Positions 1-64,000 of a stretch of 64,000 bases of DNA are shown here, piece by piece; the stretch's first letter is position 1, and the number at the start of each line of letters is the position of its first letter. The notes beneath the pieces were generated by a model. The model made no database searches. It was not told the origin of the DNA and saw nothing but the letters and a program-made list of their open reading frames with translations. The DNA lies in assembly GCA_032128115.1 (NCBI GenBank), contig JAQBHB010000041.1, positions 27,753-91,752 of the forward strand. The letters run 5' to 3'. The stretch comes from Deltaproteobacteria bacterium (lineage in GTDB: Bacteria; Myxococcota_A; UBA9160; SMWR01). The position numbers and the translations under genes were made by a program.

Positions 1-884
1 TGCTCTCGGCCTATGCGCCCGCGCTGATGGCCGCCGTCGGTTTCGGCGTCATGGGGGTGCTGGCCATGGCGCTGATGACCTATTCGGCCGCGCGGCTCGG
101 CCAGGGGCTGGTGCGTCCGATCAATCTCCTCTACCACGGCCTGCGCAGTGCCGCGCGCGACGAGCTGGTGGATCAGAATCTCCCGTTGCGCGGAGCGGTG
201 GGCGAGATCGAGTCGCTGCTGATTGCCTTCAATGCCATGGCCGATCGTCTGCGCGCGCGCACCCACGAAACCGCGACCCATTCTCGCGCGCTGCAGGATC
301 AGAACCAGGCATTCCAGCAGCATCACGAAAACCTGCAGAAGCTTTCCATCACCGACGAGCTCACGCAGCTCCACAACCACCGCTTCTTCCAGGATCACCT
401 GGGGCGCGAGATCAAACGCCTGGGTCGAACCGGTGAGACGCTGGCGCTCCTGCTCGTCGACATCGACTTCTTCAAGAAGCTGAACGACACCTACGGTCAC
501 GCGGCCGGCGACGAATTCCTGCGCCAGATCGCCCGTATCATGAGAGAGATGGTGCGCGACACGGACCTGCTGGCCCGCTACGGGGGCGAGGAGTTCGCGA
601 TCGTCGCCACCGAGACGACCATGGAGGGCGCGATGATCCTGGCGGAGAAGATCCGCATGTCCATCGCCGAGGCCTCGTTCATCGTCGACGACACCATGCG
701 ACCGCGGAAGGCCACCGTTTCCATCGGAGTGGCCCAGTTCAACGGAAGCCGCACGGACCTGTTCAACTCGGCGGACGCGGCTCTCTATCGAGCCAAGGAT
801 GGCGGTCGCAACTGCGTGATCGCGGCCAACGACGACGAAGCCCAGGACCACCCCGAGCTCGGCGGAGCCGATCCGGCCTCCTGA
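1..884 (+). CDS. HAMP-GGDEF diguanylate cyclase, 5'-truncated by the window edge
   Basis: The frame is open from nt 3 to the edge. A hydrophobic helix and a HAMP-like linker precede a GGDEF domain (VDIDFFKKLNDTYGHAAGD, RYGGEEF, SIGVAQF, ADAALYRAKDGGRNC). Confidence 0.9.
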   Translation, partial: LSAYAPALMAAVGFGVMGVLAMALMTYSAARLGQGLVRPINLLYHGLRSAARDELVDQNLPLRGAVGEIESLLIAFNAMADRLRARTHETATHSRALQDQNQAFQQHHENLQKLSITDELTQLHNHRFFQDHLGREIKRLGRTGETLALLLVDIDFFKKLNDTYGHAAGDEFLRQIARIMREMVRDTDLLARYGGEEFAIVATETTMEGAMILAEKIRMSIAEASFIVDDTMRPRKATVSIGVAQFNGSRTDLFNSADAALYRAKDGGRNCVIAANDDEAQDHPELGGADPAS

Positions 885-893
885 ACGGGCCGG

Positions 894-1364
894 TTACTTC
901 ATCTTCACCTGCTCCCGGATCTCGAGCACGCCACCAGCGGCGAGCCACGCCTTGACGGTCTCGCCGGCCTGCTTCGGATTGTAGTTGTCCTCTTCGTAAC
1001 TCCAGAGGTCGTCGCCCGCGTATCGGATCAGCGTCCAGGTCGGAAACTGGAAGGGGCTCCCGGCCGGGTCGCTGGGGTGGGACAGCCGATTCTGGCACTG
1101 GAAGATCACCCAGCCGCGTTCCTCGTCGATCACGTGCCAGTCCATGGGGAAGTCCATCTGGGGGAACGGCGCCATCACGCCGGTAATCCAGTCGCGCACC
1201 GCGTCGCGCCCGCGAAACTCCCCGTATGCGTGCTCCACGTAGTGCACGTCTTCCGTGAACTTGTCTGCCCACGCCTGCCAGTCGCGCGCGGCAGACGCCA
1301 CGTCGTTCACTTCGCAGTAGCGGGCAAACGCTCTCTCCAGCTCGTCGCGCGTGAAGCGCCCCAA
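894..1364 (-). CDS. SnoaL-like / NTF2-fold small protein
   Basis: 156-aa ORF with composition and length typical of SnoaL-like proteins (WQAWADKFTEDVHYVEHAYGEFRGRDAVRDWI). The start is TTG at 1364, and no internal alternative lies nearby. Confidence 0.6.
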   Translation of the reverse strand: MGRFTRDELERAFARYCEVNDVASAARDWQAWADKFTEDVHYVEHAYGEFRGRDAVRDWITGVMAPFPQMDFPMDWHVIDEERGWVIFQCQNRLSHPSDPAGSPFQFPTWTLIRYAGDDLWSYEEDNYNPKQAGETVKAWLAAGGVLEIREQVKMK

Positions 1365-2356
1365 TGTCCGCCCTCCTTCAGCGATGGATGGCGGCTATTC
1401 TACCGCCCGTGACCGAGGGGAATCGACGCGCGATCCTGGCGGCCTTCCTGGCCAACCTGGGAATCTCCGTGGCCAAGTTCGTGGCCTTCCTGGCCACCGG
1501 CTCGGCCTCGATGCTGGCTGAGTCGGTCCATTCGGTGGCCGACACCGGCAACCAGGGCCTGCTCTTCCTGGGCGCGGCCCGCGCCCGACGCGCTCCCGAC
1601 GCGGAGCACCCCTTTGGCTACGGGCACGAGCGCTACTTCTGGGCCTTCGTGGTGGCGCTGGTGCTGTTCTCGCTGGGCGCGATCTTTTCCGCCGGCGAGG
1701 GAATCGCGAAGCTCCGCAATCCCCACCCACTGGATTCACCGGGCTGGGCGATCGGGGTGCTGCTGGCGGCAATCATCCTCGAGAGCTGGTCGTTCAACAC
1801 GGCCCGGCGCGAAGCCAACAAGGTTCGCGGCGGACGCAGCTGGTGGGGCTTCATGCGCCACGCCAAGAGTCCCGAACTCCCGGTGGTGCTGGCGGAAGAC
1901 CTGGGTGCCCTGATCGGACTCGTGCTGGCACTGCTGGGTGTGAGCCTTGCGGCCACTACGGGTGACTCGCGTTACGACGCCATGGCCAGCATCGGAATCG
2001 GGGTGCTGCTCGGCGTGATCGCCGTGGTTCTCGCCGTCGAGATGAAGAGCCTGCTGATCGGCGAATCGGCGGGGCCGAAGCACCTGACGGAAATCCGGTC
2101 GGCCATCGAAACCACCCCCCGCGTGCTGCGCCTGATCCACCTTCGCACCCTGCACCTGGGACCCGACGAGCTGCTGGTGGCGGGGAAGGTGGAGATGGAA
2201 GCGAGCCTCGAGTTCGCCCAGGTGGCCGCCGTGATCAACGCGATCGAGGCGAATGTGCGCGCTCGGGCGCCGATGGCTGCGATGATCTACATCGAGCCCG
2301 ACATCCACCTCACGCAGCCTCGGCCTCCCGATGCGGCTCCCACCCGAGCGACCTGA
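1364..2356 (+). CDS. Cation diffusion facilitator (CDF) family metal efflux transporter
   Basis: TM helices carry the CDF signature (MLAESVHSVADTGNQGLLFLG) and are followed by a C-terminal cytoplasmic domain. An alternative start is ATG at 1388. Confidence 0.85.
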   Translation: MSALLQRWMAAILPPVTEGNRRAILAAFLANLGISVAKFVAFLATGSASMLAESVHSVADTGNQGLLFLGAARARRAPDAEHPFGYGHERYFWAFVVALVLFSLGAIFSAGEGIAKLRNPHPLDSPGWAIGVLLAAIILESWSFNTARREANKVRGGRSWWGFMRHAKSPELPVVLAEDLGALIGLVLALLGVSLAATTGDSRYDAMASIGIGVLLGVIAVVLAVEMKSLLIGESAGPKHLTEIRSAIETTPRVLRLIHLRTLHLGPDELLVAGKVEMEASLEFAQVAAVINAIEANVRARAPMAAMIYIEPDIHLTQPRPPDAAPTRAT

Positions 2357-4181
2357 GCTGGGCCCACGCCTCGTCGCGTTCGGGAACGTGGATCATGACG
2401 GTGGCAATGTCGCCAGGCTGCAGCTTGAATGTCGCGTGCATGGGCGACACCTTCCCGCCGCGGCCGATCGCCAGGATCACGAAGCGCTCACCGGTACGGC
2501 TTGCGTCGTCGGGCTTCGAATCGGTCGCGTCCGTCTCGTCGGACCCGGTGTAGCTCCAGCTCTCCACCTTTGTCGCGCCGCGCCGCCAACGCGCATCCCA
2601 ACACTCTACGTCGTGGGGGCCGTCGAACAGCACGCTGACCTCCTGACTCTCCACCAGATCTCCTACCAGGCCCGACTCGGGATTCGAGACCGCCACGTAG
2701 CAACTGGGAACACTGAAGCGCTCTCGGGCCCGGCTCACGAAGACGCCGTTGAGCATCTCGTTCGGAGTCAGCCCGATGGCGAGGCCCACCCGGTGCGGGC
2801 GGGCCCGCAGCAGCGTGCGCTCCTGCACCGCATTGCCGAAGATCACCGGGAAGCCAGCCTCTTCGGCTTGCCGGCAGTTCCGGGGATTGGAGTCGAGGAA
2901 TACGATCGGCGTGCCCGACTCGCGCAGGGCGATGGCCAGCTCGAGCCCGAGACCCTGGGCTCCCAGGATGGCGGTGGTGTCGCGACCCGGCAGACGCTGT
3001 CCCAGCAGCGAAGCGATGGGCGCCGCCGTGAGCCCCGCCAGCACCACCGTGCCCGCGATCGTCAGGAACACCAGGGCCAGCAGTTCCGGCCCGCCTTCGA
3101 GCCCCTCGTTGGTGAGCGCTCCCGCCGCCACCGAGGCCACGGCCGCGGCCACGATGCCGCGGGGCGCGATCCAGGCGATCAGCCAGCGCTCCTTCCCCGA
3201 CAGCTCGGACCCGGCGGTGCACAGCCACACATTGAGGGGCCGGATCGCGAAAACCAGTGCGCCCACGACCCCGACGCCCCGCCAACCCAGGGCCGCCACG
3301 TCTTCGAGGCGTACCCCAGCGGCCAGGAGTACGAAGAGCAGGCCGATCAGCATGATGCTCAACTGATCCTTGAACTCGCGAAGGTCCCGGTCCACCGGCG
3401 TGCGCAGGTTGCCCACCACGGCGCCGGCGATCGTCACCGCCAGGATCCCGCTGTGGGAAACCACCACGTCGCAGCCCTGGGAGAGCAGGAGCACCGAGGC
3501 GAGTACGAAGACGTTCTCGTGCCCCTCGGCAACCACCCGGCGCGCGTGCAGCAACCCGGCCAGGGCGATTCCCGCCAGGCCACCCGCGACGGTTCCGAAC
3601 CCGAGTCGGTACACCAGGGCGCCCGCGCCGCTGGCCAGCGACTCGGCGCCTGGCGACAGGGCCACGCCCAACATGAGCACCGCTACGATGGCGCCGATCG
3701 GGTCGATCAGGACGCCCTCGGCCTCGAGCACCGTGGCCACCCGGGTCCGCAATCGCAAGCTCTCGACCAGGGGACCGACCACCGTGGGCCCCGTCACCAC
3801 CACCAGGCTCCCGAAGAGCAGCGAATGGACCCACGGCCAGTCGAAGAAGGCATGGACGGACAGCGCCCCGCCGAACAGGGTCACCAGGGCGCCGACGCTC
3901 ACCAGCCGCCGGATCGGAGTCTGCGCCCGGCGCAGGCGCGAGATATCCAGGTTGAGGCCGCCCTCGAAGAGGATCACCGCCACCGCCAGATCGACGATGG
4001 TGAACAGCCCGCTGCCCAACGAGAGCGGCTGCACCCAACCCAGGCCGTCGGGGCCCAGGGCCACACCCGCCACCAACAGCACCACGATTCCCGGCACGCG
4101 AATGTGCCGGCCCAGTGACTGCGCAACGATGCCGACCACGAGGGCCAGCACCAGTGTCAACGCGGGATGCGCCCCCTCCAC
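2310..4181 (-). CDS. Na+/H+ (cation:proton) exchanger fused to TrkA-N/TrkA-C (RCK) regulatory domains
   Basis: 623 aa. The N-terminal ~400 aa is a polytopic exchanger-like region. The C-terminus has a Rossmann-like segment (TAILGAQGLGLELAIALRESGTPIVFLD) and a TrkA-C-like tail. Its 3' end overlaps the CDF gene convergently by 47 nt. Confidence 0.85.
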   Translation of the reverse strand: MEGAHPALTLVLALVVGIVAQSLGRHIRVPGIVVLLVAGVALGPDGLGWVQPLSLGSGLFTIVDLAVAVILFEGGLNLDISRLRRAQTPIRRLVSVGALVTLFGGALSVHAFFDWPWVHSLLFGSLVVVTGPTVVGPLVESLRLRTRVATVLEAEGVLIDPIGAIVAVLMLGVALSPGAESLASGAGALVYRLGFGTVAGGLAGIALAGLLHARRVVAEGHENVFVLASVLLLSQGCDVVVSHSGILAVTIAGAVVGNLRTPVDRDLREFKDQLSIMLIGLLFVLLAAGVRLEDVAALGWRGVGVVGALVFAIRPLNVWLCTAGSELSGKERWLIAWIAPRGIVAAAVASVAAGALTNEGLEGGPELLALVFLTIAGTVVLAGLTAAPIASLLGQRLPGRDTTAILGAQGLGLELAIALRESGTPIVFLDSNPRNCRQAEEAGFPVIFGNAVQERTLLRARPHRVGLAIGLTPNEMLNGVFVSRARERFSVPSCYVAVSNPESGLVGDLVESQEVSVLFDGPHDVECWDARWRRGATKVESWSYTGSDETDATDSKPDDASRTGERFVILAIGRGGKVSPMHATFKLQPGDIATVMIHVPERDEAWAQLRSLGWEPHREAEAA

Positions 4182-4233
4182 GGGCGGAACCTACCCCGAT
4201 CCACCCTGCTGAGCCCGCACCTGGAAGTGAAAC

Positions 4234-4277
4234 GGGGAACGAGTGATCCCCGGCCGGGGAACGAGTGATCCCCGGCC
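4234..4277. repeat. 22-bp x2 perfect tandem duplication upstream of the antiporter gene
   Basis: GGGGAACGAGTGATCCCCGGCC occurs twice in direct succession. Each unit carries a GGGGA...TCCCC dyad. The array lies 53-96 nt 5' of the minus-strand start at 4181. Confidence 0.9.
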
Positions 4278-4624
4278 ACCGCAGGCTACGCCAGCGCGGC
4301 GGCCGGGGATGCGCGCTCGTCAGCTGTCGGGGCCGTTTCGGGTTGCGACTGCCGCGCCGACAGGCCCAGTCCTGTCGCGGCTGCGACTCCTGCCAGACCC
4401 GCTCACCCGTACATGACCCCACTGACGGTCGCGCGTGGACTCGTCTCCTCACGCGTCGGACGATCGCTTCGCCCGACGGGTGGACCACGAAACCGAACCG
4501 GCAGGACGCCGAGCGAGAACCAAAGCACCGTTCAGGGCTTTACTCACTCCCAACGTCCGCACACTTTCCTTTATCAAGAATCGTGCCCACCGAAGAAACA
4601 CCCATGAGCGGCTGCAATGCGATG

Positions 4625-4712
4625 AAATGGGGGTGCCGGCACCCATTACCGGAGGAAAGGGCTTTCCCCTATTGGGAAAGTGGTTTCCCAGCGGGAAAGT
4701 GGTTTCCCAGCG
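4625..4712 (+). promoter_or_regulatory. Cluster of dyad-symmetric elements upstream of the secreted-protein gene
   Basis: A perfect 14-bp palindrome, GGGTGCCGGCACCC, sits at 4631-4644. GGAAAGGGCTTTCC is at ~4653-4666. A 19-bp unit, GGGAAAGTGGTTTCCCAGC, is tandemly duplicated at 4674-4692 and 4693-4711, and each copy contains GGGAAA-N4-TTTCCC. Confidence 0.6.
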
Positions 4713-4773
4713 CGGAAAAGACTTCACCTCTGCTAGCGTCCGGCCGCCAAATGAGCGGAACCCCCCCTGTTCC

Positions 4774-5298
4774 ATGGAGGGATCTCCCGTGCGCAATTCC
4801 CAGATCATTCTCGTTGGCCTGATCGCCGCCGCAGCGGGCGCGGCACTGCTGCCCATGTTTGCAGCGGCAGGCAATGGCCAGACCGTGATCCTGAGTCAGG
4901 TTCCCTTCGCCGAGAACGCCATGGTGCGTTCTGAGGTGCGCGACCAGTGCCAGCTGGACTCCAAGGTGCCGGCGTACATCGTGCAGTCGGCGAGCGGCCA
5001 GATCATAACCGCCCACGAGCTTCCCGGGACCGGCCGGACGCTGGAGATCGAGATCGTGGATGCCGCCGAGCAGGGCAATGCCTTCACGGGTCGGGCCAAG
5101 AGCCTGACGCTCTCGGGCGAGCTTCGCGAAAAAGGCAAGGTCGTCGGAAGTTTCCGAGCCCGACGCTCGACGACAGGCGGCGTCTTTGGCCAGTACAAGG
5201 GCAACTGCTCGTTCTTCTACCGCTGCGCCAAGACGCTGGGACGCGACGTGGCCCAGTGGCTGAACAATCCCACGATGAACGCGCGCATCGGCGAATAG
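4774..5298 (+). CDS. Hypothetical secreted protein with an N-terminal signal peptide
   Basis: Internal ATG at 4774 of ORF 4435..5298. The N-terminus has a hydrophobic h-region ending in an AAAG motif (IILVGLIAAAAGAALLPMFAAAGNG). I recognise no domain. Confidence 0.55.
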   Translation: MEGSPVRNSQIILVGLIAAAAGAALLPMFAAAGNGQTVILSQVPFAENAMVRSEVRDQCQLDSKVPAYIVQSASGQIITAHELPGTGRTLEIEIVDAAEQGNAFTGRAKSLTLSGELREKGKVVGSFRARRSTTGGVFGQYKGNCSFFYRCAKTLGRDVAQWLNNPTMNARIGE

Positions 5299-5365
5299 GG
5301 CATCTGGACGACCAGAGCATCTGGACGGCTAGAGCGTCTGGACGACTAGAGCATCTGGGAGACTG
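5298..5365. repeat. 17-bp x4 tandem repeat (GAGCATCTGGACGRCTA) between convergent genes
   Basis: The four units are gggcatctggacgacca, gagcatctggacggcta, gagcgtctggacgacta and gagcatctgggagactg. The array begins at the last base of the TAG stop (5296-98). Confidence 0.9.
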
Positions 5366-5390
5366 GGGTTCCGGGCCCGCCCGGGCCGGA

Positions 5391-6182
5391 TCAGGCCTGT
5401 GGCGGCTCCCACACCAGCCGCGCCACGCCCCCATCCACCCGGACCTGTGGGGCTCGCGCCAGGCGCAGTCCGCGCCCATCGCTGCTGCGGCCGCTTTCCA
5501 GCCGGAACACGTATCCGTGCCACGGGCACCGGATGCAGCCTTCCTCGATCACGGCATCGTCGAGGGGGCCCAGCCAGTGCGGACAGGTGCCCGCGTGGGC
5601 CATGAGCTCTCCTTCCACGTCGACCACTCGCCAGACGCGCCCCCGGACCTCGACCCGCCGCGGAAGCTGATTGCGCAGGGCCTCCACCGGGCCCAGGTTG
5701 AATTCGTCCACACTCTCGCCGTCCGCGGGCGTCGTGTTCTCCAGGCCTGCCTGCCTATGGCGCATCATGGCCTCGTCCTCGTCCCAGAGCCGTTCGTAGA
5801 GGCGGGTGTAGCCGGCGCCCAGGATCTGGGCGCTGGCCGGCGCTACCTCCGGGAGGCGGAACTCCACCTCGATGCGAGTGCGGCCATCAGCCCCGGACTC
5901 GAGCCGCGTCCAGATCTCGGTGCCCCGCCCGGGTCCCTCCAGGGTTCGAACCACGTAGCGGGATTTCGGGCGATCCAGGATCAGCTCGATGGTGATCGGG
6001 TGGGCCGGATCGGCGGGCTGAAGGCCCACCCGCGCCCGCCATCCCCAGCGACCCGATTCGAGGCACTCGATGCTGGAGAAGCTGCTGGAGTGGAGCCAGG
6101 GCAGGTGCTCCCAGTCGAGCGCGTTCTCCCACACGCGTTCGAGGCAGGCCCGCAACTCGCGCCGGTAGACCGCGACTCTCAC
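5391..6182 (-). CDS. Rieske [2Fe-2S] protein with an N-terminal SRPBCC-like domain
   Basis: The C-terminal Rieske motif is CPHWLGPL...CIRCPWHGYVF. The N-terminal ~150 aa looks SRPBCC-like (LERVWENALDWEHLPWLH). The start was moved to GTG at 6182 because upstream codons overlap the divergent SDR gene region. Confidence 0.7.
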   Translation of the reverse strand: MRVAVYRRELRACLERVWENALDWEHLPWLHSSSFSSIECLESGRWGWRARVGLQPADPAHPITIELILDRPKSRYVVRTLEGPGRGTEIWTRLESGADGRTRIEVEFRLPEVAPASAQILGAGYTRLYERLWDEDEAMMRHRQAGLENTTPADGESVDEFNLGPVEALRNQLPRRVEVRGRVWRVVDVEGELMAHAGTCPHWLGPLDDAVIEEGCIRCPWHGYVFRLESGRSSDGRGLRLARAPQVRVDGGVARLVWEPPQA

Positions 6183-6319
6183 CAGTGAGGGGGACTCCAC
6201 CGCCGACCTCCGGCGGCAGCATAACCGAGCGCCCGTCCTACTTGACCCGGCCGGATCGAGCGTCCATAAATGCCCCACCAGGCCCCAGACAAGACCCCTG
6301 TCCACCGGGAGGGAGATCC

Positions 6320-7180
6320 ATGGCGGAGCGAAGTGTCGTGATCACGGGTGCGTCCACCGGCATTGGCCGGGCGGCCGCCTTGCACATGGATCGACAGGGA
6401 TTCCAGGTGTTTGCGGGCGTGCGCCGCGACGAGGACGCCCGGGCCTTGCGCTCAGCGGCCTCGGCACGGCTCACGCCGCTGATGCTCGACGTCACCGATG
6501 CGACGGGGATCGAGGCAGCGGCGAAGAGCGTCGAGCAGGCGCTCGGCGCAGCCGGGCTCGGGGGTTTGGTCAACAACGCCGGGGTGGGTGTGACGGCGGT
6601 CCAGGAGTTCATCGACCTGGACGAGCTGCGCCGCCAGCTGGAGGTGAACGTGGTGGGCCCGGTGGCAGTGACCCGCGCCTTCCTCCCGCTGCTTCGACTC
6701 GGCGGCGGCCGCGTGGTTCACGTGGGCTCGATGGGCGGCTACAACGCCGCGCCCTTCATGGGGCCCTACGCCGCATCGAAGTTCGCGATCGAGGCGCTCA
6801 CGGACTCCCTGCGGCGCGAACTGCGCCCATGGGGCCTGGAGGTCGCGCTGATCGAGCCGGGCAGCATCGGGACCCCCATCTGGGACAAGGCCCAGTCCTA
6901 CGCCGACGAAGTGCGCAAGGGGCTGTCCGAGCGAGCGCTCGATCTCTACGGCGATCACCTGGACAAGATGGTGAAGTTCGCGGTGTCGGCCTCGCTGCGC
7001 GCGATCCCCGCCGAGAAGGTGGCCGAGGCGATCCACCACGCGCTCACCTCCCCGCGCCCGAGAACCCGTTATCGGGTCGGTTTCGACGCCAAGCTGGTGA
7101 AGTTCCTCACCCGCGTGCTTCCCGACCGGGCGATCGACGCCCTGGTGGCCAGGATGATCGGCATGCCGAAGGGCGGCTGA
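6320..7180 (+). CDS. Short-chain dehydrogenase/reductase (SDR)
   Basis: ATG at 6320 follows GGGAGG. The cofactor motif is VVITGASTGIGRAAA, with NNAG and a YAASK catalytic motif. Confidence 0.9.
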   Translation: MAERSVVITGASTGIGRAAALHMDRQGFQVFAGVRRDEDARALRSAASARLTPLMLDVTDATGIEAAAKSVEQALGAAGLGGLVNNAGVGVTAVQEFIDLDELRRQLEVNVVGPVAVTRAFLPLLRLGGGRVVHVGSMGGYNAAPFMGPYAASKFAIEALTDSLRRELRPWGLEVALIEPGSIGTPIWDKAQSYADEVRKGLSERALDLYGDHLDKMVKFAVSASLRAIPAEKVAEAIHHALTSPRPRTRYRVGFDAKLVKFLTRVLPDRAIDALVARMIGMPKGG

Positions 7181-7195
7181 GTTCGCTCCGAACTC
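7179..7195 (+). terminator. Small stem-loop overlapping the SDR stop codon
   Basis: GAGTTCG-CTC-CGAACTC, a 7-bp perfect stem that begins inside the TGA at 7178-7180. No T-tract follows. Confidence 0.3.
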
Positions 7196-7326
7196 GCCCC
7201 GGAGGCGCCCGCAAGCATGTGACCTGGATCACAAGAATTGTGGGGATACCGACCCATTGAGGGTTCAAGCTGCCGGCCTGCCGCTCCGATCGGTAGGTCC
7301 CCACCTTTTCGGGGGGAGGTTTCGCC

Positions 7327-8745
7327 ATGGATTCGATCTATTTCTGGCCGGACAATCCGGCGGCTTCGATCTGCGCACTGGCCGGGATCAGCATGATCTT
7401 CCTGTGGGCGGCTCGGGAGCCCATGCTCCAGATGCTGCGAAGCCTGGGGAAGGGACTCGAGAGCGGTCTGCGGGCGGTGGCCCGATGGTGCGCAGAGACG
7501 GCCGAGAACCTGCAGCGCCGCAGTACCGAGGCCCTGCTGGCCGCCGGCGAGCTCGAGCTCAACGGCAAGGTCGAGCGCGAGCTCCAGAAGATCGATGGCA
7601 GCTTCGCCCAGAAGGTCGGCCAGTATTCCACGCTCCACCGGCGACTCGACGATCTGCTCAACCACCTGGACACGGACTACAAGAACTGCGGCGACTCGCC
7701 GCCGGACGTGCCGGGTTGGGCACCCGCGGTGGAAGCCGTGGCCAACATCCCGGCCGCCGCCGACCCCAACGTGAAGAAGGTGTTGGAGGGGATCCAGGGC
7801 TCCCTGGAGGACGCCGGGAAGAAGGCCCTCAAGAATTATCGCGACGAGAGCTCCAAGCGGCACGGTCTGCTGAACAAGATGCGGCCGGACTGGAAGGAGG
7901 TTCGCGGCTTGATGGCGCGCATGCAGGACATGGCCGCCAAGGCGCTCCAGATCACCGGAAAGATCGATCGCTTCGTGGACGAGTACGCGCAGGTCCTCAA
8001 GGACCGCGACTCGGCCGCCAAGGCGCTCACGTACTCGGCGTTCAAGCCCTTCATCATCTCGCTGATCGTGATGGGCGTGGCGCTTGGGGGCGCCTTCATC
8101 AACTTCCAGCTGATCGCCCTCCCCATGTCGGAGTTGGTGCCCGCGGGCGCCCGGATCGGCGGGCTCCCGGTCTCCACGGTCTCGGCCCTGGTAATCGTTC
8201 TGATGGAGGCGGCCCTCGGAATCTTCCTGATGGACATGCTGGGCATTACCGACCTGTTTCCGAAGCTCAGCGCGGTGGCGCCTTCGCGGCGCCGGCTGAT
8301 CCTGTGGATGGCGACCCTGGGCCTGTTCTTCCTGGCGTCGGTGGAGAGCTCGCTGGCGATCCTGCGCGAGCAGATCGTCGAGGCCGATGCATTCCTCAAG
8401 CTGTCGTTGGCTGGCGTGGAGAACAACGTTGTGGCGCGGCCCACCTCTTCGTCGATTCCCGTCATCGGGCAGGCGGTGCTTGGCTTCGTGCTGCCCTGGA
8501 TCCTGTCCATGGTGGCGATTCCGCTGGAGATGTTCCTGGACAGTGGCCGTCACGTATTGGCGCGGGCCTCGGTGTTCGCGCTCCACCTGGTGGGTCACGT
8601 GATGACGATTGCAGCGCACCTGGCCAAGTACCTGACGAGCGCGATCCCCAGCATCTACGACGTGTACGTGGCTCTCCCCCTGCGCATCGAGCGGATGATC
8701 CGAAAGGCGGACCCGGTGAGCATCGACGACGCGGAGGTGGCGTGA
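7327..8745 (+). CDS. Hypothetical polytopic membrane protein with a long N-terminal coiled-coil-like soluble region
   Basis: 472 aa. One N-terminal TM helix is followed by ~200 aa of charged, heptad-like sequence and then about 5 TM helices. GGGGGGAGG lies upstream of the ATG. I recognise no family. Confidence 0.6.
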   Translation: MDSIYFWPDNPAASICALAGISMIFLWAAREPMLQMLRSLGKGLESGLRAVARWCAETAENLQRRSTEALLAAGELELNGKVERELQKIDGSFAQKVGQYSTLHRRLDDLLNHLDTDYKNCGDSPPDVPGWAPAVEAVANIPAAADPNVKKVLEGIQGSLEDAGKKALKNYRDESSKRHGLLNKMRPDWKEVRGLMARMQDMAAKALQITGKIDRFVDEYAQVLKDRDSAAKALTYSAFKPFIISLIVMGVALGGAFINFQLIALPMSELVPAGARIGGLPVSTVSALVIVLMEAALGIFLMDMLGITDLFPKLSAVAPSRRRLILWMATLGLFFLASVESSLAILREQIVEADAFLKLSLAGVENNVVARPTSSSIPVIGQAVLGFVLPWILSMVAIPLEMFLDSGRHVLARASVFALHLVGHVMTIAAHLAKYLTSAIPSIYDVYVALPLRIERMIRKADPVSIDDAEVA

Positions 8746-9401
8746 TGAAGCGGGTTCTCGTCTCCCTTGCACTGGGTCTCGCCGTGCTGGGCTGCGACTC
8801 GCGCCGATACGACCAGGCGATCGGTGTACTGATCGACGTGTCGGGAACCTATTCGGACCAGCGCGCCGAGACGGTCAACGTGATCAAGCGCGAGGTCCTT
8901 CCGCACATGGTGCCCGGCGATACCCTGCTGGTGGTTCGCATCGACAGTGAGAGCTACGACCAGGAGAACGTGGAAGCCCTGCTCACCCTGGACCACCGGC
9001 CCTCCCACGCCAACGCCCAGAAGCTGGCCATGGCCCACAAGCTCGACGCCTTCGCCAAACAGCCGGTGAACGCGCGTCACACGGACATCCCGGGCGCCAT
9101 GATGTTGACGTCGGAATACCTGAACGAGATCGGCAGTGGGAGCCGCGTGATGCTGATCTTCAGCGACATGCAAGAGGATCTGCCTCCGGGCTCCAAGCGC
9201 GACCTGACGTCCGACGAGCTGCAGGGGACCCACGTGGTGGCCATGAACGTGAAGCGCCTCCAGCACGACACCGTCGACCCGGCGGTATTCCGCGATCGCC
9301 TGGAAACCTGGGGAGAACGGGTGACGGCAGCGGGCGCGGTCGAGTGGCGCACGTTCATGGACGCGACAAAGCTTCCGGACTATCTGGCGACGATCCGGTA
9401 G
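8745..9401 (+). CDS. Lipoprotein with a VWA/MIDAS-like fold (hypothetical)
   Basis: The ATG at 8745 overlaps the upstream TGA (TGATG). The lipobox is LAVLGC. A DxSxT MIDAS-like motif (VLIDVSGTYSD) is followed by alternating beta-strand and helix pattern (LLVVRID, VMLIFSDMQED). Confidence 0.55.
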   Translation: MKRVLVSLALGLAVLGCDSRRYDQAIGVLIDVSGTYSDQRAETVNVIKREVLPHMVPGDTLLVVRIDSESYDQENVEALLTLDHRPSHANAQKLAMAHKLDAFAKQPVNARHTDIPGAMMLTSEYLNEIGSGSRVMLIFSDMQEDLPPGSKRDLTSDELQGTHVVAMNVKRLQHDTVDPAVFRDRLETWGERVTAAGAVEWRTFMDATKLPDYLATIR

Positions 9402-9437
9402 TTCGCGGTCGTCACGCGCGGATTCGGCGCCTGTCGA

Positions 9438-11096
9438 TCAGCCGTTCCAGCGCTTCGCTTCTTCGATCATGTGGTTGGCGACGCGGTATGCGTTGGCAAG
9501 GATGGTGAGGGTGGGGTTGTAACCGCCCGACGTGGGGAAGCAGCTCCCGTCCACCACCCACAGATTCGGTACGTCGTGGGCCCGGCACCAGCGGTCGAGC
9601 ACCGATCTGGTGGGATCGTCGCCCATGCGGCACGTGCCGTGCACGTGGGCGCTGCCCTTCATGGCCGTCTGCTCGTCGATCCGGGTCACGCCCGGAATCT
9701 GGAGCAGCCACTTGCGGGAGGCTCCGCAGGCGTCTGCCAGGTCCGGCAGCTGCTCCGCGTACCAGCGATTCATGGCGATGTCGTTCGGGTGCTGGCGGTG
9801 GGTGATGCGCGCCACCGGCAGGCCGTCCGCATCCACCACCTCGGGATCCAGATCGACCCGGTTCTCCGGCATGGGTAGATCCTCGAGAATGCTCCCGATG
9901 GTGATGGCCCGCGGGAAATCGCGCAGGAATCGCTTGAGATCTGCCCCCCAGCTTCGGGTGAGTTCCGGATCGCCCTGGTTGCTCAGGGCGTAGACGATGG
10001 GCTGGCGCGTGAAGGAGTTCACCTCGGCCACGACCCCGCCGCGGATGAAGCCTCGGCTGGCGTCGCTGGGATGGAAGTCGTCGATGGCGCGATAGGCCTC
10101 GATTCCGGTGACACCCAGGGCAGGTTCGTCCACCAGGAATCGTATGGCGGCGTGGTGGTGCAGCATCAGGTTCCGGCCCACGAGACCACTCGAATTGGCG
10201 AGGCCCTCTGGAAACGATCCCGACCGGGACGAAAGCAACAGGAGCGGCGACCCGATGGCGCTGCAGGCGACCACCACCCGCCGCGCCCGCACCTCGTGGA
10301 GGTTGCCGTTCGCGTCCAGGTAACGCGCACCCCGAACGCGACCGTCCCCAGCGACTGGAAGATCGAAGACCCTGGCGTTGGGACGCAGGTCCAGCCGGCC
10401 GGTGGCCCGGGCGCGCGGCAGGCAGACCGACAGGGTCGAGGCCTTGGCGTGGATGGCGCACCCGTAGCCCTGGCATGCGCCGCCATAGCTGCAACCGCTG
10501 CGTCCCTGGTAGTTCGACGGGTTGATGGCGACGGGAAGCGGAAACGGGTGGTGGCCCAGCGCGCGCGCGCCTCGTTCGAAGATCCGGCTGGAAATGCGCT
10601 CCGGATGGGGCGCGTGGGGATACTCGGCCGCCTGGGGTGGTGCGAATGGATTGGCGCCGCGCCGGCCCGCCACACCGAAATCGCGCTCGGCGCGCGCATA
10701 CCCGGGCTCGAGTTCGTCGTAGCCAAGGGGCCAATCGGCCAGGCTCGCGCCAGACACCGGCCCTTCGCTCGAGAGCACCCGGAAATCGTCCTCGCGGAAT
10801 CGCCACGACCAGCCCGACCAGCGGGTCATGCTGCCCCCCACCGCGTGGGCGAGCTGGTTGTAGCGGCCGGGCACGGCGGGCTCGCCCGGGTCGTGGCGAT
10901 AGGTCTCGAGCTGATCCGGGGCAAAGAGCCGATCGCGGACGATGACCTCGAGCTCGTCATCCACGAACTGGCTGCTGGAGAGTTCGGGTCCGCGCTGCAG
11001 GGCCACCACCCGGAATCCCGCCTCCGCGAGCTCCTGGATCATCACACCGCCGCCCGCGCCGGTTCCGATCACGCAGACGTCGAACTCGGCCCGCAC
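9438..11096 (-). CDS. GMC family FAD-dependent oxidoreductase
   Basis: The N-terminal FAD fold is FDVCVIGTGAGGGVMIQELAEAGFRVVALQRG, and the C-terminal region is GMC-like (HVHGTCRMG, NLWVVDGSCFPTSGGYNPTLT). The start was set to GTG at 11096, preceded by GGAGGAGG. Confidence 0.85.
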   Translation of the reverse strand: MRAEFDVCVIGTGAGGGVMIQELAEAGFRVVALQRGPELSSSQFVDDELEVIVRDRLFAPDQLETYRHDPGEPAVPGRYNQLAHAVGGSMTRWSGWSWRFREDDFRVLSSEGPVSGASLADWPLGYDELEPGYARAERDFGVAGRRGANPFAPPQAAEYPHAPHPERISSRIFERGARALGHHPFPLPVAINPSNYQGRSGCSYGGACQGYGCAIHAKASTLSVCLPRARATGRLDLRPNARVFDLPVAGDGRVRGARYLDANGNLHEVRARRVVVACSAIGSPLLLLSSRSGSFPEGLANSSGLVGRNLMLHHHAAIRFLVDEPALGVTGIEAYRAIDDFHPSDASRGFIRGGVVAEVNSFTRQPIVYALSNQGDPELTRSWGADLKRFLRDFPRAITIGSILEDLPMPENRVDLDPEVVDADGLPVARITHRQHPNDIAMNRWYAEQLPDLADACGASRKWLLQIPGVTRIDEQTAMKGSAHVHGTCRMGDDPTRSVLDRWCRAHDVPNLWVVDGSCFPTSGGYNPTLTILANAYRVANHMIEEAKRWNG

Positions 11097-11175
11097 GCCC
11101 GTAACCCCTCCTCCGGACTCGCCCGCGGCACCGGGGTCCGGATAAGATGAAAGTCTACATGAGAAGCACGCTCCC

Positions 11176-14100
11176 ATGACCCTTCGCTGCCCCGCCTGCG
11201 ACCACGAGAACCGATCGGGCCGTCGCTTCTGCACCGAGTGCGGCTCGGGTCTCCCCCACCCGTGTCCGGCGTGCGGCGCCGAGAACGAGACCCGCGACAA
11301 ATTCTGCGGCCAGTGCGGAGCGGCGCTCGTCGCGGGTCGGACCTACGCAGCGCCGACCTCCGCCGAGGCGGCGCCCGCCCCTCGCGACTACACCCCCCGG
11401 CACCTGGCCGAGAAGATTCTCACTTCGAAGAGTTCCCTGGAAGGCGAGCGCAAGAACGTCACGGTGCTCTTCGCCGACGTGGCCGGCTACACCTCGATTG
11501 CCGAGGCCTCGGACCCGGAAGCCATGCACGCGCTCATGGATCGCTTCTTCCAGCGCGTGCTGGCCGAGGTACACCGGGTCGAAGGCACGGTAAACCAGTT
11601 CACCGGCGACGGTGTGATGGCGCTGTTCGGGGCGCCGATTGCCCTGGAAGACGCGCCGCGGCGCGCCGTGTTGGCCGCCCGCGCAATCCAGCGGGCCATC
11701 GAGCCCCTGGGCGACGAAGTCCGCGAACGCCTGGGTGTGGACTTCCGCGTGCGCATCGGGATCCACACCGGGCCGGTGGTGGTGGGGCGCATCGGCGACG
11801 ACCTGCGCATGGACTACACGGCTGTGGGGGATACCACGAACCTGGCCGCACGCCTGCAGCAGTTGGCCGAACCCGGCGCGATCTTGATCTCCAGGGCCAC
11901 CCAGCAACGGGTCGACCCGTTCTTCGAATTGACCGACCTGGGAGAGCTGGCCGTGAAGGGCAAGGCGCAACCGGTTCGCGCCTTCCAGGTCGGGGCCGAA
12001 CGCCCGGTGAGCGGTCGCGTGGAAGCGGGCGCCGGCGCGGGCCTCACGCCGCTGGTGGGGCGCGAGCGCGATCTGGCGACCGTGGCGTCGGCCTTCGACG
12101 CCGCCAGGAGCGGACGCGGCCAGGTGGCATTCCTGGTGGGCGACGCGGGCATCGGAAAATCGCGTCTTCTCTACGAGTTCCGGAGTCGGCTGGCCGATCG
12201 ACCCCACACCTGGTTCGAGGGACGCTGCGCGGCGTACGCGCGAGCCAGCGCCTTCCAGCCCGTCGTGGACGGCCTGAAGCGACTCTTCGGAATCGAAGAC
12301 CGCGACGACGACGCCAGCATGCTCGCCAAGATCGATGACGGCATCGCGGCGGCACCCGGCGAACTGGCCTGGACGATCCCATTCGTGCGCGTGCTGCTCT
12401 CGCTACCCGCCGGGGATCCCGCCGTCGAAGCCATGGACGCCGCCGGACGCCGCAGCGAGAGCATCCGCGCGTTGTACGCCTTCTTCTTCGCCTACGCTGA
12501 GGCCGCCCCCCTGGTGTTCGTGATCGAGGACCTGCACTGGATCGACCCGGCGTCCGAGGAATTCCTGGGCTTCCTGTCGGATTCGCTGCCAGCCTCCAAG
12601 GTGCTCGCGGTCTACACCCACCGCCCGGGCTATCGCCACCCCCTCGGTGACCGCAGCTACCACGTGCGGGTGGCGTTGCAGCCGCTCTCGACCCACGAGA
12701 TGACGACCATGGCCGGAGTCCTGATGGAATCGGGAAGGCTTCCGGAGGCGCTGGGGGAGTTGATCGCCTCCAAGGCCGAGGGAAATCCATTCTTCGTCGA
12801 AGAAGTCACCAAGTCGCTGCTTGACGACGGGGCTGTTCGCATCGTCGACGGCAGAGTCGAGCTGGCGCGCGATCTCTCGGAGATCTCGGTGCCTGACAGC
12901 ATTCACGACGTCTTGATGGCGCGAATCGACCGACTGTCCGACGAGCCCAAGCACGCCATCCAGGTGGCCTCCGTCATCGGTCGCGAGTTTGCCCTGCGCC
13001 TGCTGCAGCGCATCACCGACGCAGGCGACGCGGCGTCGGCGGCGGTAGAGGAGCTGCGCTCGCTCGAGCTGATCTACGAGAAAGCGGCGCACCCGGAACT
13101 GGCGTTCATGTTCAAGCACGCGCTCACCCACGACGTGGCGTACGAGAGTGTCCTGGTCCAGCGGCGGCGGGCCCTGCACCAGATCGTGGGGACCGCCATC
13201 GAGGACCTCTACCAGGATCGCCTGGCCGAACACTACGAATCGCTGGCGCACCACTTCGCCCGGGCCGAAGACTGGGAGCGGGCGTTCCTCTACCACGGGC
13301 AGGCCGCCGAGAAGGCCGCCGCCGCCTACGCGAACCATTCGGCGGCCGAGCACTACCGGGAGGCCCTGGCCATCGCCGGGCGCCTGGGCGACAGCGTGTC
13401 CCGATCGCTTCTGCAACGGCTGAGCGAGGGGCTGGGCAGCGTGCTGTGGCTGCTGTCGTATTTCGATCAATCGGGCGATGCCCAGCTGCGCTCCGCCGAG
13501 TGGGCCGACAACCCTGCGACGCGCGCCCGGAACCTGGCCTGGGCAGGCCACGGGAAACTCTGGGGCCACGACTACGCCGAGGCTCGCGCGTGCGCCGAGC
13601 GTGCCATCGAAGTCTCCCGCGAACACGACCTGCCCGGCGCCCATGCCCTGGCCCTCGCCTGTCTGGACGAAGACGACCTGGTGCACGGGCGCGTCACCGA
13701 CGACTCGCTGGCGGCCGAGGCCATGCGCCTGGCGGAGATCTCGGGCGACCCGGAGGCCCGGATCCTGGCCCTGCAGCAGATGTTGCAGCGCCTGGAGTGG
13801 CGGGGGGAATTCCGCGAGGCCCTGAAGGTGGGCAAAGCCGCCATCGCCATCGCGCAGGAAAAGCGGCTCAGTACCCTTGCAGTGTTTCCGTCGTGGTTCT
13901 GCGGGCTCGCACTCACCTGCCTGGGCGATTACGGAACGGCGCTCGAGTGGATGCAGGGTTCGCTGGACGTGTGCGGGCGCCTGGGCGACCGCGCACTCTC
14001 GGCGCGGGTGCTCAATACCCTGGGCTGGTGCTATGCGGAGTTCGGCGCACACGATCGCGCCAGCGAGTTCAACCGCCGCGGCGAGGAGATGGCCCGCGAG

Positions 14101-14706
14101 ATCGTAGAGCTACAGGTGGTGGCGAGCGCTCCGGAGCTCCACGCCAACGCCGCGATCAACCTGGCCGGCAACTACGTGGCCATGGGAGATCCGGAGCGTG
14201 CCGACGCCCTGGTGCTGCCCATCCGGGAAGAGCTATCCAAGCCTGGCGATCCGTGGCAACGCTGGCGCTACTCCATGCATGTCAGCCACGCGTTGGCCCG
14301 GGTGGCGCTGGCGCGGCACGACCCGGAGACGGTGCTGCGACTCACCCAGGAGGAGTTGGACGCCGCCCGGGCCAACCCCTCGCGAAAGATCGAGGCACGG
14401 GCGCTCGAGCTTCGCGGTCGCGCCCTCCTGATGAAGGACGAGCGAGACGTCGCCGAGGAAACCCTGCACCGGGCGCTCGAGATCGCCGTCGCCATCGAGT
14501 ACCCGCCGGTCCAGTGGCGCGCCCACGCACTCCTGGCGGAGCTCTGGCGCCGGCGTGACGACGCGCCCCGGGTGGAACGCAGCCTGGCCTCGGTGCGCAC
14601 GCTGATCCGGCACCTGGGCAGGTCCATCCCCGACCCGGATCTCCAGCGCGGGTTCCGGGGGCTGGCCGATCGCCTGGAAGCCGACCCGTTCGCCGCCTGT
14701 CGCTGA
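11176..14706 (+). CDS. Double zinc-ribbon / class III adenylate-guanylate cyclase / AAA(STAND) ATPase / TPR signalling protein
   Basis: 1176 aa. Zinc ribbons: CPACDHENRSGRRFCTECG...CPACGAENETRDKFCGQCG. Cyclase core: VTVLFADVAGYTSIAE, FTGDGVMALFGAP, RIGIHTGPVVVG. P-loop: LVGDAGIGKSRL. The C-terminal half is a long TPR-like helical region. Confidence 0.9.
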   Translation: MTLRCPACDHENRSGRRFCTECGSGLPHPCPACGAENETRDKFCGQCGAALVAGRTYAAPTSAEAAPAPRDYTPRHLAEKILTSKSSLEGERKNVTVLFADVAGYTSIAEASDPEAMHALMDRFFQRVLAEVHRVEGTVNQFTGDGVMALFGAPIALEDAPRRAVLAARAIQRAIEPLGDEVRERLGVDFRVRIGIHTGPVVVGRIGDDLRMDYTAVGDTTNLAARLQQLAEPGAILISRATQQRVDPFFELTDLGELAVKGKAQPVRAFQVGAERPVSGRVEAGAGAGLTPLVGRERDLATVASAFDAARSGRGQVAFLVGDAGIGKSRLLYEFRSRLADRPHTWFEGRCAAYARASAFQPVVDGLKRLFGIEDRDDDASMLAKIDDGIAAAPGELAWTIPFVRVLLSLPAGDPAVEAMDAAGRRSESIRALYAFFFAYAEAAPLVFVIEDLHWIDPASEEFLGFLSDSLPASKVLAVYTHRPGYRHPLGDRSYHVRVALQPLSTHEMTTMAGVLMESGRLPEALGELIASKAEGNPFFVEEVTKSLLDDGAVRIVDGRVELARDLSEISVPDSIHDVLMARIDRLSDEPKHAIQVASVIGREFALRLLQRITDAGDAASAAVEELRSLELIYEKAAHPELAFMFKHALTHDVAYESVLVQRRRALHQIVGTAIEDLYQDRLAEHYESLAHHFARAEDWERAFLYHGQAAEKAAAAYANHSAAEHYREALAIAGRLGDSVSRSLLQRLSEGLGSVLWLLSYFDQSGDAQLRSAEWADNPATRARNLAWAGHGKLWGHDYAEARACAERAIEVSREHDLPGAHALALACLDEDDLVHGRVTDDSLAAEAMRLAEISGDPEARILALQQMLQRLEWRGEFREALKVGKAAIAIAQEKRLSTLAVFPSWFCGLALTCLGDYGTALEWMQGSLDVCGRLGDRALSARVLNTLGWCYAEFGAHDRASEFNRRGEEMAREIVELQVVASAPELHANAAINLAGNYVAMGDPERADALVLPIREELSKPGDPWQRWRYSMHVSHALARVALARHDPETVLRLTQEELDAARANPSRKIEARALELRGRALLMKDERDVAEETLHRALEIAVAIEYPPVQWRAHALLAELWRRRDDAPRVERSLASVRTLIRHLGRSIPDPDLQRGFRGLADRLEADPFAACR

Positions 14707-14769
14707 CGCCCCGCCGATCCGGCCGTCGCCGACGGTGACTTTTCCAGGTCATGCGTCTAGGCTGGGGGC

Positions 14770-16008
14770 GTGCCCGTCGAGATCACCTGTCCCGAGGTCT
14801 TCGGGGTCACCGAGTCGAGCCTGACCCTTGCCTTCGACGTAACGGAGGGCCCCCGCGCCCTGGACCTCGAAGCCCGCGTGCTCCTGAACGATCAGGTGCA
14901 CGCCGTCTCCGAAGGCATGGGAACGCGGCTGGTCCGCATGGAAGGGCTCGAACCGGACACCACCTACCGCATCCGCATCCAGGTGGGTGGCGCCCCGGAA
15001 GCGGCGAACGACCGCTACTTCCCCGAAGCCGTCACGACGCTACCGACCGCACCGGGCGCTCCGGTGGGCTCGTTCGCCACCCTGAACGATCTCCACTTCG
15101 GCGAACTCCGCTTCGGCGGCATGCTCGCCCCCGACGGCGAGTTCGCCGGCGAAGCGCCGGGCTTCGGCATCGCCAAGGCCACGGACACGGATGTGCCCTA
15201 CTGGCGCTTCATGAACGAGGACGCCATCGCCGAGATCAACGAGACCGGCGTGGACCTCACGATCATCAAGGGCGACATCGCCGATCGGGGGCGTCCGGAA
15301 CAATTCGAGGACGCGGCCGCGGCGTTCTCCGGATTCTCCATGCCCCACCACGCCTTCCTGGGAAACCACGACTACTACGGGCTCGAGGCGGGCCTCGATG
15401 TCGACGGATACGCCCTGTTGGGGCAGCCGCGCGCGCCGCGCAGTCTCGATCTCGGCGGTTGGCGCCTGGTGCTGCTGGAAACGGTGGAGCCCGGCGAGCA
15501 CCACGGCGTGTTCGGCGAGGAGCGACTTCGCTGGCTCGACGAGACACTCCGCGAGACCCGCGAAACGCGCACGCCCACAATGCTCTTCATGCACCACCAC
15601 CCGGTGCCGCCCGAATTTCGCAATGGCTACCCCAATACCATCGGGATCGATCCGGAGCACTCGGTGCGCCTGTTCGACACCCTGGGAAGTCACCCCCAGG
15701 TTCGCGGCGTGCTGATCGGCCACACCCACCGCAATCGTATTCGACATTACTCGGAGTCGGGCCCGATCCCGTTCATCGAGGTGAATTGCACCAAGGACTA
15801 CCCCGGCGGCTTCGCCCACTATCGACTCTTCGAGGACGGGAGCTTCCGCCAGGAGGTGAGGCGCACGTCCAGCGAACGGGCACTGGCCCACTCGTCGCGC
15901 TGCCGTGATTTCTTCAAGGGGGGCTACCGGAACTTCGCCCTGGGCGCTCTCGAGACCCGAAGCTTCGCCGTGGGAGAGCCCCGGAGCCGGACCGGAGCGG
16001 GAGTCTAG
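14770..16008 (+). CDS. Calcineurin-like metallophosphoesterase with an N-terminal FN3/PAP-like domain (class III phosphodiesterase-like)
   Basis: GTG start. The motif series is LNDLHFG, IIKGDIADRG, LGNHDYY, FMHHHP, GHTHRN. Confidence 0.8.
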   Translation: MPVEITCPEVFGVTESSLTLAFDVTEGPRALDLEARVLLNDQVHAVSEGMGTRLVRMEGLEPDTTYRIRIQVGGAPEAANDRYFPEAVTTLPTAPGAPVGSFATLNDLHFGELRFGGMLAPDGEFAGEAPGFGIAKATDTDVPYWRFMNEDAIAEINETGVDLTIIKGDIADRGRPEQFEDAAAAFSGFSMPHHAFLGNHDYYGLEAGLDVDGYALLGQPRAPRSLDLGGWRLVLLETVEPGEHHGVFGEERLRWLDETLRETRETRTPTMLFMHHHPVPPEFRNGYPNTIGIDPEHSVRLFDTLGSHPQVRGVLIGHTHRNRIRHYSESGPIPFIEVNCTKDYPGGFAHYRLFEDGSFRQEVRRTSSERALAHSSRCRDFFKGGYRNFALGALETRSFAVGEPRSRTGAGV

Positions 16009-16010
16009 CC

Positions 16011-16760
16011 GTGGCAGGACTGGTGGAAGGCAAGGTCGCGCTGGTCACCGGAGCCGCGTCCGGAATCGGGCGCGCCACGGCGCAGGCCCTGGCGCGCGAG
16101 GGTGCTCGCGTGATGCTGTCGGACCTGGATGACGACGCGGGCCAGAAGGCTGCCGCGACGCTGCCAGGGGCCCGCTACGTGCACTGCGACGTGACGAGCG
16201 AAGACGGCGTGAAGGCCATGGTTGCCGCAACCCTCGACGCCTACGGGCGACTGGATTGCGCCGTCAACAATGCGGGCATTACGCCGCTGCCAGGCCCGCT
16301 CCACGAGCTTGCGCTCGACGAATGGAACCGCACCTTGACGATCAACCTCACCAGCGTCTTCTTGTGCATGAAGTACGAGATCCCCGTGATGCAGAAGCAG
16401 GGCGTCGGGTCCATCGTCAACATGGCCTCGGGAGCGGGGATCGTGCCCACACCCGGCCTGGTGAGCTACTGCGCGTCGAAGCACGGCGTGCTGGGGATCA
16501 CCAAGACCGCCGCGGTGGAGAACGCGACCACCGGGGTGCGGGTGAACGCCCTGTGCCCAGGCTGCATCGACACGCCCATGCTGCGCACCACCATGGATCG
16601 CGACCCAAAAATCGAGAAGATGATCCTGGCCTCGCTTCCGGGCGGCCGCCTGGGAAACCCGGAGGAAGTTGCTGAAGCGGCGGTGTGGCTGTGCTCGGAT
16701 CGCGCATCGTTCATCTCCGGCGATTCGATGCTGGTGGACGGCGCCGCGGTGGCGCGCTAG
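16011..16760 (+). CDS. SDR family oxidoreductase (FabG-like)
   Basis: Motifs VALVTGAASGIGRA, NNAG and YCASKHGV. The gene begins 2 nt after the upstream stop. Confidence 0.9.
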   Translation: MAGLVEGKVALVTGAASGIGRATAQALAREGARVMLSDLDDDAGQKAAATLPGARYVHCDVTSEDGVKAMVAATLDAYGRLDCAVNNAGITPLPGPLHELALDEWNRTLTINLTSVFLCMKYEIPVMQKQGVGSIVNMASGAGIVPTPGLVSYCASKHGVLGITKTAAVENATTGVRVNALCPGCIDTPMLRTTMDRDPKIEKMILASLPGGRLGNPEEVAEAAVWLCSDRASFISGDSMLVDGAAVAR

Positions 16761-16774
16761 CTCGAAGCGTCGCA

Positions 16775-17644
16775 GTGAAATTCATCACGTCGCTGGCCTT
16801 CCAGGACCCCACCCACGCCTGCTCCGTGGCGCGGGTCGCCGACGAGTGCGGCTGGGACGGAGTCATGGTCTCGGACCATGTCGTGCACCCGGAGAAGATC
16901 GAGTCGCCCTATCCCTATACCCGGGATGGCGCTCCCCGTTGGGAGGCGCCGGCTCCCTGGCCCGACCCCTGGGTCGCCATCGGCGCGATGGCCGCAGTGA
17001 CCGAGCGGCTGCGCTTCTACACCGGCATCTACGTGCTGCCCCTGCGCAATCCCTTCGTCGTGGCCAAAGCCATCGGAACGGCGGCCGTCATGTCGAACAA
17101 CCGCGTGGTGCTTGGCGTGGGCGCGGGATGGATGCGCGAGGAGTTCGAGCTGCTGGAACAGGGCTTTCGGCAGCGAGGCCGGCGCATGGACGAAATGATC
17201 CAGGTGATCCGCCTTCTCTGGGGCGGCGGCATGGTGGAGCACCACGGCGAGTTCTACGACTTCGATCGCCTCCAGATGAGCCCGGCGCCCAGTGAGCCGA
17301 TTCCCCTGTTGGCGGGCGGCCTGTCCGAGCCGGCGCTGCGCCGCGTGGGTCGCCTGGGCGACGGTTGGATCTCCGATATCCACACCCGCGAGGAACTCCG
17401 TCAGATCGTGGAACGCATCCGCGCCTATCGGGCCGAGTACGGTCGTGCGGACGAGTCCCTGCAGATCGTGGCCGCCTGCTCCGACACCTTCGACGTGGAC
17501 GGCTTTCGCCGCCTGGAGGACGCGGGCGTCACCCACCTGCAGACCATGCCCTGGTTCTTGTACGGCGGCTCCTCCGATTCCCTGCAGGACAAGATCGACG
17601 GCCTGCGCCGCTTCGCCGACCAGATCATCGCCAAGCTGCGTTAG
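16775..17644 (+). CDS. Luciferase-like monooxygenase (LLM) family, F420-dependent-type oxidoreductase
   Basis: GTG at 16775, in frame within ORF 16685..17644. LLM-like sequence includes CGWDGVMVSDHV, RLRFYTGIYVLPLRNP and GVGAGWMREEFE. Confidence 0.75.
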   Translation: MKFITSLAFQDPTHACSVARVADECGWDGVMVSDHVVHPEKIESPYPYTRDGAPRWEAPAPWPDPWVAIGAMAAVTERLRFYTGIYVLPLRNPFVVAKAIGTAAVMSNNRVVLGVGAGWMREEFELLEQGFRQRGRRMDEMIQVIRLLWGGGMVEHHGEFYDFDRLQMSPAPSEPIPLLAGGLSEPALRRVGRLGDGWISDIHTREELRQIVERIRAYRAEYGRADESLQIVAACSDTFDVDGFRRLEDAGVTHLQTMPWFLYGGSSDSLQDKIDGLRRFADQIIAKLR

Positions 17645-17671
17645 GGCCATCTCTGGTATAGATCCGCAGCG

Positions 17672-20600
17672 ATGGGCCATCCGTTCGGATTCCCCTGGCA
17701 CCTGGTCGTGGACGTCCGGAGGCGCGAGCGCTCGCGGTTCCTGTTCTTCGCGGGCCTGGCCGCTCTCGTGAGTGCCGCCCAGACCCTGGGGCTGGTGGGA
17801 TCGGAAGCCCTCTTCCTGTCCCGCTTCGGAGCCGTCCGACTCCCCGAGGCCTTTATCGCCGCCGCTTCCGTCACGGTGGTGGGCACCTTCGGATACGCCA
17901 CCGCCGTGGGCCGCCTGCGCAACGACGGACTCTTCCTCCAGATGGCACTGGGCTCGGCGGTCCTGCTGGTGGGAGCGGCCTGGGTCGCCGACGCGTCGCC
18001 GGACCTCGTGCTCCCGGCGCTCTTCTGCTTCTACTATCTGTCCCAGGCGATCTTCATGAACCACTTCTTCACCTTCGCCGGCGACTACTTCGACACCGCC
18101 AGCAGCAAACGCCTGTTCCCGCGCTTCACGATCGCCGCGAGCCTGGGCAGTGCAGTGGGCGCGGGACTGGCGGTGGCGGTGGCGCGATTCAGCGACCCGC
18201 TGCTGCTCATCGGCGCGTGGGGGGCGGGGTTGGGAGTGGGCGCCCTGCTGCTTCGCCTGGGTCGGCGACCCCTGCGACGCTGGGGCCCGCTGGAACTCGA
18301 GGAGGCGGACGAGACGTCCGTCGAAGGCATGCAGGGAGCGGTGCGTTTCCTGCGCGCCACTTCTCTCGGCCGGACCCTCGCGCTGTCGGCCGCCGGGATG
18401 GTGCTGGCGCTCTTCGTCGCCCAGTACCTGTACTCGGGTGTCTTCGTGGAGCGGTTTCGCGAACCGAGCCGCCTGGCCACATTCCTGGGGCTCTACCTGC
18501 TGATCACCAACGCGGTCGAGATCGTCATCGGCTTCGGGTTGACGCCCCGGTTGATCCGGCGCCTGGGTGTGCCCAGCGCCAACCTGGTGCATCCGGTTCT
18601 CAGCTTGCTGAGCTTCGTCGGCCTGGGCTTCCAATACGGCTACGCCAGTGCGGTGGCCGCGCGCGTGAACCGCGAGATGGTCGACAACTCCATGGGGTTC
18701 CCGATCCGGTCGTTGGTGATCAACGCCCTGCCCCTGCGTTTTCGCGGCCGGGTGCGCGCGTTTCTCGAGGGCGTGGTGGTGTACGTGGGCATGGCGGCGG
18801 CGGGACTGCTGCTTCTGGTGCTTGGCGACCCGGACCCGCAGCTGCTGTGTCTGGCCGGGGGCGCCGCCGCCCTGGTCTTCCTGGCTGCCAACGTGCGGGT
18901 ACGCCGCGAGTACGTGCTCGCCCTGGATGGCGCCATGCGCAGGGGTCAGCTGGACATCGAAGAGGTGAGCGACGAGCTCGGCCGCTGGGAGGCCTCGCGC
19001 CTGGCGGATCTGTGGGAGGCGCTGCTGGCCGACACCGAGGGCGGGGCCATGGAGCCCCTGCTGAAGCTGGTGCCCAGCCTGGCCGCCCGCGGCATCCACG
19101 CGCCGCTGGTTCGCGCCGCCTCGCATCCGAACCCCGGCGTGCGCAGGGCCTGCCTCGAAGCCCTGGCGACCCACGCCCGCGATGAAACCGGGGGCACCCT
19201 GGCCCTGGCCCTGGACGACCCGGACGCAGAGGTGCGGATCACAGCCCTGCGCGGACTCGCGGCCCTCCAGAGCGCCGAGAGCTTCCTGGCCCCGCGGCTG
19301 CGCGAACTGGTGAGCGATCCCGACCCGCGGGTGCGCGCCGAGGCGGCGCTCCAGACCGGCGACAAGGGCCTGGCGGCGCTGGCCGCGCAGATCGGATCGG
19401 ACGATCCGCTGGCCGCCACATCGGCGCTACGGGTGGCCCCCGCCGAGCTGCTTCACGCCGTGCTCCGCCGGGTACACGACACACACCCGGGGGTGCGTTC
19501 GGCGGCCCTGGAGCGAACCGCCGTCATTTCCGAGCGAGCTCCCCTTTCCGGCGATGCCCTCGGCGAATTGCTGCAGGATCCCGACGCCCGCGTGCGGCGG
19601 GCGGGCGCGATCCTGGTGGCCACCTTTCCCGGCGGCGACGCCGCCGCCCGACTGGCGGACGCCCTGGCGGACATCGCGCCCCCGGTCCGGCTCGAATGCC
19701 AGCGCGCTCTCTGCGCCATGGGCGACGCGGGGGTTGCGGCGGTCCGGCCGCTGCTCCGCTGCGAACGCGAGCGCCTGATCGAAGCCGCGCTTCCGATCCT
19801 GGCCGCCGCCCCGGGCGCGAGTCAGGAGCTCGGGCGCGAGCTGCACTGGCGGGTTCGCGAGCTGTGGATCGACGTGGTGGCCCATCAGCACCTGCCCCGC
19901 GGCGAGGACCTGGCCTCGCGCTTTCTGCTCGTCGCTTATCGCGACGCCATCGCGCGTCACGAGAGACTCACGTTCAAGATCCTCGAGTTTCTGGTCGGGG
20001 CGCCGTTGATCCGACGGGTGGAACGCGCGCTGCGCTTCGGCTCGCCCCGTGCACGCGGCGACGCCCTGGAGGTGCTCTCGAACCTGGGCGATCGCGGCTC
20101 GGCATCGCTTCTGGCACTGCTGCACGAGGCGGGTCCACTCGATGAGCGGACCGCCCAGGCTTCGAAGCTGTTGGAGCTACCCGCCGACACGGCGCAGGTG
20201 CTGGAGCGTTCCCGTCGCAGCCAGTCGCATTGGATCCGGTTGGCGGCGAACGCCCTTTTCGACGACGATTTCGAGCCCCGGGAGGTGGATGTCATGGAGA
20301 GACTTCTGGCCCTGCGACGCGTACCGCTGTTCGCCACGCTGAGCCTCGAGCAGCTGGAGGCCCTGCAGCGGATCGCGAAGGAAGTGGAATACCTGCGGGG
20401 CGAAATCATCTGCCGCGAAGGCGAACCCGGCAGCGAACTGTTCGTGGTGATGGACGGGGACGTACGGATCGTGAAGAGTCATGGTGAGCCCGACGAAACT
20501 CCCCTCACCTTGTACCGAGCGGGAGGCTATTTCGGCGAGATGGCGATCTTCGGGGGCGAACGGCGGACCGCCACCGCCAGGGCCGAAGAGACGTCGCGGG

Positions 20601-20725
20601 TTCTGAGCATCGATGGTCGCAGTCTCAAGGAGCTGATCCTCCAGATGCCGGAAATCTCCTTCGAGATCTTCCGCGAGCTGACACAGCGGGTACGAAAGGC
20701 CGAAGAACGAAGCACCCAGCGCTGA
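17672..20725 (+). CDS. MFS/nucleotide-transporter-like membrane domain + HEAT repeats + C-terminal cyclic-nucleotide-binding domain
   Basis: 1017 aa. The first ~400 aa is polytopic. The middle has HEAT-like repeats (HPNPGVRRACLEAL, DDPDAEVRITALRGL, SDPDPRVRAEAA, DPDARVRRAGA). The C-terminal cNMP-binding fold includes VPLFATLSLEQLEAL, GEPGSELFVVMDGDVRI, GGYFGEMAIFGGERRTATARA. Confidence 0.85.
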   Translation: MGHPFGFPWHLVVDVRRRERSRFLFFAGLAALVSAAQTLGLVGSEALFLSRFGAVRLPEAFIAAASVTVVGTFGYATAVGRLRNDGLFLQMALGSAVLLVGAAWVADASPDLVLPALFCFYYLSQAIFMNHFFTFAGDYFDTASSKRLFPRFTIAASLGSAVGAGLAVAVARFSDPLLLIGAWGAGLGVGALLLRLGRRPLRRWGPLELEEADETSVEGMQGAVRFLRATSLGRTLALSAAGMVLALFVAQYLYSGVFVERFREPSRLATFLGLYLLITNAVEIVIGFGLTPRLIRRLGVPSANLVHPVLSLLSFVGLGFQYGYASAVAARVNREMVDNSMGFPIRSLVINALPLRFRGRVRAFLEGVVVYVGMAAAGLLLLVLGDPDPQLLCLAGGAAALVFLAANVRVRREYVLALDGAMRRGQLDIEEVSDELGRWEASRLADLWEALLADTEGGAMEPLLKLVPSLAARGIHAPLVRAASHPNPGVRRACLEALATHARDETGGTLALALDDPDAEVRITALRGLAALQSAESFLAPRLRELVSDPDPRVRAEAALQTGDKGLAALAAQIGSDDPLAATSALRVAPAELLHAVLRRVHDTHPGVRSAALERTAVISERAPLSGDALGELLQDPDARVRRAGAILVATFPGGDAAARLADALADIAPPVRLECQRALCAMGDAGVAAVRPLLRCERERLIEAALPILAAAPGASQELGRELHWRVRELWIDVVAHQHLPRGEDLASRFLLVAYRDAIARHERLTFKILEFLVGAPLIRRVERALRFGSPRARGDALEVLSNLGDRGSASLLALLHEAGPLDERTAQASKLLELPADTAQVLERSRRSQSHWIRLAANALFDDDFEPREVDVMERLLALRRVPLFATLSLEQLEALQRIAKEVEYLRGEIICREGEPGSELFVVMDGDVRIVKSHGEPDETPLTLYRAGGYFGEMAIFGGERRTATARAEETSRVLSIDGRSLKELILQMPEISFEIFRELTQRVRKAEERSTQR

Positions 20726-20735
20726 CTTGCGCCTT

Positions 20736-20770
20736 CCCCCCCTGCGGCCCATCCTTCCGGGCCGGGGGGG
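20736..20770 (+). terminator. GC-only stem-loop downstream of the cNMP-binding gene
   Basis: C7-tgc-GGCCC pairs with GGGCC-G7 around the loop atccttcc. It starts 11 nt after the stop. The T-tract is weak (attcgtt). Confidence 0.35.
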
Positions 20771-20782
20771 GATTCGTTCCAG

Positions 20783-21238
20783 GTGATCACCACCGTGATG
20801 TCCGCGGTGATCGGCGCCGAACGCGATCGCGTGTGGCGTGCGCTCACCGTGCCCGACGAGATGATCCGCTGGGACGCGCGGATGGTCGCCATTCTCGACT
20901 CGCCAGAGGGTTACCCCCGGATCGGCGAGAAGGTCCGCTGGCGCTACCGCCTGGGAAAGATTCCGATCATCCTCACCGAACGGCCCCTGGAGGTTGCGCC
21001 CGGCGAGCGGCTGCGGGCCGCGATCACGCTGGGACTCATCCGCTTCGAAGAGACGTACACCCTGGACCTGGAAAATGACGCGGCGCGGCAAACCCGGCTC
21101 ACGCTCAAGCTCTGCGCCAAGAGCGAGGTTCCCATGATGGGTGGAGTGGTGGACCGCTTCGACGTGCGACGCATGGCCACGGAGCTGATCGACGAACGCC
21201 TGCGGTCGGTCCAGAAATGGTGCGAGGAGCAGCCCTGA
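20783..21238 (+). CDS. SRPBCC (AHSA1/START-like) domain protein
   Basis: 151 aa. The N-terminus is typical of the family (IGAERDRVWRALTVPDEMIRWD). GTG start. Confidence 0.65.
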   Translation: MITTVMSAVIGAERDRVWRALTVPDEMIRWDARMVAILDSPEGYPRIGEKVRWRYRLGKIPIILTERPLEVAPGERLRAAITLGLIRFEETYTLDLENDAARQTRLTLKLCAKSEVPMMGGVVDRFDVRRMATELIDERLRSVQKWCEEQP

Positions 21239-21260
21239 CGCCCCGCCCGGGGCCCGCTAC

Positions 21261-22562
21261 TCAGATGTGAAGCTCCTCCAGGACCCAGCGGCGCGGGTCC
21301 TCGAAGCGGCTCCGCGCCAGGGGCGAAAGGTCGAGATCTTCGAAGCGGCCGCTCGCGATCAGCGACGCCATGGCGCGCGCCACCCCGTACGATTGCATCA
21401 CGCCGCGCCCCGTGAACGAGTGGGCTTCGTACAGGTTCGCGAAACCGTCCACCCGCCCGGCGATTCCGCTGCGATCCGGGGTCACTGCGTACAGACCCGA
21501 CCACCCGCGCACGTGGCCGCAGCGCTCGAACGAGCTGCAGCGGTGGGCCAGGCGCGGCCAGATCTGCGCCTCGAAGAATTCGTCGCCGTCGTAATCAAAG
21601 TCGAAGCCCGGCGCCTCGTCGGGTGTGGAGTAGCCGGCCAGGATGTAAGGCCCCTCCGGGTGGAAGTAGAGCCCGCTGGGATCCACCAGCATCCCCAGGC
21701 CTTCGAGCGACACACCCGGGGCCAGGTCGCCGCGATGCACGTCCACCAGCGAGATCTGTCGTCGCACCGGCTGGGTGGCATCGGTAACGCCCACTTTCGC
21801 CGAGAACATGCCCGACCAGGCCCCCAGGCAATTGACCACCACGTCGCATTCCATGCGGACCTCGCCCACGACGGCATCCGGCGGCACGCGATGGGTCACG
21901 AGGATTTCGCGCACGGTTCCCGGTTCGTCCGAGGGGCTGCCGCGCGCCACCTCGATCACGTCCACGGCCTGCACCCGCCGCAAGCTGCCGGCGGCGCCTG
22001 CGGCTCGACTCGTCGACACGCCGCCCACGTAGTGGCGATTGAGAAAGCGCACCCCGAGCCGTTCAGCCTCCGCCCGATACCAGGCGCGTACCGCGTTGGG
22101 GTTCACGAGGCCGTCTCGCGGCGAGAATGTGGCTCCGATGATCTCGTCCATGGCGCGATCCAGCAGTGGAAAACGCTTGCGCACCTCCACGGGCGTCAGG
22201 ATCTCGACGCCAAGGCCTCGAGCGTTCTGGGTGTGCCTTATTTCCAGGGCCCGCTCGTACAGCGCAGGGTCCGAGTAGAGCCACAGATAGCCCTGCGCGC
22301 GGAAGCCGAACTCTTCGTGGTGGTCGTGAAAGAAGTCCAGAGTCTCGCGACAGCTCTCGATGTTGACCGGCTGCCACCAGGTGGCGCGCGCCCCACCCGC
22401 GTTGAGTTCGGACGAGGCGTAGACTCCGGCGAGATCGAGGTCGAGGACGGTAACGCCATCGATTCCGCGGCTCGCCAGGGCCCACGCCAGGCTGGTCCCG
22501 ACGATACCGCCACCCACGATCAGGACGTCGGCCCGCTCCCCCACGAATTCAGGGTAGGGCAC
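21261..22562 (-). CDS. FAD-dependent oxidoreductase (DAO / glycine-sarcosine oxidase-like)
   Basis: The N-terminal dinucleotide fold is ADVLIVGGGIVGTSLAWALASRG. At 433 aa the length fits the DAO family. Confidence 0.8.
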   Translation of the reverse strand: MPYPEFVGERADVLIVGGGIVGTSLAWALASRGIDGVTVLDLDLAGVYASSELNAGGARATWWQPVNIESCRETLDFFHDHHEEFGFRAQGYLWLYSDPALYERALEIRHTQNARGLGVEILTPVEVRKRFPLLDRAMDEIIGATFSPRDGLVNPNAVRAWYRAEAERLGVRFLNRHYVGGVSTSRAAGAAGSLRRVQAVDVIEVARGSPSDEPGTVREILVTHRVPPDAVVGEVRMECDVVVNCLGAWSGMFSAKVGVTDATQPVRRQISLVDVHRGDLAPGVSLEGLGMLVDPSGLYFHPEGPYILAGYSTPDEAPGFDFDYDGDEFFEAQIWPRLAHRCSSFERCGHVRGWSGLYAVTPDRSGIAGRVDGFANLYEAHSFTGRGVMQSYGVARAMASLIASGRFEDLDLSPLARSRFEDPRRWVLEELHI

Positions 22563-22575
22563 CCGATCCGGGCCT

Positions 22576-23550
22576 TCACTGGCCCGGTCGCGATGGCGGA
22601 TCGCCGAGCACCCGGGTGTTCGGGTGGAAGGCCTTCCATGCGAACCAGTACGACTCGGTCACCTGCATGTCGTCCGGCACCTCCCAGCTGAAGACCGCGT
22701 TGTCCGGGTCGTAGCGAACGCGGACCGCACGTCCCTCGAACTCGAGTTCGAGGTTGCCACCGGCCTGCATGACCGCCGTGTCGAGAATCGCCGCCGCCAC
22801 ACCGTCTGCAACCAGCCCCACCACCAGTCGCTTCGGGTGATAGCGATCATCTTCGGCGTTCACCGGAAACGGAATCGAATCGCGGATCATGTATTGGGTG
22901 AACGGACTGTAACGATAATCGATGTGATACTTCTCCGGTCGCGCCAGCACCTTCGAGTCCGGGTGCGCCTCGGCCCAGGCACCCGCCACGTGCTGGACCA
23001 CCCGGATCGCCTCGAGCTTCCTGCCCGCCAGGGGACCGGCAATGGCCCGGCCCTCGAACTGCGACCACAGGCTCTCGGACTGTCGGTCGTACATCAGGAA
23101 GCCGGAATTGTAGAGGAGCCCCGACACCCCGAAAGTGAGCGCGCTGCCATCCAGTTCGCGCTTGAAGACCCGTGGTGTCGCCGTCAGGGGATCGTAGGTG
23201 ACGGCGATGGGCACGCCGCCAACCGCGTCGTTCACGATCTGGTGGTACTCGAGCAGGTGCACCGGATAGGCACGAGCCTCACCGCCCAGATGCACGCCGA
23301 GAACCGGCGTGTCGTCGGCCACCCAGGTGGCGTCTTCCAGGGTCGCAAACTCCGGCTCGTCGACGCTGCGGATGCCGTCGCGCCCGGGCCCCCCGGCCAC
23401 GATCGACCCGGAGGCGACCAGCGGGCCCTCGATCTGGAAGCCGTAGTTCTTCGGGGCGCTTCCCGTCGGGGCGTCCGCGTCGTCGGCGCTCGCGTGGACA
23501 CCAAGCGCCGAAACCACGGCTAACGCCAATACGAGCCTGAACTCCCGCAC
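22576..23550 (-). CDS. DUF3179-like secreted protein
   Basis: A signal peptide (LVLALAVVSALGVHASA) is followed by a GRDGIRSVDEPEF motif, as I recall for DUF3179. The start is ambiguous: GTG at 23550 or ATG at 23622. Confidence 0.6.
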   Translation of the reverse strand: MREFRLVLALAVVSALGVHASADDADAPTGSAPKNYGFQIEGPLVASGSIVAGGPGRDGIRSVDEPEFATLEDATWVADDTPVLGVHLGGEARAYPVHLLEYHQIVNDAVGGVPIAVTYDPLTATPRVFKRELDGSALTFGVSGLLYNSGFLMYDRQSESLWSQFEGRAIAGPLAGRKLEAIRVVQHVAGAWAEAHPDSKVLARPEKYHIDYRYSPFTQYMIRDSIPFPVNAEDDRYHPKRLVVGLVADGVAAAILDTAVMQAGGNLELEFEGRAVRVRYDPDNAVFSWEVPDDMQVTESYWFAWKAFHPNTRVLGDPPSRPGQ

Positions 23551-23702
23551 GGGGCAATGGTAGTGCTCCCCGTGCCACCTTCCCCTGGGTTCCCCCGGGG
23601 GGGCCTCTCCGGGCCGGGACACCCGCTCGCATCAAGAGCTAGCTGCGTGTTGACGATAGAAAGACCACACCCGCGCGTATCGGGGATTGGAGCATCGAAG
23701 CG

Positions 23703-24731
23703 ATGAGCAACAGCCCCGAAGAGCCGCTGCCCGAGCCGGTCGAGCGCAATCGGCTCTACGCCGAGCTCGAAATCCTGTTCGACACGGTCCGCGACCTGGC
23801 CTCGACGCTTTCGAGTCACGAGGTCGTGGAGCGCCTGATCGAGCGCACGCTCAAGCACATGAACTCGGAGATCGCCTCGGTGCTGCTGACCGATGCCGAT
23901 GGCGTTCTGCGCATCGCGCACGCCCGTGGACTTCCGGATGACGTGATCGCAAGCGTGCAGATGAGGGTGGGCGAGGGCATCGCCGGGCACGTGGTGGCCA
24001 CCGGCGAGCCGCTTCTCATAACGGATGTGGAAAAGGACGAGCGCTTCCGCCGCCCCAACCGCGAGCGCTACAACACGACCTCCTGCGTCGTCGCGCCCCT
24101 GATCCTACAGGGCCAGGTGCGCGGCGTGATCAACGTGAACAACCGCAAGGACGGAAAGTCGTTCTGCGAAGCCGACCTGCGTCTGCTCCAGGCCATCGCC
24201 GGCCACGCGGCCGTGGCACTCGGCAACGCCCGCCGATTCGAAGAGATGGAGAAGCGGGCCCAGCGTGATGCGCTCACCAATCTGGCGAACCACGGGTTCT
24301 TCTGGTCGACGCTCGACGCCGAAGTGAAGCGCGCCAGCCGCCACGAGCGCCAGCTTTCGCTGGCCATGATCGACGTGGACCACTTCAAGGCGTACAACGA
24401 TCGGTTCGGACATCCCCAGGGCGACTCGGCGCTGGTCTCGGTAGCCCGGGTGATCTCGGGAGCCAGCCGCGCCCACGACCTGCCGGCGCGCTATGGCGGC
24501 GAGGAGTTCGCCGTGATCCTGCCGGAGACCGCGATCGACGGCGCGGCGACCTTCGGCGAGAAGATCCGCGCCTCGATGGAGTCTCTCAAAGAGAACGGCC
24601 TGACGGTGAGTGTGGGCATCGCGTGCCTGGACCAGACCGACGGCAACGCCACCAGCCTGGTGGAGAAGGCCGACGCCGAGCTCTACAAGGCCAAGGACGC
24701 CGGACGCAACCGCGTCTGCGTCGCGGACTGA
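23703..24731 (+). CDS. GAF-GGDEF diguanylate cyclase
   Basis: The GAF-like N-terminal half (GEGIAGHVVATGEPLLITD) is followed by a GGDEF domain (IDVDHFKAYNDRFGHPQGD, RYGGEEF, ADAELYKAKDAGRNRV). Confidence 0.9.
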   Translation: MSNSPEEPLPEPVERNRLYAELEILFDTVRDLASTLSSHEVVERLIERTLKHMNSEIASVLLTDADGVLRIAHARGLPDDVIASVQMRVGEGIAGHVVATGEPLLITDVEKDERFRRPNRERYNTTSCVVAPLILQGQVRGVINVNNRKDGKSFCEADLRLLQAIAGHAAVALGNARRFEEMEKRAQRDALTNLANHGFFWSTLDAEVKRASRHERQLSLAMIDVDHFKAYNDRFGHPQGDSALVSVARVISGASRAHDLPARYGGEEFAVILPETAIDGAATFGEKIRASMESLKENGLTVSVGIACLDQTDGNATSLVEKADAELYKAKDAGRNRVCVAD

Positions 24732-24779
24732 TTCAAGAGAACCCCGGTCAGGGCTGATTCAGGAGAACCCCGGTCAGGC
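24728..24779. repeat. 26-bp x2 tandem duplication spanning two convergent stop codons
   Basis: CTGATTCAAGAGAACCCCGGTCAGGG is followed by CTGATTCAGGAGAACCCCGGTCAGGC (24/26 identical). Copy 1 contains the TGA of the GGDEF gene (24729-31). Copy 2 contains the TCA stop of the minus-strand hydratase gene (24774-76). Confidence 0.9.
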
Positions 24780-25553
24780 CAGGTTGGAGAAGTCCGGCTT
24801 TCGCTTCTCGAAGAAGGCGCGGATGGCCTCCACGTTCTCGGGCGAGCCCACCCGCACCCGGAAACCGTCGTCCTCGCGTGCACGGGCGGCGCGCACCGCC
24901 TCGAGCCGGGGCTCGAGCATCAACTGCTTGGTGTGGCGCAGGGATCCCAGGGGGTGCTCTGCGATTCGGGCCGCGAGACCCCGCAGGGCCGGCAGCAACT
25001 CTTCCGGAGGCAGCTCGCGAGCGGCCAGTCCCGTGGCCACCGCCCGACTCGAGTCCACCCAGTCGGCCGTGAAGAAGATTTCGGCCGCGTTCTGCCAACC
25101 CACCATGTGGGGAAGAAGCAGGCTGCTCGCCGCCTCCGGCACCACTCCCAGCGACACGAAGGGCACCTTCAGACGCGCGCCCACCGCGATGTAGACGATG
25201 TCGCAGTGCAGCAGGATCGTGAGGCCGAAGCCCACGCCCACGCCGTTCACCGCCGCCAACAGTGGCTTGTCGAAGGCGATCAGGTCGTCGATGCAGGAGG
25301 CGAACGGGTGATCGGTGTCTCCGCCCCCACCCGGCGGCGCCGACATCTCTCCCAGATCCTGGCCCGCGGTGAAGGCCCCGGGCGAGCCGGTCACGATCAC
25401 GACCCGCACGTCGTCGTCCTTCTTCGCGTCGGCCATGGCGTCTCGCAGCTCGCGCCACTGTTGGCTGTTAAAGGCGTTCCGCGCCTCGGGCCGGTTGAAG
25501 ATCAGGGTGCGGACCCCGTTGTCGGTCTCCTCGAGAATGGTCTCCCGCTTCAC
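24774..25553 (-). CDS. Enoyl-CoA hydratase/isomerase (crotonase) family protein
   Basis: The GTG at 25553 overlaps the upstream stop (GTGA). Crotonase-like sequence includes RTLIFNRPEARNAFN, VRVVIVTGSPGAFTAGQDL and AAVNGVGVGFGLT. Confidence 0.85.
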   Translation of the reverse strand: MKRETILEETDNGVRTLIFNRPEARNAFNSQQWRELRDAMADAKKDDDVRVVIVTGSPGAFTAGQDLGEMSAPPGGGGDTDHPFASCIDDLIAFDKPLLAAVNGVGVGFGLTILLHCDIVYIAVGARLKVPFVSLGVVPEAASSLLLPHMVGWQNAAEIFFTADWVDSSRAVATGLAARELPPEELLPALRGLAARIAEHPLGSLRHTKQLMLEPRLEAVRAARAREDDGFRVRVGSPENVEAIRAFFEKRKPDFSNLA

Positions 25554-26875
25554 GATGCATCTCCCTTGCGATTCAATTCCGCCGAAACACTCTCTCGCAC
25601 GATCGCGAGCAATGCCTCCAGGTCGTCGTCGGGAATGTTGAGAGAAGGCGCCACGTAGACCACGTTGCCAAGCGGACGCAGGTAGGCGCCGCGCCGGCGC
25701 GCCTCTTCGTACACGCGCCACCCCGCCCGATCCAGGTAGCCGGAGTCGCCAGCCAGGTCCAGGGCGCCGATCATCCCCAGCGAACGCGCGGACGCAACGC
25801 CTGGCATCTCGCCCATCTCGTGAAATGCTCGAGCGATTCGTTCGGCCTTGGGTTTCGCACGCTCTAGAACCTGTTCATCCTCGTAGACCCGAAGCACCTC
25901 GAGTGCCACGGCGGCGCCCAGCGGGTGGCCGCAGAAGGTGTGCCCGTAGTAGAAGGCGCGATCCTCGTCGCCGGTGAAGCCCTCGAAGACTCGCGGCGTC
26001 GCGAGGGTCGCGGCCATCGGCAGCATGCCGGCGGTGAAGCCCTTGGCGATGCACAACACGTCCGGCGAGACACCGGCGTGATCGCAGCCCCACATGGGGC
26101 CCGTGCGCCCGTAGCCCGTGGCCACCTCGTCGAAGACCAGGAGCACGTCGAAGCGATCGCAGAGATCTCGAGCGAAGCGCAGATAGGCCGGGTCGTAGAA
26201 ACGCATGCCCGATGCGCCCTGCACCACGGGTTCCAGCACCAGCGCCGCCAGCGTGTCGGCGTGGGCGCAAAGGGTCTGCTCCAGGGCGTCGACACAGGCC
26301 TGCAGGCTTCCCGGCTCCCGGGGCGGAGGCACGTGCTCGGCGCCTGGCACCGCCCCGGCGAACGGCCGGCGGAAGAGTTCCACACCCCCCAGGGCCGTTG
26401 CGCCCAGGGTCTCGCCGTGGAATGCCTCCTCCAGCGATACGAACCGGGTGCGCTCGGGCCTGCCGTTCTGGTGCCAGAACTGGAGGGCCAGCTTCATGGC
26501 CACCTCGACGGCGGTGGAGCCGTCGTCGCTGTAGAAGACGTGCTCGAGGCCGTCGGGTGCGACCTGGCAGATTGCCTCGGCCAGGTCGGCAGCGGGAGCG
26601 TGGGTGATGCCGCCCAGGGCCGTATGACACAACGTCTGCGACTGGCGCCGCAACGCTTCCAGCAGCCGCGGGTGACCGTGACCCAGCGCGCTCGACCACC
26701 ACGACGCGTTGGCGTCGATGTAGCTGCGGCCCTCCACGTCGAACAGGCGCGACCCCTGGGCGCGAGCAACCACCAGCGGCTCCGTGTGGGCCCGGTAGTT
26801 CGCCATCTCCGTATACGGGTGCCACACCCGACGTTTGTCGAGTGCGACGATGCGGTCGCGCTCCCGGGCCAGCAA
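25550..26875 (-). CDS. bioA: Adenosylmethionine-8-amino-7-oxononanoate aminotransferase-like class III aminotransferase
   Basis: BioA-like hallmarks are VWHPYTEM, SWWSSALGHGHP, YSDDGSTAVEVAMK and DEVATGYGRTGPMWGCDHAGVSPDVLCIAKGFTAG. Confidence 0.8.
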   Translation of the reverse strand: MLARERDRIVALDKRRVWHPYTEMANYRAHTEPLVVARAQGSRLFDVEGRSYIDANASWWSSALGHGHPRLLEALRRQSQTLCHTALGGITHAPAADLAEAICQVAPDGLEHVFYSDDGSTAVEVAMKLALQFWHQNGRPERTRFVSLEEAFHGETLGATALGGVELFRRPFAGAVPGAEHVPPPREPGSLQACVDALEQTLCAHADTLAALVLEPVVQGASGMRFYDPAYLRFARDLCDRFDVLLVFDEVATGYGRTGPMWGCDHAGVSPDVLCIAKGFTAGMLPMAATLATPRVFEGFTGDEDRAFYYGHTFCGHPLGAAVALEVLRVYEDEQVLERAKPKAERIARAFHEMGEMPGVASARSLGMIGALDLAGDSGYLDRAGWRVYEEARRRGAYLRPLGNVVYVAPSLNIPDDDLEALLAIVRESVSAELNRKGDAS

Positions 26876-26878
26876 CGG

Positions 26879-27907
26879 CTACAGGGCCAGCTCGGCCAAC
26901 AGGCGCAGCACCTCCGGCTGTCCGGCTCCCACCAGCAGCGAGCCGGTGGGCGATGCTTTCCAGGCCTGGAAGCGTTCGGCGATGCGCTCGGCGGGTCCCA
27001 CCAGGGCGACATCGTCCACCAGCGCGTTGGGCACCGCCGCCATGGCCTCGCCCTTCTTCCCGTCCAGGTAGAGATCCTGGATCTCCACGGCTGCGTCCTC
27101 GTAACCGAGCCGCTTGGCGTAGTCGTTGTAGAAGTTGCGACCGCGGGCGCCCATGCCGCCGATGTAGAGGGCCATCATCCCCTTGATGGGCATGCGGCAC
27201 TTTTCCAGGTCGTCGCCCAGGATGGCAGTGGTGAAGGGCGCCAGGTCGAAATCGGCCATGCTCTTGGCGCCGCCTGCCTTCCGGAAACCCTCTTCCAGGT
27301 GCGAGACGATGAGCTCCGGCTTCTCCGGGTTCATCCACAGCGGGAACACGCCGTCGGCTACCTCGCCGGCACAGGCCAGGCCCGCCGGACTGATGGCCGC
27401 GGTATAGATCTTCAGATCCCGGCGTCCGTGCAGGATGCTCTTGAGCGGCTTGCCGAGACCAGTGGCGTCGTCTCCGAAGTAGGGAATCTGATAGTGCAGG
27501 CCCTTGTGCTCCAGCGGCGCCTCGCGGGCCAGGACCTGGCGGACGATCTGCACGTACTCGCGGGTGCGGGTGAGGGGCTTGCCGTACGGCACGCCGTACC
27601 AACCCTCCACCACCTGGGGGCCCGAGGGTCCGAGGCCCAGGCGGAAGCGCCCGCCGGACAGGGCATCCAGCGTCATCGCCGTCATGGCGGTCATGGCCGG
27701 GCTGCGGGCCGGCATCTGCATGATGGCCGTGCCGATCCCGATGCGACTGGTACGGGCCGCGATGTAGGCGGCCGGCGTGGCGGCGTCGTTTCCGTAGGCT
27801 TCGGCCGTCCACACGGAGTCGAAGCCCAGCTTCTCGGCTTCGAGGATCAGATCCAGGTTGAGGGTCATCTTCGGGCCGAACTGGCCCGCCAGGAGTCCGA
27901 GGCGCAT
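26879..27907 (-). CDS. LLM class (F420-dependent-type) oxidoreductase
   Basis: LLM-like sequence includes [23 protein letters not shown] and [21 protein letters not shown]. It ends 3 nt before the bioA-like start. Confidence 0.8.
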
Positions 27908-27952
27908 GGGGGGGGCTCCTATCTCGGGGATGGAGTGGGCAGGATATCCGAT

Positions 27953-30493
27953 TCAGGAGTCATCGGGGGTCGCCACCAGGGGCAGGTCGATCACGAAGGT
28001 GGTTCCCCGGCCCGGCTGGGAGCCCACGAAGATCCGGCCCCCATGGCGCTCGATGATGCCGTGGGAGAGTGAGAGGCCCAGACCGGTTCCCGCGCCCACC
28101 GGCTTCGTCGTGAAGAAGGGATCGAAGATGCGGCTCTGCACGTCGTGGGGAATCCCGGGGCCGTTGTCGTGGAACTCCAGGCGCACGCCATCGTCGGTGT
28201 GGAGGGTGGTGATGCGGATCTCGCCGTCCTTCTCGATGGCGTCGCATGCGTTCATCAGCAGGTTCAGGAAGACCTGGTTCAACTGACCCGGGTAGCAGCG
28301 CACGTGAGGCAGGTCGCCGAAGTCGCGTACCACCTCGATGTTGTTCTTGAAGCGAGGCTCCATTAGCGCGAGCGTGCGATCGATCTCCTCATGCAGGTCG
28401 GCGTCCTGCAGTTCGGCCTGATCCATGCGGGAGAACGTGCGCAGGTCTTCCACGATCTTCTTGACGCGCTGGGTCCCCTCCTGGCTGCGCGCCAGCAGCT
28501 TCTCGATTCCCTCCCGGACGCGCGTGGTGTCGCTCTCGGTGCGCTGACCCTCGATCAGCTTCTTCACGTACTCGTCAAGCAGCTTGAGGTTGGCGTGAAC
28601 GAATCCAATCGGGTTGTTGAGCTCATGCGCCACACCCGCCACCAGCTGGCCCAGCGACTTCATCTTCTCGGCCTGGGTGAGCTGGGCCTGGGTCTCGCGC
28701 AACTCGCGCGTTCGTTCCTCCACGCGGGCCTCCAGATTCTCGTTCAGCTTCGCGATCTCGTCGAAGGCCTTGGCGTTCTCGATGGCGATGGAACTCTGGT
28801 TGGCCAATGTGCGAAGCAGCACACGATCGTCGAGTGCGAGTCGGTCGCGCGAGATCTTGCGGCCCACTGCGATCACGCCAAGAAGATCCACGCCATACAG
28901 GATGGGCACGAGGATCTCCACCTCCAGGGTGTCGAAGATGTCGCGGCAGGCTTCGCGACTTTCCACGTCGGGCTCGTCGTCGAAGTCCACCCGCGAAAGA
29001 TCCTCGCGGCGCATCCACAAATGCTTCCAGATGGGGTGGTGGGACGGAACCTCGGTGGTGAGGGCCTCTTCCTCCCAGTCGCCCCGAGACGCGATGGGCC
29101 GCAGCAGACGACCCTCGTCGTCCACGAGCAGCACCATAGCGCGCTCGACGCCCATGGTGTCGGTGAGCGCCACCAGGATCCGATCCGCGATCTCGTTCAG
29201 AGAAAGCATGGAGACCATCGCCTCGGAAATCTCCCGCACCGCCACCCGGTAGGCCGTCCGGTCGCGGTCGAAGAACCGATCCACCAGATTCTGCATGCGA
29301 CGACGCAGGGGGTCGAAGGCCAGGATGGCGAAGAACAGGAACACCACCTGGAACCAGCGGAAGCTCACCCCGAGACGCCAGACCAGCGTGTCGGCAAAGG
29401 TGATCAGGAACGCGAACAGGGCCACGATGGCGAGGCTGGCGGTGCCATAGGCCGCCGACGACTTCGCCATGGTGCGGATCCCGAACAGCTGTTTGCGCAC
29501 CAGTCCATAACCCACTGCCACGGGAAACAGGAATACCCAGAACAGGGCCAGGTAGTAGGGGAAGGGCTTCTCCAACCACCACTGGGCCATCAGCACCACC
29601 AGTACCGGGGCGAAGCTCACCAGCGCGCCGAAGAACATCACATCGGCGCGATCCTTGAGCGCGCTTTCCCGGTGCCGGTGTCGCTCGAGCCCCAGGATCC
29701 CCACCGACACCGCGAACAGACCCATCGTGAACAGGAACGACGCGTTGGAGACGGAGCCCAGCTCCAGACCCAGAGCCTCCTCGCCCAGCCCCAACCCCGC
29801 CAGGCCGAAGGCGGCCGCGTAGGGCAGCAACTGGATGCGCCGGCGGCGAACGATCCAGCCGGGTTCGATGGGATAGGTCGTGAACAGATGGAACGTGGTG
29901 GCGCCTAGAAGCGGCAGGTTGATGGCCATGCAGGCCCACGACCAGGCGATCACGTCGCCCTGGATCGTGTGCGAGAGCTGAACCGACATGGTGGAGCAGA
30001 ACAGCAGCAGGGCCCAGGCCCCGGATCGGTCGGGGCGCAGCCACCACACGATCGAGCCGGTAGCGATGTAGATCACCGCAAGCAGCAACATCAGTCCGTG
30101 GAGCAGGATCAGCAGGCGACCGTGCAGGGCCTCGGATGACTCGGGCAGCAGCTCCACGCTGATGCGCCGCCCGTCGCGCTTCTGGAACACGTAGGTGTTC
30201 GGGACGTCCGGCTCGAGTCCCTTCCAGCCGCGCCGGAGATCCGACAGGAAGGGTGTGCCGTTGACCTCCAGGACCCGGTCGCCGACGCCGGCTTCGGTGC
30301 CCGCCTCGGTGGCGGCGGGGCCGAGCGCCTGCACGATGACGTTGCCGCCGAGCACCGTAATGGAGAAGGGGTGGTTCAGCTTGTGGCTGGGCGCCCGGAG
30401 GGGGCCGAGCGAGAGCGCCAGAGCAACCAGGGCCCAGCCGATGGCGATGGCCGCGGTCGTCCGACGAAAGCGCAGGGGGGACGTCGGGTTCAT
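27953..30493 (-). CDS. Membrane sensor histidine kinase (periplasmic PDZ-like segment, multi-TM, GAF, HisKA, HATPase_c)
   Basis: 846 aa. PDZ-like GDRVLEVNGTPF is followed by more than 6 TM helices and a GAF-like region. The H-box is AHELNNPIGFV, the N-box LLMNACDA, and the G-boxes DNGPGI and GTGLGLS. Confidence 0.9.
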   Translation of the reverse strand: MNPTSPLRFRRTTAAIAIGWALVALALSLGPLRAPSHKLNHPFSITVLGGNVIVQALGPAATEAGTEAGVGDRVLEVNGTPFLSDLRRGWKGLEPDVPNTYVFQKRDGRRISVELLPESSEALHGRLLILLHGLMLLLAVIYIATGSIVWWLRPDRSGAWALLLFCSTMSVQLSHTIQGDVIAWSWACMAINLPLLGATTFHLFTTYPIEPGWIVRRRRIQLLPYAAAFGLAGLGLGEEALGLELGSVSNASFLFTMGLFAVSVGILGLERHRHRESALKDRADVMFFGALVSFAPVLVVLMAQWWLEKPFPYYLALFWVFLFPVAVGYGLVRKQLFGIRTMAKSSAAYGTASLAIVALFAFLITFADTLVWRLGVSFRWFQVVFLFFAILAFDPLRRRMQNLVDRFFDRDRTAYRVAVREISEAMVSMLSLNEIADRILVALTDTMGVERAMVLLVDDEGRLLRPIASRGDWEEEALTTEVPSHHPIWKHLWMRREDLSRVDFDDEPDVESREACRDIFDTLEVEILVPILYGVDLLGVIAVGRKISRDRLALDDRVLLRTLANQSSIAIENAKAFDEIAKLNENLEARVEERTRELRETQAQLTQAEKMKSLGQLVAGVAHELNNPIGFVHANLKLLDEYVKKLIEGQRTESDTTRVREGIEKLLARSQEGTQRVKKIVEDLRTFSRMDQAELQDADLHEEIDRTLALMEPRFKNNIEVVRDFGDLPHVRCYPGQLNQVFLNLLMNACDAIEKDGEIRITTLHTDDGVRLEFHDNGPGIPHDVQSRIFDPFFTTKPVGAGTGLGLSLSHGIIERHGGRIFVGSQPGRGTTFVIDLPLVATPDDS

Positions 30494-30560
30494 ATGGCTC
30501 CCGGCACCCTCGCCATGCTACGGCGGGTGCCCGGGTGCTGTCAAAACGCCCCGGATTCGG

Positions 30561-30586
30561 ACGTGGAGATGAGACGTGGAGATGAA
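30561..30586. repeat. 13-bp x2 tandem duplication upstream of the kinase gene
   Basis: ACGTGGAGATGAG is followed directly by ACGTGGAGATGAA. Confidence 0.85.
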
Positions 30587-30599
30587 AAGAGAGGCCGAG

Positions 30600-30908
30600 C
30601 TATCGGGTGGCTTCGAGAGCCTCGGCGGCACGGACAGGGACATAGTTGTAGCCACGTCCGTTGAGCACGACCGTACCCTGGCGATCCGGCGAGCGGCTTG
30701 CCACGCGCTGTCGCAGCGTGTTCAGGTTCACCGGGTGGGGTGGGTTGGCCTTCAGGGACGGATCGTTGCAGACCGCGGCCTCCGAGGACTCCCGCGGCGC
30801 TTCGGCCTCGCCGGCCTTCACCAACTGCACCCCGGGCGACAACAGCAACAGCATGGCCACCAGGGCGGTCCCACCGATCGCGGTCTTGACCTTCTCCCAG
30901 GCTCGCAT
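30600..30908 (-). CDS. Small hypothetical secreted protein
   Basis: ATG at 30908. A signal-like segment (TAIGGTALVAMLLLLSPGVQLVKAGEA) is present. There is no recognisable domain. Confidence 0.4.
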   Translation of the reverse strand: MRAWEKVKTAIGGTALVAMLLLLSPGVQLVKAGEAEAPRESSEAAVCNDPSLKANPPHPVNLNTLRQRVASRSPDRQGTVVLNGRGYNYVPVRAAEALEATR

Positions 30909-31090
30909 GACGTCTCCCCGTGGTACCCTGCACACCACGTCCTGATCCTTTTCGGCGCTTCGGAGGGGAATCTTGAAGCCGGGACCCGTCGCCGTGTGCG
31001 CTACCTGCCTGGGATCCGCACGCGGGTTGCCGATCGCCTGCCGACTCCCTGCAACGCACGCGTCGAATGCGCAGCTCGGCGGGAGGCCGC

Positions 31091-32167
31091 ATGCAGCTGG
31101 TCACCTACGAACGACGGGTTGACAGCAACGACAACGACGAGCCGCGCCGATCGCGCCACTCGTCCATGGGCGACGCCGCGCTGGGGTTCGAGGCCCTGGA
31201 GTCGCACCGGCCCGGCATGCGGCGCATGGGGGCCATCCTGCCCGTCGGCTCCCACGAAGGCTCGGTGGTGGACCTGAACCGCGCGTTGGCCATCAGGCTC
31301 GCCTCCGACGGCGGGGGAGCCCCGGAAGCCGAGGCCGACTCGCTGCTGCCTGCGGATCTCCTGGAGCTGTTGCGCCGCGGCCCCGGGAGCATGGACGTGG
31401 CTCGCACGGCGCTCGCGTTCGCAGTAGAGGCCCTCGACCGCTACGACGCCCCGGACCTGGTGCGGGCCGGCGTCGTGCACGGTCGACGCGATGTCCGCCT
31501 GTGCGCGCCGATTCCGCGCCCCGGCAAGATCGTGGGCGTGGCGCGCAACTACCCGGCCCACGCGGCGGAGCGCGGCGGCGATATTCCCGAGGAGCCGGTG
31601 CTCTTCCTGAAGGCCCCGTCGTCGGTGATCGGCCCCGAGGACGAGATCCGTCTGCCCCGGGCCAGTGTGCAGGTGGACTACGAAGGCGAATTGGCCGTGA
31701 TCCTCGGAGCCGCGATTCGCGGCGTCGGCCCCGAAGAGGCGCTCGCGAGCATCGCGGGCTATTGCGTGGCGAACGATGTCTCGGCGCGGGACTACCAGGA
31801 CGTCCGGGGACAACGGTTCATCGGGAAGTCGTGCGACACCTTCGCTCCCCTGGGACCTGCCCTGATCACCACCGACGAGATTCCCGACCCCCAGGATCTG
31901 GGCATCCGGACCGTCGTCTCCCAGCAGGGAAGACAGTCGGGGCACACCAAACAGATGCACTTCGGGGTCGCTGCGATCCTCTCGTTCGTGTCCCGGCTGA
32001 TGACGCTCGAACCCGGCGACGTGGTGCTCACCGGTACACCCGCGGGCGTGGGCGCAGCCGCCGAACCGCCTCGCTGGCTTCGGGATGGCGATGTGGTGGA
32101 GGTGGAGATCGACCGGGTGGGCCGACTGCGAAACTACGTGCGCGAGGAGCCGCCGACAGGCTCGTAG
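31091..32167 (+). CDS. Fumarylacetoacetate hydrolase (FAH) family protein
   Basis: ATG at 31091 follows GGGAGG. FAH-like sequence includes GKIVGVARNYPAHAAE, PVLFLKAPSSVIGP, DYEGELAVILG and GDVVLTGTPAGVG. Confidence 0.85.
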   Translation: MQLVTYERRVDSNDNDEPRRSRHSSMGDAALGFEALESHRPGMRRMGAILPVGSHEGSVVDLNRALAIRLASDGGGAPEAEADSLLPADLLELLRRGPGSMDVARTALAFAVEALDRYDAPDLVRAGVVHGRRDVRLCAPIPRPGKIVGVARNYPAHAAERGGDIPEEPVLFLKAPSSVIGPEDEIRLPRASVQVDYEGELAVILGAAIRGVGPEEALASIAGYCVANDVSARDYQDVRGQRFIGKSCDTFAPLGPALITTDEIPDPQDLGIRTVVSQQGRQSGHTKQMHFGVAAILSFVSRLMTLEPGDVVLTGTPAGVGAAAEPPRWLRDGDVVEVEIDRVGRLRNYVREEPPTGS

Positions 32168-32227
32168 CGGGCGCAAAGGGCCACAAGAGGGTGCAAGGAG
32201 CAGCACCCAGGAAGGTCCGGAGTCCGA

Positions 32228-33004
32228 TCAAATTCCCGATCCCGCTTCCTCTTCCTCCACGTGGATGCCGCATTCGCGGGTCTCGGGGTTCTCCCACCAC
32301 CAGCGTCCGGCCCGGGGATCGTCGCCCGCTGCGATTGCTCGCGAGCAGGGGGCGCAGCCCACCGACGGGTAGCCCTGAAGGTGCAGACGGTTGGTGGGTA
32401 GGTCGTGGTCTCGCACGTACTGGAGCACCTGATCGCGCTTCCAGTCGGCGAGCGGATTGATCTTCACCTTGTCGCCGTGGCCCGCGTCGATCTCGACCTT
32501 GGTGGTGTCGGTGCGCGTCACGCCCTGGTCACGCCGCAGGCCCGTGACCCAGGCGTCCAGATCGGCGACGAAGCGGTTCAGGGGCTCGACCTTGCGAACG
32601 CGGCAGCACTGCTGGCGATTCTCCACCGACTCGAAGAACAGGTTCAGACCCTTCTGCCGCACCATGGCCTCCACCGCCTCGGCACGGGGAAAGACCACCT
32701 CGACCTTTACCCGGTAGCGGTCACGGACCCGGTCGATCAGGTCGTAGGTCGCCTGGGGAAGACGCCCCGTGTCCAGCACGAACACCCGGGAGGCTGGCTC
32801 GATGCGATGCATCATGTCCATCAGCACGATGCCCTCGGGCGCTCCGAACGAGCAGGAAAGGGCAATCCTGGGATGATAATTCTCCAGTGCCCAACTCAAG
32901 AGTTCTTGGGCGCTGAGGGCCTCGGCCTGGCCACTCTGGATGAACTGGCGCAGGGCCCGCTGCGTGGGTTTCTCGGGGTTTGAGGAGGGGGCGGTCATCG
33001 CCAT
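32228..33004 (-). CDS. cysH: Phosphoadenylyl/adenylyl-sulfate reductase, thioredoxin-dependent, Fe-S type
   Basis: C-terminal ECGIH motif, a CC pair (QQCCRVRKVEPL) and CxxC (GCAPCSRA). The start is ATG at 33004 or 32998. Confidence 0.85.
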   Translation of the reverse strand: MAMTAPSSNPEKPTQRALRQFIQSGQAEALSAQELLSWALENYHPRIALSCSFGAPEGIVLMDMMHRIEPASRVFVLDTGRLPQATYDLIDRVRDRYRVKVEVVFPRAEAVEAMVRQKGLNLFFESVENRQQCCRVRKVEPLNRFVADLDAWVTGLRRDQGVTRTDTTKVEIDAGHGDKVKINPLADWKRDQVLQYVRDHDLPTNRLHLQGYPSVGCAPCSRAIAAGDDPRAGRWWWENPETRECGIHVEEEEAGSGI

Positions 33005-33104
33005 GGGGTTTCCAATGTATCGGAAGATCGTGGCAGATCCCAAGCATTCCAGACAGTTGCACTGTGGTATTTGACAGAGGCGCCAGCCGCTGCCGCGACT
33101 GGGT

Positions 33105-33404
33105 TCATGCGAGCTTCTCGTCCACGGACCGCACCTTGTCCTCCATGGCCACGGTGCGGTCCCGCCGTTCGTCGATCTTGATCAGCGTGCTCACGCGCAT
33201 GGCCCCGGCTGCGAAGACCGCCTCGTGCATCCGCTGCACCAACGCCAGCACCTCTGGAAGCTCACCTTCCAGGGTGGTGAACATTGGATCCAGCCGGGTT
33301 CGCACGGCCTGCTGATCGCGAGCCACCCTGAGTGCGGCAGCCACGTAGCTCGACACGCTGACCCCCTCTCCTACCGGTGAAATGCTGACTGCGACGATGG
33401 CCAT
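33105..33404 (-). CDS. MTH1187/YkoF-like small thiamine-binding family protein
   Basis: ~100 aa from the internal ATG at 33404. Family-like sequence includes MAIVAVSISPVGEGVSVSSYVAAAL and MFTTLEGEL. Confidence 0.65.
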   Translation of the reverse strand: MAIVAVSISPVGEGVSVSSYVAAALRVARDQQAVRTRLDPMFTTLEGELPEVLALVQRMHEAVFAAGAMRVSTLIKIDERRDRTVAMEDKVRSVDEKLA

Positions 33405-33430
33405 CTCGTTGGTTCCCCTCGATCCTGTCA

Positions 33431-33482
33431 TTCAGCCCAGACGTTCAGCCCAGTCATTCAGCCCAGACATTCAGCCCAGACG
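33431..33482. repeat. 13-bp x4 tandem repeat (TTCAGCCCAGACR)
   Basis: The four units are ttcagcccagacg, ttcagcccagtca, ttcagcccagaca and ttcagcccagacg. The array spans the stop of the upstream minus-strand gene (33471-73) and the region 5' of the MTH1187-like gene. Confidence 0.9.
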
Positions 33483-34901
33483 GCGGCGCACCGCCACCGG
33501 GTCGCGCACCCGGGCCGCAAGGTCCGCCACGGGTTGCCCGAGTATTGGATGCACGAACGCCGCAGCAATTTCACACAGCGGCTCCAACACGAAGGCGCGC
33601 TCGTGCAGGCGCGGGTGTGGCACCTGGAGGCCCGGCTCGTCGATCTTCTGGCCCGCGTAGAAGAGCACGTCCAGGTCCAGGGTGCGCGCCGTGTTGCGCT
33701 GGCCCCCCGGGGTGCGCCCGGCATCCGACTCGATCTGCTGGAGTCGGTCCAGCAGCGCCCGCGCCGACAACCGGCAGCGCAGCTTCGCCGCCGCGTTCAG
33801 ATAGGGCCCCTGGGGCGGTGGGCCCACCGGATCGGTCTCGTAAACGGGTGACACCGCCTCCACCCACACGCCCCGGGTGCGACCCAGGGCCGCCAGGGCG
33901 CGCACCAGATGCCCCTCCCGGTCGCCCAGGTTCGAGCCCAGCGATACGTAGGCCGGCTCGCCTTCGATTCCGCCCGCGCTGCGCTGTTGCAGCCGATCGC
34001 CGCAGAACGATGCGATGGCTGCGTTGAACCGGATCGCCGCCTCCCACTGCAGGAAGTGACCGGCGCCGCTCAGCTGGAAGGGCCCGACCCGGTCGGGGAA
34101 GACCACCTCGGCCATGCGCTCGAAGTCGGGAGGAATCACGTGATCCTCGGGCCCGTAGAGGATGAGCGCCGGCGTGGGATTCTCGCGCCAGAAGGGCCGC
34201 GCCACCCGGGCGTGCGCCGAGAGCACGCTCTCGTAGGTGCAAAGGCTCGCGCGAAAGTGGTGGGCGTCGGCGAAGGGTTCGCTGAGGAAATCCACCGCGT
34301 CGGGCTCGAACGCGCCCGGATGCGCCCAGTGTCGTTTGGTGTAGAAGTCCGCCACCCAGTGCTTGCGGCGCTCCGGTGTGTCGAGCTCTGCGGCCAGACC
34401 GTCCGCATCGGTTCCCGCGCGCAGGAAATAGTCGAGCCGCTCGCGGGGCGGTCGCGTGACGAGACCCTGCATGCGCTCTTTCAAGAAGGGAAGCGGAGCG
34501 TTGAAGATCACGAGCCTCTCGACGAAACCCGGGAATCGCAGCGAGAGATCCTGGATCACGGCGCCACCCAGATCGCCGCCCACCGCCACCACTGAATCGA
34601 GCCCCAGATGCTCGTGCACCAGGGCGTACAGGTCGCGGCTGTGGGACACCACGTCGTGGAACCCGTCCGGCCCCACCTGGCTGTCTCCGAAACCCCGGAG
34701 ATCGGGAGCGATCACGTGGAAGCCAGCGGCCGCCAGCGGCGCGGCGTTGCGCCACCAGATACGCCGGGTCTCGGGCCAGCCGTGCACGAGCAACAGGGGA
34801 ACGCCGCCCCGGCCCTCGGACAGGAAGGCCTGGTCGAAGCCGCGCGGGCGCGCCCGCTCCACGCGGAAGCGATCCGGGGACAGGGGGGTCGGCTCGCTCA
34901 C
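33471..34901 (-). CDS. folK: Alpha/beta hydrolase (epoxide-hydrolase-like) fused to 6-hydroxymethyl-7,8-dihydropterin pyrophosphokinase (HPPK)
   Basis: The N-terminal part is hydrolase-like (LLLVHGWPETRRIWWRNAAPLAAAGFHVIAPDLRGFGDS). The C-terminal part is HPPK (AYVSLGSNLGDREGHL, RTLDLDVLFY, VPHPRLHERAFVLEPL). Both are in one frame with no stop. No ATG/GTG/TTG occurs in the ~12 codons before the HPPK core. The start was set to GTG at 34901. Confidence 0.7.
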   Translation of the reverse strand: MSEPTPLSPDRFRVERARPRGFDQAFLSEGRGGVPLLLVHGWPETRRIWWRNAAPLAAAGFHVIAPDLRGFGDSQVGPDGFHDVVSHSRDLYALVHEHLGLDSVVAVGGDLGGAVIQDLSLRFPGFVERLVIFNAPLPFLKERMQGLVTRPPRERLDYFLRAGTDADGLAAELDTPERRKHWVADFYTKRHWAHPGAFEPDAVDFLSEPFADAHHFRASLCTYESVLSAHARVARPFWRENPTPALILYGPEDHVIPPDFERMAEVVFPDRVGPFQLSGAGHFLQWEAAIRFNAAIASFCGDRLQQRSAGGIEGEPAYVSLGSNLGDREGHLVRALAALGRTRGVWVEAVSPVYETDPVGPPPQGPYLNAAAKLRCRLSARALLDRLQQIESDAGRTPGGQRNTARTLDLDVLFYAGQKIDEPGLQVPHPRLHERAFVLEPLCEIAAAFVHPILGQPVADLAARVRDPVAVRRRLG

Positions 34902-34932
34902 CGGGTCGATCTTACAGCTACAATCCCGTGCC

Positions 34933-36207
34933 GTGCCGGCGATTCCCTCCCTCGCCCCTGCGTTGCTTACCCCCGTTCCGGGGCCGCGCTCGACTGCACT
35001 GGCGCAACGGCTGGCACGTGTGGAGAGCCGCAATGTCACGTGTCTTCACCCGGTGCCCCTCTTCTGGGAGCGCGCCGCCGGGGCCAACGTCTGGGACGTG
35101 GATGGCAACCGCTTCGTGGATCTCACGGCGGGCTTCGGCGTCGCCAATGCGGGACACGCACACCCGCGTGTGGTGGACGCGATTCACGAACAGTCGGAGC
35201 GAATGCTCCACGCCATGGGCGACGTGCACCCAGCGGCCGTGAAGGTGGAACTGCTGGAAGCGCTGACCCGCCGCTTTCCCGGCGGCGGCGACTGCCGGGC
35301 CGTGCTGGGATCGTCGGGCTCCGACGCGGTGGAGGTCGCGCTCAAGACCGCCCTGCTCGCGACAGGGCGCCCGGGGGTGGTGGCCTTCGAGGGCGCCTAC
35401 CACGGGCTCAGCCTGGGCGCGCTGGACACCACCTGGCGCGGCGCGTTTCGCGAGCCCTTCCGTCTGCGCCTGCCGGGCGCAACGGTCTTCGCGCGTTTCG
35501 GTGACGCCGGGGATGCCCTTCGGGCCGCAGAGTCCCTCGAGCATCCAGTGGGCGCCGTGCTCGTGGAGCCGATCCAGGGCCGGGGAGGCGATCGCATCCC
35601 CCCCCCAGGTTTCCTCTCCGAGCTGCGGAGCCTGTGTGACGACCGGAGCTGGCTGCTGATCGTGGACGAAGTCTACACCGGCTTCGGTCGCACGGGCCGC
35701 TGGTTCGCGTGCGAGCACGAGGGCGTGGTTCCCGACCTGCTGTGCGTGGGCAAGGGGCTCGCTTCAGGGATGCCGTTGTCCGCCACCCTGGGACGGGCCG
35801 AGCTGATGGATGCCTGGCCCGCCTCGGACGGCGAAGCCCTCCACACCCAGACCTTCCTGGGTCATCCGCCGGGCTGTGCCGCTGCACTGGCGTCGATCGC
35901 GGCCCTCGAAGAAGAAAAGCTCGTGGAACGCGCCGCCGAGAACGGGGCCACGGCCCTGGCACAGCTGCAGTCGGGGCTTTCGGGGGCGCCCGGCGTCGAA
36001 GACGTGCGGGGCCTGGGGCTGCTGCTGGCGGTGGAATGCGACAGCGCCGAGCGCGTGAACCGCGCCGTCGCGGCCGCCATGCGCCGCGGCGTCATTGCGC
36101 TGCCGTCGGGAGACGACGGCCGCGTCGTTTCGATCACGCCGCCCCTGTGCGTCGAGTCCGAGATCCTGAGCCTCGCCCTCGGCGTACTCTGCGAGTGTCT
36201 GCAATGA
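34933..36207 (+). CDS. Class III pyridoxal-phosphate aminotransferase (GABA/ornithine-AT-like)
   Basis: GTG at 34933, in frame within ORF 34456..36207. Family-like sequence includes [36 protein letters not shown] and [35 protein letters not shown]. Confidence 0.85.
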
Positions 36208-37298
36208 ACGCTCGCCGGGAGATCGAACGGGAGCTGCTGGCCTGGACCCGGGAACCTGGATGGCATGCGGATGAGGATCGCTTCCAGCGGCTGGCCCTCG
36301 CGCTCTTCGCGCACCAATTCGAGCACTGCGAGCCGTACCGGCGCTTCTGCCAGGGGCGCGGCTACACGCCAGATCGGCTGGATTCGTGGCGTGAGATCCC
36401 GGCGGTGCCCACCGGCGCCTTCAAGCAGATGGAGCTGGTCTCGTTTCCCCGCGAGCGCACCCGCCACACGTTTCGTACCAGCGGAACGTCCACGTCCCAG
36501 CGTGGCGCGCTCCACCTGGACACCCTCTTGCCGTACGAGGCCTCGCTTCTGGCGTCGTTTCGCCGCTTCGTGCTGCCCGATCTGGTGAAGGGAGATCGTG
36601 CCCGATTGCTCGTGCTCGCGCCCTCGGCAAGCGAGCTGCCCGACTCATCGCTGTCCCACATGTTCGCTGTGGTGATCCGGGAGCTGGGTACACCCGAGAG
36701 CAGCTTCTATCTCGAACGCGAACGCCTGGATGCGGACCGGCTGCTCGCGGATCTCGAGGCGGCCGCGGCGGGTGCCGCGCCCGTGGCCGTGTGCGGCACT
36801 GCCTTCGCGTTCGTCCACTTGATGGACGAGATGTCCCGGCGCGGCGTGTCGTTTGCGCTCCCGGAATCGGCCCGCGCCATGGAGACGGGTGGCTTCAAGG
36901 GACGCTCGCGACGGGTGACGAACAGCGAGCTCTACGACCAGATCGAGGCGCGCCTGGGCATCCCGGCAGCGCGGGTGGTGAACCAGTACGGGATGACCGA
37001 GCTGGGCAGCCAGTTCTACGACTCGGTGCTGCGGCATCCGGACGAGCCGCGGAGAAAGCTCGCGCCGCCGTGGACCCGCGTCCGCATCGTCGACCCGGAG
37101 ACGGGGAAGACAACGAGCGGCGACGGATCGATCCGGCTGTTCGATCTGGCCAACACGGGAAGCGTTCTCGCCCTGCACACCGCGGACCTGGGGCGAGTCG
37201 CGTCGGACGGCTTCCACGTGATCGGCCGCGAACCGGGCGCAGAGGCGCGGGGGTGCTCCATCGCCGTGGACGAGTTCCTGGCCGGAAGCCCGGCGTGA
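36204..37298 (+). CDS. LuxE-family acyl-protein synthetase (acyl-adenylate-forming)
   Basis: The start overlaps the upstream stop (ATGA). LuxE-like sequence includes FQRLALALFAHQFEHCEPYRRFC, IPAVPTGAFK, FRTSGTS, ETGGFKGR and NQYGMTE. Confidence 0.75.
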   Translation: MNARREIERELLAWTREPGWHADEDRFQRLALALFAHQFEHCEPYRRFCQGRGYTPDRLDSWREIPAVPTGAFKQMELVSFPRERTRHTFRTSGTSTSQRGALHLDTLLPYEASLLASFRRFVLPDLVKGDRARLLVLAPSASELPDSSLSHMFAVVIRELGTPESSFYLERERLDADRLLADLEAAAAGAAPVAVCGTAFAFVHLMDEMSRRGVSFALPESARAMETGGFKGRSRRVTNSELYDQIEARLGIPAARVVNQYGMTELGSQFYDSVLRHPDEPRRKLAPPWTRVRIVDPETGKTTSGDGSIRLFDLANTGSVLALHTADLGRVASDGFHVIGREPGAEARGCSIAVDEFLAGSPA

Positions 37299-38578
37299 GC
37301 GCCGACACCCTTCGCGGCCGACTGGCAGCGCTTCGCGAGGCCGGCGCCGTGCTGCGGCGGCGGCCGGCCGTCGAGACGATCGCGGTGCTGGCCCGGGTGA
37401 TCGACAGCTGGTCCAATCCCGATTCCCCGTGGCGTCGCGCCCTGAACGCCCAGTTCCCAGTCGCCACGGGCTTCTCCGAGGCGGCGGTGCGCGAGGGGGC
37501 GCAGGTGGGATTCGGGGCGTGGAGCGGGGCCGCGTTGCACCAACTGGTGAAGCGCGAGCTGGGCGGCGCCGAGCGTCTCGACTCGGCCGCTTCGCGCATG
37601 GCGGTGCCCCCGGAGACGACAGCCGTGGTGCTTGCGGGGCAGGTGCCCATGCCCACGTTGCTCTCGATCCTGTTGCCCCTGGCGCTGCGTTCACCGGTGC
37701 TGGCCAGGCAGGGATCGCGCGACCCGGTAACCGCGGCATTGGTGGCACGTTCGGTTTCGGAAACCGATCCGGAGATCGGCGCCTGCCTGGACGTGGTCTC
37801 GTTCCCGAGCTCCGACACGGCCCAGCTGGACGCGCTGCTGGAAGCCGACTGCGTGGTGGCCACCGGCTCCGACGAGACCACGGCGACCCTTGCCGCGCGC
37901 GTGCGTCCTCCCCGCCGCGTTCTACGCCACGGGCATCGCCTCTCGGTAGCCGCACTCGGGCCCGAGGCCACGGGCGGCGGCGAGCTCGAGCGCGCCGCCG
38001 CGGGACTGGCGCTCGACATCTCGTTGTGGGACCAACTCGGCTGCCTGTCGCCGATCGCCGTGTACGTGGCCGACCCTGACGACGAGGCCGTCGATCGCGT
38101 GGCCCGGGCGCTCGCCGAAGCACTGGCGTCGAGCGAGGCACGGCTCCCACGAGGGTGCATCGATCCGGTGGCCTCGGCCGCCATCGCCCACGAGCGCGCC
38201 GAGGCGGAGATGCGCGCCGCCGCGGGCCGAGACGTGACGGTCCACGCCAGCACGGGCAGCGCGTGGACGGTGGTGCGGGAGGATGTCTCCACGCCGCTTC
38301 CGGCCCCGCTCCACCGCTTCGTCCGCGTCCAACCCGTGGCGGACGAGCACGCGCTTCTCGAAGCGCTGCGCCCGCTGGGCTCGCACCTGGCGGGCGTCGC
38401 CATACAGGGCTTCGGCACCGGAACGCCCGGCCTGATTCGCGCGTTGGCCGAGGCTGGCGCCTCGCGGGTCTGCGCCCCCGGCAAGCTGCAGGCCCCACCC
38501 CTGTCGTGGCGGCGCGAGGGTCGCGGCGTACTGACACCCCTGGTGCGCTTCGCCGATCTGGAGACGCCCCTGCGTTAA
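37295..38578 (+). CDS. LuxC-family acyl-CoA (acyl-protein) reductase
   Basis: The start overlaps the upstream stop (GTGA). LuxC-like sequence includes VVLAGQVPMPTLLSILLPLALRSPVLARQGSRDP, DCVVATGSDETTATL and WDQLGCLSP. Confidence 0.7.
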   Translation: MSADTLRGRLAALREAGAVLRRRPAVETIAVLARVIDSWSNPDSPWRRALNAQFPVATGFSEAAVREGAQVGFGAWSGAALHQLVKRELGGAERLDSAASRMAVPPETTAVVLAGQVPMPTLLSILLPLALRSPVLARQGSRDPVTAALVARSVSETDPEIGACLDVVSFPSSDTAQLDALLEADCVVATGSDETTATLAARVRPPRRVLRHGHRLSVAALGPEATGGGELERAAAGLALDISLWDQLGCLSPIAVYVADPDDEAVDRVARALAEALASSEARLPRGCIDPVASAAIAHERAEAEMRAAAGRDVTVHASTGSAWTVVREDVSTPLPAPLHRFVRVQPVADEHALLEALRPLGSHLAGVAIQGFGTGTPGLIRALAEAGASRVCAPGKLQAPPLSWRREGRGVLTPLVRFADLETPLR

Positions 38579-38636
38579 ACCCCGCGAATTCACCGGACCT
38601 CCCACCGGCGGCGGCGCCCGGGTACAATGGAACGGG

Positions 38637-40196
38637 ATGGGGGGCGCACCTGCGCAAGAAAGCGGAGCGGCCTTGAAGATCCATCTGATCACTCCCCGGA
38701 ATCCCGCCAGCTTCTGGACCTACGACGAGATCCTGCCCACGCTCGAGAAGGACTGCATCTTCCCCAATCTGTCGATGCCCACGGTTGCCGGGCTCACCTC
38801 GCGCGAACACACAGTGACTCTGTGCGACGAGAACGTGGAGGACATCGACTTCGACGTGGACGCGGACATCGTCGGGGTCACCGGATACATCATCCACAAG
38901 CCGCGCATGCTGGAGATCCTCGCCGAGTGCCGAAGGCGCGGGCGCTTCGTGGTGGTGGGCGGACCCTATGCGTCCCTCTGCCCGGAGGAGCTGCGCGAGC
39001 ACTGCGATGTGTTGTTCCTCGACGAGGCCGAGGAAACCTGGAGCCGCTTTCTCGAGGACTTCCAGACCGGCGCCTGGAAGACCGAATATCGCCCGACCGA
39101 GAAGCCGGACATGACAACGTCCCCCATGCCGCGATTCGACCTGCTGAAGGTCGACCGCTATCACGCTCTCACCATCCAGTTCGCCCGGGGCTGCCCGTTC
39201 AACTGCGAGTTCTGCGACATCATCGTGATCTACGGGCGCCGACCGCGCGCCAAGAGCGTCGAGCAGTTGATGGCGGAGATCCGCGAGTGCCACCGCCTGG
39301 GAGCCACGCAGGTGTTCGTGGTGGACGACAACTTCATCGGCGACAAGAAGCTTGCCAAGGAGGTGTTGCGGGAGATCGCGCGCTGGGGGCGCGAGAACGG
39401 CTATCCGATCGATTTCAACAGCGAGGTGTCCCTGAACGTGGCCCAGGACGAGGAACTCCTCGGTCTGATGCGCGACGCCAACTTCACCACCCTGTTCATC
39501 GGGATCGAGAGCCCCAGGGCCGAGTCGCTCCTGGAGACCCGGAAGACCCAGAACATGCGGGGTGACCTGGTGGAAAGCATCCGCACGATCCACGAATACG
39601 GCATCCAGGTGCAGGCCGGGATGATCGTGGGCTTCGACCACGACGATGCCTCCATCTTCGAGGAGCAGCTGCGCTTCATCCAGGAAGCGCGAATTCCCGT
39701 CTCCATGACCGGTATGCTGCAGGCCCTCCCCAAGACACCCCTCTACGAGCGAGTGGAGAAGGAAGGGCGCCTGCTGAGCGCGAGCCAGGGCGACCAGTTC
39801 GCGCTCTCGAACATCCGCCCCGAGCGCATGAGCCGGCGGGAACTCTACCTGGGATACCGATGGCTCGTGGAGCAGCTATACGATTTCCGAAACTACGAGG
39901 ACCGTACCCTGGCGTTCCTGATGAACCGGGGATCCCAGATCAACCGGGGCCTCAACATCCGGCGCCGCGACCCGATCCGATTGCTCAAGATCCTGTGGCA
40001 GACCCTCGTACTCGGCGGGCGGAAGCGCGCATGGTTCACACTCTCGTTGCTTGGCACCATCCTGGTGCGCCGACCCTCCGTCTTCAAGGAGGCGGTCTCG
40101 TTCGCCATCAGCCACCGCGCGTTCTACGACTACATGGCGAAGCTGACCGTGCAGCTCGACCGGGCAGTCCAAGAGATCGACGCCGAGTCGAGATGA
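38637..40196 (+). CDS. B12-binding-domain radical SAM protein with a DUF4070-like C-terminal region
   Basis: An N-terminal Rossmann-like B12-binding segment (IVGVTGYIIHKPRMLEILAECRRRGRFVVVGGPYAS) precedes the radical SAM CxxxCxxC motif (GCPFNCEFCD) and a helical C-terminal extension. Confidence 0.85.
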   Translation: MGGAPAQESGAALKIHLITPRNPASFWTYDEILPTLEKDCIFPNLSMPTVAGLTSREHTVTLCDENVEDIDFDVDADIVGVTGYIIHKPRMLEILAECRRRGRFVVVGGPYASLCPEELREHCDVLFLDEAEETWSRFLEDFQTGAWKTEYRPTEKPDMTTSPMPRFDLLKVDRYHALTIQFARGCPFNCEFCDIIVIYGRRPRAKSVEQLMAEIRECHRLGATQVFVVDDNFIGDKKLAKEVLREIARWGRENGYPIDFNSEVSLNVAQDEELLGLMRDANFTTLFIGIESPRAESLLETRKTQNMRGDLVESIRTIHEYGIQVQAGMIVGFDHDDASIFEEQLRFIQEARIPVSMTGMLQALPKTPLYERVEKEGRLLSASQGDQFALSNIRPERMSRRELYLGYRWLVEQLYDFRNYEDRTLAFLMNRGSQINRGLNIRRRDPIRLLKILWQTLVLGGRKRAWFTLSLLGTILVRRPSVFKEAVSFAISHRAFYDYMAKLTVQLDRAVQEIDAESR

Positions 40197-40212
40197 GCGA
40201 GAGCTGGGGAGC

Positions 40213-40299
40213 GGGGACGGGGTTGACTATTGACTTTTTCAGGGCGACGAGAGTGACACCGACGCGGTGGCGAAAAAGTCAATAGTCAACCCCGTCCCC
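40213..40299. repeat. Perfect 28-bp-arm inverted repeat (87-nt hairpin) between convergent genes; candidate bidirectional terminator or REP/MITE-like element
   Basis: Left arm GGGGACGGGGTTGACTATTGACTTTTTC (40213-40240), then a 31-nt loop, then its exact reverse complement (40272-40299). The arms are AT-rich relative to the surroundings, and each contains TTGACT twice. Confidence 0.85.
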
Positions 40300-40302
40300 G
40301 TC

Positions 40303-41541
40303 CTAGACACGAAGTTCGACGCGGGTGGTTCCCAACGCGAAGCGCCGGAAGCCGATGCCGAACGGAATCCGGAACAGCCCCGTCCGGGCCAGGAACGGGA
40401 GTACGCGACGCACCAGGAATCGACTTGCCGGCGTTTTCTGGAACAGGAAGCGCGGCGGCGCCGCGCCTTGAAGGCGCTGGATGGTCTTCACCTCGGGCAG
40501 GCGCTCGTCGCGAACGGCGCGAGCGGCGGCGTCCAGGGCTTCGGGCCCGGCGCCGTTGGCCAGCGGTCCGCAAAGGTGGTTGGCCGCCACCAGAGCATCT
40601 CGCAGGGCGATGTTGATGCCCTGGGCGCCAACGGGTGACATGGGGTGACACGCGTCGCCGAGCAGGAGCAGGCCCGGCTCGCTCCACTCGTCCAGGTGAT
40701 CGCACACCACGTCCAGCAGGAAGGGGTGGTGGATCCGGGCGCGGTTCGCACGCAGATGCGCGCCCAGATCCGGGGAGACGAGATCTGCCAGCTGGTCGAG
40801 CCATCCCTCGACGCCCTGGCGGCGCAGCTCGCCGAAGCTCCCCTTCTCGATGATCCAGGCAATCTGGAGCTCGCCGTCGGGAGCCTGGAACATCAGGCAG
40901 AAGTGACCAGAGCCCAGATAGACGCGTCCCTGCTGCATCCCATCGAGAGCTTCGGGAATCGGAACCTTGAACCACACCACGTCGAACGGTTCCACCCGCT
41001 CCATCCGATCCAGGCTCGAATGCTTGCGAACTGCGGAGGCCCGCCCGTCGGTGGCGATCACGAAGTCGGCGCGCACCTCCGCCGGGCTGCCGCCGGAATC
41101 GCCGCGCACCCCACAGGCGCGTCCGTTCTCCCGCAACACGTCGCGCACCGTGAAGCCCCGCTCCAGGCGGAACGACGGAAACTTCCCGGACTCGGCGACC
41201 AGCATCTCCAACAGTGCCGGCTGGGAGACGAAGACCGGGCCCTGGGGCGAACCGTCGTCGGGTCGGAAGTCGAAACGAGCCACGCATTCGCGATCCTGGT
41301 AGATCTGGAAGCGCAACACGTGGGATTGGGGCAGTGCGTCCAGTGCCGCGCCCAACCCCATCTGCCGGATGGCGTCCACACCACTGGGCATCAGTCCCTC
41401 GCCGCGGAACTCGCGCGCGAAGTCGGTGTGGCGCTCCAGCAGGACGATCTCGACGCCGCGCCGGGCCAGCAGGTAGGCGAGGGCGGCGCCGGCCGGGCCG
41501 GCGCCCACGATTGCCGCGCGCACCGGACCGGCGGACCCCAC
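40303..41541 (-). CDS. FAD-dependent aromatic-ring monooxygenase (UbiH/PHBH-like)
   Basis: Motifs AAIVGAGPAGAALAYLLARRGVEIVLLERH, DGRASAVR and LLGDACHPMSPVGAQGINIALRDA. The start is GTG at 41541, 5 nt after the GST stop, or alternatively 41523. Confidence 0.85.
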   Translation of the reverse strand: MGSAGPVRAAIVGAGPAGAALAYLLARRGVEIVLLERHTDFAREFRGEGLMPSGVDAIRQMGLGAALDALPQSHVLRFQIYQDRECVARFDFRPDDGSPQGPVFVSQPALLEMLVAESGKFPSFRLERGFTVRDVLRENGRACGVRGDSGGSPAEVRADFVIATDGRASAVRKHSSLDRMERVEPFDVVWFKVPIPEALDGMQQGRVYLGSGHFCLMFQAPDGELQIAWIIEKGSFGELRRQGVEGWLDQLADLVSPDLGAHLRANRARIHHPFLLDVVCDHLDEWSEPGLLLLGDACHPMSPVGAQGINIALRDALVAANHLCGPLANGAGPEALDAAARAVRDERLPEVKTIQRLQGAAPPRFLFQKTPASRFLVRRVLPFLARTGLFRIPFGIGFRRFALGTTRVELRV

Positions 41542-41546
41542 GAGGC

Positions 41547-42164
41547 TCAGGCGGTCGCCGCGGCGCTGGGCCGCGCCGCCACCCGGTCGAACCAGGCCGC
41601 CACGTTCGCCAGATCCCGGTCCAGGGGCTGTCCCACGCTGGCGCCGAAGTCCAGGAAGCTGAAGAGCACGATGTCCGCCAGGGTGAATCGCTTGCCGCAC
41701 ACGAACTCGCGGCCTTCCAGCTGCGTGTTCAGCCACGCGAGGCCGTCGTGGGCCAGCGCCTTCAGATCGTCGGCCGCCTGGGGAATCGTGCGCATGCGTT
41801 CCTTGAACATGGGCAGGCCCTCACCGTAACGGAAACCGTTGGCCAGGGGCTCCGTCACTTTCAGCTCGACCCGGCGGTCCCACATGCGGGTCTCGGCGCG
41901 CTCCTCGGGAGTGGTGCCAATCAGCGCGGGCGTCGGGTTCAGTTCTTCCAGGTACTCGCAGATGGCGACGGTCTCGCACAGGATGGATCCGTCGTCGAGC
42001 TGGAGACTCGGCATCTGCCCGGCGGGATTGATGTCGGTGTAGGGCGCCTTCCGGTTGTTGCCGGCGATGATGTCTACCTTTTCGGACGGCAGCTCGATGC
42101 CCTTCTCGGCCATGAACATCTTGACGAGTCGCGGATTCGGTCCCAGGGAATCGTAGAACTTCAC
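41547..42164 (-). CDS. Glutathione S-transferase
   Basis: 205 aa. The N-terminal thioredoxin-like GST fold is MPSLQLDDGSILCETVAICEYLEE. GTG start preceded by GAGGAGAG. Confidence 0.8.
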   Translation of the reverse strand: MKFYDSLGPNPRLVKMFMAEKGIELPSEKVDIIAGNNRKAPYTDINPAGQMPSLQLDDGSILCETVAICEYLEELNPTPALIGTTPEERAETRMWDRRVELKVTEPLANGFRYGEGLPMFKERMRTIPQAADDLKALAHDGLAWLNTQLEGREFVCGKRFTLADIVLFSFLDFGASVGQPLDRDLANVAAWFDRVAARPSAAATA

Positions 42165-42335
42165 GGGTCTCTCCTCGGATTGGGGGGCGCGAACTGCCCA
42201 TCATGCCCACTGGGACGCGCGCATTCAATGAGCCCTGGGCTCGCGCGGCCCCCGCCGGGAATCGGAGCCGGCCGGCCTGGAGTCGATTATGTAACTTATT
42301 GAAAATAATAATGTTTATCGAATTGACTGGAATTC

Positions 42336-42380
42336 GGACTCAAAAGGTCCGATATTTACAGGACCAAATCAGTCCGATAT
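42336..42380 (+). promoter_or_regulatory. Two GGAC-N7-GTCC-GATAT dyads, candidate Rrf2 operator sites, in an AT-rich island upstream of the suf operon
   Basis: GGACTCAAAAGGTCCGATAT (42336-55) and GGACCAAATCAGTCCGATAT (42361-80) lie 25 bp apart. They sit within the unusually AT-rich stretch ~42285-42385, 75 nt before the regulator's ATG. Confidence 0.55.
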
Positions 42381-42454
42381 GATTTGCACCCTCGTTGCCG
42401 CTGCATCGAGGGCCGACTGGGAAAGACTGGAAGACTCGAAGACCGGGAGATTGC

Positions 42455-42928
42455 ATGATCAAGCTGAGCCGCACGACCGACTACGGAATCGTGCTCATGG
42501 CCCACCTGGCGGAGCGCGAGGCCGGGTCGGTGCACAACGCCAGGGAGGTGGCCGAGCGAACGCTGCTCCCGGCCCCCATGGTGAGCAAGCTCCTGAAGTC
42601 CCTGGCGCGGGGAGGGCTTCTGGTTTCGAACCGGGGCTCCAAGGGCGGCTACAGCCTGGCCCGCACGCCCTGCGAGATCACCGTGCCCGAGATGATTGCG
42701 GCGCTGGAGGGGCCCATCGGCCTCACCGAGTGCACGATCCACCCGGGCGCCTGCCGCCAGGAGGCTTCATGCCACGTGCGCGAGCCGTGGCAGCGCATCA
42801 ACCAGGTGGTGCGGGATGCACTGAGTCGCATCACCCTGGCCGACCTCTCGTCGCCGGATTTCGGCGCGATCCTCCCACTGACCTCCGTGAGCGCCAACGC
42901 GGCGAACCCGGCCAACGTGGGCGAGTGA
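42455..42928 (+). CDS. Rrf2 family transcriptional regulator (IscR/SufR-like, Fe-S ligand cysteines present)
   Basis: ATG at 42455 follows GGGAGA. Family-like sequence includes [19 protein letters not shown] and [10 protein letters not shown]. The Cys cluster is [16 protein letters not shown]. Confidence 0.85.
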
Positions 42929-42935
42929 ACGAACC

Positions 42936-44395
<1,460 letters not shown>

Positions 44396-44396
<1 letters not shown>

Positions 44397-45181
44397 TGGC
44401 CGACGAGAATCCGATGCTCGAGATTTCCGGCCTGCACGCCAGCGCCGGCGGCGTGGAGATCCTGAAGGGGATCGACCTGGTGGTTCGCCCGGGCGAGGTG
44501 CACGCGGTGATGGGCCCCAACGGTTCGGGCAAGAGCACCCTGGCCAATGTGTTGGCGGGCCGCGAAGACGTCCAGGTGACCAGCGGTCGTCTGCTCTACC
44601 AGGGCAAACCCCTGCAGGATCTGGCGCCCGAGGACCGCGCCCGGGAGGGATTGTTCCTGGCCTTCCAGTATCCGGTGGAGATCCCCGGTGTCACCAATTC
44701 GTATTTCATGAAGGCATCGCTGAACGCGGTGCGAAAGCACCGCGGCCAAGAACCGCTGGACGCCTTCGACTTCCTCGCCCTCGTGCGCGAGAAGCTCGAG
44801 CTGGTGCAGATGGACGAGAAGTTCCTGAACCGCGCCGTGAACGAGGGCTTCTCCGGGGGCGAGAAGAAGCGAAACGAGATACTCCAGATGGCTGTGCTGG
44901 AGCCGCGCTTTGCCGTCCTGGACGAGACCGACTCGGGGCTCGACATCGACGCCCTGCGCGTCGTGGCCAACGGCGTGAACGCCCTGCGCAGCCCCGAGCG
45001 CGCCATGATCGTGATCACCCACTATCAGCGTCTGTTGGATTACATCGTGCCCGATCAGGTGCACGTGCTGGCCGACGGCCGGATTGCACGCTCGGGAGGC
45101 AAAGAACTGGCCGGCGAACTCGAGAAGCTGGGCTATGGCTGGCTCGAGACGGCGCCAACGGACGGCGCGGCGGCGGGCTGA
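44396..45181 (+). CDS. sufC: Fe-S cluster assembly ATPase SufC
   Basis: The GTG overlaps the sufB TAG by 1 nt. Motifs are Walker A GPNGSGKST, ABC signature FSGGEKKR, and LDETDSGLDIDAL. Confidence 0.95.
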
Positions 45182-45183
45182 GC

Positions 45184-46518
45184 GTGCGGGATCCGGCTTG
45201 CGATCACTACGTCGATCTCCACGAGACCTTTTCGAAGCGGGTGTCGGGCGAGGCGGCCTGGCTTGCGAATCGGCGCCGGGACGCCGTGGGCTCATTCAAA
45301 GATCAGGGTTTCCCCACGACGCGCATGGAAGCCTGGCGCCAGACCAACCTGGCGGCGCTGGCCCGGGTTCCCTTCGAGCTGGCATCGGCCAATACGAGAG
45401 CCATCGCCCCGCAGGACGTGGAAGCCCAGGCCGTTCCGCTGTTCGCCTGTAGCCTGTTCGTGTTCGTGGACGGCCGCTTCGACACGGAGCTCTCGGCGCG
45501 AATGGCCCTGCATGGCGCGGTGCACGTGGAGAGCCTGGCCCGTGTCCTCGCCGAGGATCCGGGGGCACTGGAGCCCTACCTGGGCCAGCTCGCCGACGCG
45601 AAGCGGCACTTCTTCACCGCCCTCAATACGGCATTCCTGGACGACGGTGCGGTGCTTCGACTCCCGCCCGGGGCCCGGCTCGACTCGCCCCTGCACGTGG
45701 TGTTCGTCGATTCGGGGCGGGCGCCGGCGACGCTCTCTCACCCGCGCCTGCTGGTGGTCGCGGGCGCCGGAAGCCACGCGACGGTGATCCAGGATCACGT
45801 CTCCCTGGGTCTGACTGGAGGCTTCACCAATGCGGTGACTGAAGTATTCGTCGAAAAGGCGGCATCCCTCGAGCTGGTGGTGCTTCAGCGCGAGAGTGCT
45901 GCGCAGACACACATTGCGAACCTGGCCGGAAAGCTCGAGCGCGACGCCCGCTTCACCAGCCACGTGGTGAGCCTGGGAGGCGCCCTGGTGCGCAACGACT
46001 TGAACGTGGTGCTGGCCGATGAGGGGGCCGAGGCCACGGCCAACGGCTTGTTCGTAGCGACCGGCGAACAACGGGTGGACAACTACACCACCATCGACCA
46101 TGCCATGCCCCATGGAACCAGCCGCGAGCTCTACAAGGGGGTCCTGGGAGGCAGCGCCCGCGGCGTCTTTCGCGGGCGGGTGATCGTGCGCCCGGATGCC
46201 CAGCACACCCGCGCCGAACAGTCGAACCCCACGCTCCTGATCTCCGACGCGGCCCAGATCAACAGCAAGCCGCAACTGGAGATCCACGCGAACGACGTGA
46301 AGTGCAGCCACGGGGCGGCCATCGGAAGACTGGACAAAGACGCCCTCTTCTACCTGCGAAGCCGCGGCATCGGCGAGGATCGGGCGCGCGAGATGCTGTC
46401 GCGCGGCTTCGCGTCGGAAATGACGCGGGCCATCTCGGTGGTGCCCCTGCGCGACGAGATCGACCTGCTGGTGGCGGACGCACTGGAGGGCAGCGCTCGC
46501 CGGGAGGACGCAGCGTGA
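45184..46518 (+). CDS. sufD: Fe-S cluster assembly protein SufD
   Basis: GTG at 45184, in frame within ORF 44341..46518. The C-terminal region is SufB/D-like (QINSKPQLEIHANDVKCSHGAAIGRLD). Confidence 0.85.
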   Translation: MRDPACDHYVDLHETFSKRVSGEAAWLANRRRDAVGSFKDQGFPTTRMEAWRQTNLAALARVPFELASANTRAIAPQDVEAQAVPLFACSLFVFVDGRFDTELSARMALHGAVHVESLARVLAEDPGALEPYLGQLADAKRHFFTALNTAFLDDGAVLRLPPGARLDSPLHVVFVDSGRAPATLSHPRLLVVAGAGSHATVIQDHVSLGLTGGFTNAVTEVFVEKAASLELVVLQRESAAQTHIANLAGKLERDARFTSHVVSLGGALVRNDLNVVLADEGAEATANGLFVATGEQRVDNYTTIDHAMPHGTSRELYKGVLGGSARGVFRGRVIVRPDAQHTRAEQSNPTLLISDAAQINSKPQLEIHANDVKCSHGAAIGRLDKDALFYLRSRGIGEDRAREMLSRGFASEMTRAISVVPLRDEIDLLVADALEGSARREDAA

Positions 46519-47759
46519 GCGCGGCAGCGTCGGCGGCACCTCCCTTCGATCCGGAGCGGGTGCGCGCCGAGTTCCCGATCCTGCAGCGGAAGATCCACGG
46601 CAACCCCCTGGTGTTCCTGGACAGCGCTGCCAGCGCCCAGAAACCGGCGCTGGTGATCGACGCCATGTCGCGCTTCTACGCCAACGACTACGCCAACATC
46701 CACCGGGGCGTCTACGAACTCTCGGAGCGCGCCACCCAGGCTTTCGAAGCCGCACGGGAGAGCGCGCGAGCGTTCCTCGACGCGAGCGAGAGCCGCGAGA
46801 TCGTGTTCGTGCGAGGCACCAGCGAGGCCATCAACCTGGTGGCCCAGACCTTCGGCCGCACCCACGTGGGAGCCGGAGACGAGGTGCTCATCACGCACAT
46901 GGAGCATCACTCGAACATCGTGCCCTGGCAGATGCTGTGCCGCGAGAAGGGTGCGGTGCTCAGGGTGGCGCCCATCGACGACCGCGGCGCCCTGCGCATG
47001 CATGAATTCGAGAAGCTGCTGGGCGACAGGACCCGGATCGTCGCCATCACCCACGTCTCGAACGCCCTGGGTAGCGTGAACCCGGTGAGGGAGATCGTGC
47101 GCCTGGCCCACGCGCGGGGAATCCCGGTGCTGGTGGACGGCGCCCAGGCGGTACCGCACCAGCGGGTGAGCGTTCGGGATCTGGACGCGGATTTCTATGC
47201 CTTCTCCGGCCACAAGGTCTTCGGGCCGTCCGGTGTGGGGGTCCTGTACGGCAAGGCCGACCTGCTGGAGGCGATGCCTCCCTACCAGGGCGGCGGCGAC
47301 ATGATCCTGTCGGTGTCGTTCGAGGAAACCCTCTACAGGGAGATTCCGCACAAGTTCGAGGCCGGTACCCCGGACATCGCCGGCGTCGTGGGGCTCGGCG
47401 CGGCCCTGGACTGGCTGATGAACCTGGACATGGAGGGCCTGGCCCGCCACGAGGCGGACCTGCTGGAGTACGCCACCCGGAAGCTCTCGAAGCTGCCGGG
47501 ACTGCGCTTCATAGGCACCGCCGAGAAGCGCGCCTCGTTGGTCTCGTTCGTTCTCGACAACGTACACCCCCACGATGTGGGCACGATCCTCGACCGGGAA
47601 GGCATCGCAGTCCGCACCGGGCACCACTGCGCCCAGCCGGTGATGGAGCGTTTCGGCGTCCCCGCCACGGTGCGGGCTTCCTTCTCCCTCTACAACACGC
47701 GAGCCGATGTGGACGCCCTGGTTCGGGGATTGGACAAGGTGTGCGAGGTCTTCGCCTGA
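46515..47759 (+). CDS. sufS: Cysteine desulfurase SufS (class V aminotransferase, group II)
   Basis: The start overlaps the upstream stop (GTGA). Motifs are FLDSAASAQKP, ANIHRGVYELS, FSGHKVFGPSGVGVLYG and RTGHHCAQP. Confidence 0.95.
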   Translation: MSAAASAAPPFDPERVRAEFPILQRKIHGNPLVFLDSAASAQKPALVIDAMSRFYANDYANIHRGVYELSERATQAFEAARESARAFLDASESREIVFVRGTSEAINLVAQTFGRTHVGAGDEVLITHMEHHSNIVPWQMLCREKGAVLRVAPIDDRGALRMHEFEKLLGDRTRIVAITHVSNALGSVNPVREIVRLAHARGIPVLVDGAQAVPHQRVSVRDLDADFYAFSGHKVFGPSGVGVLYGKADLLEAMPPYQGGGDMILSVSFEETLYREIPHKFEAGTPDIAGVVGLGAALDWLMNLDMEGLARHEADLLEYATRKLSKLPGLRFIGTAEKRASLVSFVLDNVHPHDVGTILDREGIAVRTGHHCAQPVMERFGVPATVRASFSLYNTRADVDALVRGLDKVCEVFA

Positions 47760-48211
47760 TGTCGGACCTGCGCGAGCTCTACCAGACGGTGATCCTCGAT
47801 CACAACAAGAACCCCAGGAACTTCCGGACTCCGGAATCGGCCAACCGCACGGCCCGGGGCAACAACCCGCTGTGCGGCGACAAGATCACCGTGCACGCCA
47901 CGGTGGAAGGCGACCGAGTTGCGGATGTCGCATTCGAGGGGTCGGGGTGTGCGATCTCCACCGCCTCGGCGTCGCTCATGACCCAGGCCGTGAAGGGCCT
48001 GTCGCTGGATGAGGCCGAGAAGCTCTTCCGGAGCTTCCACGCCCTGCTCACCACCGACGTCGTGGCGGCCGATGACGCGGCCGAACTGGGGAAACTCGCG
48101 GTGTTTTCGGGAGTGCGCGAATTTCCGATTCGCGTCAAGTGCGCGACCCTGGCCTGGCACACCCTGCGCGCGGCCCTGGCCGGGGAGAGCGACAGCGTGA
48201 GCACCGAGTAG
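47759..48211 (+). CDS. sufU: SufU/IscU-like zinc-dependent sulfur transfer protein
   Basis: The ATG at 47759 overlaps the sufS TGA by 1 nt. Motifs are LYQTVILDHNKNPRNF, NPLCGDKI, GSGCAIS and CATLAW. Confidence 0.9.
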   Translation: MSDLRELYQTVILDHNKNPRNFRTPESANRTARGNNPLCGDKITVHATVEGDRVADVAFEGSGCAISTASASLMTQAVKGLSLDEAEKLFRSFHALLTTDVVAADDAAELGKLAVFSGVREFPIRVKCATLAWHTLRAALAGESDSVSTE

Positions 48212-48253
48212 GGAGCGGAATCGGAAGCGGAATCGGAAGCGGAATCGGAAGCG
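48212..48253. repeat. 12-bp x ~3.5 tandem repeat (GAAGCGGAATCG) between sufU and the DUF59 gene
   Basis: GGAGCGGAATCG, GAAGCGGAATCG, GAAGCGGAATCG, then a partial GAAGCG. It starts directly after the sufU TAG (48209-11) and ends just before the AGGGAGG RBS. Confidence 0.9.
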
Positions 48254-48268
48254 AACAGGGAGGTTTCC

Positions 48269-48601
48269 ATGGACGAAAACGCCAGCACCAACACACCGGA
48301 TGCGATCCGCGAGCGCATCGTCGATCAGCTGCGCACGGTCTTCGACCCGGAGATCCCGGTCAACATCTACGAGCTGGGCCTCATCTACGAGATCGACGTG
48401 CAGACGGGCGGCGCCACCCACATCCGCATGACCCTCACGTCGCCCATGTGTCCGGCGGCGGGGGAGCTGCCGCCGGAGGTGGAGACCAAGGCGCGGGCGG
48501 CGGGCGGAGTCACGTCGGTGCAGCTCGACCTGGTGTGGGATCCGCCCTGGAATCCGGACATGATGTCCGAAGCCGCCAGGCTCGAGCTCGGGATGTCCTA
48601 G
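48269..48601 (+). CDS. sufT: DUF59 / SufT-like Fe-S assembly protein
   Basis: 110 aa, with DPEIPVNIYELGLIY and TLTSPMCPAAGELP, as in the MIP18/SufT family. Confidence 0.8.
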   Translation: MDENASTNTPDAIRERIVDQLRTVFDPEIPVNIYELGLIYEIDVQTGGATHIRMTLTSPMCPAAGELPPEVETKARAAGGVTSVQLDLVWDPPWNPDMMSEAARLELGMS

Positions 48602-48716
48602 GCTGACCCCCGGGACGCGCTAGAGGCAGAGGTTCCGGAGCAGCACTTCAGTTGAACGACTTATGCGTGGGGAAGACCATGATGATCACCCCCGCGCCGA
48701 ACGAAACCAGCGCGCG

Positions 48717-50171
48717 CTAGCGAAGGAGCGAGTCGCCGAGCAGGCCCGCAGTGGTCAGGACGGCGAAGCCGACTCCGAAAGCGAGGGTCTCGTGCGCCAC
48801 GCGCGCGTCGATCCGCCGCATGGTGAAGATCGACAGGGCCACGGCCGCGACGATCCACGCGTTCAGGAAGAAACGCGCGGCGAAGCCCATCGACACGCCC
48901 GCCGTTTCCCACTGCACGCCGGCCGTCACCGCCAGCAGTAAGGCGGCCAGCAGGAATCCCAGGCGCAGCGCCAACGGGATCTTGCGCCAGGTCCGTGCCA
49001 ACGCCCCAGGCTCGCGTGGCGGCGACTCCTCTCGCTGCGCCTGCTCCAACACCTCGCCAGGCGTTTCGGAGTCGGCGCCACCCTCTGCGAAAGGCCCCAG
49101 TCGCCGGCGCGCCAGCTCGGCCGTGGCGAGATCCTGGAACTCGTCGTTGTCGGCCATCACCAGATCCACCATGCCTACGTAGCCGTAGGGCAGGAGCGGG
49201 GCCTCCTCGACCACGCGCAGCTGGTGGAAGGCGCGCGCTGGCCAGGCGTGGTGATCGGCGTGACGGGTGAGGCCGATGAGTCCGTAGTAGGTGGTCCAGG
49301 CGTGGGTGTCCCAGGAGTCGGCGTGGCGGACCCGCGGACCCCGGCGGACCAACCCCCAGTGCTCGAAGTAGTTGACGGCCTCGAGCAATCTCACCGCGGT
49401 GAAGGCCTGGAGCACGAAGGCGAAGAGCGCAGCGCCGCCGAACGCCAGGAAGACCACCGCGGCCAGCCCCCACTCGACCGCCAGACCGTGCAGCACGCGG
49501 TTCCCGAGCGTTCGCCGGTCCCAGAGCTTCATGTCGGGGTCGCCGAGGCGCTTCGCCTCGAGCCGCCACGCACTGCGAAACTGGCTCGGGACGGTGCGAC
49601 GAAAGAAGGCCTCGTAGGCCTCGCCGAAGCGAGCACTCGCCGGATCGTCCGGGGTACCCACACGCACGTGGTGTCCGCGCAGGTGCTCGGTGAAGAAATG
49701 CTCGTAGAGGACGCTGCAAAGCAGAAGCCGCCCGAGCCGCTGCTCCCAGGGCTTGCGACGATGAATGAGCTCGTGGGCGGTGACGATCGAGAAGCCCGAG
49801 CTCGAGCCGATCACGAGAAAGACCATCACCATGTCCACGGAGAAGATCCCCTGGACCGAGAAGAACCGGACCAGCTCGAAGACGACCAGGAACTGGAGGC
49901 CGGCGAGGGCGTAGACCAGCAGATCGAACGGCCAGGCGGGAAGCGATTCGGGGGGCTGCCGGCGCTCGGCTCTCGCTGCACAGTCGAGCTGGTGAACCGC
50001 GACCAGGGGCAGCATGAAGAGGGCCGCGATGTACCAGGGATGGGGCCCCGTCCACAGGAAGGCGAGCGAGAGGCCGGGGAAGAACAGCGAGACCAGGTGG
50101 CGGAGCCAGAGGCCCGCCACGGCTCGCGAGTCGCTCTCGATCTCTTCGGCGGGAGCTGTCGGAGAGGTCAT
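48717..50171 (-). CDS. alkB: AlkB-like integral-membrane alkane 1-monooxygenase / fatty-acid-desaturase-family hydroxylase with an extra C-terminal TM region
   Basis: All four AlkB motifs are present: HELIHR, EHLRGHH, NYFEHWGL, LTRHADHHA. A ~130-aa C-terminal extension carries about 3 further hydrophobic helices. Confidence 0.8.
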   Translation of the reverse strand: MTSPTAPAEEIESDSRAVAGLWLRHLVSLFFPGLSLAFLWTGPHPWYIAALFMLPLVAVHQLDCAARAERRQPPESLPAWPFDLLVYALAGLQFLVVFELVRFFSVQGIFSVDMVMVFLVIGSSSGFSIVTAHELIHRRKPWEQRLGRLLLCSVLYEHFFTEHLRGHHVRVGTPDDPASARFGEAYEAFFRRTVPSQFRSAWRLEAKRLGDPDMKLWDRRTLGNRVLHGLAVEWGLAAVVFLAFGGAALFAFVLQAFTAVRLLEAVNYFEHWGLVRRGPRVRHADSWDTHAWTTYYGLIGLTRHADHHAWPARAFHQLRVVEEAPLLPYGYVGMVDLVMADNDEFQDLATAELARRRLGPFAEGGADSETPGEVLEQAQREESPPREPGALARTWRKIPLALRLGFLLAALLLAVTAGVQWETAGVSMGFAARFFLNAWIVAAVALSIFTMRRIDARVAHETLAFGVGFAVLTTAGLLGDSLLR

Positions 50172-50389
50172 GACGAGCTCAATCTACCCGCAGGATCTTC
50201 TCGCGCTGAAAGCGCAACAGCTCGGATACGGCCTCGACAAACCGGGGCTTGGCACGTGCGCCCGCGCTCGCCGCTCGCGATGACCTCGTCCCGGGACGGC
50301 TGCGCCGCACTCGGCCATCCGGCCAGCAGCACCGCCAGGGCTACCCCCGCGGCTGCTCCGACGCGGCGAATCGACCTCGGGATCGTCAT
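50168..50389 (-). CDS. Possible small signal-peptide protein translationally coupled to alkB
   Basis: The 73-aa ORF's stop overlaps the alkB ATG (ATGA). The N-terminus is signal-like (RRVGAAAGVALAVLLAGWPSAAQP). No homology is recognised, and it could be spurious. Confidence 0.25.
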   Translation of the reverse strand: MTIPRSIRRVGAAAGVALAVLLAGWPSAAQPSRDEVIASGERGRTCQAPVCRGRIRAVALSAREDPAGRLSSS

Positions 50390-50549
50390 ATCGCCTCCCA
50401 GCAGGGGGTATAGCGAATCCCTTCGACCGGATTCGAGGCCACCCCGCTGCTGTGGGTGGGCTCTCTCGTATCAGGGTTGCTGCAGATCTCTTGCCGATCG
50501 AATCGCTCTCGTCGTAGAATCGCCGGAGTCACTGCATCCGCGAGATCTC

Positions 50550-51377
50550 GTGTTCCGCGTTGGCGTCGGCCTCCTGGTTGCATCCCTCGGAATCCACATG
50601 GTTGCCTGGAACTGGCTCGCGGGGAAGGTGATCTTCCAGCCCACGTCCGGCATCGACCTCCGCCCCGAGATGCTGGGAATCGACGGCGACGAGGTGTTCC
50701 TCACCAGTGAGGACGGCACCCGGCTCCACGGGTTCTTCGTGGCATCTCCCGCCGCCACCCGCGCCATCCTGTTCCTGCACGGCAACGCCGGCAACGCCTC
50801 CCACCGGCTTCCCAATGCGGCGGAGCTTGCGAAGCTGGGCGCGGCCGTGCTGGTGCCGGACTACCGGGGTTACGGAATGAGCGAGGGCACGCCCAGCGAA
50901 GCCGGCTGCTACGCCGACGCCAGGGCCGCATTGGAGGATCTCGTTGGACGCGGCTTCCCGGAGAACCGCATCGTGCTGTTCGGCCGATCCCTGGGCGCCG
51001 CCGTCGCCGTCGACCTGGCCCAGGACCGGGAGATCGCCGGAGTCATCCTGGAGAGCACCTTCACGTCGGCGGCGGACGTGGCGCGGCGGGCCTTCGGAGC
51101 CCCCATGGCGCTTCTGCTGCGCGGCGTGCTGGCGTCGGACTCGAAGATCGAACGGGTGCGCGCGCCGCTGTTGTTCTTTCACGGCGATCGCGATCGCGTG
51201 ATCGACTTCGAGCTCGGACGGGCACTGTTCGACAGCGCCCCCGAACCCAAGAGCTTCGAGACAATCGCCGGCGCGGGACACAATGACACCACCCACGTGG
51301 GCGGACACGCCTACTTCGAACGGATCCGGCGCTTCCTGGACCAGGTGGCGCCGGAGATTCCGGAGGCCACTCCATGA
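50550..51377 (+). CDS. Alpha/beta hydrolase (BEM46/ABHD-like)
   Basis: Only the C-terminal ~275 aa of ORF 49224..51377 looks real. GTG at 50550 precedes a TM helix, then ILFLHGNAGN, the nucleophile elbow GRSLGAA, and FFHGDRDRVI...GHND. Confidence 0.75.
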   Translation: MFRVGVGLLVASLGIHMVAWNWLAGKVIFQPTSGIDLRPEMLGIDGDEVFLTSEDGTRLHGFFVASPAATRAILFLHGNAGNASHRLPNAAELAKLGAAVLVPDYRGYGMSEGTPSEAGCYADARAALEDLVGRGFPENRIVLFGRSLGAAVAVDLAQDREIAGVILESTFTSAADVARRAFGAPMALLLRGVLASDSKIERVRAPLLFFHGDRDRVIDFELGRALFDSAPEPKSFETIAGAGHNDTTHVGGHAYFERIRRFLDQVAPEIPEATP

Positions 51378-52387
51378 CGCGACTCCCCGCCGAGGACGGC
51401 TTTTCCATGCCGGCCGAATGGGAGCCGCACCGGCGTTGCTGGATGGTCTGGCCGTGCCAGCCCGATACCTTCTCCGATCTGGAGGCGGCGCGGGGCGACT
51501 ACGTGGGGGTGGCGCAGGCGATTGCACGCTTCGAACCCACCGCCATGGTCGCTACCCCCGACGACACGGACGATGCGCGCCGCCGCTGTGGTGACGGTAT
51601 CGACGTCGTCACCCTCTACACCGAGGACTCCTGGGTGCGCGACACCGGCCCCACCTTCCTGGTGGACGGACGCGGGAATCTGGCCGGCATCGACTGGCCC
51701 TTCAACGGCTATGGAGAACTCTACGCCGAATACCAGGAGGACGCGGCGCTGGCCGCGCGCATGCTTGCGCACGAGAAGCTGCGCCGTTTCGAGGGCCCGA
51801 TCCACCTGGAAGGAGGCGCCATCCACACGGACGGGCAGGGGACGCTGCTCACCACGGAGAGCGTGGTGTTGAACCCGAACCGAAACCCGGGCCTCACACG
51901 CAAAGAGGCCGACGAGATCTTCCGGGCCTTCCTGGGCATTTCGAAGGTGATCTGGCTGGAGGCGGCCCTGGAGTTCGACGACACCGGCGGCCACATCGAC
52001 AACCTGGCCTGCTTCGTGCGACCCGGCGTGGTGGCCGCACTCAGCGAGGTGGACCCGGAGGATTCCCAGTACGAAGGACTTCGGAACAACCTGCAGCATC
52101 TTCGCGCGGCCACGGACGCCTCGGGGCGTCCTCTCGAGATCCTGGAAATCCAGCAGCCCCCGCGCCAGGACTTCGACGGCCACCGGCTGGCCCTGTCGTA
52201 CATCAACCACTACATCGCCAACGGCGGCGTGGTCTACCCGGCCTACGGGGTGCCGGCGGACGAGGAGGCCCGGGAGGCGCTCCAGAAGGCCTATCCGGAT
52301 CGCGAGATCGTGGCGGCCCCCTCCCAGGAGGTCATCAAGGGAGGCGGATCGGTACACTGCATCACACAGCAGGAGCCGCTGCCGTAG
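51374..52387 (+). CDS. aguA: Agmatine deiminase
   Basis: The start overlaps the upstream stop (ATGA). Motifs are MPAEWEPH, DSWVRDTGPTF and the C-terminal GGSVHCITQQEP. Confidence 0.9.
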   Translation: MTRLPAEDGFSMPAEWEPHRRCWMVWPCQPDTFSDLEAARGDYVGVAQAIARFEPTAMVATPDDTDDARRRCGDGIDVVTLYTEDSWVRDTGPTFLVDGRGNLAGIDWPFNGYGELYAEYQEDAALAARMLAHEKLRRFEGPIHLEGGAIHTDGQGTLLTTESVVLNPNRNPGLTRKEADEIFRAFLGISKVIWLEAALEFDDTGGHIDNLACFVRPGVVAALSEVDPEDSQYEGLRNNLQHLRAATDASGRPLEILEIQQPPRQDFDGHRLALSYINHYIANGGVVYPAYGVPADEEAREALQKAYPDREIVAAPSQEVIKGGGSVHCITQQEPLP

Positions 52388-52427
52388 TGACGGGCAGGGC
52401 ACTCGCGGACCGCGGAGAGGGGCGAGC

Positions 52428-53300
52428 ATGAGAAAGGTCACCGTTGCGGCAACCCAGATGGCGTGCAGCTGGGATACGGACGCCAACGTCGAGCGCGCCA
52501 TGGACCTGGTGCGCGAGGCGGCGGGCCGGGGCGCGAACATCATCTTGATCCAGGAACTCTTCGAGACCCCGTACTTTCCGGCCGAAGAGAAGCCCGAGCA
52601 TTTCTCGCTGGCGCGCCCCGTGGAGAACCACCCCACTCTCGCGAAGATGGCCGAGTTGGCGCGAGAGCTCGAAGTGGTTCTGCCCGTGAGTTTCTTCGAG
52701 CGCGCGGGAAACGCCTACTTCAATGCGGTGGCCATCGTGGATGCGGACGGCTCGACCCTGGGCGTCTATCGCAAGAGTCACATCCCGGACGGCCCGGGCT
52801 ACGAGGAAAAATACTACTTCACCCCGGGAAACACGGGCTTCAAGGTCTGGAATACCCGCTACGCCAGAATTGGAGTTGCCGTCTGCTGGGACCAGTGGTT
52901 CCCCGAGTGCGCGCGGGCCATGGCCCTGCAGGATGCGGAGATCTTCTTCTACCCCACCGCCATCGGCGACGAGCCGTTCGACGATTTCGACTCCAAGGCC
53001 GCGTGGCAGCATGTCATGCAGGGACACGCGGCGGCCAACGTGGTGCCGGTGATCGCCTCCAACCGGATCGGCGCCGAGAAGTCGAACTCCCACACGCTCA
53101 CGTTCTACGGATCATCGTTCATCGCGGACGGATCCGGGAATCTGGTGGAGGAGGCGGGCCGCGAGGAGCAGGCGGTGCTCACCCATACCTTCGATCTGGA
53201 TGCGCTGCGGGAGAACCGGTCCTCCTCGGGATTCTTCCGGGACCGTCGGACCGACCTGTACCGCTCGCTCCTGACGATGGATGGCCAGACACCTCGCTAG
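52428..53300 (+). CDS. aguB: N-carbamoylputrescine amidase (nitrilase superfamily)
   Basis: Motifs are VAATQMACSWD, LIQELFETPYF, YRKSHIPDGPGYEEKYYFTPG and the catalytic Cys context GVAVCWDQWFPE. Confidence 0.9.
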   Translation: MRKVTVAATQMACSWDTDANVERAMDLVREAAGRGANIILIQELFETPYFPAEEKPEHFSLARPVENHPTLAKMAELARELEVVLPVSFFERAGNAYFNAVAIVDADGSTLGVYRKSHIPDGPGYEEKYYFTPGNTGFKVWNTRYARIGVAVCWDQWFPECARAMALQDAEIFFYPTAIGDEPFDDFDSKAAWQHVMQGHAAANVVPVIASNRIGAEKSNSHTLTFYGSSFIADGSGNLVEEAGREEQAVLTHTFDLDALRENRSSSGFFRDRRTDLYRSLLTMDGQTPR

Positions 53301-53321
53301 TTCACTGAACCCGCGCCAGTT

Positions 53322-53359
53322 CACAGGGCTGCGCTCACCCCACAGGGCTGCGCTCACCC
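53322..53359. repeat. 19-bp x2 perfect tandem duplication spanning the yqeC-like stop codon
   Basis: CACAGGGCTGCGCTCACCC occurs twice in direct succession. The second copy contains the TCA stop (53354-56) of the minus-strand gene. Confidence 0.9.
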
Positions 53360-54127
53360 GCGTGTGCACCACTCCCAGAAGCCCCGATCCGGGTCGGCGG
53401 GCCGCAGGGCCCCGATGACCACGCGCTCCACCCGGGGTTCGCGAAGAACGAGACGCGCCACTTCGTGCGCGGTCTCCCGCTGGGATTCGGACTCCACCTT
53501 GTTGAGAAGCAACGCCACGCGTGCATTCGGGGGGGCGCTCTTGAGACCGCCCCGGGGCGAGGTGAGGAGAACGGCCAGCGCCTCGGGGGTGAGGGTGCGA
53601 TCCGCTCCGAGACCGGTGATGGACGCCACGCGCTCGGGCCGGTGGGCTACCTGGTCGATGGGTGCCGACAGGGCGTCGATGCCCGCCACCAGCACCACCA
53701 GGCTCGCCTCCGCGGGAATCACCGGCTCGTGGTCGCCCGGGGCCTTCACGGGCCGCATGCGCGAGCCGTCGGACTCCACCAGCACCCAGGCGACCCGCGG
53801 GTGAGACAGCCACTGTGCCGGAAGCTCCCGCGAAACCCCCACGGCGCGCTCGCCCTCCACGTGGCCCACCACCAGAAGCTGGGATTCCAGTTCGTCCAGG
53901 CGATTGCGCCATCCCGGCTCGTCCAGGCTGCAGGCCGCGTCCGCCAGCTCCATCTGTGTGGCGAAGATGCGCGTGGTGGTAGTGACCACCACTCCGCCGC
54001 CGAGTTCCCGAGCCAGCGCGAACAGGAGACTCGTCTTGCCTCCGCCGCCCACGATGGCCACCAGCTGCTGTGGGCGATCGAGTCCCAACGCAGCGCAGAC
54101 GCGGTCGGCCCTCGAGACTTCGAGCAC
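53354..54127 (-). CDS. yqeC: YqeC-like P-loop accessory protein (family linked to selenium-dependent molybdenum hydroxylases)
   Basis: The QLVAIVGGGGKTSLLFALA P-loop is followed by VVTTTTRIFA, a pattern I recall as YqeC-specific. 257 aa. Confidence 0.65.
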   Translation of the reverse strand: MLEVSRADRVCAALGLDRPQQLVAIVGGGGKTSLLFALARELGGGVVVTTTTRIFATQMELADAACSLDEPGWRNRLDELESQLLVVGHVEGERAVGVSRELPAQWLSHPRVAWVLVESDGSRMRPVKAPGDHEPVIPAEASLVVLVAGIDALSAPIDQVAHRPERVASITGLGADRTLTPEALAVLLTSPRGGLKSAPPNARVALLLNKVESESQRETAHEVARLVLREPRVERVVIGALRPADPDRGFWEWCTRG

Positions 54128-54140
54128 GAGAGGTTCGCGC

Positions 54141-56923
54141 TCAGAGATCGGCGGGCTCGACCTTCACGGCGCAGAATTTGAACTCGGGGATCTTGCCGTC
54201 CGGGTCGAGCGCGTCGGTGGTGAGAACGTTGGCGGCCGCCTCGCGGTAGTGGAACGGAATGAATACGGAGCCCGGCTGCGTGTCGCGGCTCGTGCGCACC
54301 GGCAATGTCACATGGCCCCGGCGCGACGCCACCGTCACGAAGGCGCCGTCATTCACGCGCAACTTCTCACAATCATCCGGGTGCACCTCTACGAACGACT
54401 CGGGCTGGATCGACGACAGGGCCTTCGAACGGCGGGTCATCACGCCCGTGTGCCAGTGCTCGAGCACCCGGCCGGTTACCAGGATGAAGGGGTACTCGCC
54501 GTCCGGAAGCTCGTCGGCGCCGGTGTGCTCCGCCGCCACGAAGCGGGCGCGGCCGTCCGCTGTGGGAAAGCCGTCACCAAACATCACCACGGTCCCATCG
54601 GACTCCTCCGGGTTGGGGCAGGGATAGAGCTTTCCGGTGGATCCCAGGTTCTCGTAGGTGAGGCCCGCGTGCGAATCCGTGAGCGAGACCATCTCGTCGA
54701 AGATCTCACTGGCCGAGGCGTACTCCATGGGGTAGCCCATGCGGGTTCCAATCTCGCAGATGATCTTCCAATCGAGGCGGGCTTCGCCGGGAGGCGCGAG
54801 CGCCGGGCGACCCACCTGAACGCGCCGGTCGGTGTTGGTGAACGTGCCGGTTTTTTCCAGGGCGGTGGTGGCCGGCAGTACCACGTCGGCGAACTCCGCC
54901 GTCTCGGTGAGGAAGATGTCCTGCACCACCAGGAATTCCAGGTTCGTGAGTCCCTTGCGCACCTCGTTCACATTGGGCTCGGAGAGGAACGGGTTCTCGC
55001 CCAGCATGTACATGCCCTTGATGATCCCGTCGCGCGCCCCCTCCAGGATCTCTACGGACGTGAGGCCGCTGCGCTCGTCCAGGCACGCGCCCCAGGCGGC
55101 TTCGAATCGCGTGCGAGCGGTGTCGGACGTAACCGGCTGGTATCCCGGGTAGCTCATGGGAATGAGTCCCGCGTCCGAGGCCCCCTGCACGTTGTTCTGG
55201 CCGCGCAGCGGGTGCAGGCCCGTCCCCGGACGGCCGATGTTGCCGGTCATCAGCGCCAGCGAGATGATGCAGCGGCAGTTGTCGGTGCCGTGCACGTGTT
55301 GACTCATGCCCATTCCCCAGAACGTAAGGGCCGCGTGCGCGCTTCCGTAGGCGATGGACACCTCCCGAAGGGTCTCCACGGAAATTCCACAGATCCCGGA
55401 CACACGATCCGGCGTGTAACTCGCGACGGTGCGCTGCACCTCTTCGAAGCCGGTGGTGTGCAGGGCGATGTAGGCCTCGTCGGCGAGGCCCTCTGCAAGG
55501 ATGATGTTCATCATCCCGTTGTAGAAGGCCACGTCCGTGCCCGACCGGATCTGACAGAAGCGCCAGGCATGGTTCGAGATTCCGCTGCGCCGGGGGTCCA
55601 CCACGATCAACTTCGTGCCCTTGCGAGCCGCCTCCTTGAAGAAGGTGGCGGCCACGGGGTGGTTCGAGGTCGTGTTGGTGCCGGTGATGAGCGCCACGTC
55701 GGCGTTCTGGATGTCGCCGTAGGTCGTCGTCACGGCGCCCGATCCGATCATCTGCAACAGAGCCGCTACCGATGAGGCATGACACAAGCGAGTGCAGTGA
55801 TCCACGTTGTTGGTGCCGAAGACCGCCCGGATCAGCTTCTGGAACAGATAGGCCTCTTCGTTGCTGCACTTGGCCGAGCCGAATCCGGCCAGGGACCCGG
55901 GCCCGGATCGTTCGCGGATCTCGAGCAGACGCCGAGCCACCAGGTCGAGAGCCTCATCCCAGCTGGCCTCCCGGAAGGCGGGCATCACCTGGTCGTAATC
56001 GACGATCCCGCCGGGCTTGCGCTTGCGGCGCGTCGAACTCTGCACTTCCGGCGAGAGCGCCCGCTTCGGATAGTCCACCCGGATCAAGGGGCGGGTCAAT
56101 CGGTGGGGGTGAGAGGCGAAGTCGAATCCGTAGCGCCCCTTCACGCACAGGCGTCCCTGATTGCCCGGGCTCTCGCGTCCGTCGACGAAGGCCACGCGGT
56201 TGCTCTTGCGGTCCACGTGGTAGGTGAGCGCACACCCGACTCCGCAGTAGGGACATACGGTGTCCACCGCCTCCAGCCGCTCGCGGGCCTGGATGGGCGC
56301 CGAGAGCGGCCGATTGGTGAGCGCGCCCGTGGGGCACGCGGCCACGCATTCGCCGCAGCTCACGCAGCTGGATTCGCCCATGCCCTGATCGAGGTCGAAG
56401 GAGATGCGGGCCGTGTAGCCCTTGCCCGTGCGTCCGATCACATCGTTGTGCTGCACGTCGTCGCAGGCGCGGATGCAGCGGTCGCATAGGATGCAGGCCT
56501 GGTGATCGACGGCGATCACCGGAGAAGATGCGTCCTTTGGGCGGGGGTTTCCTCCGGGAAACCGGGCCTTCACGTCGTAGCGCCTGGCCAGGGCGAACAG
56601 ATCGTCGTCGCCAGTGGTCTCCTCCTTGGGCGACACCCCCGGTTGCTCGGACATGAGGAGTTCGGTGAGCACCCGGCGGCAGCGCTCCACCTTCTCGCTG
56701 GCGGTGTGAACCAGCATGCCCGGATCGGCCATACGCACGCACGACGCCGCCATGACGCGGGCGCCCTCCACCTCGACCACGCACATGCGACACACCCCCA
56801 CCGGCTCGAGCCCGGGGTCGTGGCACAGGGTGGGAATTTCGATCCCGGCCTGGCGCGCGGCGTCCCAGATCGTGGTGCCAGGAGCGACCTCGACCTCCCG
56901 CCCGTCGATGCTGAGGCGGACGC

Positions 56924-56927
<4 letters not shown>
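54141..56927 (-). CDS. fdhA: Formate dehydrogenase catalytic (alpha) subunit, NAD-linked type with a NuoG-like N-terminus; cysteine variant
   Basis: 928 aa. N-terminal 2Fe-2S/4Fe-4S cysteine clusters (CHDPGLEPVGVCRMCVVEV; CILCDRCIRAC; CVSCGECVAACP; CPYCGVGC) precede a Mo-bisPGD domain. The active-site context HCTRLCHASSV has Cys where selenoenzymes carry Sec. Confidence 0.9.
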
Positions 56928-58492
<1,565 letters not shown>

Positions 58493-58527
58493 GCGGCCTG
58501 GGGCTCCCGGGCCCGGATTATACGTCC

Positions 58528-59157
58528 TCAGTCGAAGCCAGCCGAGACCAGGGCCTCCCGGTAGGCCTCGGGTGTGTTGCAATCGCGAAGGCTCTCGAGG
58601 TTCGGGTCCACGTCGCGAAGCTCGTCCGCCGTCACGATTCGCGACTCGAAGGCCTCCACGAGATACAGGGGGCGCAGCCTGCGCTCTTCCAGCAAACGCC
58701 GGGCAACGGGCAACACGTCGCGGGAGTACACCGCCGATGTGACCATGGTGTGTTCGCCGATCCGCGGCGCGGCGATCGGGAAGCCCTGGGAGAGCGACAG
58801 CATCCGCTCCACATACCCGGCCCGGAGCAGGGGAACGTCGCAGGAGGTCAGGAAGGCGCGCTCCGCCTGCATGGCCTCGAGCCCGGCGCACAAGCCGGCC
58901 AGGGGGCCCAGCCCCTCCTCCGGGTCACGCGCGACGCAATAGGAACCCGTCAACTCCTGTCCTTCGCGGGCCACCACCCAGACTTCCGACACCACCTGGG
59001 ACACGATCCGAACGATGCGCTCGAGCAGGGTCTCGGGGCCGAAGGGAAGGCTGGCCTTGTCCCGGGCCATGCGACGCGAGCGCCCCCCACAGAGCACGAT
59101 CGCCGCCGCCCGATGAACGGCCAGATCGAGGCGCGAAACCCGGGGGACGCTGACCAC
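58528..59157 (-). CDS. mobA: Molybdenum cofactor guanylyltransferase MobA
   Basis: Motifs are AAIVLCGGRSRRM, GPLAGLCAGLE and LTSCDVPLL. The start was set to GTG at 59157. Confidence 0.8.
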   Translation of the reverse strand: MVSVPRVSRLDLAVHRAAAIVLCGGRSRRMARDKASLPFGPETLLERIVRIVSQVVSEVWVVAREGQELTGSYCVARDPEEGLGPLAGLCAGLEAMQAERAFLTSCDVPLLRAGYVERMLSLSQGFPIAAPRIGEHTMVTSAVYSRDVLPVARRLLEERRLRPLYLVEAFESRIVTADELRDVDPNLESLRDCNTPEAYREALVSAGFD

Positions 59158-59257
59158 AACCGTATGGAAGCCACACGCGCACGTGAAGTCAACGCGGTCG
59201 ACACCGATGCTATGCTGCCGCGCGGCGGACGCTGCGAGGCGAGAAGGAGCGAACTCC

Positions 59258-60199
59258 TTGGCGGACGGGTGGGGACGCGTCCTCGTAACGGGCGCCAACG
59301 GGAACCTGGGCCGTCGCCTGATCTCCCGATTGCTCCAACCCGGTCGCGGCGGAGCCACTTCCGTGTGCGCCGTGGTCCGATCCGAACGCGCGGCGGCCAG
59401 CCTGCGCGAGCTTCCCGATGCGGCGGACGCAGAGATCGAGATCGTCGACTACCGCGACGAAGACGAACTGTGGCGCGTGGCCCAGGGCTCTCGCTTCGTG
59501 GTCCACCTGCCCGGCATCATCAAGGAAACCCGGTCCAACTGCTACGAAGACGTCCACGAGAAGACTTGCATTGCTCTGGCGCGGGCAGCAGCCCGCGCCT
59601 CGGTGGAACGGGTGGTCTATCTCAGCATCCTGGGAAGCGACCCGGACTCCGCCAATCGCTGTCTGGCGTCCAAGGGACGGGCCGAGCGCATCCTGCTGGA
59701 GGCGGCGACGCCCACCGTCGTGTTGAGGCTGCCGCTGGTGCTCGGCCCCGGAGACGACACCGCGCGCATGCTGCGGGCCGAGGCGATGTCGCGCCTGGTT
59801 CCCATGCTCGGCGGGGGCCACACCGCGACCCAACCGATCTTCTGCAACGACGTGGTCGACGCAATCCTCGCCTGCCTGACCGGGCCCGGCCTGGCCGGCC
59901 GCTCGCTGGATCTCGCAGGCCCCGAATCGCTCAGCCAGCGCGAATTCATCGCGCGCGCGGCAAAGCTCTGCGGCCGGGTTCCGAGGCTGCTGCCTCTGCC
60001 CGTTGGCCTGGTTCGGCTTTTGTTGGGGCCTTTGGAGCGACTGATGGCCGAGCCTCCCCTCACCCGTGAGATGCTGGGAGTGCTGCTCCACGACGACCGC
60101 GTGGATGTGGACGGCGTCTGCAAAGAACTCGGGATCCAACTCACGTCACTGGACGAAATGCTCAGGCGGAGCCTGGGCCAGGAGGTCACGAAGGCATGA
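59258..60199 (+). CDS. NAD(P)-dependent epimerase/dehydratase (NmrA/NDUFA9-like atypical SDR)
   Basis: TTG at 59258 lies 8 nt after AAGGAG. The cofactor motif is VLVTGANGNLGRRL. Confidence 0.75.
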   Translation: MADGWGRVLVTGANGNLGRRLISRLLQPGRGGATSVCAVVRSERAAASLRELPDAADAEIEIVDYRDEDELWRVAQGSRFVVHLPGIIKETRSNCYEDVHEKTCIALARAAARASVERVVYLSILGSDPDSANRCLASKGRAERILLEAATPTVVLRLPLVLGPGDDTARMLRAEAMSRLVPMLGGGHTATQPIFCNDVVDAILACLTGPGLAGRSLDLAGPESLSQREFIARAAKLCGRVPRLLPLPVGLVRLLLGPLERLMAEPPLTREMLGVLLHDDRVDVDGVCKELGIQLTSLDEMLRRSLGQEVTKA

Positions 60200-61212
60200 G
60201 CGAACCCGGGTCCCATGCGGCGCCCAGCTCCGCGAAGGACGCCGCGAAGGACGCCGCGCCGCCGGGGCGCCGCCGGAGCTGGCTGCCCCGTCTGGTCTTG
60301 TGGGCGCTCACCATCGGCTGCTTCGTCTTCCTCTACTTCAAGATCGACGGTGCTGCGGCACGCGAAGGCGAGGATGCCCTCGGCTACCTGGGCGGCGTGT
60401 TCGCCCATGTGGACTGGGTGCGCTGGCTGGCGTTGATGATTCCCTACTCGCTTTTCTTCTTCCTGATCGACACCGCCGTGGTGTGGCGCGTCATCAACTG
60501 GTTCAACGTGCGCTTGGGTTACAAGGATCTGCTGCCGATCCGCGGCAGCGCCTACATCATCTCGATCGTCAACGAGCAGGTGGGAAAGGGCGCCATGGCG
60601 CTCTACCTGAACCGCCGCGACGGCGTCTCGGGCTGGGAAGTCGGCTCGAGCATGCTGTTCATCATGTTCTGCGAGTTCTACTACCTGCTCATGTGGGCCA
60701 CCGTCGGGTATGCGATTTCCAGCGATACCCTTCCGCCGGAGTTCGGCCTGATCCCCTGGTTGGCCCTGGCTGCAGCGGCTTTCTTCGCGGCCTGGCTGCT
60801 GTTCTTCCGGGGCGTGTTGGCGCCACGATCCGCGCTTCGCGAGAGACCGATCCTGCTGGCCTTTCGCAAGGCCCGCCTGCGCCACTACCTGGGCATCGTG
60901 GCCCTGCGCTCTCCGGCCCTGCTCTCGGGCGTGCTGGTCTACACATTGGCCCTGCGCCTGTTCGGCGTGGACGTGACCTTCCTCGAGATGTTGGGCTACG
61001 CGCCGGTGGTGTTCTGCTTCGCGGCGGTTCCCACGCCCATGCGCGCCGCGGCGATCACCCTGTGGGCCACCCTGTTCCCGGATAGCCCCGGAGAGATGAC
61101 TGCCTTCGGAATCGTGCAGCACAACTTCTTCATCTTCTTCAACGCCGCCATCGGGCTGCTATTCGTGCGGCGCGCGAACCGGGAGTTATTCGGAAGGGGC
61201 GACGGCGCCTGA
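60196..61212 (+). CDS. Flippase-like / lysylphosphatidylglycerol-synthase-TM-region family membrane protein
   Basis: The start overlaps the upstream stop (ATGA). The protein is polytopic and has the central motif I recall for this family (IRGSAYIISIVNEQVGKGAMALYL). An in-frame 12-bp x2 duplication at 60232-60255 encodes KDAAKDAA. Confidence 0.55.
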   Translation: MSEPGSHAAPSSAKDAAKDAAPPGRRRSWLPRLVLWALTIGCFVFLYFKIDGAAAREGEDALGYLGGVFAHVDWVRWLALMIPYSLFFFLIDTAVVWRVINWFNVRLGYKDLLPIRGSAYIISIVNEQVGKGAMALYLNRRDGVSGWEVGSSMLFIMFCEFYYLLMWATVGYAISSDTLPPEFGLIPWLALAAAAFFAAWLLFFRGVLAPRSALRERPILLAFRKARLRHYLGIVALRSPALLSGVLVYTLALRLFGVDVTFLEMLGYAPVVFCFAAVPTPMRAAAITLWATLFPDSPGEMTAFGIVQHNFFIFFNAAIGLLFVRRANRELFGRGDGA

Positions 61213-61734
61213 CCGGGTGCGCAGGAGAAGGCGCGCACGATCCCCGATCGAGATCGCGGTGGTGAAAACGAGCCCCCAGGCGAGTGCCTCCACCCAGGAG
61301 GGGGGAGGCCACCCGAGGCCGATGGCGTCGCGAACCACCGGAATCGCGACGATCACGTAATAGGCGATGCCGTTCCAGCGGCCCAACGGGATGGGGTGCA
61401 CGCCCCGGGCCGCGAGAATCTCCGAGTCCAGGGCGTATTGGGCGAAGGCCACCGCGATCAAAAGGGGCAGCAGCCCCGGTAGAGCGCCGGCGAACGCCAG
61501 CGCAGCGGTGCCTGACGTGACGAAGACGGCGTCGACAGCGTGATCGAAGAGACCGCCAGCCGGCGAGGTCTCTCCGGCGCGGCGCGCCAGCCAACCGTCG
61601 GCGACGTCGCTGGCCACCGCCAGGGCGAAGACCAGACTGGCTGCCACGGCGGAGTCTCGCGCGATTGCCCACACCAGCACCGGCGCGAGCAGCAGGCGCA
61701 GCAGGGTGAGCGCATTCGCCGGCGTTGCCGTCAT
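61186..61734 (-). CDS. CDP-alcohol phosphatidyltransferase family protein
   Basis: ATG at 61734. The signature is DVADGWLARRAGETSPAGGLFDHAVDAVF, i.e. D-x2-DG-x2-AR...G-x3-D-x3-D. Its 3' end overlaps the flippase-like gene convergently by 27 nt. Confidence 0.85.
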   Translation of the reverse strand: MTATPANALTLLRLLLAPVLVWAIARDSAVAASLVFALAVASDVADGWLARRAGETSPAGGLFDHAVDAVFVTSGTAALAFAGALPGLLPLLIAVAFAQYALDSEILAARGVHPIPLGRWNGIAYYVIVAIPVVRDAIGLGWPPPSWVEALAWGLVFTTAISIGDRARLLLRTRSGAVAPSE

Positions 61735-61835
61735 GGCACGACGACTGTACCCGGCGCCGCGCATGCCTACCAAACGATCCACGCCTACCCAACATGGGTG
61801 GGACGGCTACCCTTCGCGCGCTCGGTGAACCGGAA

Positions 61836-62261
61836 ATGAAACAGACTCTGACGATCCTGATGCTGGGCCCGGCCCTGGCCTGCTCGGATGGCGCAGCGCC
61901 GCCGGCCGACGCCGCGGTGCAACAGGGAAAGACGATCTACGAGAACGTCTGCATCGTCTGTCACAATGCTGATCCCAACCTGGAAGGCTCGCTGGGCCCG
62001 GCCATCGCCGGCGCGTCGCGGGAGCTGCTCTCGGCCAAGGTGCTTCGCGGCGAGTACCCGATCGGGTACACGCCCAAACGCCCGGGGCAGACCATGCCGA
62101 GGCTCACGTACCTGGCCGACGGGATCGATGCGCTGGCGGCCTACCTGGCATCCGGGGCTCCCAACGCAAAGGCGGGGGGCGCAAAGCCCCCCGCCCTGGA
62201 ACGCGTCCGAACCGCCGCTTCTACAACAGGATCGACTGGGCGAGATAGAGAACCACGGTGA
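61836..62261 (+). CDS. Small c-type cytochrome lipoprotein
   Basis: ATG at 61836. The lipobox-like segment is LGPALACS, the haem motif is CIVCH, and a distal Met lies in the context GQTMPR. Confidence 0.75.
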   Translation: MKQTLTILMLGPALACSDGAAPPADAAVQQGKTIYENVCIVCHNADPNLEGSLGPAIAGASRELLSAKVLRGEYPIGYTPKRPGQTMPRLTYLADGIDALAAYLASGAPNAKAGGAKPPALERVRTAASTTGSTGRDREPR

Positions 62262-62949
62262 CCGCGAGGCCCAGGTGGATGGTGCCGCTCACCTTGGTGA
62301 GAGGTTTCTGGGTCGCGGCTCCGGGGCCGATCAACCCATTCACTTCCACGAGTCCGATCACCACCAGCGCCACTGCCCAGTAGAGGCCCAGCTGGCCGCC
62401 GCCCATGTCCAGGGCCGAGGTCAGGGACGGGAAGTGGCTGGCCGCCGCCATGAAGAACAGCATGGGAATCGAGAACAGGGTGTTGGTGCGCGAAGACATT
62501 CCCGCCGCGGCGCCGCGGCGGGCCGCCGTGGGATCCGCTTCGCCGCCGGCCGCCGTCTTCTCGGCGTTTGCGATCACCACCCTCTGGGCGGGCCAGATCA
62601 CGAACCACACGTTCGCCCACATGAGCGTTCCCATGATCCCACCGGTCAGGATGCGAGTCATGTAGCCGGTGCCGAGACCCACGCCATCGTGGCCGAACTT
62701 CGTCAGCACGATCAACCAGCCGGTGAGAAACGTGAACATGGCGCCCCAGCGGAACCACCACAGGGCGTTGGGAACGAGCCCGCGGGTCATCGCCCCCTTG
62801 GCCGGGCCGCCCAGATCCGTGCCGAAGAACGGGGTCTGGAGGAAGTTGAAGTAGTAGAGGATCCCGATCCAGGTGATCCCGGCCAGGAAGTGGAACCAGC
62901 GGAGGAGGAAGTACCACCCCTCCATGCTGAAGAGTTCGAGTCCCATCAC
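62221..62949 (-). CDS. PuuD-N-terminal-like integral membrane protein (urate-hydroxylase-type membrane domain)
   Basis: 242 aa and polytopic. The N-terminal sequence WYFLLRWFHFLAGITWIGILYYFNF resembles, from memory, the PuuD membrane domain. Confidence 0.45.
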   Translation of the reverse strand: MMGLELFSMEGWYFLLRWFHFLAGITWIGILYYFNFLQTPFFGTDLGGPAKGAMTRGLVPNALWWFRWGAMFTFLTGWLIVLTKFGHDGVGLGTGYMTRILTGGIMGTLMWANVWFVIWPAQRVVIANAEKTAAGGEADPTAARRGAAAGMSSRTNTLFSIPMLFFMAAASHFPSLTSALDMGGGQLGLYWAVALVVIGLVEVNGLIGPGAATQKPLTKVSGTIHLGLAVTVVLYLAQSILL

Positions 62950-63038
62950 CTGTCCTCCCGTTGCGCAGGCTGCGCGGGGCGAGTGTACCGTCGAAGCAAT
63001 GGATTTGTGGGATAGATTTGCCGGTTCGTGACGTCAGA

Positions 63039-63935
63039 TCAGCGCGGTGCCCAGCGCGGAATCCGCGTAGTGATCTGCCCCCAGCCCAGATCGCCGAACA
63101 GACTTTCGACGCCTTCCGGATCCGCTCCGCGATACGCCAGCGCGCGAAGGCTGGCCCGGATCCCCGGGACATCCCGGCGCACGGTGGCCAGCACACGGGT
63201 GCGCAGGGCGCGCTCCCGGTGCTCGTCGATGGCAGCAGCAGCGCGGGCGGCGCCGCGCACGCCGATGCCGTTCCAGCGCTCCGGGTCCGCGGGGATCTTC
63301 TCGATGCGCCCGAAGGCCCGCAGGGCCGCGGCAGCGGTCTTCGCTCCCACACCCGGAACGCCCTTCAGGTTGTCCACGCTGTCGCCCATGAGGGCCAGGT
63401 AGTCGGGAATCTGCTCCGGGCTCACGCCGAATTTCTCGCGCACTCCTCCCGCGTCCCGGGTCTCGTCGCGCGCCAGGTCGTGCATCACCACCCGGCCGTC
63501 CTCGCGAACCACCTGGGCCAGGTCCTTGTCGGTGGTCACCACCACCACCCGGGCCCCCTTTCGGGCAAGCTGGGCGGTCAGGGTCGCGATCACGTCGTCG
63601 GCCTCGAAGTTCTCGGCCTCGAAGGCCGCGATCCCCAGGGCGCGGCTCACCTGGACACACAGATCGAACTGGGGTTCCAGGTCGGCTGGGGTCTCGTCCC
63701 GGTTCGCCTTGTACTCCGGAGCGATCTCGTTCCGGAAGCTTTCCATGGAATGATCGAAGGCCACCGCCAGATGACTCGGTCGCTTGTCGGTCAGGTACTT
63801 GAGCAGCGAGTTGGCGAAGCCGTAGGCCGCGTGGGTGGGTGTGCCGTCGGGCGCCTTCATGTCCGGCAGCGAGTAGTAGGCGCGAAAGATGTAGACGGAC
63901 CCATCGATCAGGTGAACGACGGGGCCGCGAGCCAT
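63039..63935 (-). CDS. 5'-3' exonuclease / flap endonuclease (Pol I N-terminal-like, PIN + H3TH)
   Basis: Motifs are LIDGSVYIFRAYYS, YKANRDETP, VVVTTDKDLAQV, LMGDSVDNLKGVPGVGAKTAAALL. Confidence 0.9.
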   Translation of the reverse strand: MARGPVVHLIDGSVYIFRAYYSLPDMKAPDGTPTHAAYGFANSLLKYLTDKRPSHLAVAFDHSMESFRNEIAPEYKANRDETPADLEPQFDLCVQVSRALGIAAFEAENFEADDVIATLTAQLARKGARVVVVTTDKDLAQVVREDGRVVMHDLARDETRDAGGVREKFGVSPEQIPDYLALMGDSVDNLKGVPGVGAKTAAAALRAFGRIEKIPADPERWNGIGVRGAARAAAAIDEHRERALRTRVLATVRRDVPGIRASLRALAYRGADPEGVESLFGDLGWGQITTRIPRWAPR

Positions 63936-63938
63936 GGT

Positions 63939-64000
63939 TCAGACCCGGGGCGCGAAGCTGCGCTCTTCCAGGATGGTGTCGATGATGGCCGACGAAGCCT
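63939..64000 (-). CDS. 3' end of an unidentified minus-strand gene, truncated by the window edge
   Basis: An open frame reading ...ASSAIIDTILEERSFAPRV ends at the stop at 63939-41, 3 nt upstream of the exonuclease ATG. It is too short to assign. Confidence 0.3.
   Translation of the reverse strand, partial: ASSAIIDTILEERSFAPRV

What the first reader, a model, noticed from the sequence alone, without database searches (positions are those of the whole stretch)
7327..9401. Translationally coupled pair of unknown function: coiled-coil polytopic membrane protein plus MIDAS-like lipoprotein
Seen in the sequence: the 472-aa protein has one N-terminal TM helix, about 200 aa of charged helical sequence and about five C-terminal TM helices. 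Its stop codon overlaps the ATG of a 218-aa lipoprotein (TGATG at 8743-8747). The lipoprotein has the lipobox LAVLGC and a DxSxT motif (VLIDVSGTYSD), followed by beta-alpha alternation suggestive of a VWA fold. I recognise neither protein as a member of a named family. Inference: this is a two-component envelope module, for example a membrane sensor or channel with a metal-dependent adhesion or ligand-binding partner. Pairs of VWA domains with membrane partners recur in stress and defence contexts, but nothing here proves such a role.
Basis: partly seen in the sequence, partly recalled or inferred. Interest (0 to 1): 0.6.

Follow-up and report, generated by a model that had tools for sequence, protein, structure and literature searches.

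The report
Conserved membrane protein plus VWA lipoprotein operon
Two overlapping genes encode an unannotated inner-membrane protein with a long cytoplasmic helical stalk and a small metal-site (VWA/MIDAS) lipoprotein; the two are always found together in Myxococcota and Gammaproteobacteria, so this is a real but functionally uncharacterised envelope module.

Summary
A (7327-8745, 472 aa) and B (8745-9401, 218 aa) are real genes with a 1-nt stop/start overlap, and each has its own GGAGG.

B is a lipoprotein; the lipobox Cys is kept in 78/78 orthologues. Its AlphaFold model (pLDDT 88.8) matches only VWA domains in the PDB. All five MIDAS residues (D31, S33, T35, T113, D141) are kept in every orthologue where the position is readable. 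Even so, B falls below Pfam VWA thresholds.

A has no match in Pfam, NCBIfam, PADLOC, PDB sequences or PDB folds. Its predicted topology is N-out: TM1, a ~210-aa cytoplasmic helical hairpin, then four strongly conserved TM helices carrying acidic residues.

B follows A directly in 77 of 77 testable genomes from two phyla, and no other neighbour is conserved. More distant A relatives sometimes lack B, and most of those have lost Glu269 in the conserved periplasmic loop.

A CRP-type palindrome (7218-7233) lies upstream. It is conserved in 32 of 34 loci of the window's clade.

Function is inferred, not shown. The most likely reading is an inner-membrane complex in which B's MIDAS face docks on A's periplasmic acidic loop. 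No evidence points to a defence role. Interest is moderate.

The parts
7218..7233 (+). Perfect CRP-type palindrome TGTGACCTGGATCACA, 94 nt upstream of A's ATG, in the 146-nt gap after the SDR gene. Putative operator of a CRP/FNR-family regulator.
   Evidence: It is the only perfect copy in the 64 kb window. A GTGA-N6-TCAC core with <=1 mismatch lies 62-114 nt upstream of A in 32/34 loci of the >=55%-identity Myxococcota clade. The chance expectation is 0.03 per locus. The consensus is as given in PMC10187061.
7249..7253 (+). CCGAC box. A conserved CCGA[CT] lies 15-20 nt downstream of the palindrome. It may be part of a -10-like element, which would centre the palindrome near -41 (class II geometry). 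This is inference.
   Evidence: Seen in the motif-anchored listing of upstream regions.
7315..7319 (+). GGAGG ribosome-binding site of A, 7 nt before the ATG.
   Evidence: Read from the sequence.
7327..8745 (+). Gene A: a 472-aa polytopic inner-membrane protein of an unannotated family.
7357..7413 (+). A TM1 (aa ~11-29). The N-terminal tail (aa 1-10) has no Lys/Arg and is predicted periplasmic. R30 follows TM1 and is 95% conserved across the superfamily.
7414..8037 (+). A cytoplasmic helical hairpin (aa 30-237), made of helices 30-119 and 147-237. The conserved tip, aa 120-146, reads CGDSPPxVPGW, and W131 is 93% conserved across the superfamily.
   Evidence: AlphaFold pLDDT is mostly 70-91 along the two helices. 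Charge distribution; conservation.
8047..8523 (+). A membrane core (aa 241-399, TM2-TM5). This is the most conserved part of the protein (0.87-0.99 column conservation in the helices and first loop, lower in the linkers). It carries E294 (mid TM3), an acidic residue at 303 (100% D/E), E340 and E401.
8116..8169 (+). A periplasmic loop 1 (aa 264-281, ALPMSELVPAGARIGGLP). Glu269 (codon 8131-8133) is kept in 80/80 genome loci. Candidate docking site for B.
   Evidence: E269 tracks the presence of B among distant relatives.
8733..8737 (+). GGAGG ribosome-binding site of B, located inside the 3' end of A.
   Evidence: Read from the sequence.
8745..9401 (+). Gene B: a 218-aa lipoprotein with a divergent VWA domain.
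8745..8795 (+). B signal peptide and lipobox (MKRVLVSLALGLAVLG|C17). Only about 6 residues separate Cys17 from the first beta-strand.
   Evidence: Cys is conserved in 78/78. Signal-peptide and lipobox sequences are listed; strand 24-31 comes.
8835..8849 (+). MIDAS motif 1, D31-V-S33-G-T35, at the C-terminal end of strand beta1.
   Evidence: Kept in 77/77 orthologues. It aligns with the DxSxS strand of E. coli YfbK and ViaA.
9081..9086 (+). MIDAS Thr113 (with Asp114) in the loop before helix 115-129.
   Evidence: Kept in 76/76. Secondary structure.
9165..9167 (+). MIDAS Asp141, just after strand 133-139 (IFSD).
   Evidence: Kept in 77/77. Secondary structure.

Best explanation
SHOWN. A and B form a self-contained two-gene operon with its own conserved CRP-type operator. 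It encodes an inner-membrane protein (A) and a lipid-anchored periplasmic VWA domain with an intact metal-ion-dependent adhesion site (B).

INFERRED. The two proteins form a complex at the periplasmic face of the inner membrane.
- B is tethered by only ~6 residues. Through its MIDAS-bound divalent cation, it binds an acidic side chain of A's near-invariant periplasmic loop. Glu269 in LPMSEL is the best candidate.
- This would resemble the way integrin I-domains bind ligand carboxylates, or the way the alpha2-delta VWA domain clamps onto an extracellular loop of Cav channels.
- A's membrane core is its functional centre. It is better conserved than the cytoplasmic hairpin. It carries acidic or polar residues at the periplasmic side (N259, Q261, E269, E340, E348, Q382), at mid-membrane (E294) and at the cytoplasmic side (D/E303, E401).
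- I therefore read A as a cation-conducting or cation-sensing oligomer. The 13-nm cytoplasmic helical stalk and its conserved tip would then gate it or couple it to a cytoplasmic partner.
- B would act as a metal-dependent auxiliary or regulatory cap.
- In the window's clade, expression is set by a CRP/FNR-family regulator.
For: Co-conservation.
- B follows A on the same strand in 77/80 loci. The other 3 contigs end less than 300 nt after A.
- Stop/start overlaps or gaps of at most 30 nt are the rule.
- No third gene is conserved.
- The pairing persists down to 29-31% identity of A and in a still more distant representative (L086).
- One A-B fusion protein, P0260, keeps B's signal peptide as a linker. 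This fits a cytoplasmic C-terminus for A.

B.
- AlphaFold pLDDT 88.8, pTM 0.84.
- All 50 listed Foldseek hits contain VWA domains (E down to 1e-6; 131 hits at E<=1e-3), including TFIIH p44, integrin I domains, NorD, CMG2 and BatA/B.
- MIDAS residues and the lipobox Cys are invariant.

A.
- Topology comes from hydropathy plus the positive-inside rule, with roughly 17 Lys/Arg on the predicted inside and 4 outside.
- The TM2-loop-TM3 and TM5 regions show 91-99% column conservation, against 50-80% in the hairpin.
- Position 303 is acidic in 93/93 diverse representatives. E401 is at 88%, and E294 and E340 are at 65% each.

E269 and B.
- E269 is kept in 80/80 B-linked loci and in all 4 distant B-positive cases.
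- It is lost in 6 of 7 distant B-negative cases. My own Fisher calculation gives about 0.015. It is not corrected for phylogeny.

Operator.
Against: - No experiment exists.
- A's AlphaFold model is only moderate (pLDDT 70.9, pTM 0.42; about 50-67 across most of TM2-TM4) and has no fold match. 'Channel' therefore rests only on residue patterns.
- By the E. coli +2 rule, B's sorting signal suggests outer-membrane targeting in the gammaproteobacterial orthologues (Cys-Ser/Thr-Asp). That would put B out of reach of A's short loops.
- Two distant partners have a degenerate MIDAS or none, yet still pair with an E269-bearing A (L086, L094). One B-less A keeps E269 (P0350). The Glu-MIDAS link is therefore not strict.
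- The residues conserved across the whole superfamily lie mostly on the cytoplasmic side (R30, W131, R178, R322, Y444-D445). The core function of A may therefore not be periplasmic.
Confidence: 0.35

Rival explanations
1. Transmembrane signalling or scaffolding device that does not conduct ions. B is a periplasmic ligand or metal sensor. A relays B's occupancy through the membrane to the long cytoplasmic hairpin, and the conserved proline-rich tip (CGDSPPxVPGW) recruits a cytoplasmic partner. The geometry would resemble a chemoreceptor hairpin.
For: - The two ~90-residue antiparallel helices have a conserved tip.
- Superfamily-wide invariant residues concentrate on the cytoplasmic side and in the hairpin.
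- The diverse A profile gives weak hits to chemoreceptor cytoplasmic domains (2ch7, E 0.002).
- In a few gammaproteobacterial loci the pair lies divergent from a response regulator and histidine kinase (clusters 11 and 22).
Against: - The chemoreceptor hits are at the level of coiled-coil composition, and there is no Pfam MCPsignal hit.
- TM helices of signalling receptors are usually poorly conserved (established knowledge). Here they are the best-conserved part.
- No cytoplasmic partner gene is conserved nearby.
Confidence: 0.25
2. B works away from A. It is an outer-membrane or surface VWA adhesin, or a periplasmic metal-binding protein. The operon link reflects co-regulation or a biogenesis role of A, not a stable complex.
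For: - The +2 residue after the lipid-modified Cys is Ser or Thr in 32/33 gammaproteobacterial orthologues. Under the E. coli rule this is not an inner-membrane retention signal.
- VWA lipoproteins that act as outer-membrane adhesins exist in Myxococcota, for example CglB (PMC9946355, listed).
- Some A relatives exist without B.
Against: - Adjacency is 77/77 across two phyla, with overlapping or near-abutting reading frames.
- A's periplasmic loop Glu is lost mainly where B is absent.
- One fusion protein exists.
- B has only a ~6-residue tether and no Cys-rich or extended stalk that would suit a surface adhesin.
- Lipoprotein sorting rules outside Enterobacteria are not the E. coli +2 rule (established knowledge).
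Confidence: 0.15
3. Anti-phage or conflict system. A is a membrane-disrupting effector and B a VWA sensor, as in vWA-containing conflict systems.
For: It is a compact two-gene module with variable neighbours. VWA domains do occur in conflict systems (PMC7159879, listed).
Against: - No PADLOC hit for either protein.
- No NTPase or MoxR partner.
- Conservation is high (59-92% among the 119 closest homologue clusters) and identity bands follow the taxonomy named in the records.
- Flanking genes are metabolic in the window, and housekeeping (secDF, glyA) next to some B-less relatives.
- GC3 matches the host.
- B is exported, so it cannot see cytoplasmic phage components.
- The conserved CRP-type operator suggests physiological regulation.
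Confidence: 0.04

Closest known systems
VWA (von Willebrand factor A) / integrin I-domain superfamily with MIDAS, e.g. Pfam VWA_2 PF13519, Bacteroides BatA/BatB (PDB 4jdu, 3ibs), NorD VWA (9qh8), CMG2/TEM8
   Same: B has the alpha/beta fold and the same strand and helix order. D-x-S-x-T lies after beta1, Thr lies before the helix at 115-129, and Asp lies after beta4.
   Different: - B scores below Pfam thresholds. The window protein has no hit, and 14/40 relatives reach at best E 3.8e-4.
- TM-scores are only 0.42-0.55.
- No helix lies between strands 133-139 and 162-167.
- B is a stand-alone 200-aa lipoprotein with no MoxR/AAA+ partner and no TM anchor.
Cav channel alpha2-delta subunit (VWA/MIDAS auxiliary subunit bound to an extracellular loop of the pore subunit; PDB 9vlg is among the Foldseek hits)
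   Same: This is the functional analogy behind the proposed mechanism: an extracytoplasmic, membrane-tethered MIDAS VWA domain paired with a polytopic membrane protein that offers a conserved acidic loop.
   Different: There is no homology between A and Cav alpha1. B lacks Cache domains. The analogy rests on my own knowledge of alpha2-delta and was not tested here.
MotA/ExbB/TolQ stator proteins (N-out, TM helices extending into long cytoplasmic helices)
   Same: The gross layout is shared: an N-out first TM, a long cytoplasmic helical insertion between TM1 and TM2, a C-terminal TM helix that continues into the cytoplasm, and conserved acidic residues in the membrane.
   Different: hhalign probability against E. 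coli ExbB and TolQ is below 1%. No Foldseek hit. A has two extra TM helices. The partner B has no Asp-bearing TM helix.
CorA / MIT metal-ion channels
   Same: A long cytoplasmic stalk helix runs into a TM helix, followed by a conserved periplasmic loop with Met-Pro/Glu-Leu (A: NFQLIALPMSEL; CorA, from memory: GMNF..MPEL).
   Different: hhalign probability against E. coli CorA is 0.4%. There is no GMN motif, no alpha/beta N-domain, and the TM count differs.
McaA/McaB of Magnetospirillum (PMC9512821) and CglB of Myxococcus (PMC9946355)
   Same: These are bacterial envelope systems in which a VWA/MIDAS protein works with membrane proteins.
   Different: No sequence relationship was found. These papers only surfaced in a text search and were not read in full.

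Membership tests
VWA / MIDAS superfamily (protein B) | Rossmann-like alpha/beta fold with a central beta-sheet flanked by helices | tested here: met
   AlphaFold model with pLDDT 88.8. Foldseek against the PDB gives 131 hits at E<=1e-3, and all 50 listed contain VWA domains with probability 1.00.
VWA / MIDAS superfamily (protein B) | MIDAS residues DxSxS...T...D at the C-terminal ends of beta1, the loop before helix 115-129, and beta4 | tested here: met
   D31, S33 and T35 are kept in 77/77 orthologues, T113 in 76/76 and D141 in 77/77.
VWA / MIDAS superfamily (protein B) | Match to a curated VWA profile above its threshold | tested here: not met
   The window protein has no Pfam or NCBIfam hit at E<=1. 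Among relatives, 14/40 hit VWA_2 at best E 3.8e-4, all below the gathering score. B is a divergent subfamily.
VWA / MIDAS superfamily (protein B) | Divalent cation bound at the MIDAS | not testable with these tools
   Needs a crystal structure, ITC or similar.
Bacterial lipoprotein (protein B) | N-terminal signal peptide with a lipobox and invariant Cys | tested here: met
   MKRVLVSLALGLAVLG-C17. Cys is present in 78/78 aligned orthologues, and the sequences are listed.
Bacterial lipoprotein (protein B) | Membrane of residence (inner or outer) | tested here: inconclusive
   The +2 residue is Asp in the window. It is Ser or Thr in 32/33 gammaproteobacterial orthologues and variable in Myxococcota. 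The +3 residue is Asp in 32/33 gammaproteobacterial and 23/45 myxobacterial orthologues. Sorting rules for these phyla are not established.
MotA/ExbB/TolQ 5:2 stator family (protein A) | Sequence or fold homology to MotA/ExbB/TolQ | tested here: not met
   hhalign probability is 0.05% for ExbB and 0.9% for TolQ. No Pfam hit. No Foldseek hit.
MotA/ExbB/TolQ 5:2 stator family (protein A) | Partner with a single TM helix carrying a conserved Asp (MotB/ExbD/TolR) | tested here: not met
   B is a lipoprotein. Its only hydrophobic segment is the cleavable signal peptide, which has no Asp.
CorA / MIT channels (protein A) | Homology to CorA and a GMN motif at the end of the pore helix | tested here: not met
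   hhalign probability 0.4%. No GMN motif in the alignment.
YhgE/Pip/EsaA-type proteins (1 TM + extracytoplasmic coiled coil + 5 TM) | The large helical insertion lies outside the cytoplasm; match to the YhgE/Pip profile | tested here: not met
   The positive-inside rule puts residues 30-237 in the cytoplasm. No Pfam or NCBIfam hit. Topology is predicted, not measured.
Known anti-phage defence systems (PADLOC-DB) | Match of either protein to a defence-system model | tested here: not met
   No hit at E<=1 for either protein.
CRP/FNR-type operator (upstream site 7218-7233) | Palindrome TGTGA-N6-TCACA upstream of the promoter | tested here: met
   Perfect match in the window. The core is conserved in 32/34 clade loci at -62 to -114. 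Consensus from PMC10187061.
CRP/FNR-type operator (upstream site 7218-7233) | Bound by a CRP-family protein; effector identity | not testable with these tools
   Needs EMSA, ChIP or a reporter assay. The regulator gene was not identified.

The most novel reading that the evidence does not exclude
A defines a new class of oligomeric inner-membrane cation channel or transducer with no structural relative. It has five TM helices and a 13-nm cytoplasmic three-helix stalk. In a large subclade it has recruited a dedicated MIDAS-VWA lipoprotein as an extracytoplasmic metal-dependent gate or sensor. This would be a bacterial counterpart, by convergence, of the alpha2-delta/Cav arrangement, placed under cyclic-nucleotide (CRP-type) control.
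Probability: 0.2. Interest if true: 0.75.

Novelty: new variant of a known kind. Interest (0 to 1): 0.5.

Why it matters
Protein A belongs to a sizeable family: 767 clusters at 50% identity, spread over at least two phyla. The family has no annotation, no domain model and no structural relative. Its membrane core is conserved to a degree usually seen in channels, transporters or enzymes.

Protein B shows that a minimal MIDAS VWA domain can be a dedicated lipoprotein partner of such a membrane protein without any AAA+/MoxR component. That arrangement differs from the known bacterial VWA systems.

If the two do form a metal-bridged complex, this would be a new way for bacteria to couple a periplasmic metal or ligand site to a membrane device. 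It would also provide a tractable two-gene system with clear point mutants to test (E269, D31/S33/T35, E294).

At present it is a well-defined unknown rather than a surprise. Its value is as a candidate for structure determination and for family annotation.

Tried and rejected
- Named family for A. Searches of Pfam, NCBIfam and PADLOC on the window protein and on up to 9 distant relatives found nothing.
- Solved relative of A. PDB sequence-profile searches with a close alignment and a diverse alignment gave only coiled-coil-level hits. Foldseek found nothing at E<=1e-3.
- CorA-like channel. The idea came from NF...PMSEL resembling GMNF..MPEL. hhalign gave 0.4%, so it was rejected.
- ExbB/TolQ-like stator. 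The idea came from the shared topology. hhalign gave less than 1%, so it was rejected.
- Internal duplication in A (TM2-3 against TM4-5, or helix 1 against helix 2). No signal.
- Riboswitch or other RNA element near the pair. Rfam gave only one sub-threshold sRNA hit inside B.
- Sigma-70 promoter or intrinsic terminator. None found near the pair.
- Conserved third gene. Clustering all flanking ORFs of 81 loci gave no family present in more than 10 loci, apart from antisense shadow ORFs.
- Paralogues in the window. None.
- Link to FtsZ-like/VWA operons (PMC2875224). No such genes are nearby.
- Strict correlation of E294 or E340 with B. Not supported; only E269 tracks B.
- hhalign of B against E. 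coli YfbK and ViaA. Probability was low with single-sequence templates, although the only aligned stretch was the MIDAS strand.
- Source organism.
Full report
1. THE OBSERVATION.

The two ORFs exist as described. A is 7327-8745 (+), 472 aa. B is 8745-9401 (+), 218 aa. The stop of A (TGA 8743-8745) and the start of B (ATG 8745-8747) share one base. A GGAGG lies 7 nt upstream of each start, at 7315-7319 and 8733-8737. Third-position GC is 0.90 for A and 0.86 for B, like the neighbouring SDR gene at 0.89. The long ORFs on other frames (7257-9401 +, 7069-8772 -) are the usual shadow ORFs of a 68% GC genome. A has at least 1283 homologous clusters and B has 963, nearly all labelled 'hypothetical'. 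These are real genes.

2. PROTEIN B.

None of Pfam, NCBIfam and PADLOC recognises the window protein at E<=1. A profile of 40 relatives finds nothing among PDB sequences. Among those 40 relatives, 14 give weak VWA_2 hits that fall below threshold (best E 3.8e-4).

The AlphaFold model is confident (pLDDT 88.8, pTM 0.84). Foldseek against the PDB returns 131 hits at E<=1e-3. All 50 listed contain VWA domains: TFIIH p44/Ssl1, integrin I domains, NorD, CMG2/TEM8 and BatA/BatB. TM-scores are 0.42-0.55.

The element order is beta1(24-31)-alpha(34-54)-beta(60-66)-beta(76-81)-alpha(86-105)-alpha(115-129)-beta(133-139)-beta(162-167)-alpha(173-195)-beta(200-204)-alpha(207-217). This places D31-x-S33-x-T35 right after beta1, T113 before helix 115-129, and D141 right after strand 133-139. 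That is the classical MIDAS arrangement.

In 77 orthologues taken from genomes of two phyla, these residues are invariant wherever the position is readable. The lipobox Cys is present in 78/78. Only about six residues separate the lipidated Cys from beta1, so the domain must sit close to the membrane that anchors it.

Which membrane that is remains open. The +2 residue is Asp in the window protein. It is Ser or Thr in 32/33 gammaproteobacterial orthologues.

3. PROTEIN A.

No curated family matches the window protein or nine distant relatives. PDB sequence-profile searches give only coiled-coil-level noise.

The AlphaFold model is moderate (pLDDT 70.9, pTM 0.42). It is mostly 70-91 along the two long helices and about 50-67 across most of TM2-TM4, which is what one expects for an obligate oligomer. 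It has no Foldseek match at E<=1e-3.

Family-averaged hydropathy plus the positive-inside rule give the following topology:
- N-terminal tail outside, with no Lys/Arg.
- TM1, about residues 11-29.
- Cytoplasmic antiparallel hairpin: helices 30-119 and 147-237, with a conserved tip CGDSPPxVPGW.
- TM2, residues 241-263.
- Periplasmic loop 264-281 (ALPMSELVPAGARxGGxPV, about 99% conserved).
- TM3, residues 282-304.
- Positively charged cytoplasmic loop, including RRR at 321-323.
- TM4, residues 324-343.
- Periplasmic amphipathic helix, residues 344-376.
- TM5, residues 377-399, continuing as a long cytoplasmic helix to the C-terminus.

The membrane core is the best-conserved part of the protein, at 0.87-0.99 column conservation in the helices and first loop (lower in the linkers), against 0.5-0.8 in the hairpin.

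A whole-library HMM search finds 767 clusters at 50% identity (254 at E<=1e-30), almost all with the same full-length architecture. Across 92 diverse full-length representatives (22-57% identical to A), several residues stay conserved: R30, W131, R178, L182, G298, an acidic residue at 303 (93/93), T308, R322, E401 (88%), R408, Y444-D445 and E455. E269, E294 and E340 are kept in 65-72%.

I tested homology to CorA, ExbB and TolQ because of superficial resemblances. All three were rejected, with hhalign probabilities below 1%. No internal repeat is detectable.

4. THE PAIR.

A scan of one genome per species returned 80 loci. These came from Myxococcota MAGs (48-74% identity) and from Gammaproteobacteria, including Thiohalomonadaceae (38-43%). 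B lies immediately downstream on the same strand in 77 of them. In the other three, the contig ends less than 300 nt after A.

About 30 of 76 junctions are 4-nt overlaps, and most others are gaps of 6-30 nt (my start-codon picking was crude). Clustering all flanking ORFs shows no other conserved neighbour. The next-best family occurs in 10 of 81 loci, and the top three apparent families are antisense shadows. In the window the neighbours are an SDR, a Rieske protein, a GMC oxidoreductase and a cyclase-AAA16-TPR protein.

One library protein, P0260 (685 aa), is A fused to B through B's intact signal peptide. This fits a cytoplasmic C-terminus for A, but as a single case it could be a sequencing artefact.

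5. DISTANT RELATIVES.

I looked up the context of eleven distant A representatives and screened it with a B profile HMM.
- Three have a recognisable B downstream: P0290, P0382 and P0388.
- One, P0373, has an overlapping 195-aa exported protein that lacks a MIDAS.
- Seven have no B within the flanks: P0390, P0358, P0328, P0314, P0286, P0301 and P0350. Two of these lie between secDF and glyA.

Every B-positive case, including the P0260 fusion, has Glu at position 269 of A. Six of the seven B-negative cases have another residue there (D, G, D, N, Q, P). My own Fisher calculation gives about 0.015 and is not corrected for phylogeny. E294 and E340 do not track B.

The distant B of P0388 has a degenerate MIDAS (LDAEGV). 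The MIDAS is therefore invariant in the window's large clade but is not an absolute requirement for pairing.

The 146-nt gap upstream of A holds a perfect TGTGA-N6-TCACA at 7218-7233. It is the only perfect copy in 64 kb. A GTGA-N6-TCAC core with at most one mismatch lies 62-114 nt upstream of A's start in 32 of 34 loci of the >=55%-identity Myxococcota clade. The background rate predicts 0.03 per locus, giving a binomial P of about 4e-47, uncorrected for relatedness.

A CCGA[CT] box follows 15-20 nt downstream. If that box belongs to a -10 element, the palindrome is centred near -41, which is the class II CRP geometry (PMC10187061). This step is inference.

The site is absent from the 48-49% clade (L034-L040) and is sporadic in Gammaproteobacteria. 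Rfam finds no riboswitch.

7. INTERPRETATION.

Shown: a self-contained, vertically stable operon. It encodes a polytopic inner-membrane protein of an unannotated family and a MIDAS-VWA lipoprotein, and in the window's clade it sits behind a CRP-type operator.

Inferred (confidence about 0.35): B docks through its MIDAS cation on the acidic periplasmic loop of A, with Glu269 the best candidate. A's highly conserved, acid-studded membrane core conducts or senses cations, and the cytoplasmic stalk gates or couples it.

Main rivals:
- A non-conducting signalling or scaffold device (0.25).
- B acting away from A at the outer membrane (0.15).
- A defence system (0.04). There are no PADLOC hits, the context is metabolic, the composition is native, and B is exported.

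The remaining probability covers functions not yet conceived.

8. NOVELTY.

B is a divergent new subfamily of a very well-known fold. A is a sizeable family without annotation or a structural relative. I did not find the A-B pairing described in the literature searched. I rate it a new variant of a known theme (a VWA/MIDAS protein working with a membrane partner), of moderate interest. It would become much more interesting if A proves to be a new type of channel or transducer.

Noticed in passing
window 7218-7233 (and 7249-7253): Perfect CRP-type palindrome TGTGACCTGGATCACA upstream of gene A. It is conserved at -62 to -114 in 32/34 related Myxococcota loci and is followed by a conserved CCGA[CT] box. 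This implies control by a CRP/FNR-family regulator.
   Followed up: yes
window 7097-7110, 10009-10022, 16775-16788: The GTGA-N6-TCAC core occurs 4 times in the window against 0.7 expected. These three extra copies lie in coding sequence: the SDR 3' end, the GMC gene, and apparently the start of an ORF. I took them to be incidental.
   Followed up: partly
window 11176-14706 (+): A 1176-aa protein with double zinc ribbon, class III nucleotidyl cyclase, AAA_16 ATPase and MalT-like TPR domains. It lies 1.8 kb from a CRP-type operator but is not conserved next to the pair elsewhere.
   Followed up: no
P0260 (library protein, 685 aa): A single in-frame fusion of an A homologue to a B homologue, joined through B's intact signal peptide and lipobox. 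It could be a natural Rosetta-stone fusion or a sequencing or frameshift artefact.
   Followed up: partly
L094:5425-6012 and L086:6431-7051: Distant A homologues are followed by overlapping genes for exported proteins of 195 and 206 aa. One has no MIDAS (LLVDPAAAAA) and the other a degenerate one (LDAEGV). The partner can therefore lose its metal site while keeping the pairing.
   Followed up: partly
L089/L090 5001-6377; L092 1345-2817: B-less A homologues sit between secD-secF and glyA-nrdR-ribD, a housekeeping neighbourhood. Another B-less lineage (L084, L095; NCBI assemblies GCA_000225005.2 and GCA_000377945.1) has a FabA-like gene, a 106-aa ORF, A and a rhodanese.
   Followed up: no
L034-L040, about 100 nt upstream of the A homologue: The 48-49%-identity Myxococcales clade lacks the CRP-type site. 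It shares a different, nearly identical upstream block (...CCTCGCAGACTCACATCCCGGGCTCCTAACCTCTGGAGCTTGTTGGTTCGCT...). This may be another promoter or leader element, or may simply reflect close relatedness.
   Followed up: no
L052, L058, L071, L077, L080 (upstream of A, opposite strand): In a gammaproteobacterial subgroup the pair lies divergent from a response regulator with an OmpR-like C-terminus and a ~510-aa histidine-kinase-like protein (clusters 11 and 22; sequences). The domain assignments were made by eye, not by profile search.
   Followed up: no
L081 1-5556: A distant A-B pair (P0290) lies divergent from a complete cbb3 oxidase cluster (ccoNOQP, FixG, FixH and a P-type ATPase).
   Followed up: no
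window 7069-8772 (-) and 7257-9401 (+): ORFs of 567 and 714 aa overlap genes A and B on other frames. Their 'homologues' in other loci are antisense shadows (clusters 1-3). This is a caution for automated gene calling in this GC-rich genome.
   Followed up: yes

Follow-up and report, generated by a model that had tools for sequence, protein, structure and literature searches.

A candidate cyclic-nucleotide signalling operon around an NTT-HEAT-cNBD protein in a Myxococcota genome

Do six neighbouring genes that would write, erase, and read a cyclic nucleotide (cNMP) form one signalling circuit, or are they an inherited neighbourhood? The question is raised by a locus in the window, the 64,000-nucleotide stretch of a Myxococcota MAG analysed here, which a sequence-only reading had described as a self-contained module.

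Layout of the six-gene block

The six genes, their coordinates from 11176 to 21238 on the + strand, and the successive gaps of 63, 2, 14, 27, and 57 nt agreed with the ORF list, and Pfam and NCBIfam confirmed the domain content proposed for all six. GC by codon position was of the coding type in 6/6 genes (GC3, 0.85-0.87; GC2, 0.45-0.50). The flanking genes lie on the opposite strand on either side, and the co-directional arrangement with tight spacing fits an operon, as judged from the sequence. In two relatives (L150 and L154), overlapping stop/start codons were found in the metallophosphoesterase (MPE)/SDR, LLM/cNBD, and LLM/beta-lactamase-fold gene pairs, which ties MPE-SDR and LLM-cNBD into a single transcription unit. 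Oxidoreductases are frequent in the surroundings (GMC, DAO, a second LLM, and ECH).

A promoter of the operon would be expected in the divergent intergenic region. A consensus scan found no sigma-70-like site there, this consensus not being informative for Myxococcota, and a folding test found no significant RNA structure in the same region. A GC-rich hairpin was found before the SRPBCC gene (MFE -37.3 kcal/mol versus -24.9 +/- 2.8 for shuffles, z -4.45). No clear T-run follows it and a terminator scan gave no call; a role as a partial terminator, or in stabilising the mRNA, is conceivable.

Table 1 Coordinates of the six genes, their domains, and the bounding features in the window.
Feature	Residues (aa)	Position (nt)	Strand	Basis or remark
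GMC oxidoreductase		start near 11097	-	divergent from cyclase gene; upstream bound of block
Divergent intergenic region, 78 nt		11098-11175	.	GMC oxidoreductase/cyclase gene interval
Gene 1, cyclase protein	1176 in all	11176-14706	+	Pfam
Gene 1, double Zn-ribbon (DZR)	2-51	11179-11328	+	Pfam
Gene 1, class III nucleotide cyclase	92-265	11449-11970	+	Guanylate_cyc, 84.9 bits
Gene 1, STAND-type ATPase	292-477	12049-12606	+	AAA_16, 92.8 bits
Gene 1, TPR	~798-1107	13567-14496	+	Pfam
Gene 2, MPE, predicted cytoplasmic	412 in all	14770-16008	+	Pfam Metallophos, 49.5 bits
Gene 2, N-terminal beta-sandwich	1-95	14770-15054	+	weak fn3 and Pur_ac_phosph_N matches
Gene 2, class-III-PDE/GpdQ-like catalytic domain	~100-330	15067-15759	+	sequence and structure matches
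Gene 3, classical SDR oxidoreductase	249 in all	16011-16760	+	adh_short_C2, 239 bits
Gene 4, luciferase-like oxidoreductase (LLM)		16775-17644	+	Bac_luciferase, 168 bits
Gene 5, NTT-HEAT-cNBD protein	1017 in all	17672-20725	+	Pfam, AF2, Foldseek
Gene 5, NTT(TLC)-like membrane domain, ~11-12 helices	1-430	17672-18961	+	Foldseek, profile
Gene 5, HEAT solenoid	~440-880	18989-20311	+	Pfam HEAT_2
Gene 5, cNBD	~885-1010	20324-20701	+	cNMP_binding, 76.4 bits, aa 905-990
GC-rich hairpin		20735-20772	+	cNBD gene/SRPBCC gene gap
Gene 6, SRPBCC (Polyketide_cyc2/AHSA1-like)	151 in all	20783-21238	+	Polyketide_cyc2, 33.3 bits
DAO oxidoreductase		21261-22562	-	convergent; downstream bound of block

Predicted properties of the gene products

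The best PDB sequence matches of the gene 1 cyclase were CyaB (3r5g, E 2e-31) and CyaC (1wc0). Both metal-binding Asp residues (D101 and D145) and the transition-state residues N222 and R226 were present; the domain looks catalytically complete, consistent with its predicted role as the writer. At the substrate-specifying positions, where inspection for Lys/Asp or Glu/Cys had been proposed, we found neither pair but Q141/T215, and Gln/Thr occurred in 121/124 family members. The adjoining ATPase carries Walker A (GDAGIGKS) and Walker B (VFVIEDLHW) motifs, as read from its sequence. The cyclase family is very large and rich in paralogs (7995/8000 scored candidates at E<=1e-30), and homologues with 59% identity occur in unrelated gene contexts, sometimes as tandem copies; adjacency of this cyclase may thus carry little specific meaning.

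The five motifs reported for the MPE were confirmed and were invariant in 26 homologues (D107/H109, G168-D169, G198-N199-H200-D201, H275/H276, and G317-H318-x-H320). The catalytic domain is preceded by a domain with weak matches to fn3 (E 0.014) and Pur_ac_phosph_N (E 0.023) and followed by a conserved C-terminal region of ~80 aa. Sequence matches in the PDB included GpdQ (5.7e-11) and Rv0805 (6.4e-10), and the top Foldseek matches of the AF2 model (pLDDT 89.7) were GpdQ 3d03, Rv0805 3ib7/2hy1, PAP PPD1 3zk4, 2nxf, and Lmo2642 2xmo, with 19-21% identity to the nearest structures (Rv0805 and GpdQ class). No signal peptide was found on reading the sequence, so the enzyme would act in the cytoplasm. 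The MPE is thus predicted to be a competent binuclear metallophosphodiesterase in the GpdQ/Rv0805 structural neighbourhood.

Its assignment as the cNMP eraser was weakened. The scores were far under the NCBIfam cutoffs for CpdA (44.5/225 bits) and SpdA (63.8/400 bits), the latter being the best NCBIfam match. Furthermore, these motifs and a comparable locus had led to the prediction that SpdA of S. meliloti is a cAMP PDE, yet it turned out to be a 2',3'-cNMP PDE with undetectable 3',5'-cAMP activity, and both SpdA and Rv0805 prefer 2',3'-cNMP (PMC4222275). Because SpdA, predicted likewise, was no cAMP PDE, the substrate is not readable from the motifs or the sequence of the MPE, and cNMP degradation is putative.

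In the gene 5 protein, the HEAT and cNBD parts were as previously described, but the membrane domain was NTT(TLC)-like rather than generically MFS-like. Foldseek matched it to the ATP/ADP translocators NTT1 of C. pneumoniae (9j3n, TMt 0.70) and AtNTT1 (9j3l, TMt 0.73), and a profile of the N-terminal domain gave 9j3n as the top PDB match with an E value of 1.4e-4 and a marginal 24 bits. Pfam TLC was sub-threshold (11.3 versus 21 bits) and is recorded for ~15/120 homologues. The AF2 model had a pLDDT of 84.9 and a pTM of 0.59, so that its inter-domain geometry is uncertain. The canonical phosphate-binding-cassette residues of the cNBD (G955, E956, R965, and A967) were invariant in 23 homologues, in keeping with the predicted reader function. 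The protein is a member of the NTT(TLC)-HEAT-cNBD fusion family, which is vertically inherited; homologues with 44-64% identity occur across Myxococcota and Vulcanimicrobiota, mostly without an adjoining cyclase.

The SDR passed the PRK07231 subfamily cutoff (264.8 versus 215). Its frame is intact in the window, and the public MAG copy is frameshifted by a 1-nt insertion in a G-run. For the LLM gene, the ORF list gave a start at 16685 or 16775 and an end at 17644; the product belongs to TIGR03619 (Rv2161c-type, F420-dependent; 227 bits versus a cutoff of 166.9).

Linkage in relatives and competing readings

Linkage was counted by unbiased sampling of species-level relatives. The most conserved neighbour of the cNBD gene was SRPBCC, which followed it in 23/29; on the upstream side, LLM was found in 14/35, SDR in 10/35, MPE in 8/30, and the cyclase in 1/24. 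In 29 more distant relatives, the cNBD gene had none of these five partners. Counted from the MPE side, adjacency to the cNBD gene was found in 7/25 and a cyclase upstream of the MPE in 1/28, and about two thirds of the MPE-anchored loci had no cNBD gene and unrelated neighbours. Absence of conserved linkage, named in advance as evidence against a module, is largely what was found outside one sub-clade.

These graded counts would fit an inherited neighbourhood with no dedicated circuit, which we regard as a tentative but serious alternative. NTT-HEAT-cNBD and SRPBCC would be the sole stable pair and the cyclase an incidental paralogous sensor. As part of the same proposal, the MPE would be a general phosphodiesterase of the 2',3'-cNMP, glycerophosphodiester, or nucleotide-diphosphate type, partnered with SDR and LLM in small-molecule metabolism without second-messenger turnover. 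Indeed, MPE, SDR, and LLM occur together without the cNBD gene in four lineages, the region is rich in oxidoreductases, the nearest structures of the MPE include GpdQ, the ADPRibase-Mn-like 2nxf, and SMPDL3A, and the 2',3'-cNMP preference of SpdA and Rv0805 points the same way.

Several features of the linkage argue against this reading. Six lineages, the window among them, have the cyclase upstream of the cNBD gene; four of these loci came from targeted look-ups and an MPE-anchored scan, outside the unbiased counts. The proposed synteny held in part: L150 and L154 show the complete cyclase-MPE-SDR-LLM-cNBD-SRPBCC order, as does L093 up to the contig end. In L054 the cyclase is present without MPE, and in L151 without MPE or LLM and with a beta-lactamase-fold gene; the cyclase-cNBD linkage thus outlasts swap or loss of the intervening genes. 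The five cyclase-linked loci with a placeable sensor protein, the window included, formed one sub-clade of the tree. In seven lineages of a second, separate clade, SDR and LLM are lost and the MPE lies directly upstream of the cNBD gene. The stop/start overlaps described above also argue against a merely inherited neighbourhood.

Our preferred reading, with a probability of roughly 0.5, is a cyclic-nucleotide signalling operon that is lineage-restricted and centred on the NTT-HEAT-cNBD protein. The STAND/TPR module, a sensor-scaffold, would switch the cyclase on upon a cue. The cNMP made, which would bind the C-terminal cNBD of the gene 5 protein, would probably be cAMP, although with the Gln/Thr pair the base specificity is uncertain or relaxed. 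The HEAT solenoid could relay this binding to the NTT-like domain and alter transport of a nucleotide-like substrate, and the adjacent MPE may limit the signal locally. The SRPBCC protein would be the most constant partner of the sensor protein, and the SDR, the F420-type LLM, and, in relatives, the beta-lactamase-fold enzyme would be co-transcribed, interchangeable passengers; nothing was found tying SDR, LLM, or SRPBCC to a transported ligand, which they had been suggested to process. The cyclase would be an accessory input kept in one sub-clade only, outside which the cNBD would presumably take its signal from other cyclases encoded in the genome.

The signalling operon is supported by the operon-like spacing and the overlaps in L150 and L154, the cyclase catalytic residues, the invariant cNBD cassette, the NTT fold and profile match, and the invariant MPE motifs with phosphodiesterases as the nearest structures. 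Further support comes from the six lineages in which the cyclase precedes the cNBD gene despite differing intervening genes, from the MPE-cNBD adjacency kept in the second clade, and from an independent proposal of cAMP control of NTT-HEAT-cNBD proteins by Major et al. 2017 (PMC5381601). It is weakened by the low cyclase and MPE counts and the 0/29 among distant relatives, by the huge cyclase family and the many MPE loci without a cNBD gene, and by an MPE specificity that motifs do not disclose (PMC4222275) and a gene 5 model pTM of 0.59.

It is also conceivable, albeit improbable, that the locus serves nucleotide uptake or salvage, in which the NTT-like domain moves nucleotides, the MPE processes a transported or related nucleotide (e.g. 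cyclic or diphosphate-linked), the cNBD does no more than adjust the rate, and the presence of the cyclase is incidental. This would fit the NTT fold and profile match, the MPE-cNBD adjacency in about 20 lineages, and the action of MPE structural neighbours on nucleotides (Rv0805, Lmo2642, 2nxf, and SMPDL3A with bound CMP). However, no NTT-HEAT fusion is known to have demonstrated transport activity (PMC5381601). Moreover, the similarity to characterised NTTs is marginal, the MPE would be cytoplasmic, and most MPE homologues are not beside an NTT gene. A Pycsar-like anti-phage system, in which infection would trigger cNMP synthesis and a cNBD membrane effector would kill or arrest the cell, is highly improbable. 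In its favour, the cyclase domain is hit by PADLOC PycC models (best, 84.7 bits) and the cNBD by Pycsar effector models (38 bits), and STAND NTPases such as the one fused to the cyclase are frequent in immune sensors. These matches are domain-level only, however, and would be expected of any class III cyclase or cNBD. The 1017-aa cNBD protein belongs to a vertically inherited family mostly without an adjoining cyclase, metabolic genes are kept in conserved flanking synteny, the window showed no features of mobile elements or defence islands, and the cyclase and the putative effector are three metabolic genes apart.

Comparison with known systems

Castro et al. are reported to have found, in 2005, a Gln/Asn substrate pair and mixed AC/GC activity in M. 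tuberculosis Rv0386. Proteins of the Rv0386 type share with gene 1 the order of a class III cyclase, an AAA/STAND NTPase, and helical repeats, and Gln likewise replaces the canonical substrate-specifying Lys. Gene 1 differs in its N-terminal double Zn-ribbon, in having no LuxR HTH, and in its second specificity residue, a Thr like that of class IIIb CyaC and CyaB in place of Asn.

SLC9C1, CNG/HCN, MloK1, and SthK carry a C-terminal cNBD on a membrane transport domain, as does gene 5. Taken alone, the gene 5 cNBD aligns in structure with theirs and with those of the CRP family (Foldseek TM up to 0.88), whereas its membrane domain is unrelated to theirs (TM of ~0.12 to SLC9C1 over the whole protein), and the linker in gene 5 is a HEAT solenoid of ~440 residues, not a C-linker. 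The MPE shares the five motifs and the binuclear metallophosphoesterase fold with Rv0805, CpdA/Icc, and Enterobacter GpdQ, with added N- and C-terminal regions.

A writer, eraser, and reader in one apparent operon with redox enzymes had been considered unusual; for a writer, putative eraser, and reader in one locus, the S. meliloti cyaD1-clr-smc02178-spdA locus is a precedent, likewise combining a class III cyclase, a cNMP reader, and an MPE with PDE motifs, and SpdA was predicted there to end the signal (Mathieu-Demaziere et al. 2013; PMC4222275). Its reader is a CRP-type transcription factor, whereas the reader here is a transporter-like protein, and the present MPE, with 412 aa and an extra N-terminal beta-sandwich, scores far under the 400-bit SpdA cutoff.

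Among known systems are also the NTT-HEAT-cNBD fusions, known from Deltaproteobacteria and further groups (Major et al. 2017, Genome Biol Evol; PMC5381601), which have the domain order of gene 5: transporter-like, HEAT, and C-terminal cNBD. The Myxococcota clade is so divergent that TLC is sub-threshold in gene 5. No family member is known to have been characterised; that paper proposes that NTT activity is adjusted by cAMP made by an adenylate cyclase and, in the passages covered, gives only a separate cNBD gene as a gene neighbour. What is new here is the linkage of an NTT-HEAT-cNBD gene with genes for a cyclase, a PDE-like MPE, and an SRPBCC protein.

Gene layout and probable co-transcription of the block

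The ORF list contained six plus-strand genes at the positions read from the sequence alone, separated by gaps of 63, 2, 14, 27, and 57 nt. Codon-position GC was typical of real genes in all six, with a GC3 of 0.85-0.87 in a sequence of about 68% GC. Pfam and NCBIfam searches bore out every domain that had been assigned to genes 1 to 6, as listed in the table. The luciferase-like oxidoreductase of gene 4 is denoted LLM below, the metallophosphoesterase of gene 2 MPE, and the membrane protein of gene 5, which carries a cyclic-nucleotide-binding domain, the cNBD protein. A Pfam scan of 46 window ORFs, which took in all but several of those after 52.4 kb, detected no F420 biosynthesis gene.

The block was flanked upstream by a divergent GMC oxidoreductase gene and downstream by a convergent DAO-family oxidoreductase gene; therefore, it was regarded as a discrete co-directional unit. 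In L150 and L154, two loci of relatives, stop and start codons overlapped at the MPE/SDR, LLM/cNBD, and LLM/beta-lactamase-fold gene pairs, which argues for a probable single transcription unit including the redox genes. A promoter and terminator consensus scan gave hits at the chance level, such consensus being uninformative for Myxococcota. The 57-nt gap between the cNBD and SRPBCC genes contained a GC-rich hairpin with a C8...G8 stem, whose minimum free energy was -37.3 as against -24.9 +/- 2.8 in shuffled sequences (z -4.45). The hairpin had no clear T-run after it and was not called by the terminator scan; it may attenuate read-through into the SRPBCC gene.

A public MAG contig (JAQBCR010000071.1; locus L001) was identical to the window over 21 kb, barring one extra G in a G-run, and the gene 5 protein mapped exactly to MAG GCA_032125055.1. 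The extra G puts the SDR gene of the public assembly out of frame, and the call there is 163 aa. The window copy has the gene intact, in agreement with homologues of 249-255 aa, and one copy or the other probably contains a homopolymer assembly error.

Several features of the surroundings were also recorded. The 472-aa ORF upstream of the block had a clear coding GC3 signature (0.90) but matched no Pfam family at E<=0.001. Just beyond its GMC oxidoreductase gene, L150 carried a TIR_2-domain gene, though on the opposite strand. The GAF-GGDEF and GAF histidine kinase genes of the window were syntenic in L150.

Features of the block, its surroundings, and the loci of relatives
Feature	Position	Strand	Content or basis
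Six-gene block	window 11176-21238	+	ORF list
Gene 1		+	double Zn-ribbon, class III cyclase, AAA_16, TPR (Pfam/NCBIfam)
Gene 2		+	Metallophos (Pfam/NCBIfam)
Gene 3		+	SDR (Pfam/NCBIfam)
Gene 4		+	luciferase-like oxidoreductase; exceeds F420-dependent TIGR03619 cutoff (Pfam/NCBIfam)
Gene 5		+	HEAT, cNMP_binding (Pfam/NCBIfam)
Gene 6		+	SRPBCC (Pfam/NCBIfam)
Q141, cyclase substrate-specifying residue	window 11596-11598	+	alignment
T215, cyclase substrate-specifying residue	window 11818-11820	+	alignment
Start of GMC oxidoreductase gene	window, near 11097		upstream flank, divergent
Extra G of public assembly	window ~16273; L001 ~6674		SDR gene
Hairpin	window 20735-20772		gap between cNBD and SRPBCC genes
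Upstream ORF	window 7327-8745	+	472 aa
GGDEF protein	window 27-884		second-messenger/sensor gene
GAF-GGDEF protein	window 23703-24731		second-messenger/sensor gene
GAF histidine kinase	window 27953-30493		second-messenger/sensor gene
Rrf2 regulator, then Suf/NifU-type Fe-S assembly genes	window 42395-48601		housekeeping
B12-binding radical SAM/DUF4070 protein	window 38637-40196		housekeeping
Beta-lactamase-fold gene	L151 8701-9924		immediately upstream of cNBD gene
Beta-lactamase-fold gene	L154 7865-8986		immediately upstream of cNBD gene
DUF488, MoxR-type AAA, and VWA_CoxE genes	L154 12546-16466		inserted between cNBD and SRPBCC genes
Small pilin-like gene	L044 9363-9971 (-)		example
Small pilin-like gene	L053 9286-9858 (-)		example
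Three tandem Zn-ribbon/cyclase/AAA_16 genes	L153 1-13498		paralogues on one metagenomic contig

Cyclase, metallophosphoesterase, and NTT-HEAT-cNBD protein

The best alignments of the gene 1 cyclase domain were to two class IIIb enzymes, CyaB (3r5g) and CyaC (1wc0). The metal-binding residues D101 and D145 and the transition-state residues N222 and R226 were present, aligned to both enzymes, and conserved in at least 118 of the 124 family members, and the STAND module had intact Walker A and Walker B motifs. Class III cyclases canonically carry Lys/Asp or Lys/Thr as the substrate-specifying pair for ATP and Glu/Cys for GTP. The proposed comparison of Lys/Asp with Glu/Cys found neither Lys/Asp(Thr) nor Glu/Cys in gene 1: Gln stood in place of the adenine-specifying Lys (VNQFTGD), with Thr at the second specificity position. 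This Gln141/Thr215 pair occurred in 121/124 members of the Zn-ribbon/cyclase/AAA_16/TPR family (about 1170 aa), indicating a family trait rather than decay; because the pair is non-canonical, the base of the product is uncertain. Relaxed specificity reportedly has a precedent in Rv0386 of M. tuberculosis (Gln/Asn). The family is enormous, with 7995 of the 8000 scored candidates matching at E<=1e-30, and the tandem triple of L153, lying within 13 kb, shows how rich in paralogues it is.

The gene 2 product was predicted to be cytoplasmic and lacked a signal peptide. Its residues D107/H109, GD168-169, GNHD198-201, H275, and GHTH317-320 were invariant in 26 homologues of 64-78% identity, and give the class III phosphodiesterase series D-Xn-GD-Xn-GNH[E/D]-Xn-H-Xn-GHXH on a metallophosphoesterase fold. 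GpdQ (5.7e-11) and Rv0805 (6.4e-10) were the nearest solved relatives by sequence. A confident model (pLDDT 89.7) matched GpdQ, Rv0805 (both at E about 1e-11), the ADPRibase-Mn-like 2nxf, Lmo2642, and SMPDL3A in Foldseek, all of which are phosphodiesterases and not monoesterases. The purple acid phosphatase reading failed on both motifs and scores and was rejected: GDIAD takes the place of GDXXY as second motif, Pur_ac_phosph_N scored 15.7 bits against a cutoff of 30, and the purple acid phosphatase PPD1 superposed poorly (rmsd 17 A). From the motifs, the nearest structures, and these purple acid phosphatase mismatches, gene 2 was therefore placed in the class III phosphodiesterase/GpdQ neighbourhood. 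This is the group that the sequence-only reading had hoped for, but the identity was only 19-21%, and the scores were far under the CpdA and SpdA cutoffs: 44.5 against 225 for the 3',5'-cAMP phosphodiesterase model PRK11148 and 63.8 against 400 for the SpdA model NF050112.

The five motifs are shared by S. meliloti SpdA, which lies in a cyclase/CRP locus and was predicted to end cAMP signalling; its 3',5'-cAMP activity was not detectable, and it hydrolysed 2',3'-cNMPs, its authors concluding that specificity in the class III phosphodiesterase family is unreadable from sequence (PMC4222275). This precedent cautions that an "eraser" label based on gene location can mislead. Such a role for the MPE is plausible but putative, and we consider it less likely than not.

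The sequence-only reading had described gene 5 as an MFS-like/HEAT/cyclic-nucleotide-binding protein. The last two parts stood in Pfam (HEAT_2, 57.2 bits vs a cutoff of 27.7; cNMP_binding PF00027, 76.4 vs 27.5), whereas the generic MFS label was replaced by NTT/TLC on the Foldseek and N-terminal profile matches. An AlphaFold (AF2) model from 23 homologues (pLDDT 84.9, pTM 0.59) predicted three parts, namely a membrane domain of about 11-12 helices, a helical solenoid of about 440 residues (aa 440-880, all-helical), and a C-terminal beta-roll cNBD (903-981). In Foldseek, the membrane domain superposed on two NTT1 ATP/ADP translocators, that of Chlamydia pneumoniae (9j3n, TM 0.70) and that of Arabidopsis (9j3l, TM 0.73). 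SLC9C1 ranked higher, yet its global TM was only 0.12 and its matches reflect the shared cNBD only. A profile of 11 N-terminal domains searched against the PDB gave NTT1 9j3n as the best match (E 1.4e-4); single-sequence phmmer of this domain against the PDB gave nothing relevant. Pfam TLC (PF03219) was sub-threshold for the query alone (11.3 vs 21 bits) and was annotated in about 15 of the 120 closest homologues.

The phosphate-binding cassette, FGEMAIFGGERRTATARA, retains the canonical Gly, Glu, Arg, and Ala, and G955, E956, R965, and A967 were invariant across 23 homologues; because these residues are kept and invariant, binding of a cyclic nucleotide by the domain is likely. Gene 5 thus combines an N-terminal NTT/TLC-type domain with HEAT repeats and a C-terminal cNBD, the NTT-HEAT-cNBD architecture of Major et al. 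2017 (PMC5381601). Its relatives all came from Myxococcota or "Deltaproteobacteria" MAGs, the more distant ones from Vulcanimicrobiota. An actinobacterial origin of the window, suggested by the GC content of about 68% and the F420-type LLM, was rejected on the origin of these relatives and on the exact match of the gene 5 protein to MAG GCA_032125055.1. According to Major et al., this architecture is found in Deltaproteobacteria, cyanobacteria, and oomycetes, and a related NTT-HEAT fusion in Chlamydiae; they noted that no member is characterised and offered the speculation that NTT activity is tuned by cAMP made by an adenylate cyclase (PMC5381601).

Gene linkage in relatives

Linkage was examined by a cNBD-anchored scan with one genome per species (67 loci) and an MPE-anchored scan of metagenomes (80 loci), and all window proteins were then searched against both sets. 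Partners were counted at the species level among relatives of at least 46% identity with enough flanking sequence. The SRPBCC gene was located downstream of the cNBD gene in 23/29 loci, and upstream were the LLM gene in 14/35, the SDR gene in 10/35, the MPE gene in 8/30, and the cyclase gene in 1/24. All five were absent beside the cNBD gene in 29 more distant relatives, which had unrelated neighbours. At the MPE-anchored loci, the cNBD gene followed in 7 of 25 and the cyclase preceded in 1 of 28, the remaining contexts comprising acyl-CoA ligase, sulfatase-like, aminotransferase, and amidase genes identified by motifs. At about 10 loci, a small opposite-strand gene with a type-IV-pilin-like N-terminus (FTLIELMIV...) lay between the MPE and cNBD genes.

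Further cyclase-linked loci were obtained from targeted look-ups and the MPE-anchored scan. The entire block plus its flanks was reproduced in L150 (cNBD 64%, cyclase 73% identity). The order was cyclase-MPE-SDR-LLM-(beta-lactamase-fold)-cNBD with SRPBCC further on in L154, cyclase-MPE-SDR-LLM-cNBD to the contig end in L093, cyclase-SDR-LLM-cNBD-SRPBCC without MPE in L054 (cyclase 57% identity, 99% coverage in tblastn), and cyclase-SDR-(beta-lactamase-fold)-cNBD in L151. The six-gene arrangement is therefore not a one-off. In the linkage check proposed earlier, the full block recurred and the cyclase accompanied the cNBD gene at several loci, but the linkage was narrow.

In a neighbour-joining tree of the cNBD proteins, the placeable cyclase-linked loci (L001/window, L150, L151, L154, and L054; n=5) fell in one sub-clade; L093, whose contig stops partway through the cNBD gene, is absent from it. 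The cyclase was absent from the equally close members L006/L071 and L009/L112 and from L039/L074 (63% identity). The latter pair, off the tree owing to the same kind of truncation, carry a divergent GMC oxidoreductase gene, one LLM-type gene, and then the MPE gene. In a second clade, the MPE gene lay directly upstream of the cNBD gene, the SDR and LLM genes being lost. Cyclase homologues at 59% identity were found in unrelated contexts, and in one further MAG the cyclase and cNBD genes were on separate contigs. The neighbour-joining tree of the cyclases, in which the L054 leaf (a wrong-frame sequence with a long branch) was disregarded, was star-like and left the monophyly of the cNBD-linked cyclases unsettled. 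Read most simply, the cluster is ancestral in one sub-clade and has lost the cyclase repeatedly, the MPE-cNBD adjacency is somewhat more durable than the cyclase link, and the cNBD-SRPBCC pair is the stable core.

Proposed role and comparison with known systems

The best-supported account, to which we give a probability of about 0.5, is a lineage-restricted cyclic nucleotide (cNMP) module. A cNMP whose base is uncertain would be supplied by the STAND/TPR-controlled cyclase and sensed by the NTT-HEAT-cNBD protein through its cNBD, and the HEAT solenoid would couple sensing to the transporter-like domain. The domains, catalytic and binding residues, and folds are shown, whereas the ligand, the coupling of sensing to transport, and transport itself are inferred. 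A stricter form seems rather improbable: a self-contained circuit in which a STAND-gated Gln/Thr cyclase makes a possibly non-canonical cNMP, the HEAT region acts as a lever that directly gates an NTT-type transporter, and a dedicated phosphodiesterase resets the system. If true, it would give a first mechanistic way into the NTT-HEAT(-cNBD) family, whose members are also known from Chlamydia, cyanobacteria, and oomycetes. For the further suggestion that the redox enzymes handle the transported ligand, no link was seen, and the set of SDR, LLM, and beta-lactamase-fold genes differs from one lineage to another.

The main rival, an inherited neighbourhood without a dedicated circuit in which the MPE acts on 2',3'-cNMPs or other diesters, is a serious possibility to which we nevertheless give less credence. 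A nucleotide-salvage module is less likely than this and, in our estimation, quite unlikely. Pycsar-like anti-phage defence, or another defence function, is very improbable and was rejected on the PADLOC result and synteny: the PADLOC matches were at the domain level only, the cyclase and cNBD genes are three genes apart and not a compact pair, the cNBD protein, usually without an adjoining cyclase, shows vertical conservation and not a patchy, defence-island distribution, and the flanks are metabolic and syntenic. The module remains our preferred reading, with the caution that the linkage is narrow.

Every component of the block belongs to a known family, and both the reader family and the idea of its control by cAMP are already published; S. 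meliloti is a precedent for a locus with a cyclase, a reader, and a phosphodiesterase-like gene. What is new is the occurrence, in one myxobacterial sub-clade, of an NTT-HEAT-cNBD gene that shares a predicted operon with a Gln/Thr cyclase of its own and with a predicted phosphodiesterase made distinctive by its beta-sandwich, together with the SRPBCC gene as the constant partner of the NTT-HEAT-cNBD gene across Myxococcota. Proteins of the NTT-HEAT and NTT-HEAT-cNBD types have a wide distribution that takes in free-living bacteria, Chlamydiaceae, cyanobacteria, and oomycetes, and no member has been characterised (PMC5381601). A predicted operon with its own cyclase and phosphodiesterase-like enzyme, found in one myxobacterial sub-clade, supports the published guess that cAMP controls NTT-HEAT-cNBD transporters, and the block offers a matched gene set and a concrete, testable route into this widespread transporter family.

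Follow-up and report, generated by a model that had tools for sequence, protein, structure and literature searches.

To our knowledge, no enzyme of its type other than the LuxC-LuxE fatty acid reductase has been characterised, and that one is known from bioluminescence only. In the LuxE component, Lys238 and Arg355 form the adenylation pair and Cys364, in a C-terminal KGCxLS motif, is the acyl carrier (PMC9157457). In the LuxC component of the Photobacterium phosphoreum complex (P. phosphoreum, PDB 7XC6), C14 chains are accommodated by a 40 Å hydrophobic cleft that the segment P460-P488 closes. Flagellin glycosylation islands of Aeromonas and Enterobacteriaceae (PMC7874193, PMC4875605) contain LuxE and LuxC homologues that are not luminous, there alongside ACP, FabG, an AMP-ligase and glycosyltransferases. 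A second set of related systems couples acyl-thioester reduction to amination: the thioester reductase-aminotransferase fusions PigE and TamH take an acyl thioester through an aldehyde to an amine by means of a class III transaminase, and TabE, a LuxC-like acyl-thioester reductase of the ALDH superfamily, works with the omega-transaminase TabA to produce dodecylamine in the biosynthesis of tambjamine BE-18591 (bioRxiv 10.1101/2025.08.11.669332).

Here we analyse a locus in which genes for a class III aminotransferase, a LuxE-like protein and a LuxC-like protein (hereafter the triad) lie together within a 64,000-nt window, the whole stretch of DNA that was analysed. The triad shares with LuxC-LuxE the two-protein logic, the Pfam families, the adjacent and coupled genes and all of the catalytic residues, namely the adenylation Lys/Arg, the acyl-carrier Cys in a [K/R]GCx[L/I][S/A] motif and the reductase Cys. 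The two Lux-like proteins are nevertheless only about 21% identical to their lux counterparts, luxA, luxB and luxD are absent within the window, as originally noted, and the aldehyde is proposed to go to a transaminase, whereas in lux it goes to luciferase. PigE, TamH and TabE with TabA belong to pigment gene clusters and use ACP- or CoA-bound acyl substrates; the triad instead has a putative LuxE-type self-acylating activator as its thioester source. It is a core chromosomal module found across phyla, and neither a carrier protein nor a condensing enzyme for a later step is linked to it. The ACP, FabG, AMP-ligase and glycosyltransferase genes of the flagellin islands are likewise all absent at the triad.

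Organization and conservation of the locus

Positions 34933-40196 hold four open reading frames in the same direction (Table 1); their translations bore out the predicted ATGA and GTGA overlaps and the gap of 58 nt between the LuxC-like gene and a radical SAM gene. In orthologue alignments the long form of the aminotransferase was favoured, with VPGPRS conserved upstream of the alternative start, as was the overlapping GTG start of the LuxC-like gene, with L13, R14, A16 and G17 invariant. Public gene calls give 409 aa for the LuxC-like protein and 507 aa for the radical SAM protein, for which 38673 is an alternative start. Pfam profile searches matched all of the predicted families (Aminotran_3, LuxE, LuxC, Radical_SAM, DUF4070 and B12-binding).

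Table 1 Features of the aminotransferase-LuxE-LuxC locus and its flanks (window coordinates)
Feature	Position	Strand	Remark
Alpha/beta-hydrolase-FolK (HPPK) fusion, divergent neighbour	33471..34901	-	Syntenic, outside module
Class III PLP aminotransferase, dedicated subfamily by sequence	34933..36207	+	First gene of triad
ATGA, aminotransferase stop / LuxE-like start overlap (translational coupling)	36204..36207	+	
LuxE-family adenylating acyl-protein synthetase	36204..37298	+	Pfam LuxE, conserved residues
GTGA, LuxE-like stop / LuxC-like start overlap	37295..37298	+	
LuxC-family acyl-thioester reductase, ALDH fold	37295..38578	+	Pfam LuxC, C250, AlphaFold model
B12-binding / radical SAM / DUF4070 protein	38637..40196	+	Facultative neighbour, probably independent

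We compared gene order across 80 species-level Myxococcota MAG loci, and the order aminotransferase, LuxE, LuxC was kept in all 80 loci with room for it. Among related loci, 71 of 80 allow a 4-nt overlap between the first two genes and 56 of 72 allow one between the second and third, an arrangement that is far beyond chance. An Omnitrophota MAG (L085) and a further, taxonomically unassigned lineage (L086) carry the same triad, and its genes also occur as fusions, with one aminotransferase-LuxE protein (P0209) followed by a LuxC gene, and LuxE-LuxC proteins (P0149, P0161, P0162, P0229 and P0243). In sister variants, an AdhP/Ahr-like alcohol dehydrogenase (ADH) is fused to LuxE and followed by LuxC, taking the place of the aminotransferase; this replacement by an aldehyde-reducing enzyme points to a free aldehyde intermediate. 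On the spread of the LuxC-LuxE pair, a representative search returned 3,284 clusters at E <= 1e-3, with relatives in at least 598 species-level genomes. The triad is embedded in a conserved chromosomal block of housekeeping genes. The original prediction had treated the block as four genes. Neighbourhood comparison upheld the coupling of aminotransferase, LuxE and LuxC, but of the 60 informative loci only 19 had the radical SAM gene next to LuxC; the conserved unit is three genes, not four.

Another sister variant carries a beta-hydroxyacid-dehydrogenase-like gene upstream of LuxE-LuxC in place of the aminotransferase. Like the ADH variants it speaks for a free aldehyde intermediate, and it also hints that some members of the family handle small semialdehydes, which counts against a hydrophobic acid as substrate.

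Catalytic residues of the LuxE- and LuxC-like proteins

The LuxE-like protein matches Pfam LuxE (PF04443) with E 4.1e-19 (69.2 bits against a cutoff of 24.9) over profile positions 35-388 of 391, and the LuxE chain of the solved complex (PDB 7xc6_E) with E 3.4e-12, in an alignment that pairs K232 with K238. Its K232, R342 and C351 are the counterparts of LuxE K238, R355 and C364; the cysteine lies in the motif RGCSIA, and R342 precedes C351 by nine residues, as R355 does C364. Among LuxE-like orthologues these residues are conserved in 84/84, 84/84 and 83/84 sequences, respectively. The protein scores 54.7 bits on the NCBIfam model for the luminescence LuxE (NF052244), against a cutoff of 550.

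For the LuxC-like protein, the match to Pfam LuxC (PF05893) has E 2.3e-56 (191.8 bits against a cutoff of 21). C250 (WDQLGCLSP) aligns with the LuxC active-site Cys296 (YDQQACFS) and is invariant in 71/71 sequences. The AlphaFold model (pLDDT 91.9) has P. phosphoreum LuxC (7xc6_A) as its best Foldseek match (E 1.2e-22, TM 0.79), followed by other ALDH structures at E about 1e-14. On the NCBIfam model for the luminescence LuxC (NF052251) it scores 70.6 bits against a cutoff of 750. The protein has 427 aa, about 60 fewer than LuxC, and ends 10 residues past the Pfam domain; its match to the NCBIfam model stops at position 386 of 478, and the Foldseek alignment covers 420 columns of the 477-residue target. 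Judged from these alignment extents, it probably has no C-terminal segment equivalent to LuxC P460-P488. Given the roughly 21% identity and scores far below the equivalog cutoffs, the substrate class of LuxC and LuxE is not transferable to these proteins.

A distinct class III aminotransferase

The first protein of the triad is a clear member of Pfam Aminotran_3 (PF00202; E 5.9e-100, 335 bits), with the PLP-binding Lys of CVGKGLASG present in 80/80 orthologues. Its best whole-protein matches in PDB and NCBIfam are GabT and acetylornithine aminotransferases, but it reaches none of the NCBIfam equivalog cutoffs (acetylornithine aminotransferase family 310 against 552, the best; GabT 308 against 639; PatA 249 against 612). 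In comparison with PDB structures, its core segment is nearest to E. coli PatA/YgjG (4uox; 137 bits over 158 residues, with HG-x-SLGAL in common) and second nearest to PigE (4ppm), on whose model it scores 256 bits. PatA and PigE act on substrates that carry no carboxylate.

The enzyme carries a signature of YHG-Leu, QG-Arg-GG and Ser in place of a C-terminal Arg, which is kept in all 80 orthologues and in other phyla; the position after YHG is Leu or Val in 80/80, and the C-terminal Arg is replaced by Ser, Ala or Gly. In GabT structures, the Arg after (F/Y)HG and the C-terminal Arg are the residues that bind the substrate carboxylate. Read by these GabT residue roles, on which our view of the Arg-to-Leu and Glu-to-Arg changes depends, the signature makes a substrate bearing a distal carboxylate improbable. 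By its sequence signature the enzyme is a dedicated subfamily, neither ArgD nor GabT. Assignment as a housekeeping ArgD or GabT was rejected on the missed equivalog cutoffs and on the replacement of the carboxylate-binding Arg positions in all 80 orthologues.

Proposed function of the triad

We favour, with moderate confidence, a reading in which the triad carries out an ATP- and NADPH-dependent reduction of a hydrophobic acid to the aldehyde, followed by transamination to a primary amine, a direction, substrate class and product that we infer. The LuxE-like enzyme would adenylate a carboxylic acid and load it onto its own C-terminal Cys351 as an acyl thioester; its flexible tail would then carry this group to the LuxC-like reductase, which would accept it on Cys250 and with NAD(P)H release the free aldehyde, and the dedicated aminotransferase would convert this to a primary amine at the expense of an amino-acid donor. 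Because the aminotransferase lacks the distal-carboxylate arginines and has a core nearest to those of PatA and PigE, the acid would most likely be monocarboxylic and hydrophobic (aliphatic or aryl-aliphatic), and the product would be of the alkylamine type. The acid-to-aldehyde-to-amine logic first proposed for the locus appears to hold, backed as it is by conserved catalytic residues, universal synteny, fusions and the variants with ADH in place of the aminotransferase. No gene for alkylamine synthesis, export or further use was consistently linked to the triad in the compared loci, and the position of the module in a housekeeping syntenic block would be odd for a surfactant-like product.

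More broadly, and only tentatively, the triad may be an unrecognised, self-contained carboxylate-to-amine pathway that several uncultured phyla, Myxococcota and Omnitrophota among them, have as part of their core metabolism, in which the self-acylating LuxE tail stands in for CoA or ACP, the aminotransferase forms a new subfamily with a relocated substrate-binding Arg, and a primary alkylamine, or some other amine without a carboxylate, serves as a novel membrane or cell-envelope constituent or as a polyamine-like metabolite. LuxC-LuxE-type pairs appear to be a widespread modular carboxylic acid reductase, one large branch of which is tied to a dedicated transaminase, and the triad would define an acid-to-amine route independent of CoA and carrier proteins. 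If this is confirmed, uncultured bacteria would be a new natural source of primary amines, the three enzymes would form a compact cassette of interest for biocatalytic acid-to-amine conversion, and the aminotransferase would be a new specificity class.

An alternative with some merit, which we nonetheless consider unlikely, is a polyamine or diamine route in which an omega-amino acid (for example, GABA, 5-aminovalerate or beta-alanine) is activated, reduced to an amino-aldehyde and transaminated to a diamine, in effect PatA in reverse. The PatA-like catalytic core of the aminotransferase fits such a route, as do the behaviour of the triad as a housekeeping set inside a conserved chromosomal block and a deoxyhypusine/homospermidine-synthase-like gene that in L086 lies upstream of the triad at a distance of about 1.8 kb, although this linkage to a polyamine gene is seen in that locus only. 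In PatA, however, FHG is followed by Lys and the QGEGG motif contains Glu, where the subfamily has Leu and Arg. Adenylated omega-amino acids are also prone to lactamise and amino-aldehydes to cyclise, and putrescine already has a dedicated route in the window through agmatine deiminase and N-carbamoylputrescine amidase.

The radical SAM gene

The fourth protein matches Pfam Radical_SAM (1.2e-18) and DUF4070 (2.3e-18; 67 bits against 22), with a B12-binding match whose 32.1 bits just equal the cutoff, and its CxxxCxxC motif (C186/C190/C193) is invariant among orthologues. It shares the three-domain architecture, this motif and the fold class with HpnP-like and other B12-domain radical SAM enzymes, its fold neighbours being AprD4 (top), MgmA/QCMT, OxsB and TsrM. 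It differs from them in being far below every NCBIfam equivalog cutoff, including those of characterised methylase families (PhpK 85 against 600, HpnR 69 against 650, MJ_0865 74 against 360), and in its inconsistent linkage to the triad. As the top fold match, AprD4, is a diol dehydratase and not a methylase, a methylase role is not assured.

Under the four-gene pathway of the original prediction, this enzyme would methylate or rearrange the same molecule that the triad converts from a fatty acid to a long-chain amine or amino-lipid. Such a pathway would account for a co-directional gene that follows after only 58 nt without a terminator-like site in between, for the recurrence of the LuxC-radical SAM adjacency in 19 related loci and for a DUF4070 architecture common to the hopanoid lipid methylase HpnP and myxobacterial HpnP-like proteins, but we regard it as quite unlikely, given both the AprD4 match and the distribution of the gene. 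Across the 19 adjacent loci the gap to LuxC reaches 195 nt at one extreme, while at the other the two genes seem to overlap by as much as 36 nt; the gene is missing from the slot in the other 41 of 60 informative loci, three opposite-strand genes intervene in one locus (L034), and it was not found next to the triads of Omnitrophota and other lineages. Conversely, Binatia and a further Myxococcota lineage have orthologues with 72-75% identity in unrelated gene neighbourhoods, with no aminotransferase, LuxE or LuxC nearby. The protein is also much more conserved (72-82% identity) than LuxE (52-69%) or LuxC (40-63%), which suggests a different and more constrained substrate. The coupling of the three triad genes stood and their acid-to-amine logic appears to hold, but the fourth gene has to be withdrawn as an integral operon member; it is probably an independently conserved gene that occupies a variable position separating the triad from an Rrf2-suf operon, and its conservation needs an explanation separate from the triad.

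Neighbouring genes

The divergent neighbour, which begins 31 bp from the aminotransferase, had been likened to LuxD for its alpha/beta-hydrolase domain. It matches both Pfam HPPK and Abhydrolase_1 and scores 130 on NCBIfam folK against a cutoff of 54. Relatives have FolK by itself, with no hydrolase domain, and the hydrolase-FolK gene is absent beside the triad in other phyla; the hydrolase is a lineage-specific fusion to FolK, so the LuxD comparison falls and the gene is no LuxD analogue.

That the aminotransferase is an ordinary ArgD/GabT-like enzyme with the Lux-like genes as mere neighbours, or that the set is catabolic (amine to aldehyde to acid), would suit the housekeeping genes around the locus and the GabT and acetylornithine aminotransferase best matches, but is very improbable in view of the missed equivalog cutoffs, the carboxylate-binding Arg positions replaced in 80/80 orthologues, the aminotransferase-LuxE fusion, the 4-nt overlaps conserved across phyla and the lack of any role, in a catabolic oxidation, for an adenylating enzyme that spends ATP and keeps its acyl-carrier Cys intact.

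The window also contains two genes of the Bac_luciferase superfamily (16775-17644 and 26879-27907), 7-20 kb from the triad. They were rejected as luciferase candidates, as each scores above an NCBIfam cutoff that defines F420-dependent LLM-class oxidoreductases.

Gene arrangement and family assignment

The block comprises four co-directional genes in a window of about 68% G+C. A gene call based on codon-position G+C together with direct translation recovered the two overlaps and the gap described in the original prediction, and Pfam profile search agreed with every family that it had named: Aminotran_3 (5.9e-100), LuxE (4.1e-19) and LuxC (2.3e-56) for the first three products, and Radical_SAM, DUF4070 and B12-binding for the fourth, where the B12-binding score equals its gathering threshold exactly. 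In public gene calls the LuxC-like gene begins 18 codons further downstream (37295-37349; 409 aa) and the radical SAM gene 12 codons further downstream (38637-38673; 507 aa); for the former, orthologue alignments support the longer form, which retains the GTGA overlap. A scan of 34700-40500 returned no promoter-like site and one terminator-like site on the wrong strand, and was uninformative.

Coordinates of genes in the window and at related loci
Locus	Position	Strand	Feature
Window	7327-8745	+	472-aa ORF, overlapping-coupled to the next; strong coding signal, no Pfam match
Window	8742-9401	+	219-aa ORF; strong coding signal, no Pfam match
Window	11176-14706	+	1176-aa STAND-like signalling protein: zinc ribbons, adenylate/guanylate cyclase domain, AAA_16, TPR
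Window	16775-17644	+	F420-dependent LLM oxidoreductase
Window	17672-20725	+	1017-aa HEAT-repeat signalling protein, cNMP-binding domain at its end
Window	25550-26875		BioA, second class III aminotransferase
Window	26879-27907	-	F420-dependent LLM oxidoreductase
Window	33471-34901	-	Alpha/beta-hydrolase domain fused to FolK (HPPK); start 31 bp upstream of the class III PLP aminotransferase gene
Window	34933-36207		Class III PLP aminotransferase; TGA shares bases with the LuxE-like ATG (ATGA)
Window	36204-37298		LuxE-like; stop shares bases with the LuxC-like GTG (GTGA)
Window	37295-38578		LuxC-like; 58 nt before the radical SAM gene
Window	38637-40196		B12-binding/Radical_SAM/DUF4070
Window	48717-50120		Fatty-acid desaturase family; no NCBIfam match
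Window	51374-53300	+	Agmatine deiminase, N-carbamoylputrescine amidase
Window	53354-59157	-	Molybdopterin oxidoreductase with NuoG-like Fe-S N-terminus (928 aa); NuoE/NuoF-like fusion (522 aa); YqeC; MobA-like protein
L086	3781-4893		Deoxyhypusine/homospermidine-synthase-like
L091	8001-9542		Radical SAM orthologue
L092	8001-9593		Radical SAM orthologue
L095	276-5543		Beta-hydroxyacid-dehydrogenase-like, HAD hydrolase and O-methyltransferase genes, then LuxE-LuxC

A conserved three-gene unit

An alignment of LuxE-like sequences, used to scan a single genome for each species, detected relatives in at least 598 genomes. The best 80 loci all came from Myxococcota-type MAGs (52-69% identity); the nearest named relatives of the window's LuxE-like protein are also Myxococcota/Myxococcales MAGs. 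When the window proteins were compared with these best 80 loci by tblastn, the aminotransferase gene, wherever a locus had room for it, lay directly upstream of the LuxE-like gene, and the LuxC-like gene directly downstream. Of the loci, 71 of 80 offer a 4-nt start/stop overlap at the first junction, and 56 of 72 offer one at the second. Synteny within the clade takes in a GAF histidine kinase, FAA hydrolase, PAPS reductase, thiamine-binding protein, FolK, the triad and Rrf2-sufBCD; the block belongs to the core chromosome and not to a mobile biosynthetic cluster.

The family is large: among 1.84 billion cluster representatives searched, 3,284 matched at E <= 1e-3 and 832 at the stricter E <= 1e-30. 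Distant members (35-46% identity) were examined for context. The triad recurs in an Omnitrophota MAG (L085) and at a locus of another lineage (L086); aminotransferase and LuxE are fused in one protein (P0209), followed by LuxC (loci L087/L088), and five LuxE-LuxC fusions were found. Elsewhere the aminotransferase is replaced, either by a zinc alcohol dehydrogenase of AdhP/Ahr-like type, which is fused to LuxE and has LuxC next in line, or, at locus L095, by a beta-hydroxyacid-dehydrogenase-like gene upstream of LuxE-LuxC. These other-phylum neighbourhoods had nothing in common with the window beyond the triad or LuxE-LuxC genes. The LuxE-LuxC pair accordingly behaves like a portable module for carboxylate reduction, whose aldehyde would be handed to a lineage-specific partner, a transaminase in this branch. 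A functional tie of the triad to the divergent folK, PAPS reductase or suf operon was rejected, since that synteny is confined to the Myxococcota clade and missing from other phyla.

The aminotransferase, LuxE-like and LuxC-like genes thus form a well-supported unit, and the four-gene acid-to-amine operon originally proposed survives as a three-gene module but not with its fourth gene. For this triad, conversion of an acid through an aldehyde to an amine is plausible, as is a fatty substrate. Engineered CAR and transaminase cascades carry out the same acid-to-amine chemistry. Passage from activated acid to aldehyde to amine is established in PigE, TamH and TabE/TabA, the last a recently described pair yielding dodecylamine (bioRxiv 10.1101/2025.08.11.669332). 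Outside lux operons, the only LuxC/LuxE homologues noted so far are uncharacterised genes of flagellin glycosylation islands (PMC7874193, PMC4875605), and our literature search found no paper describing the aminotransferase-LuxE-LuxC combination.

Two of the distant loci carry further genes of interest. The LuxE-LuxC pair of L095 has 37% identity, and this variant of the module possibly acts on a small semialdehyde substrate. The synthase-like gene of L086 lies about 1.8 kb upstream of its triad, a single observation that suggests a possible polyamine linkage; a small radical SAM gene also upstream of that triad is QueE and unrelated.

Conserved residues of the LuxE-like and LuxC-like proteins

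[quoted passage not shown] K232 of the LuxE-like protein aligns with K238, R342 precedes C351 by nine residues, the spacing of R355 and C364, and the C-terminal tail has the sequence RGCSIA. Across 84 orthologues K232, R342 and C351 are essentially invariant. C250 of the LuxC-like protein (WDQLGCLSP) aligns with the catalytic cysteine and is invariant (71/71). The AlphaFold model of this protein (pLDDT 91.9) has P. phosphoreum LuxC as its best match (7xc6_A, E 1.2e-22, TM 0.79), compared with E ~1e-14 for generic aldehyde dehydrogenases.

Both proteins miss the luminescence family cutoffs (55 vs 550 bits for LuxE-like, 71 vs 750 bits for LuxC-like), and the LuxC-like protein falls about 60 residues short of P. 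phosphoreum LuxC in length and probably lacks its cleft-capping tail. The C14 fatty-acid substrate is therefore not transferable by homology.

As originally noted, the window contains no luxA, luxB or luxD. Its two LLM genes were considered as hidden luxAB and rejected, as they reach the NCBIfam cutoffs of F420-dependent subfamilies (TIGR03619, TIGR03559); a 291-aa luciferase-like gene after LuxC in four relatives (L003/L009/L025/L026) is likewise an F420-type LLM oxidoreductase (TIGR03560), to which the window LLM copy is only 28% identical (L003). The divergent neighbour does carry the predicted alpha/beta-hydrolase domain, but its proposed likeness to LuxD fails: the domain belongs to a FolK fusion that is lineage-specific, several relatives having FolK alone (166-316 aa).

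Subfamily signature of the aminotransferase

In whole-protein searches the leading matches were GabT, PatA and acetylornithine aminotransferases. Over the catalytic core, the closest relatives of solved structure were E. coli putrescine aminotransferase PatA, then PigE, both of which act on substrates that lack a carboxylate. Three positions distinguish the subfamily: Leu/Val after YHG (Lys in PatA, Arg in mycobacterial GabT 4ffc), Arg in EPIQG-R-GG (Glu in PatA and 4ffc), and Ser/Ala/Gly at the site of the C-terminal substrate-binding Arg of GabT. They are kept in 80/80 Myxococcota orthologues as well as in the versions from Omnitrophota, L086 and the fusions. Their interpretation draws on the functional roles of GabT Arg141, Glu211 and Arg398, on which a literature search returned nothing usable. 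Judged from sequence, the pattern favours an aldehyde/amine substrate whose distal part would not be a carboxylate and is probably hydrophobic. A housekeeping ArgD/GabT role was rejected given that no aminotransferase equivalog model reached its cutoff, the active-site signature is altered, and LuxE fusion and synteny link the gene to the module. The second class III aminotransferase of the window is not a paralogue but BioA (484 vs 405).

The radical SAM gene as a probably independent neighbour

The radical SAM protein has an invariant CxxxCxxC motif and an HpnP-like three-domain architecture, and had been proposed to tailor the product as fourth pathway member. Its gene directly follows LuxC in only 19 of 60 informative loci; in the other 41, what comes straight after LuxC is usually Rrf2-suf, an F420-type LLM oxidoreductase or an NAD-epimerase-like gene, and at locus L034 three opposite-strand genes intervene between triad and radical SAM gene. 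It is absent beside the triads of other phyla. Its homologues are unusually conserved (72-82% identity), and orthologues at 72-75% occur in a Candidatus Binatia MAG and in another Myxococcota lineage (L091 and L092). The former adjoins two FabH-like KAS III genes, a ferredoxin, UvrD, a VTT-domain protein and an acetyltransferase, the latter DprE1/DprE2-like genes and a UbiA prenyltransferase; neither has aminotransferase, LuxE or LuxC genes nearby. We conclude that this is probably an independent gene in a variable slot, and its lipid/isoprenoid neighbours in those genomes may hint at its real substrate. Among solved structures, the one closest in sequence is the MCR glutamine C-methyltransferase (9CCB), and the best fold match of the model (pLDDT 85) is the diol dehydratase AprD4, ahead of MgmA, OxsB, TsrM, CysS and TokK.

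Other genes in the window

Beyond the block, the deiminase and amidase genes, located about 11 kb away from the triad, constitute a putrescine route, with the desaturase-family gene beside them. The minus-strand set that follows resembles a soluble complex of the NAD-linked formate-dehydrogenase type, accompanied by genes for cofactor maturation.
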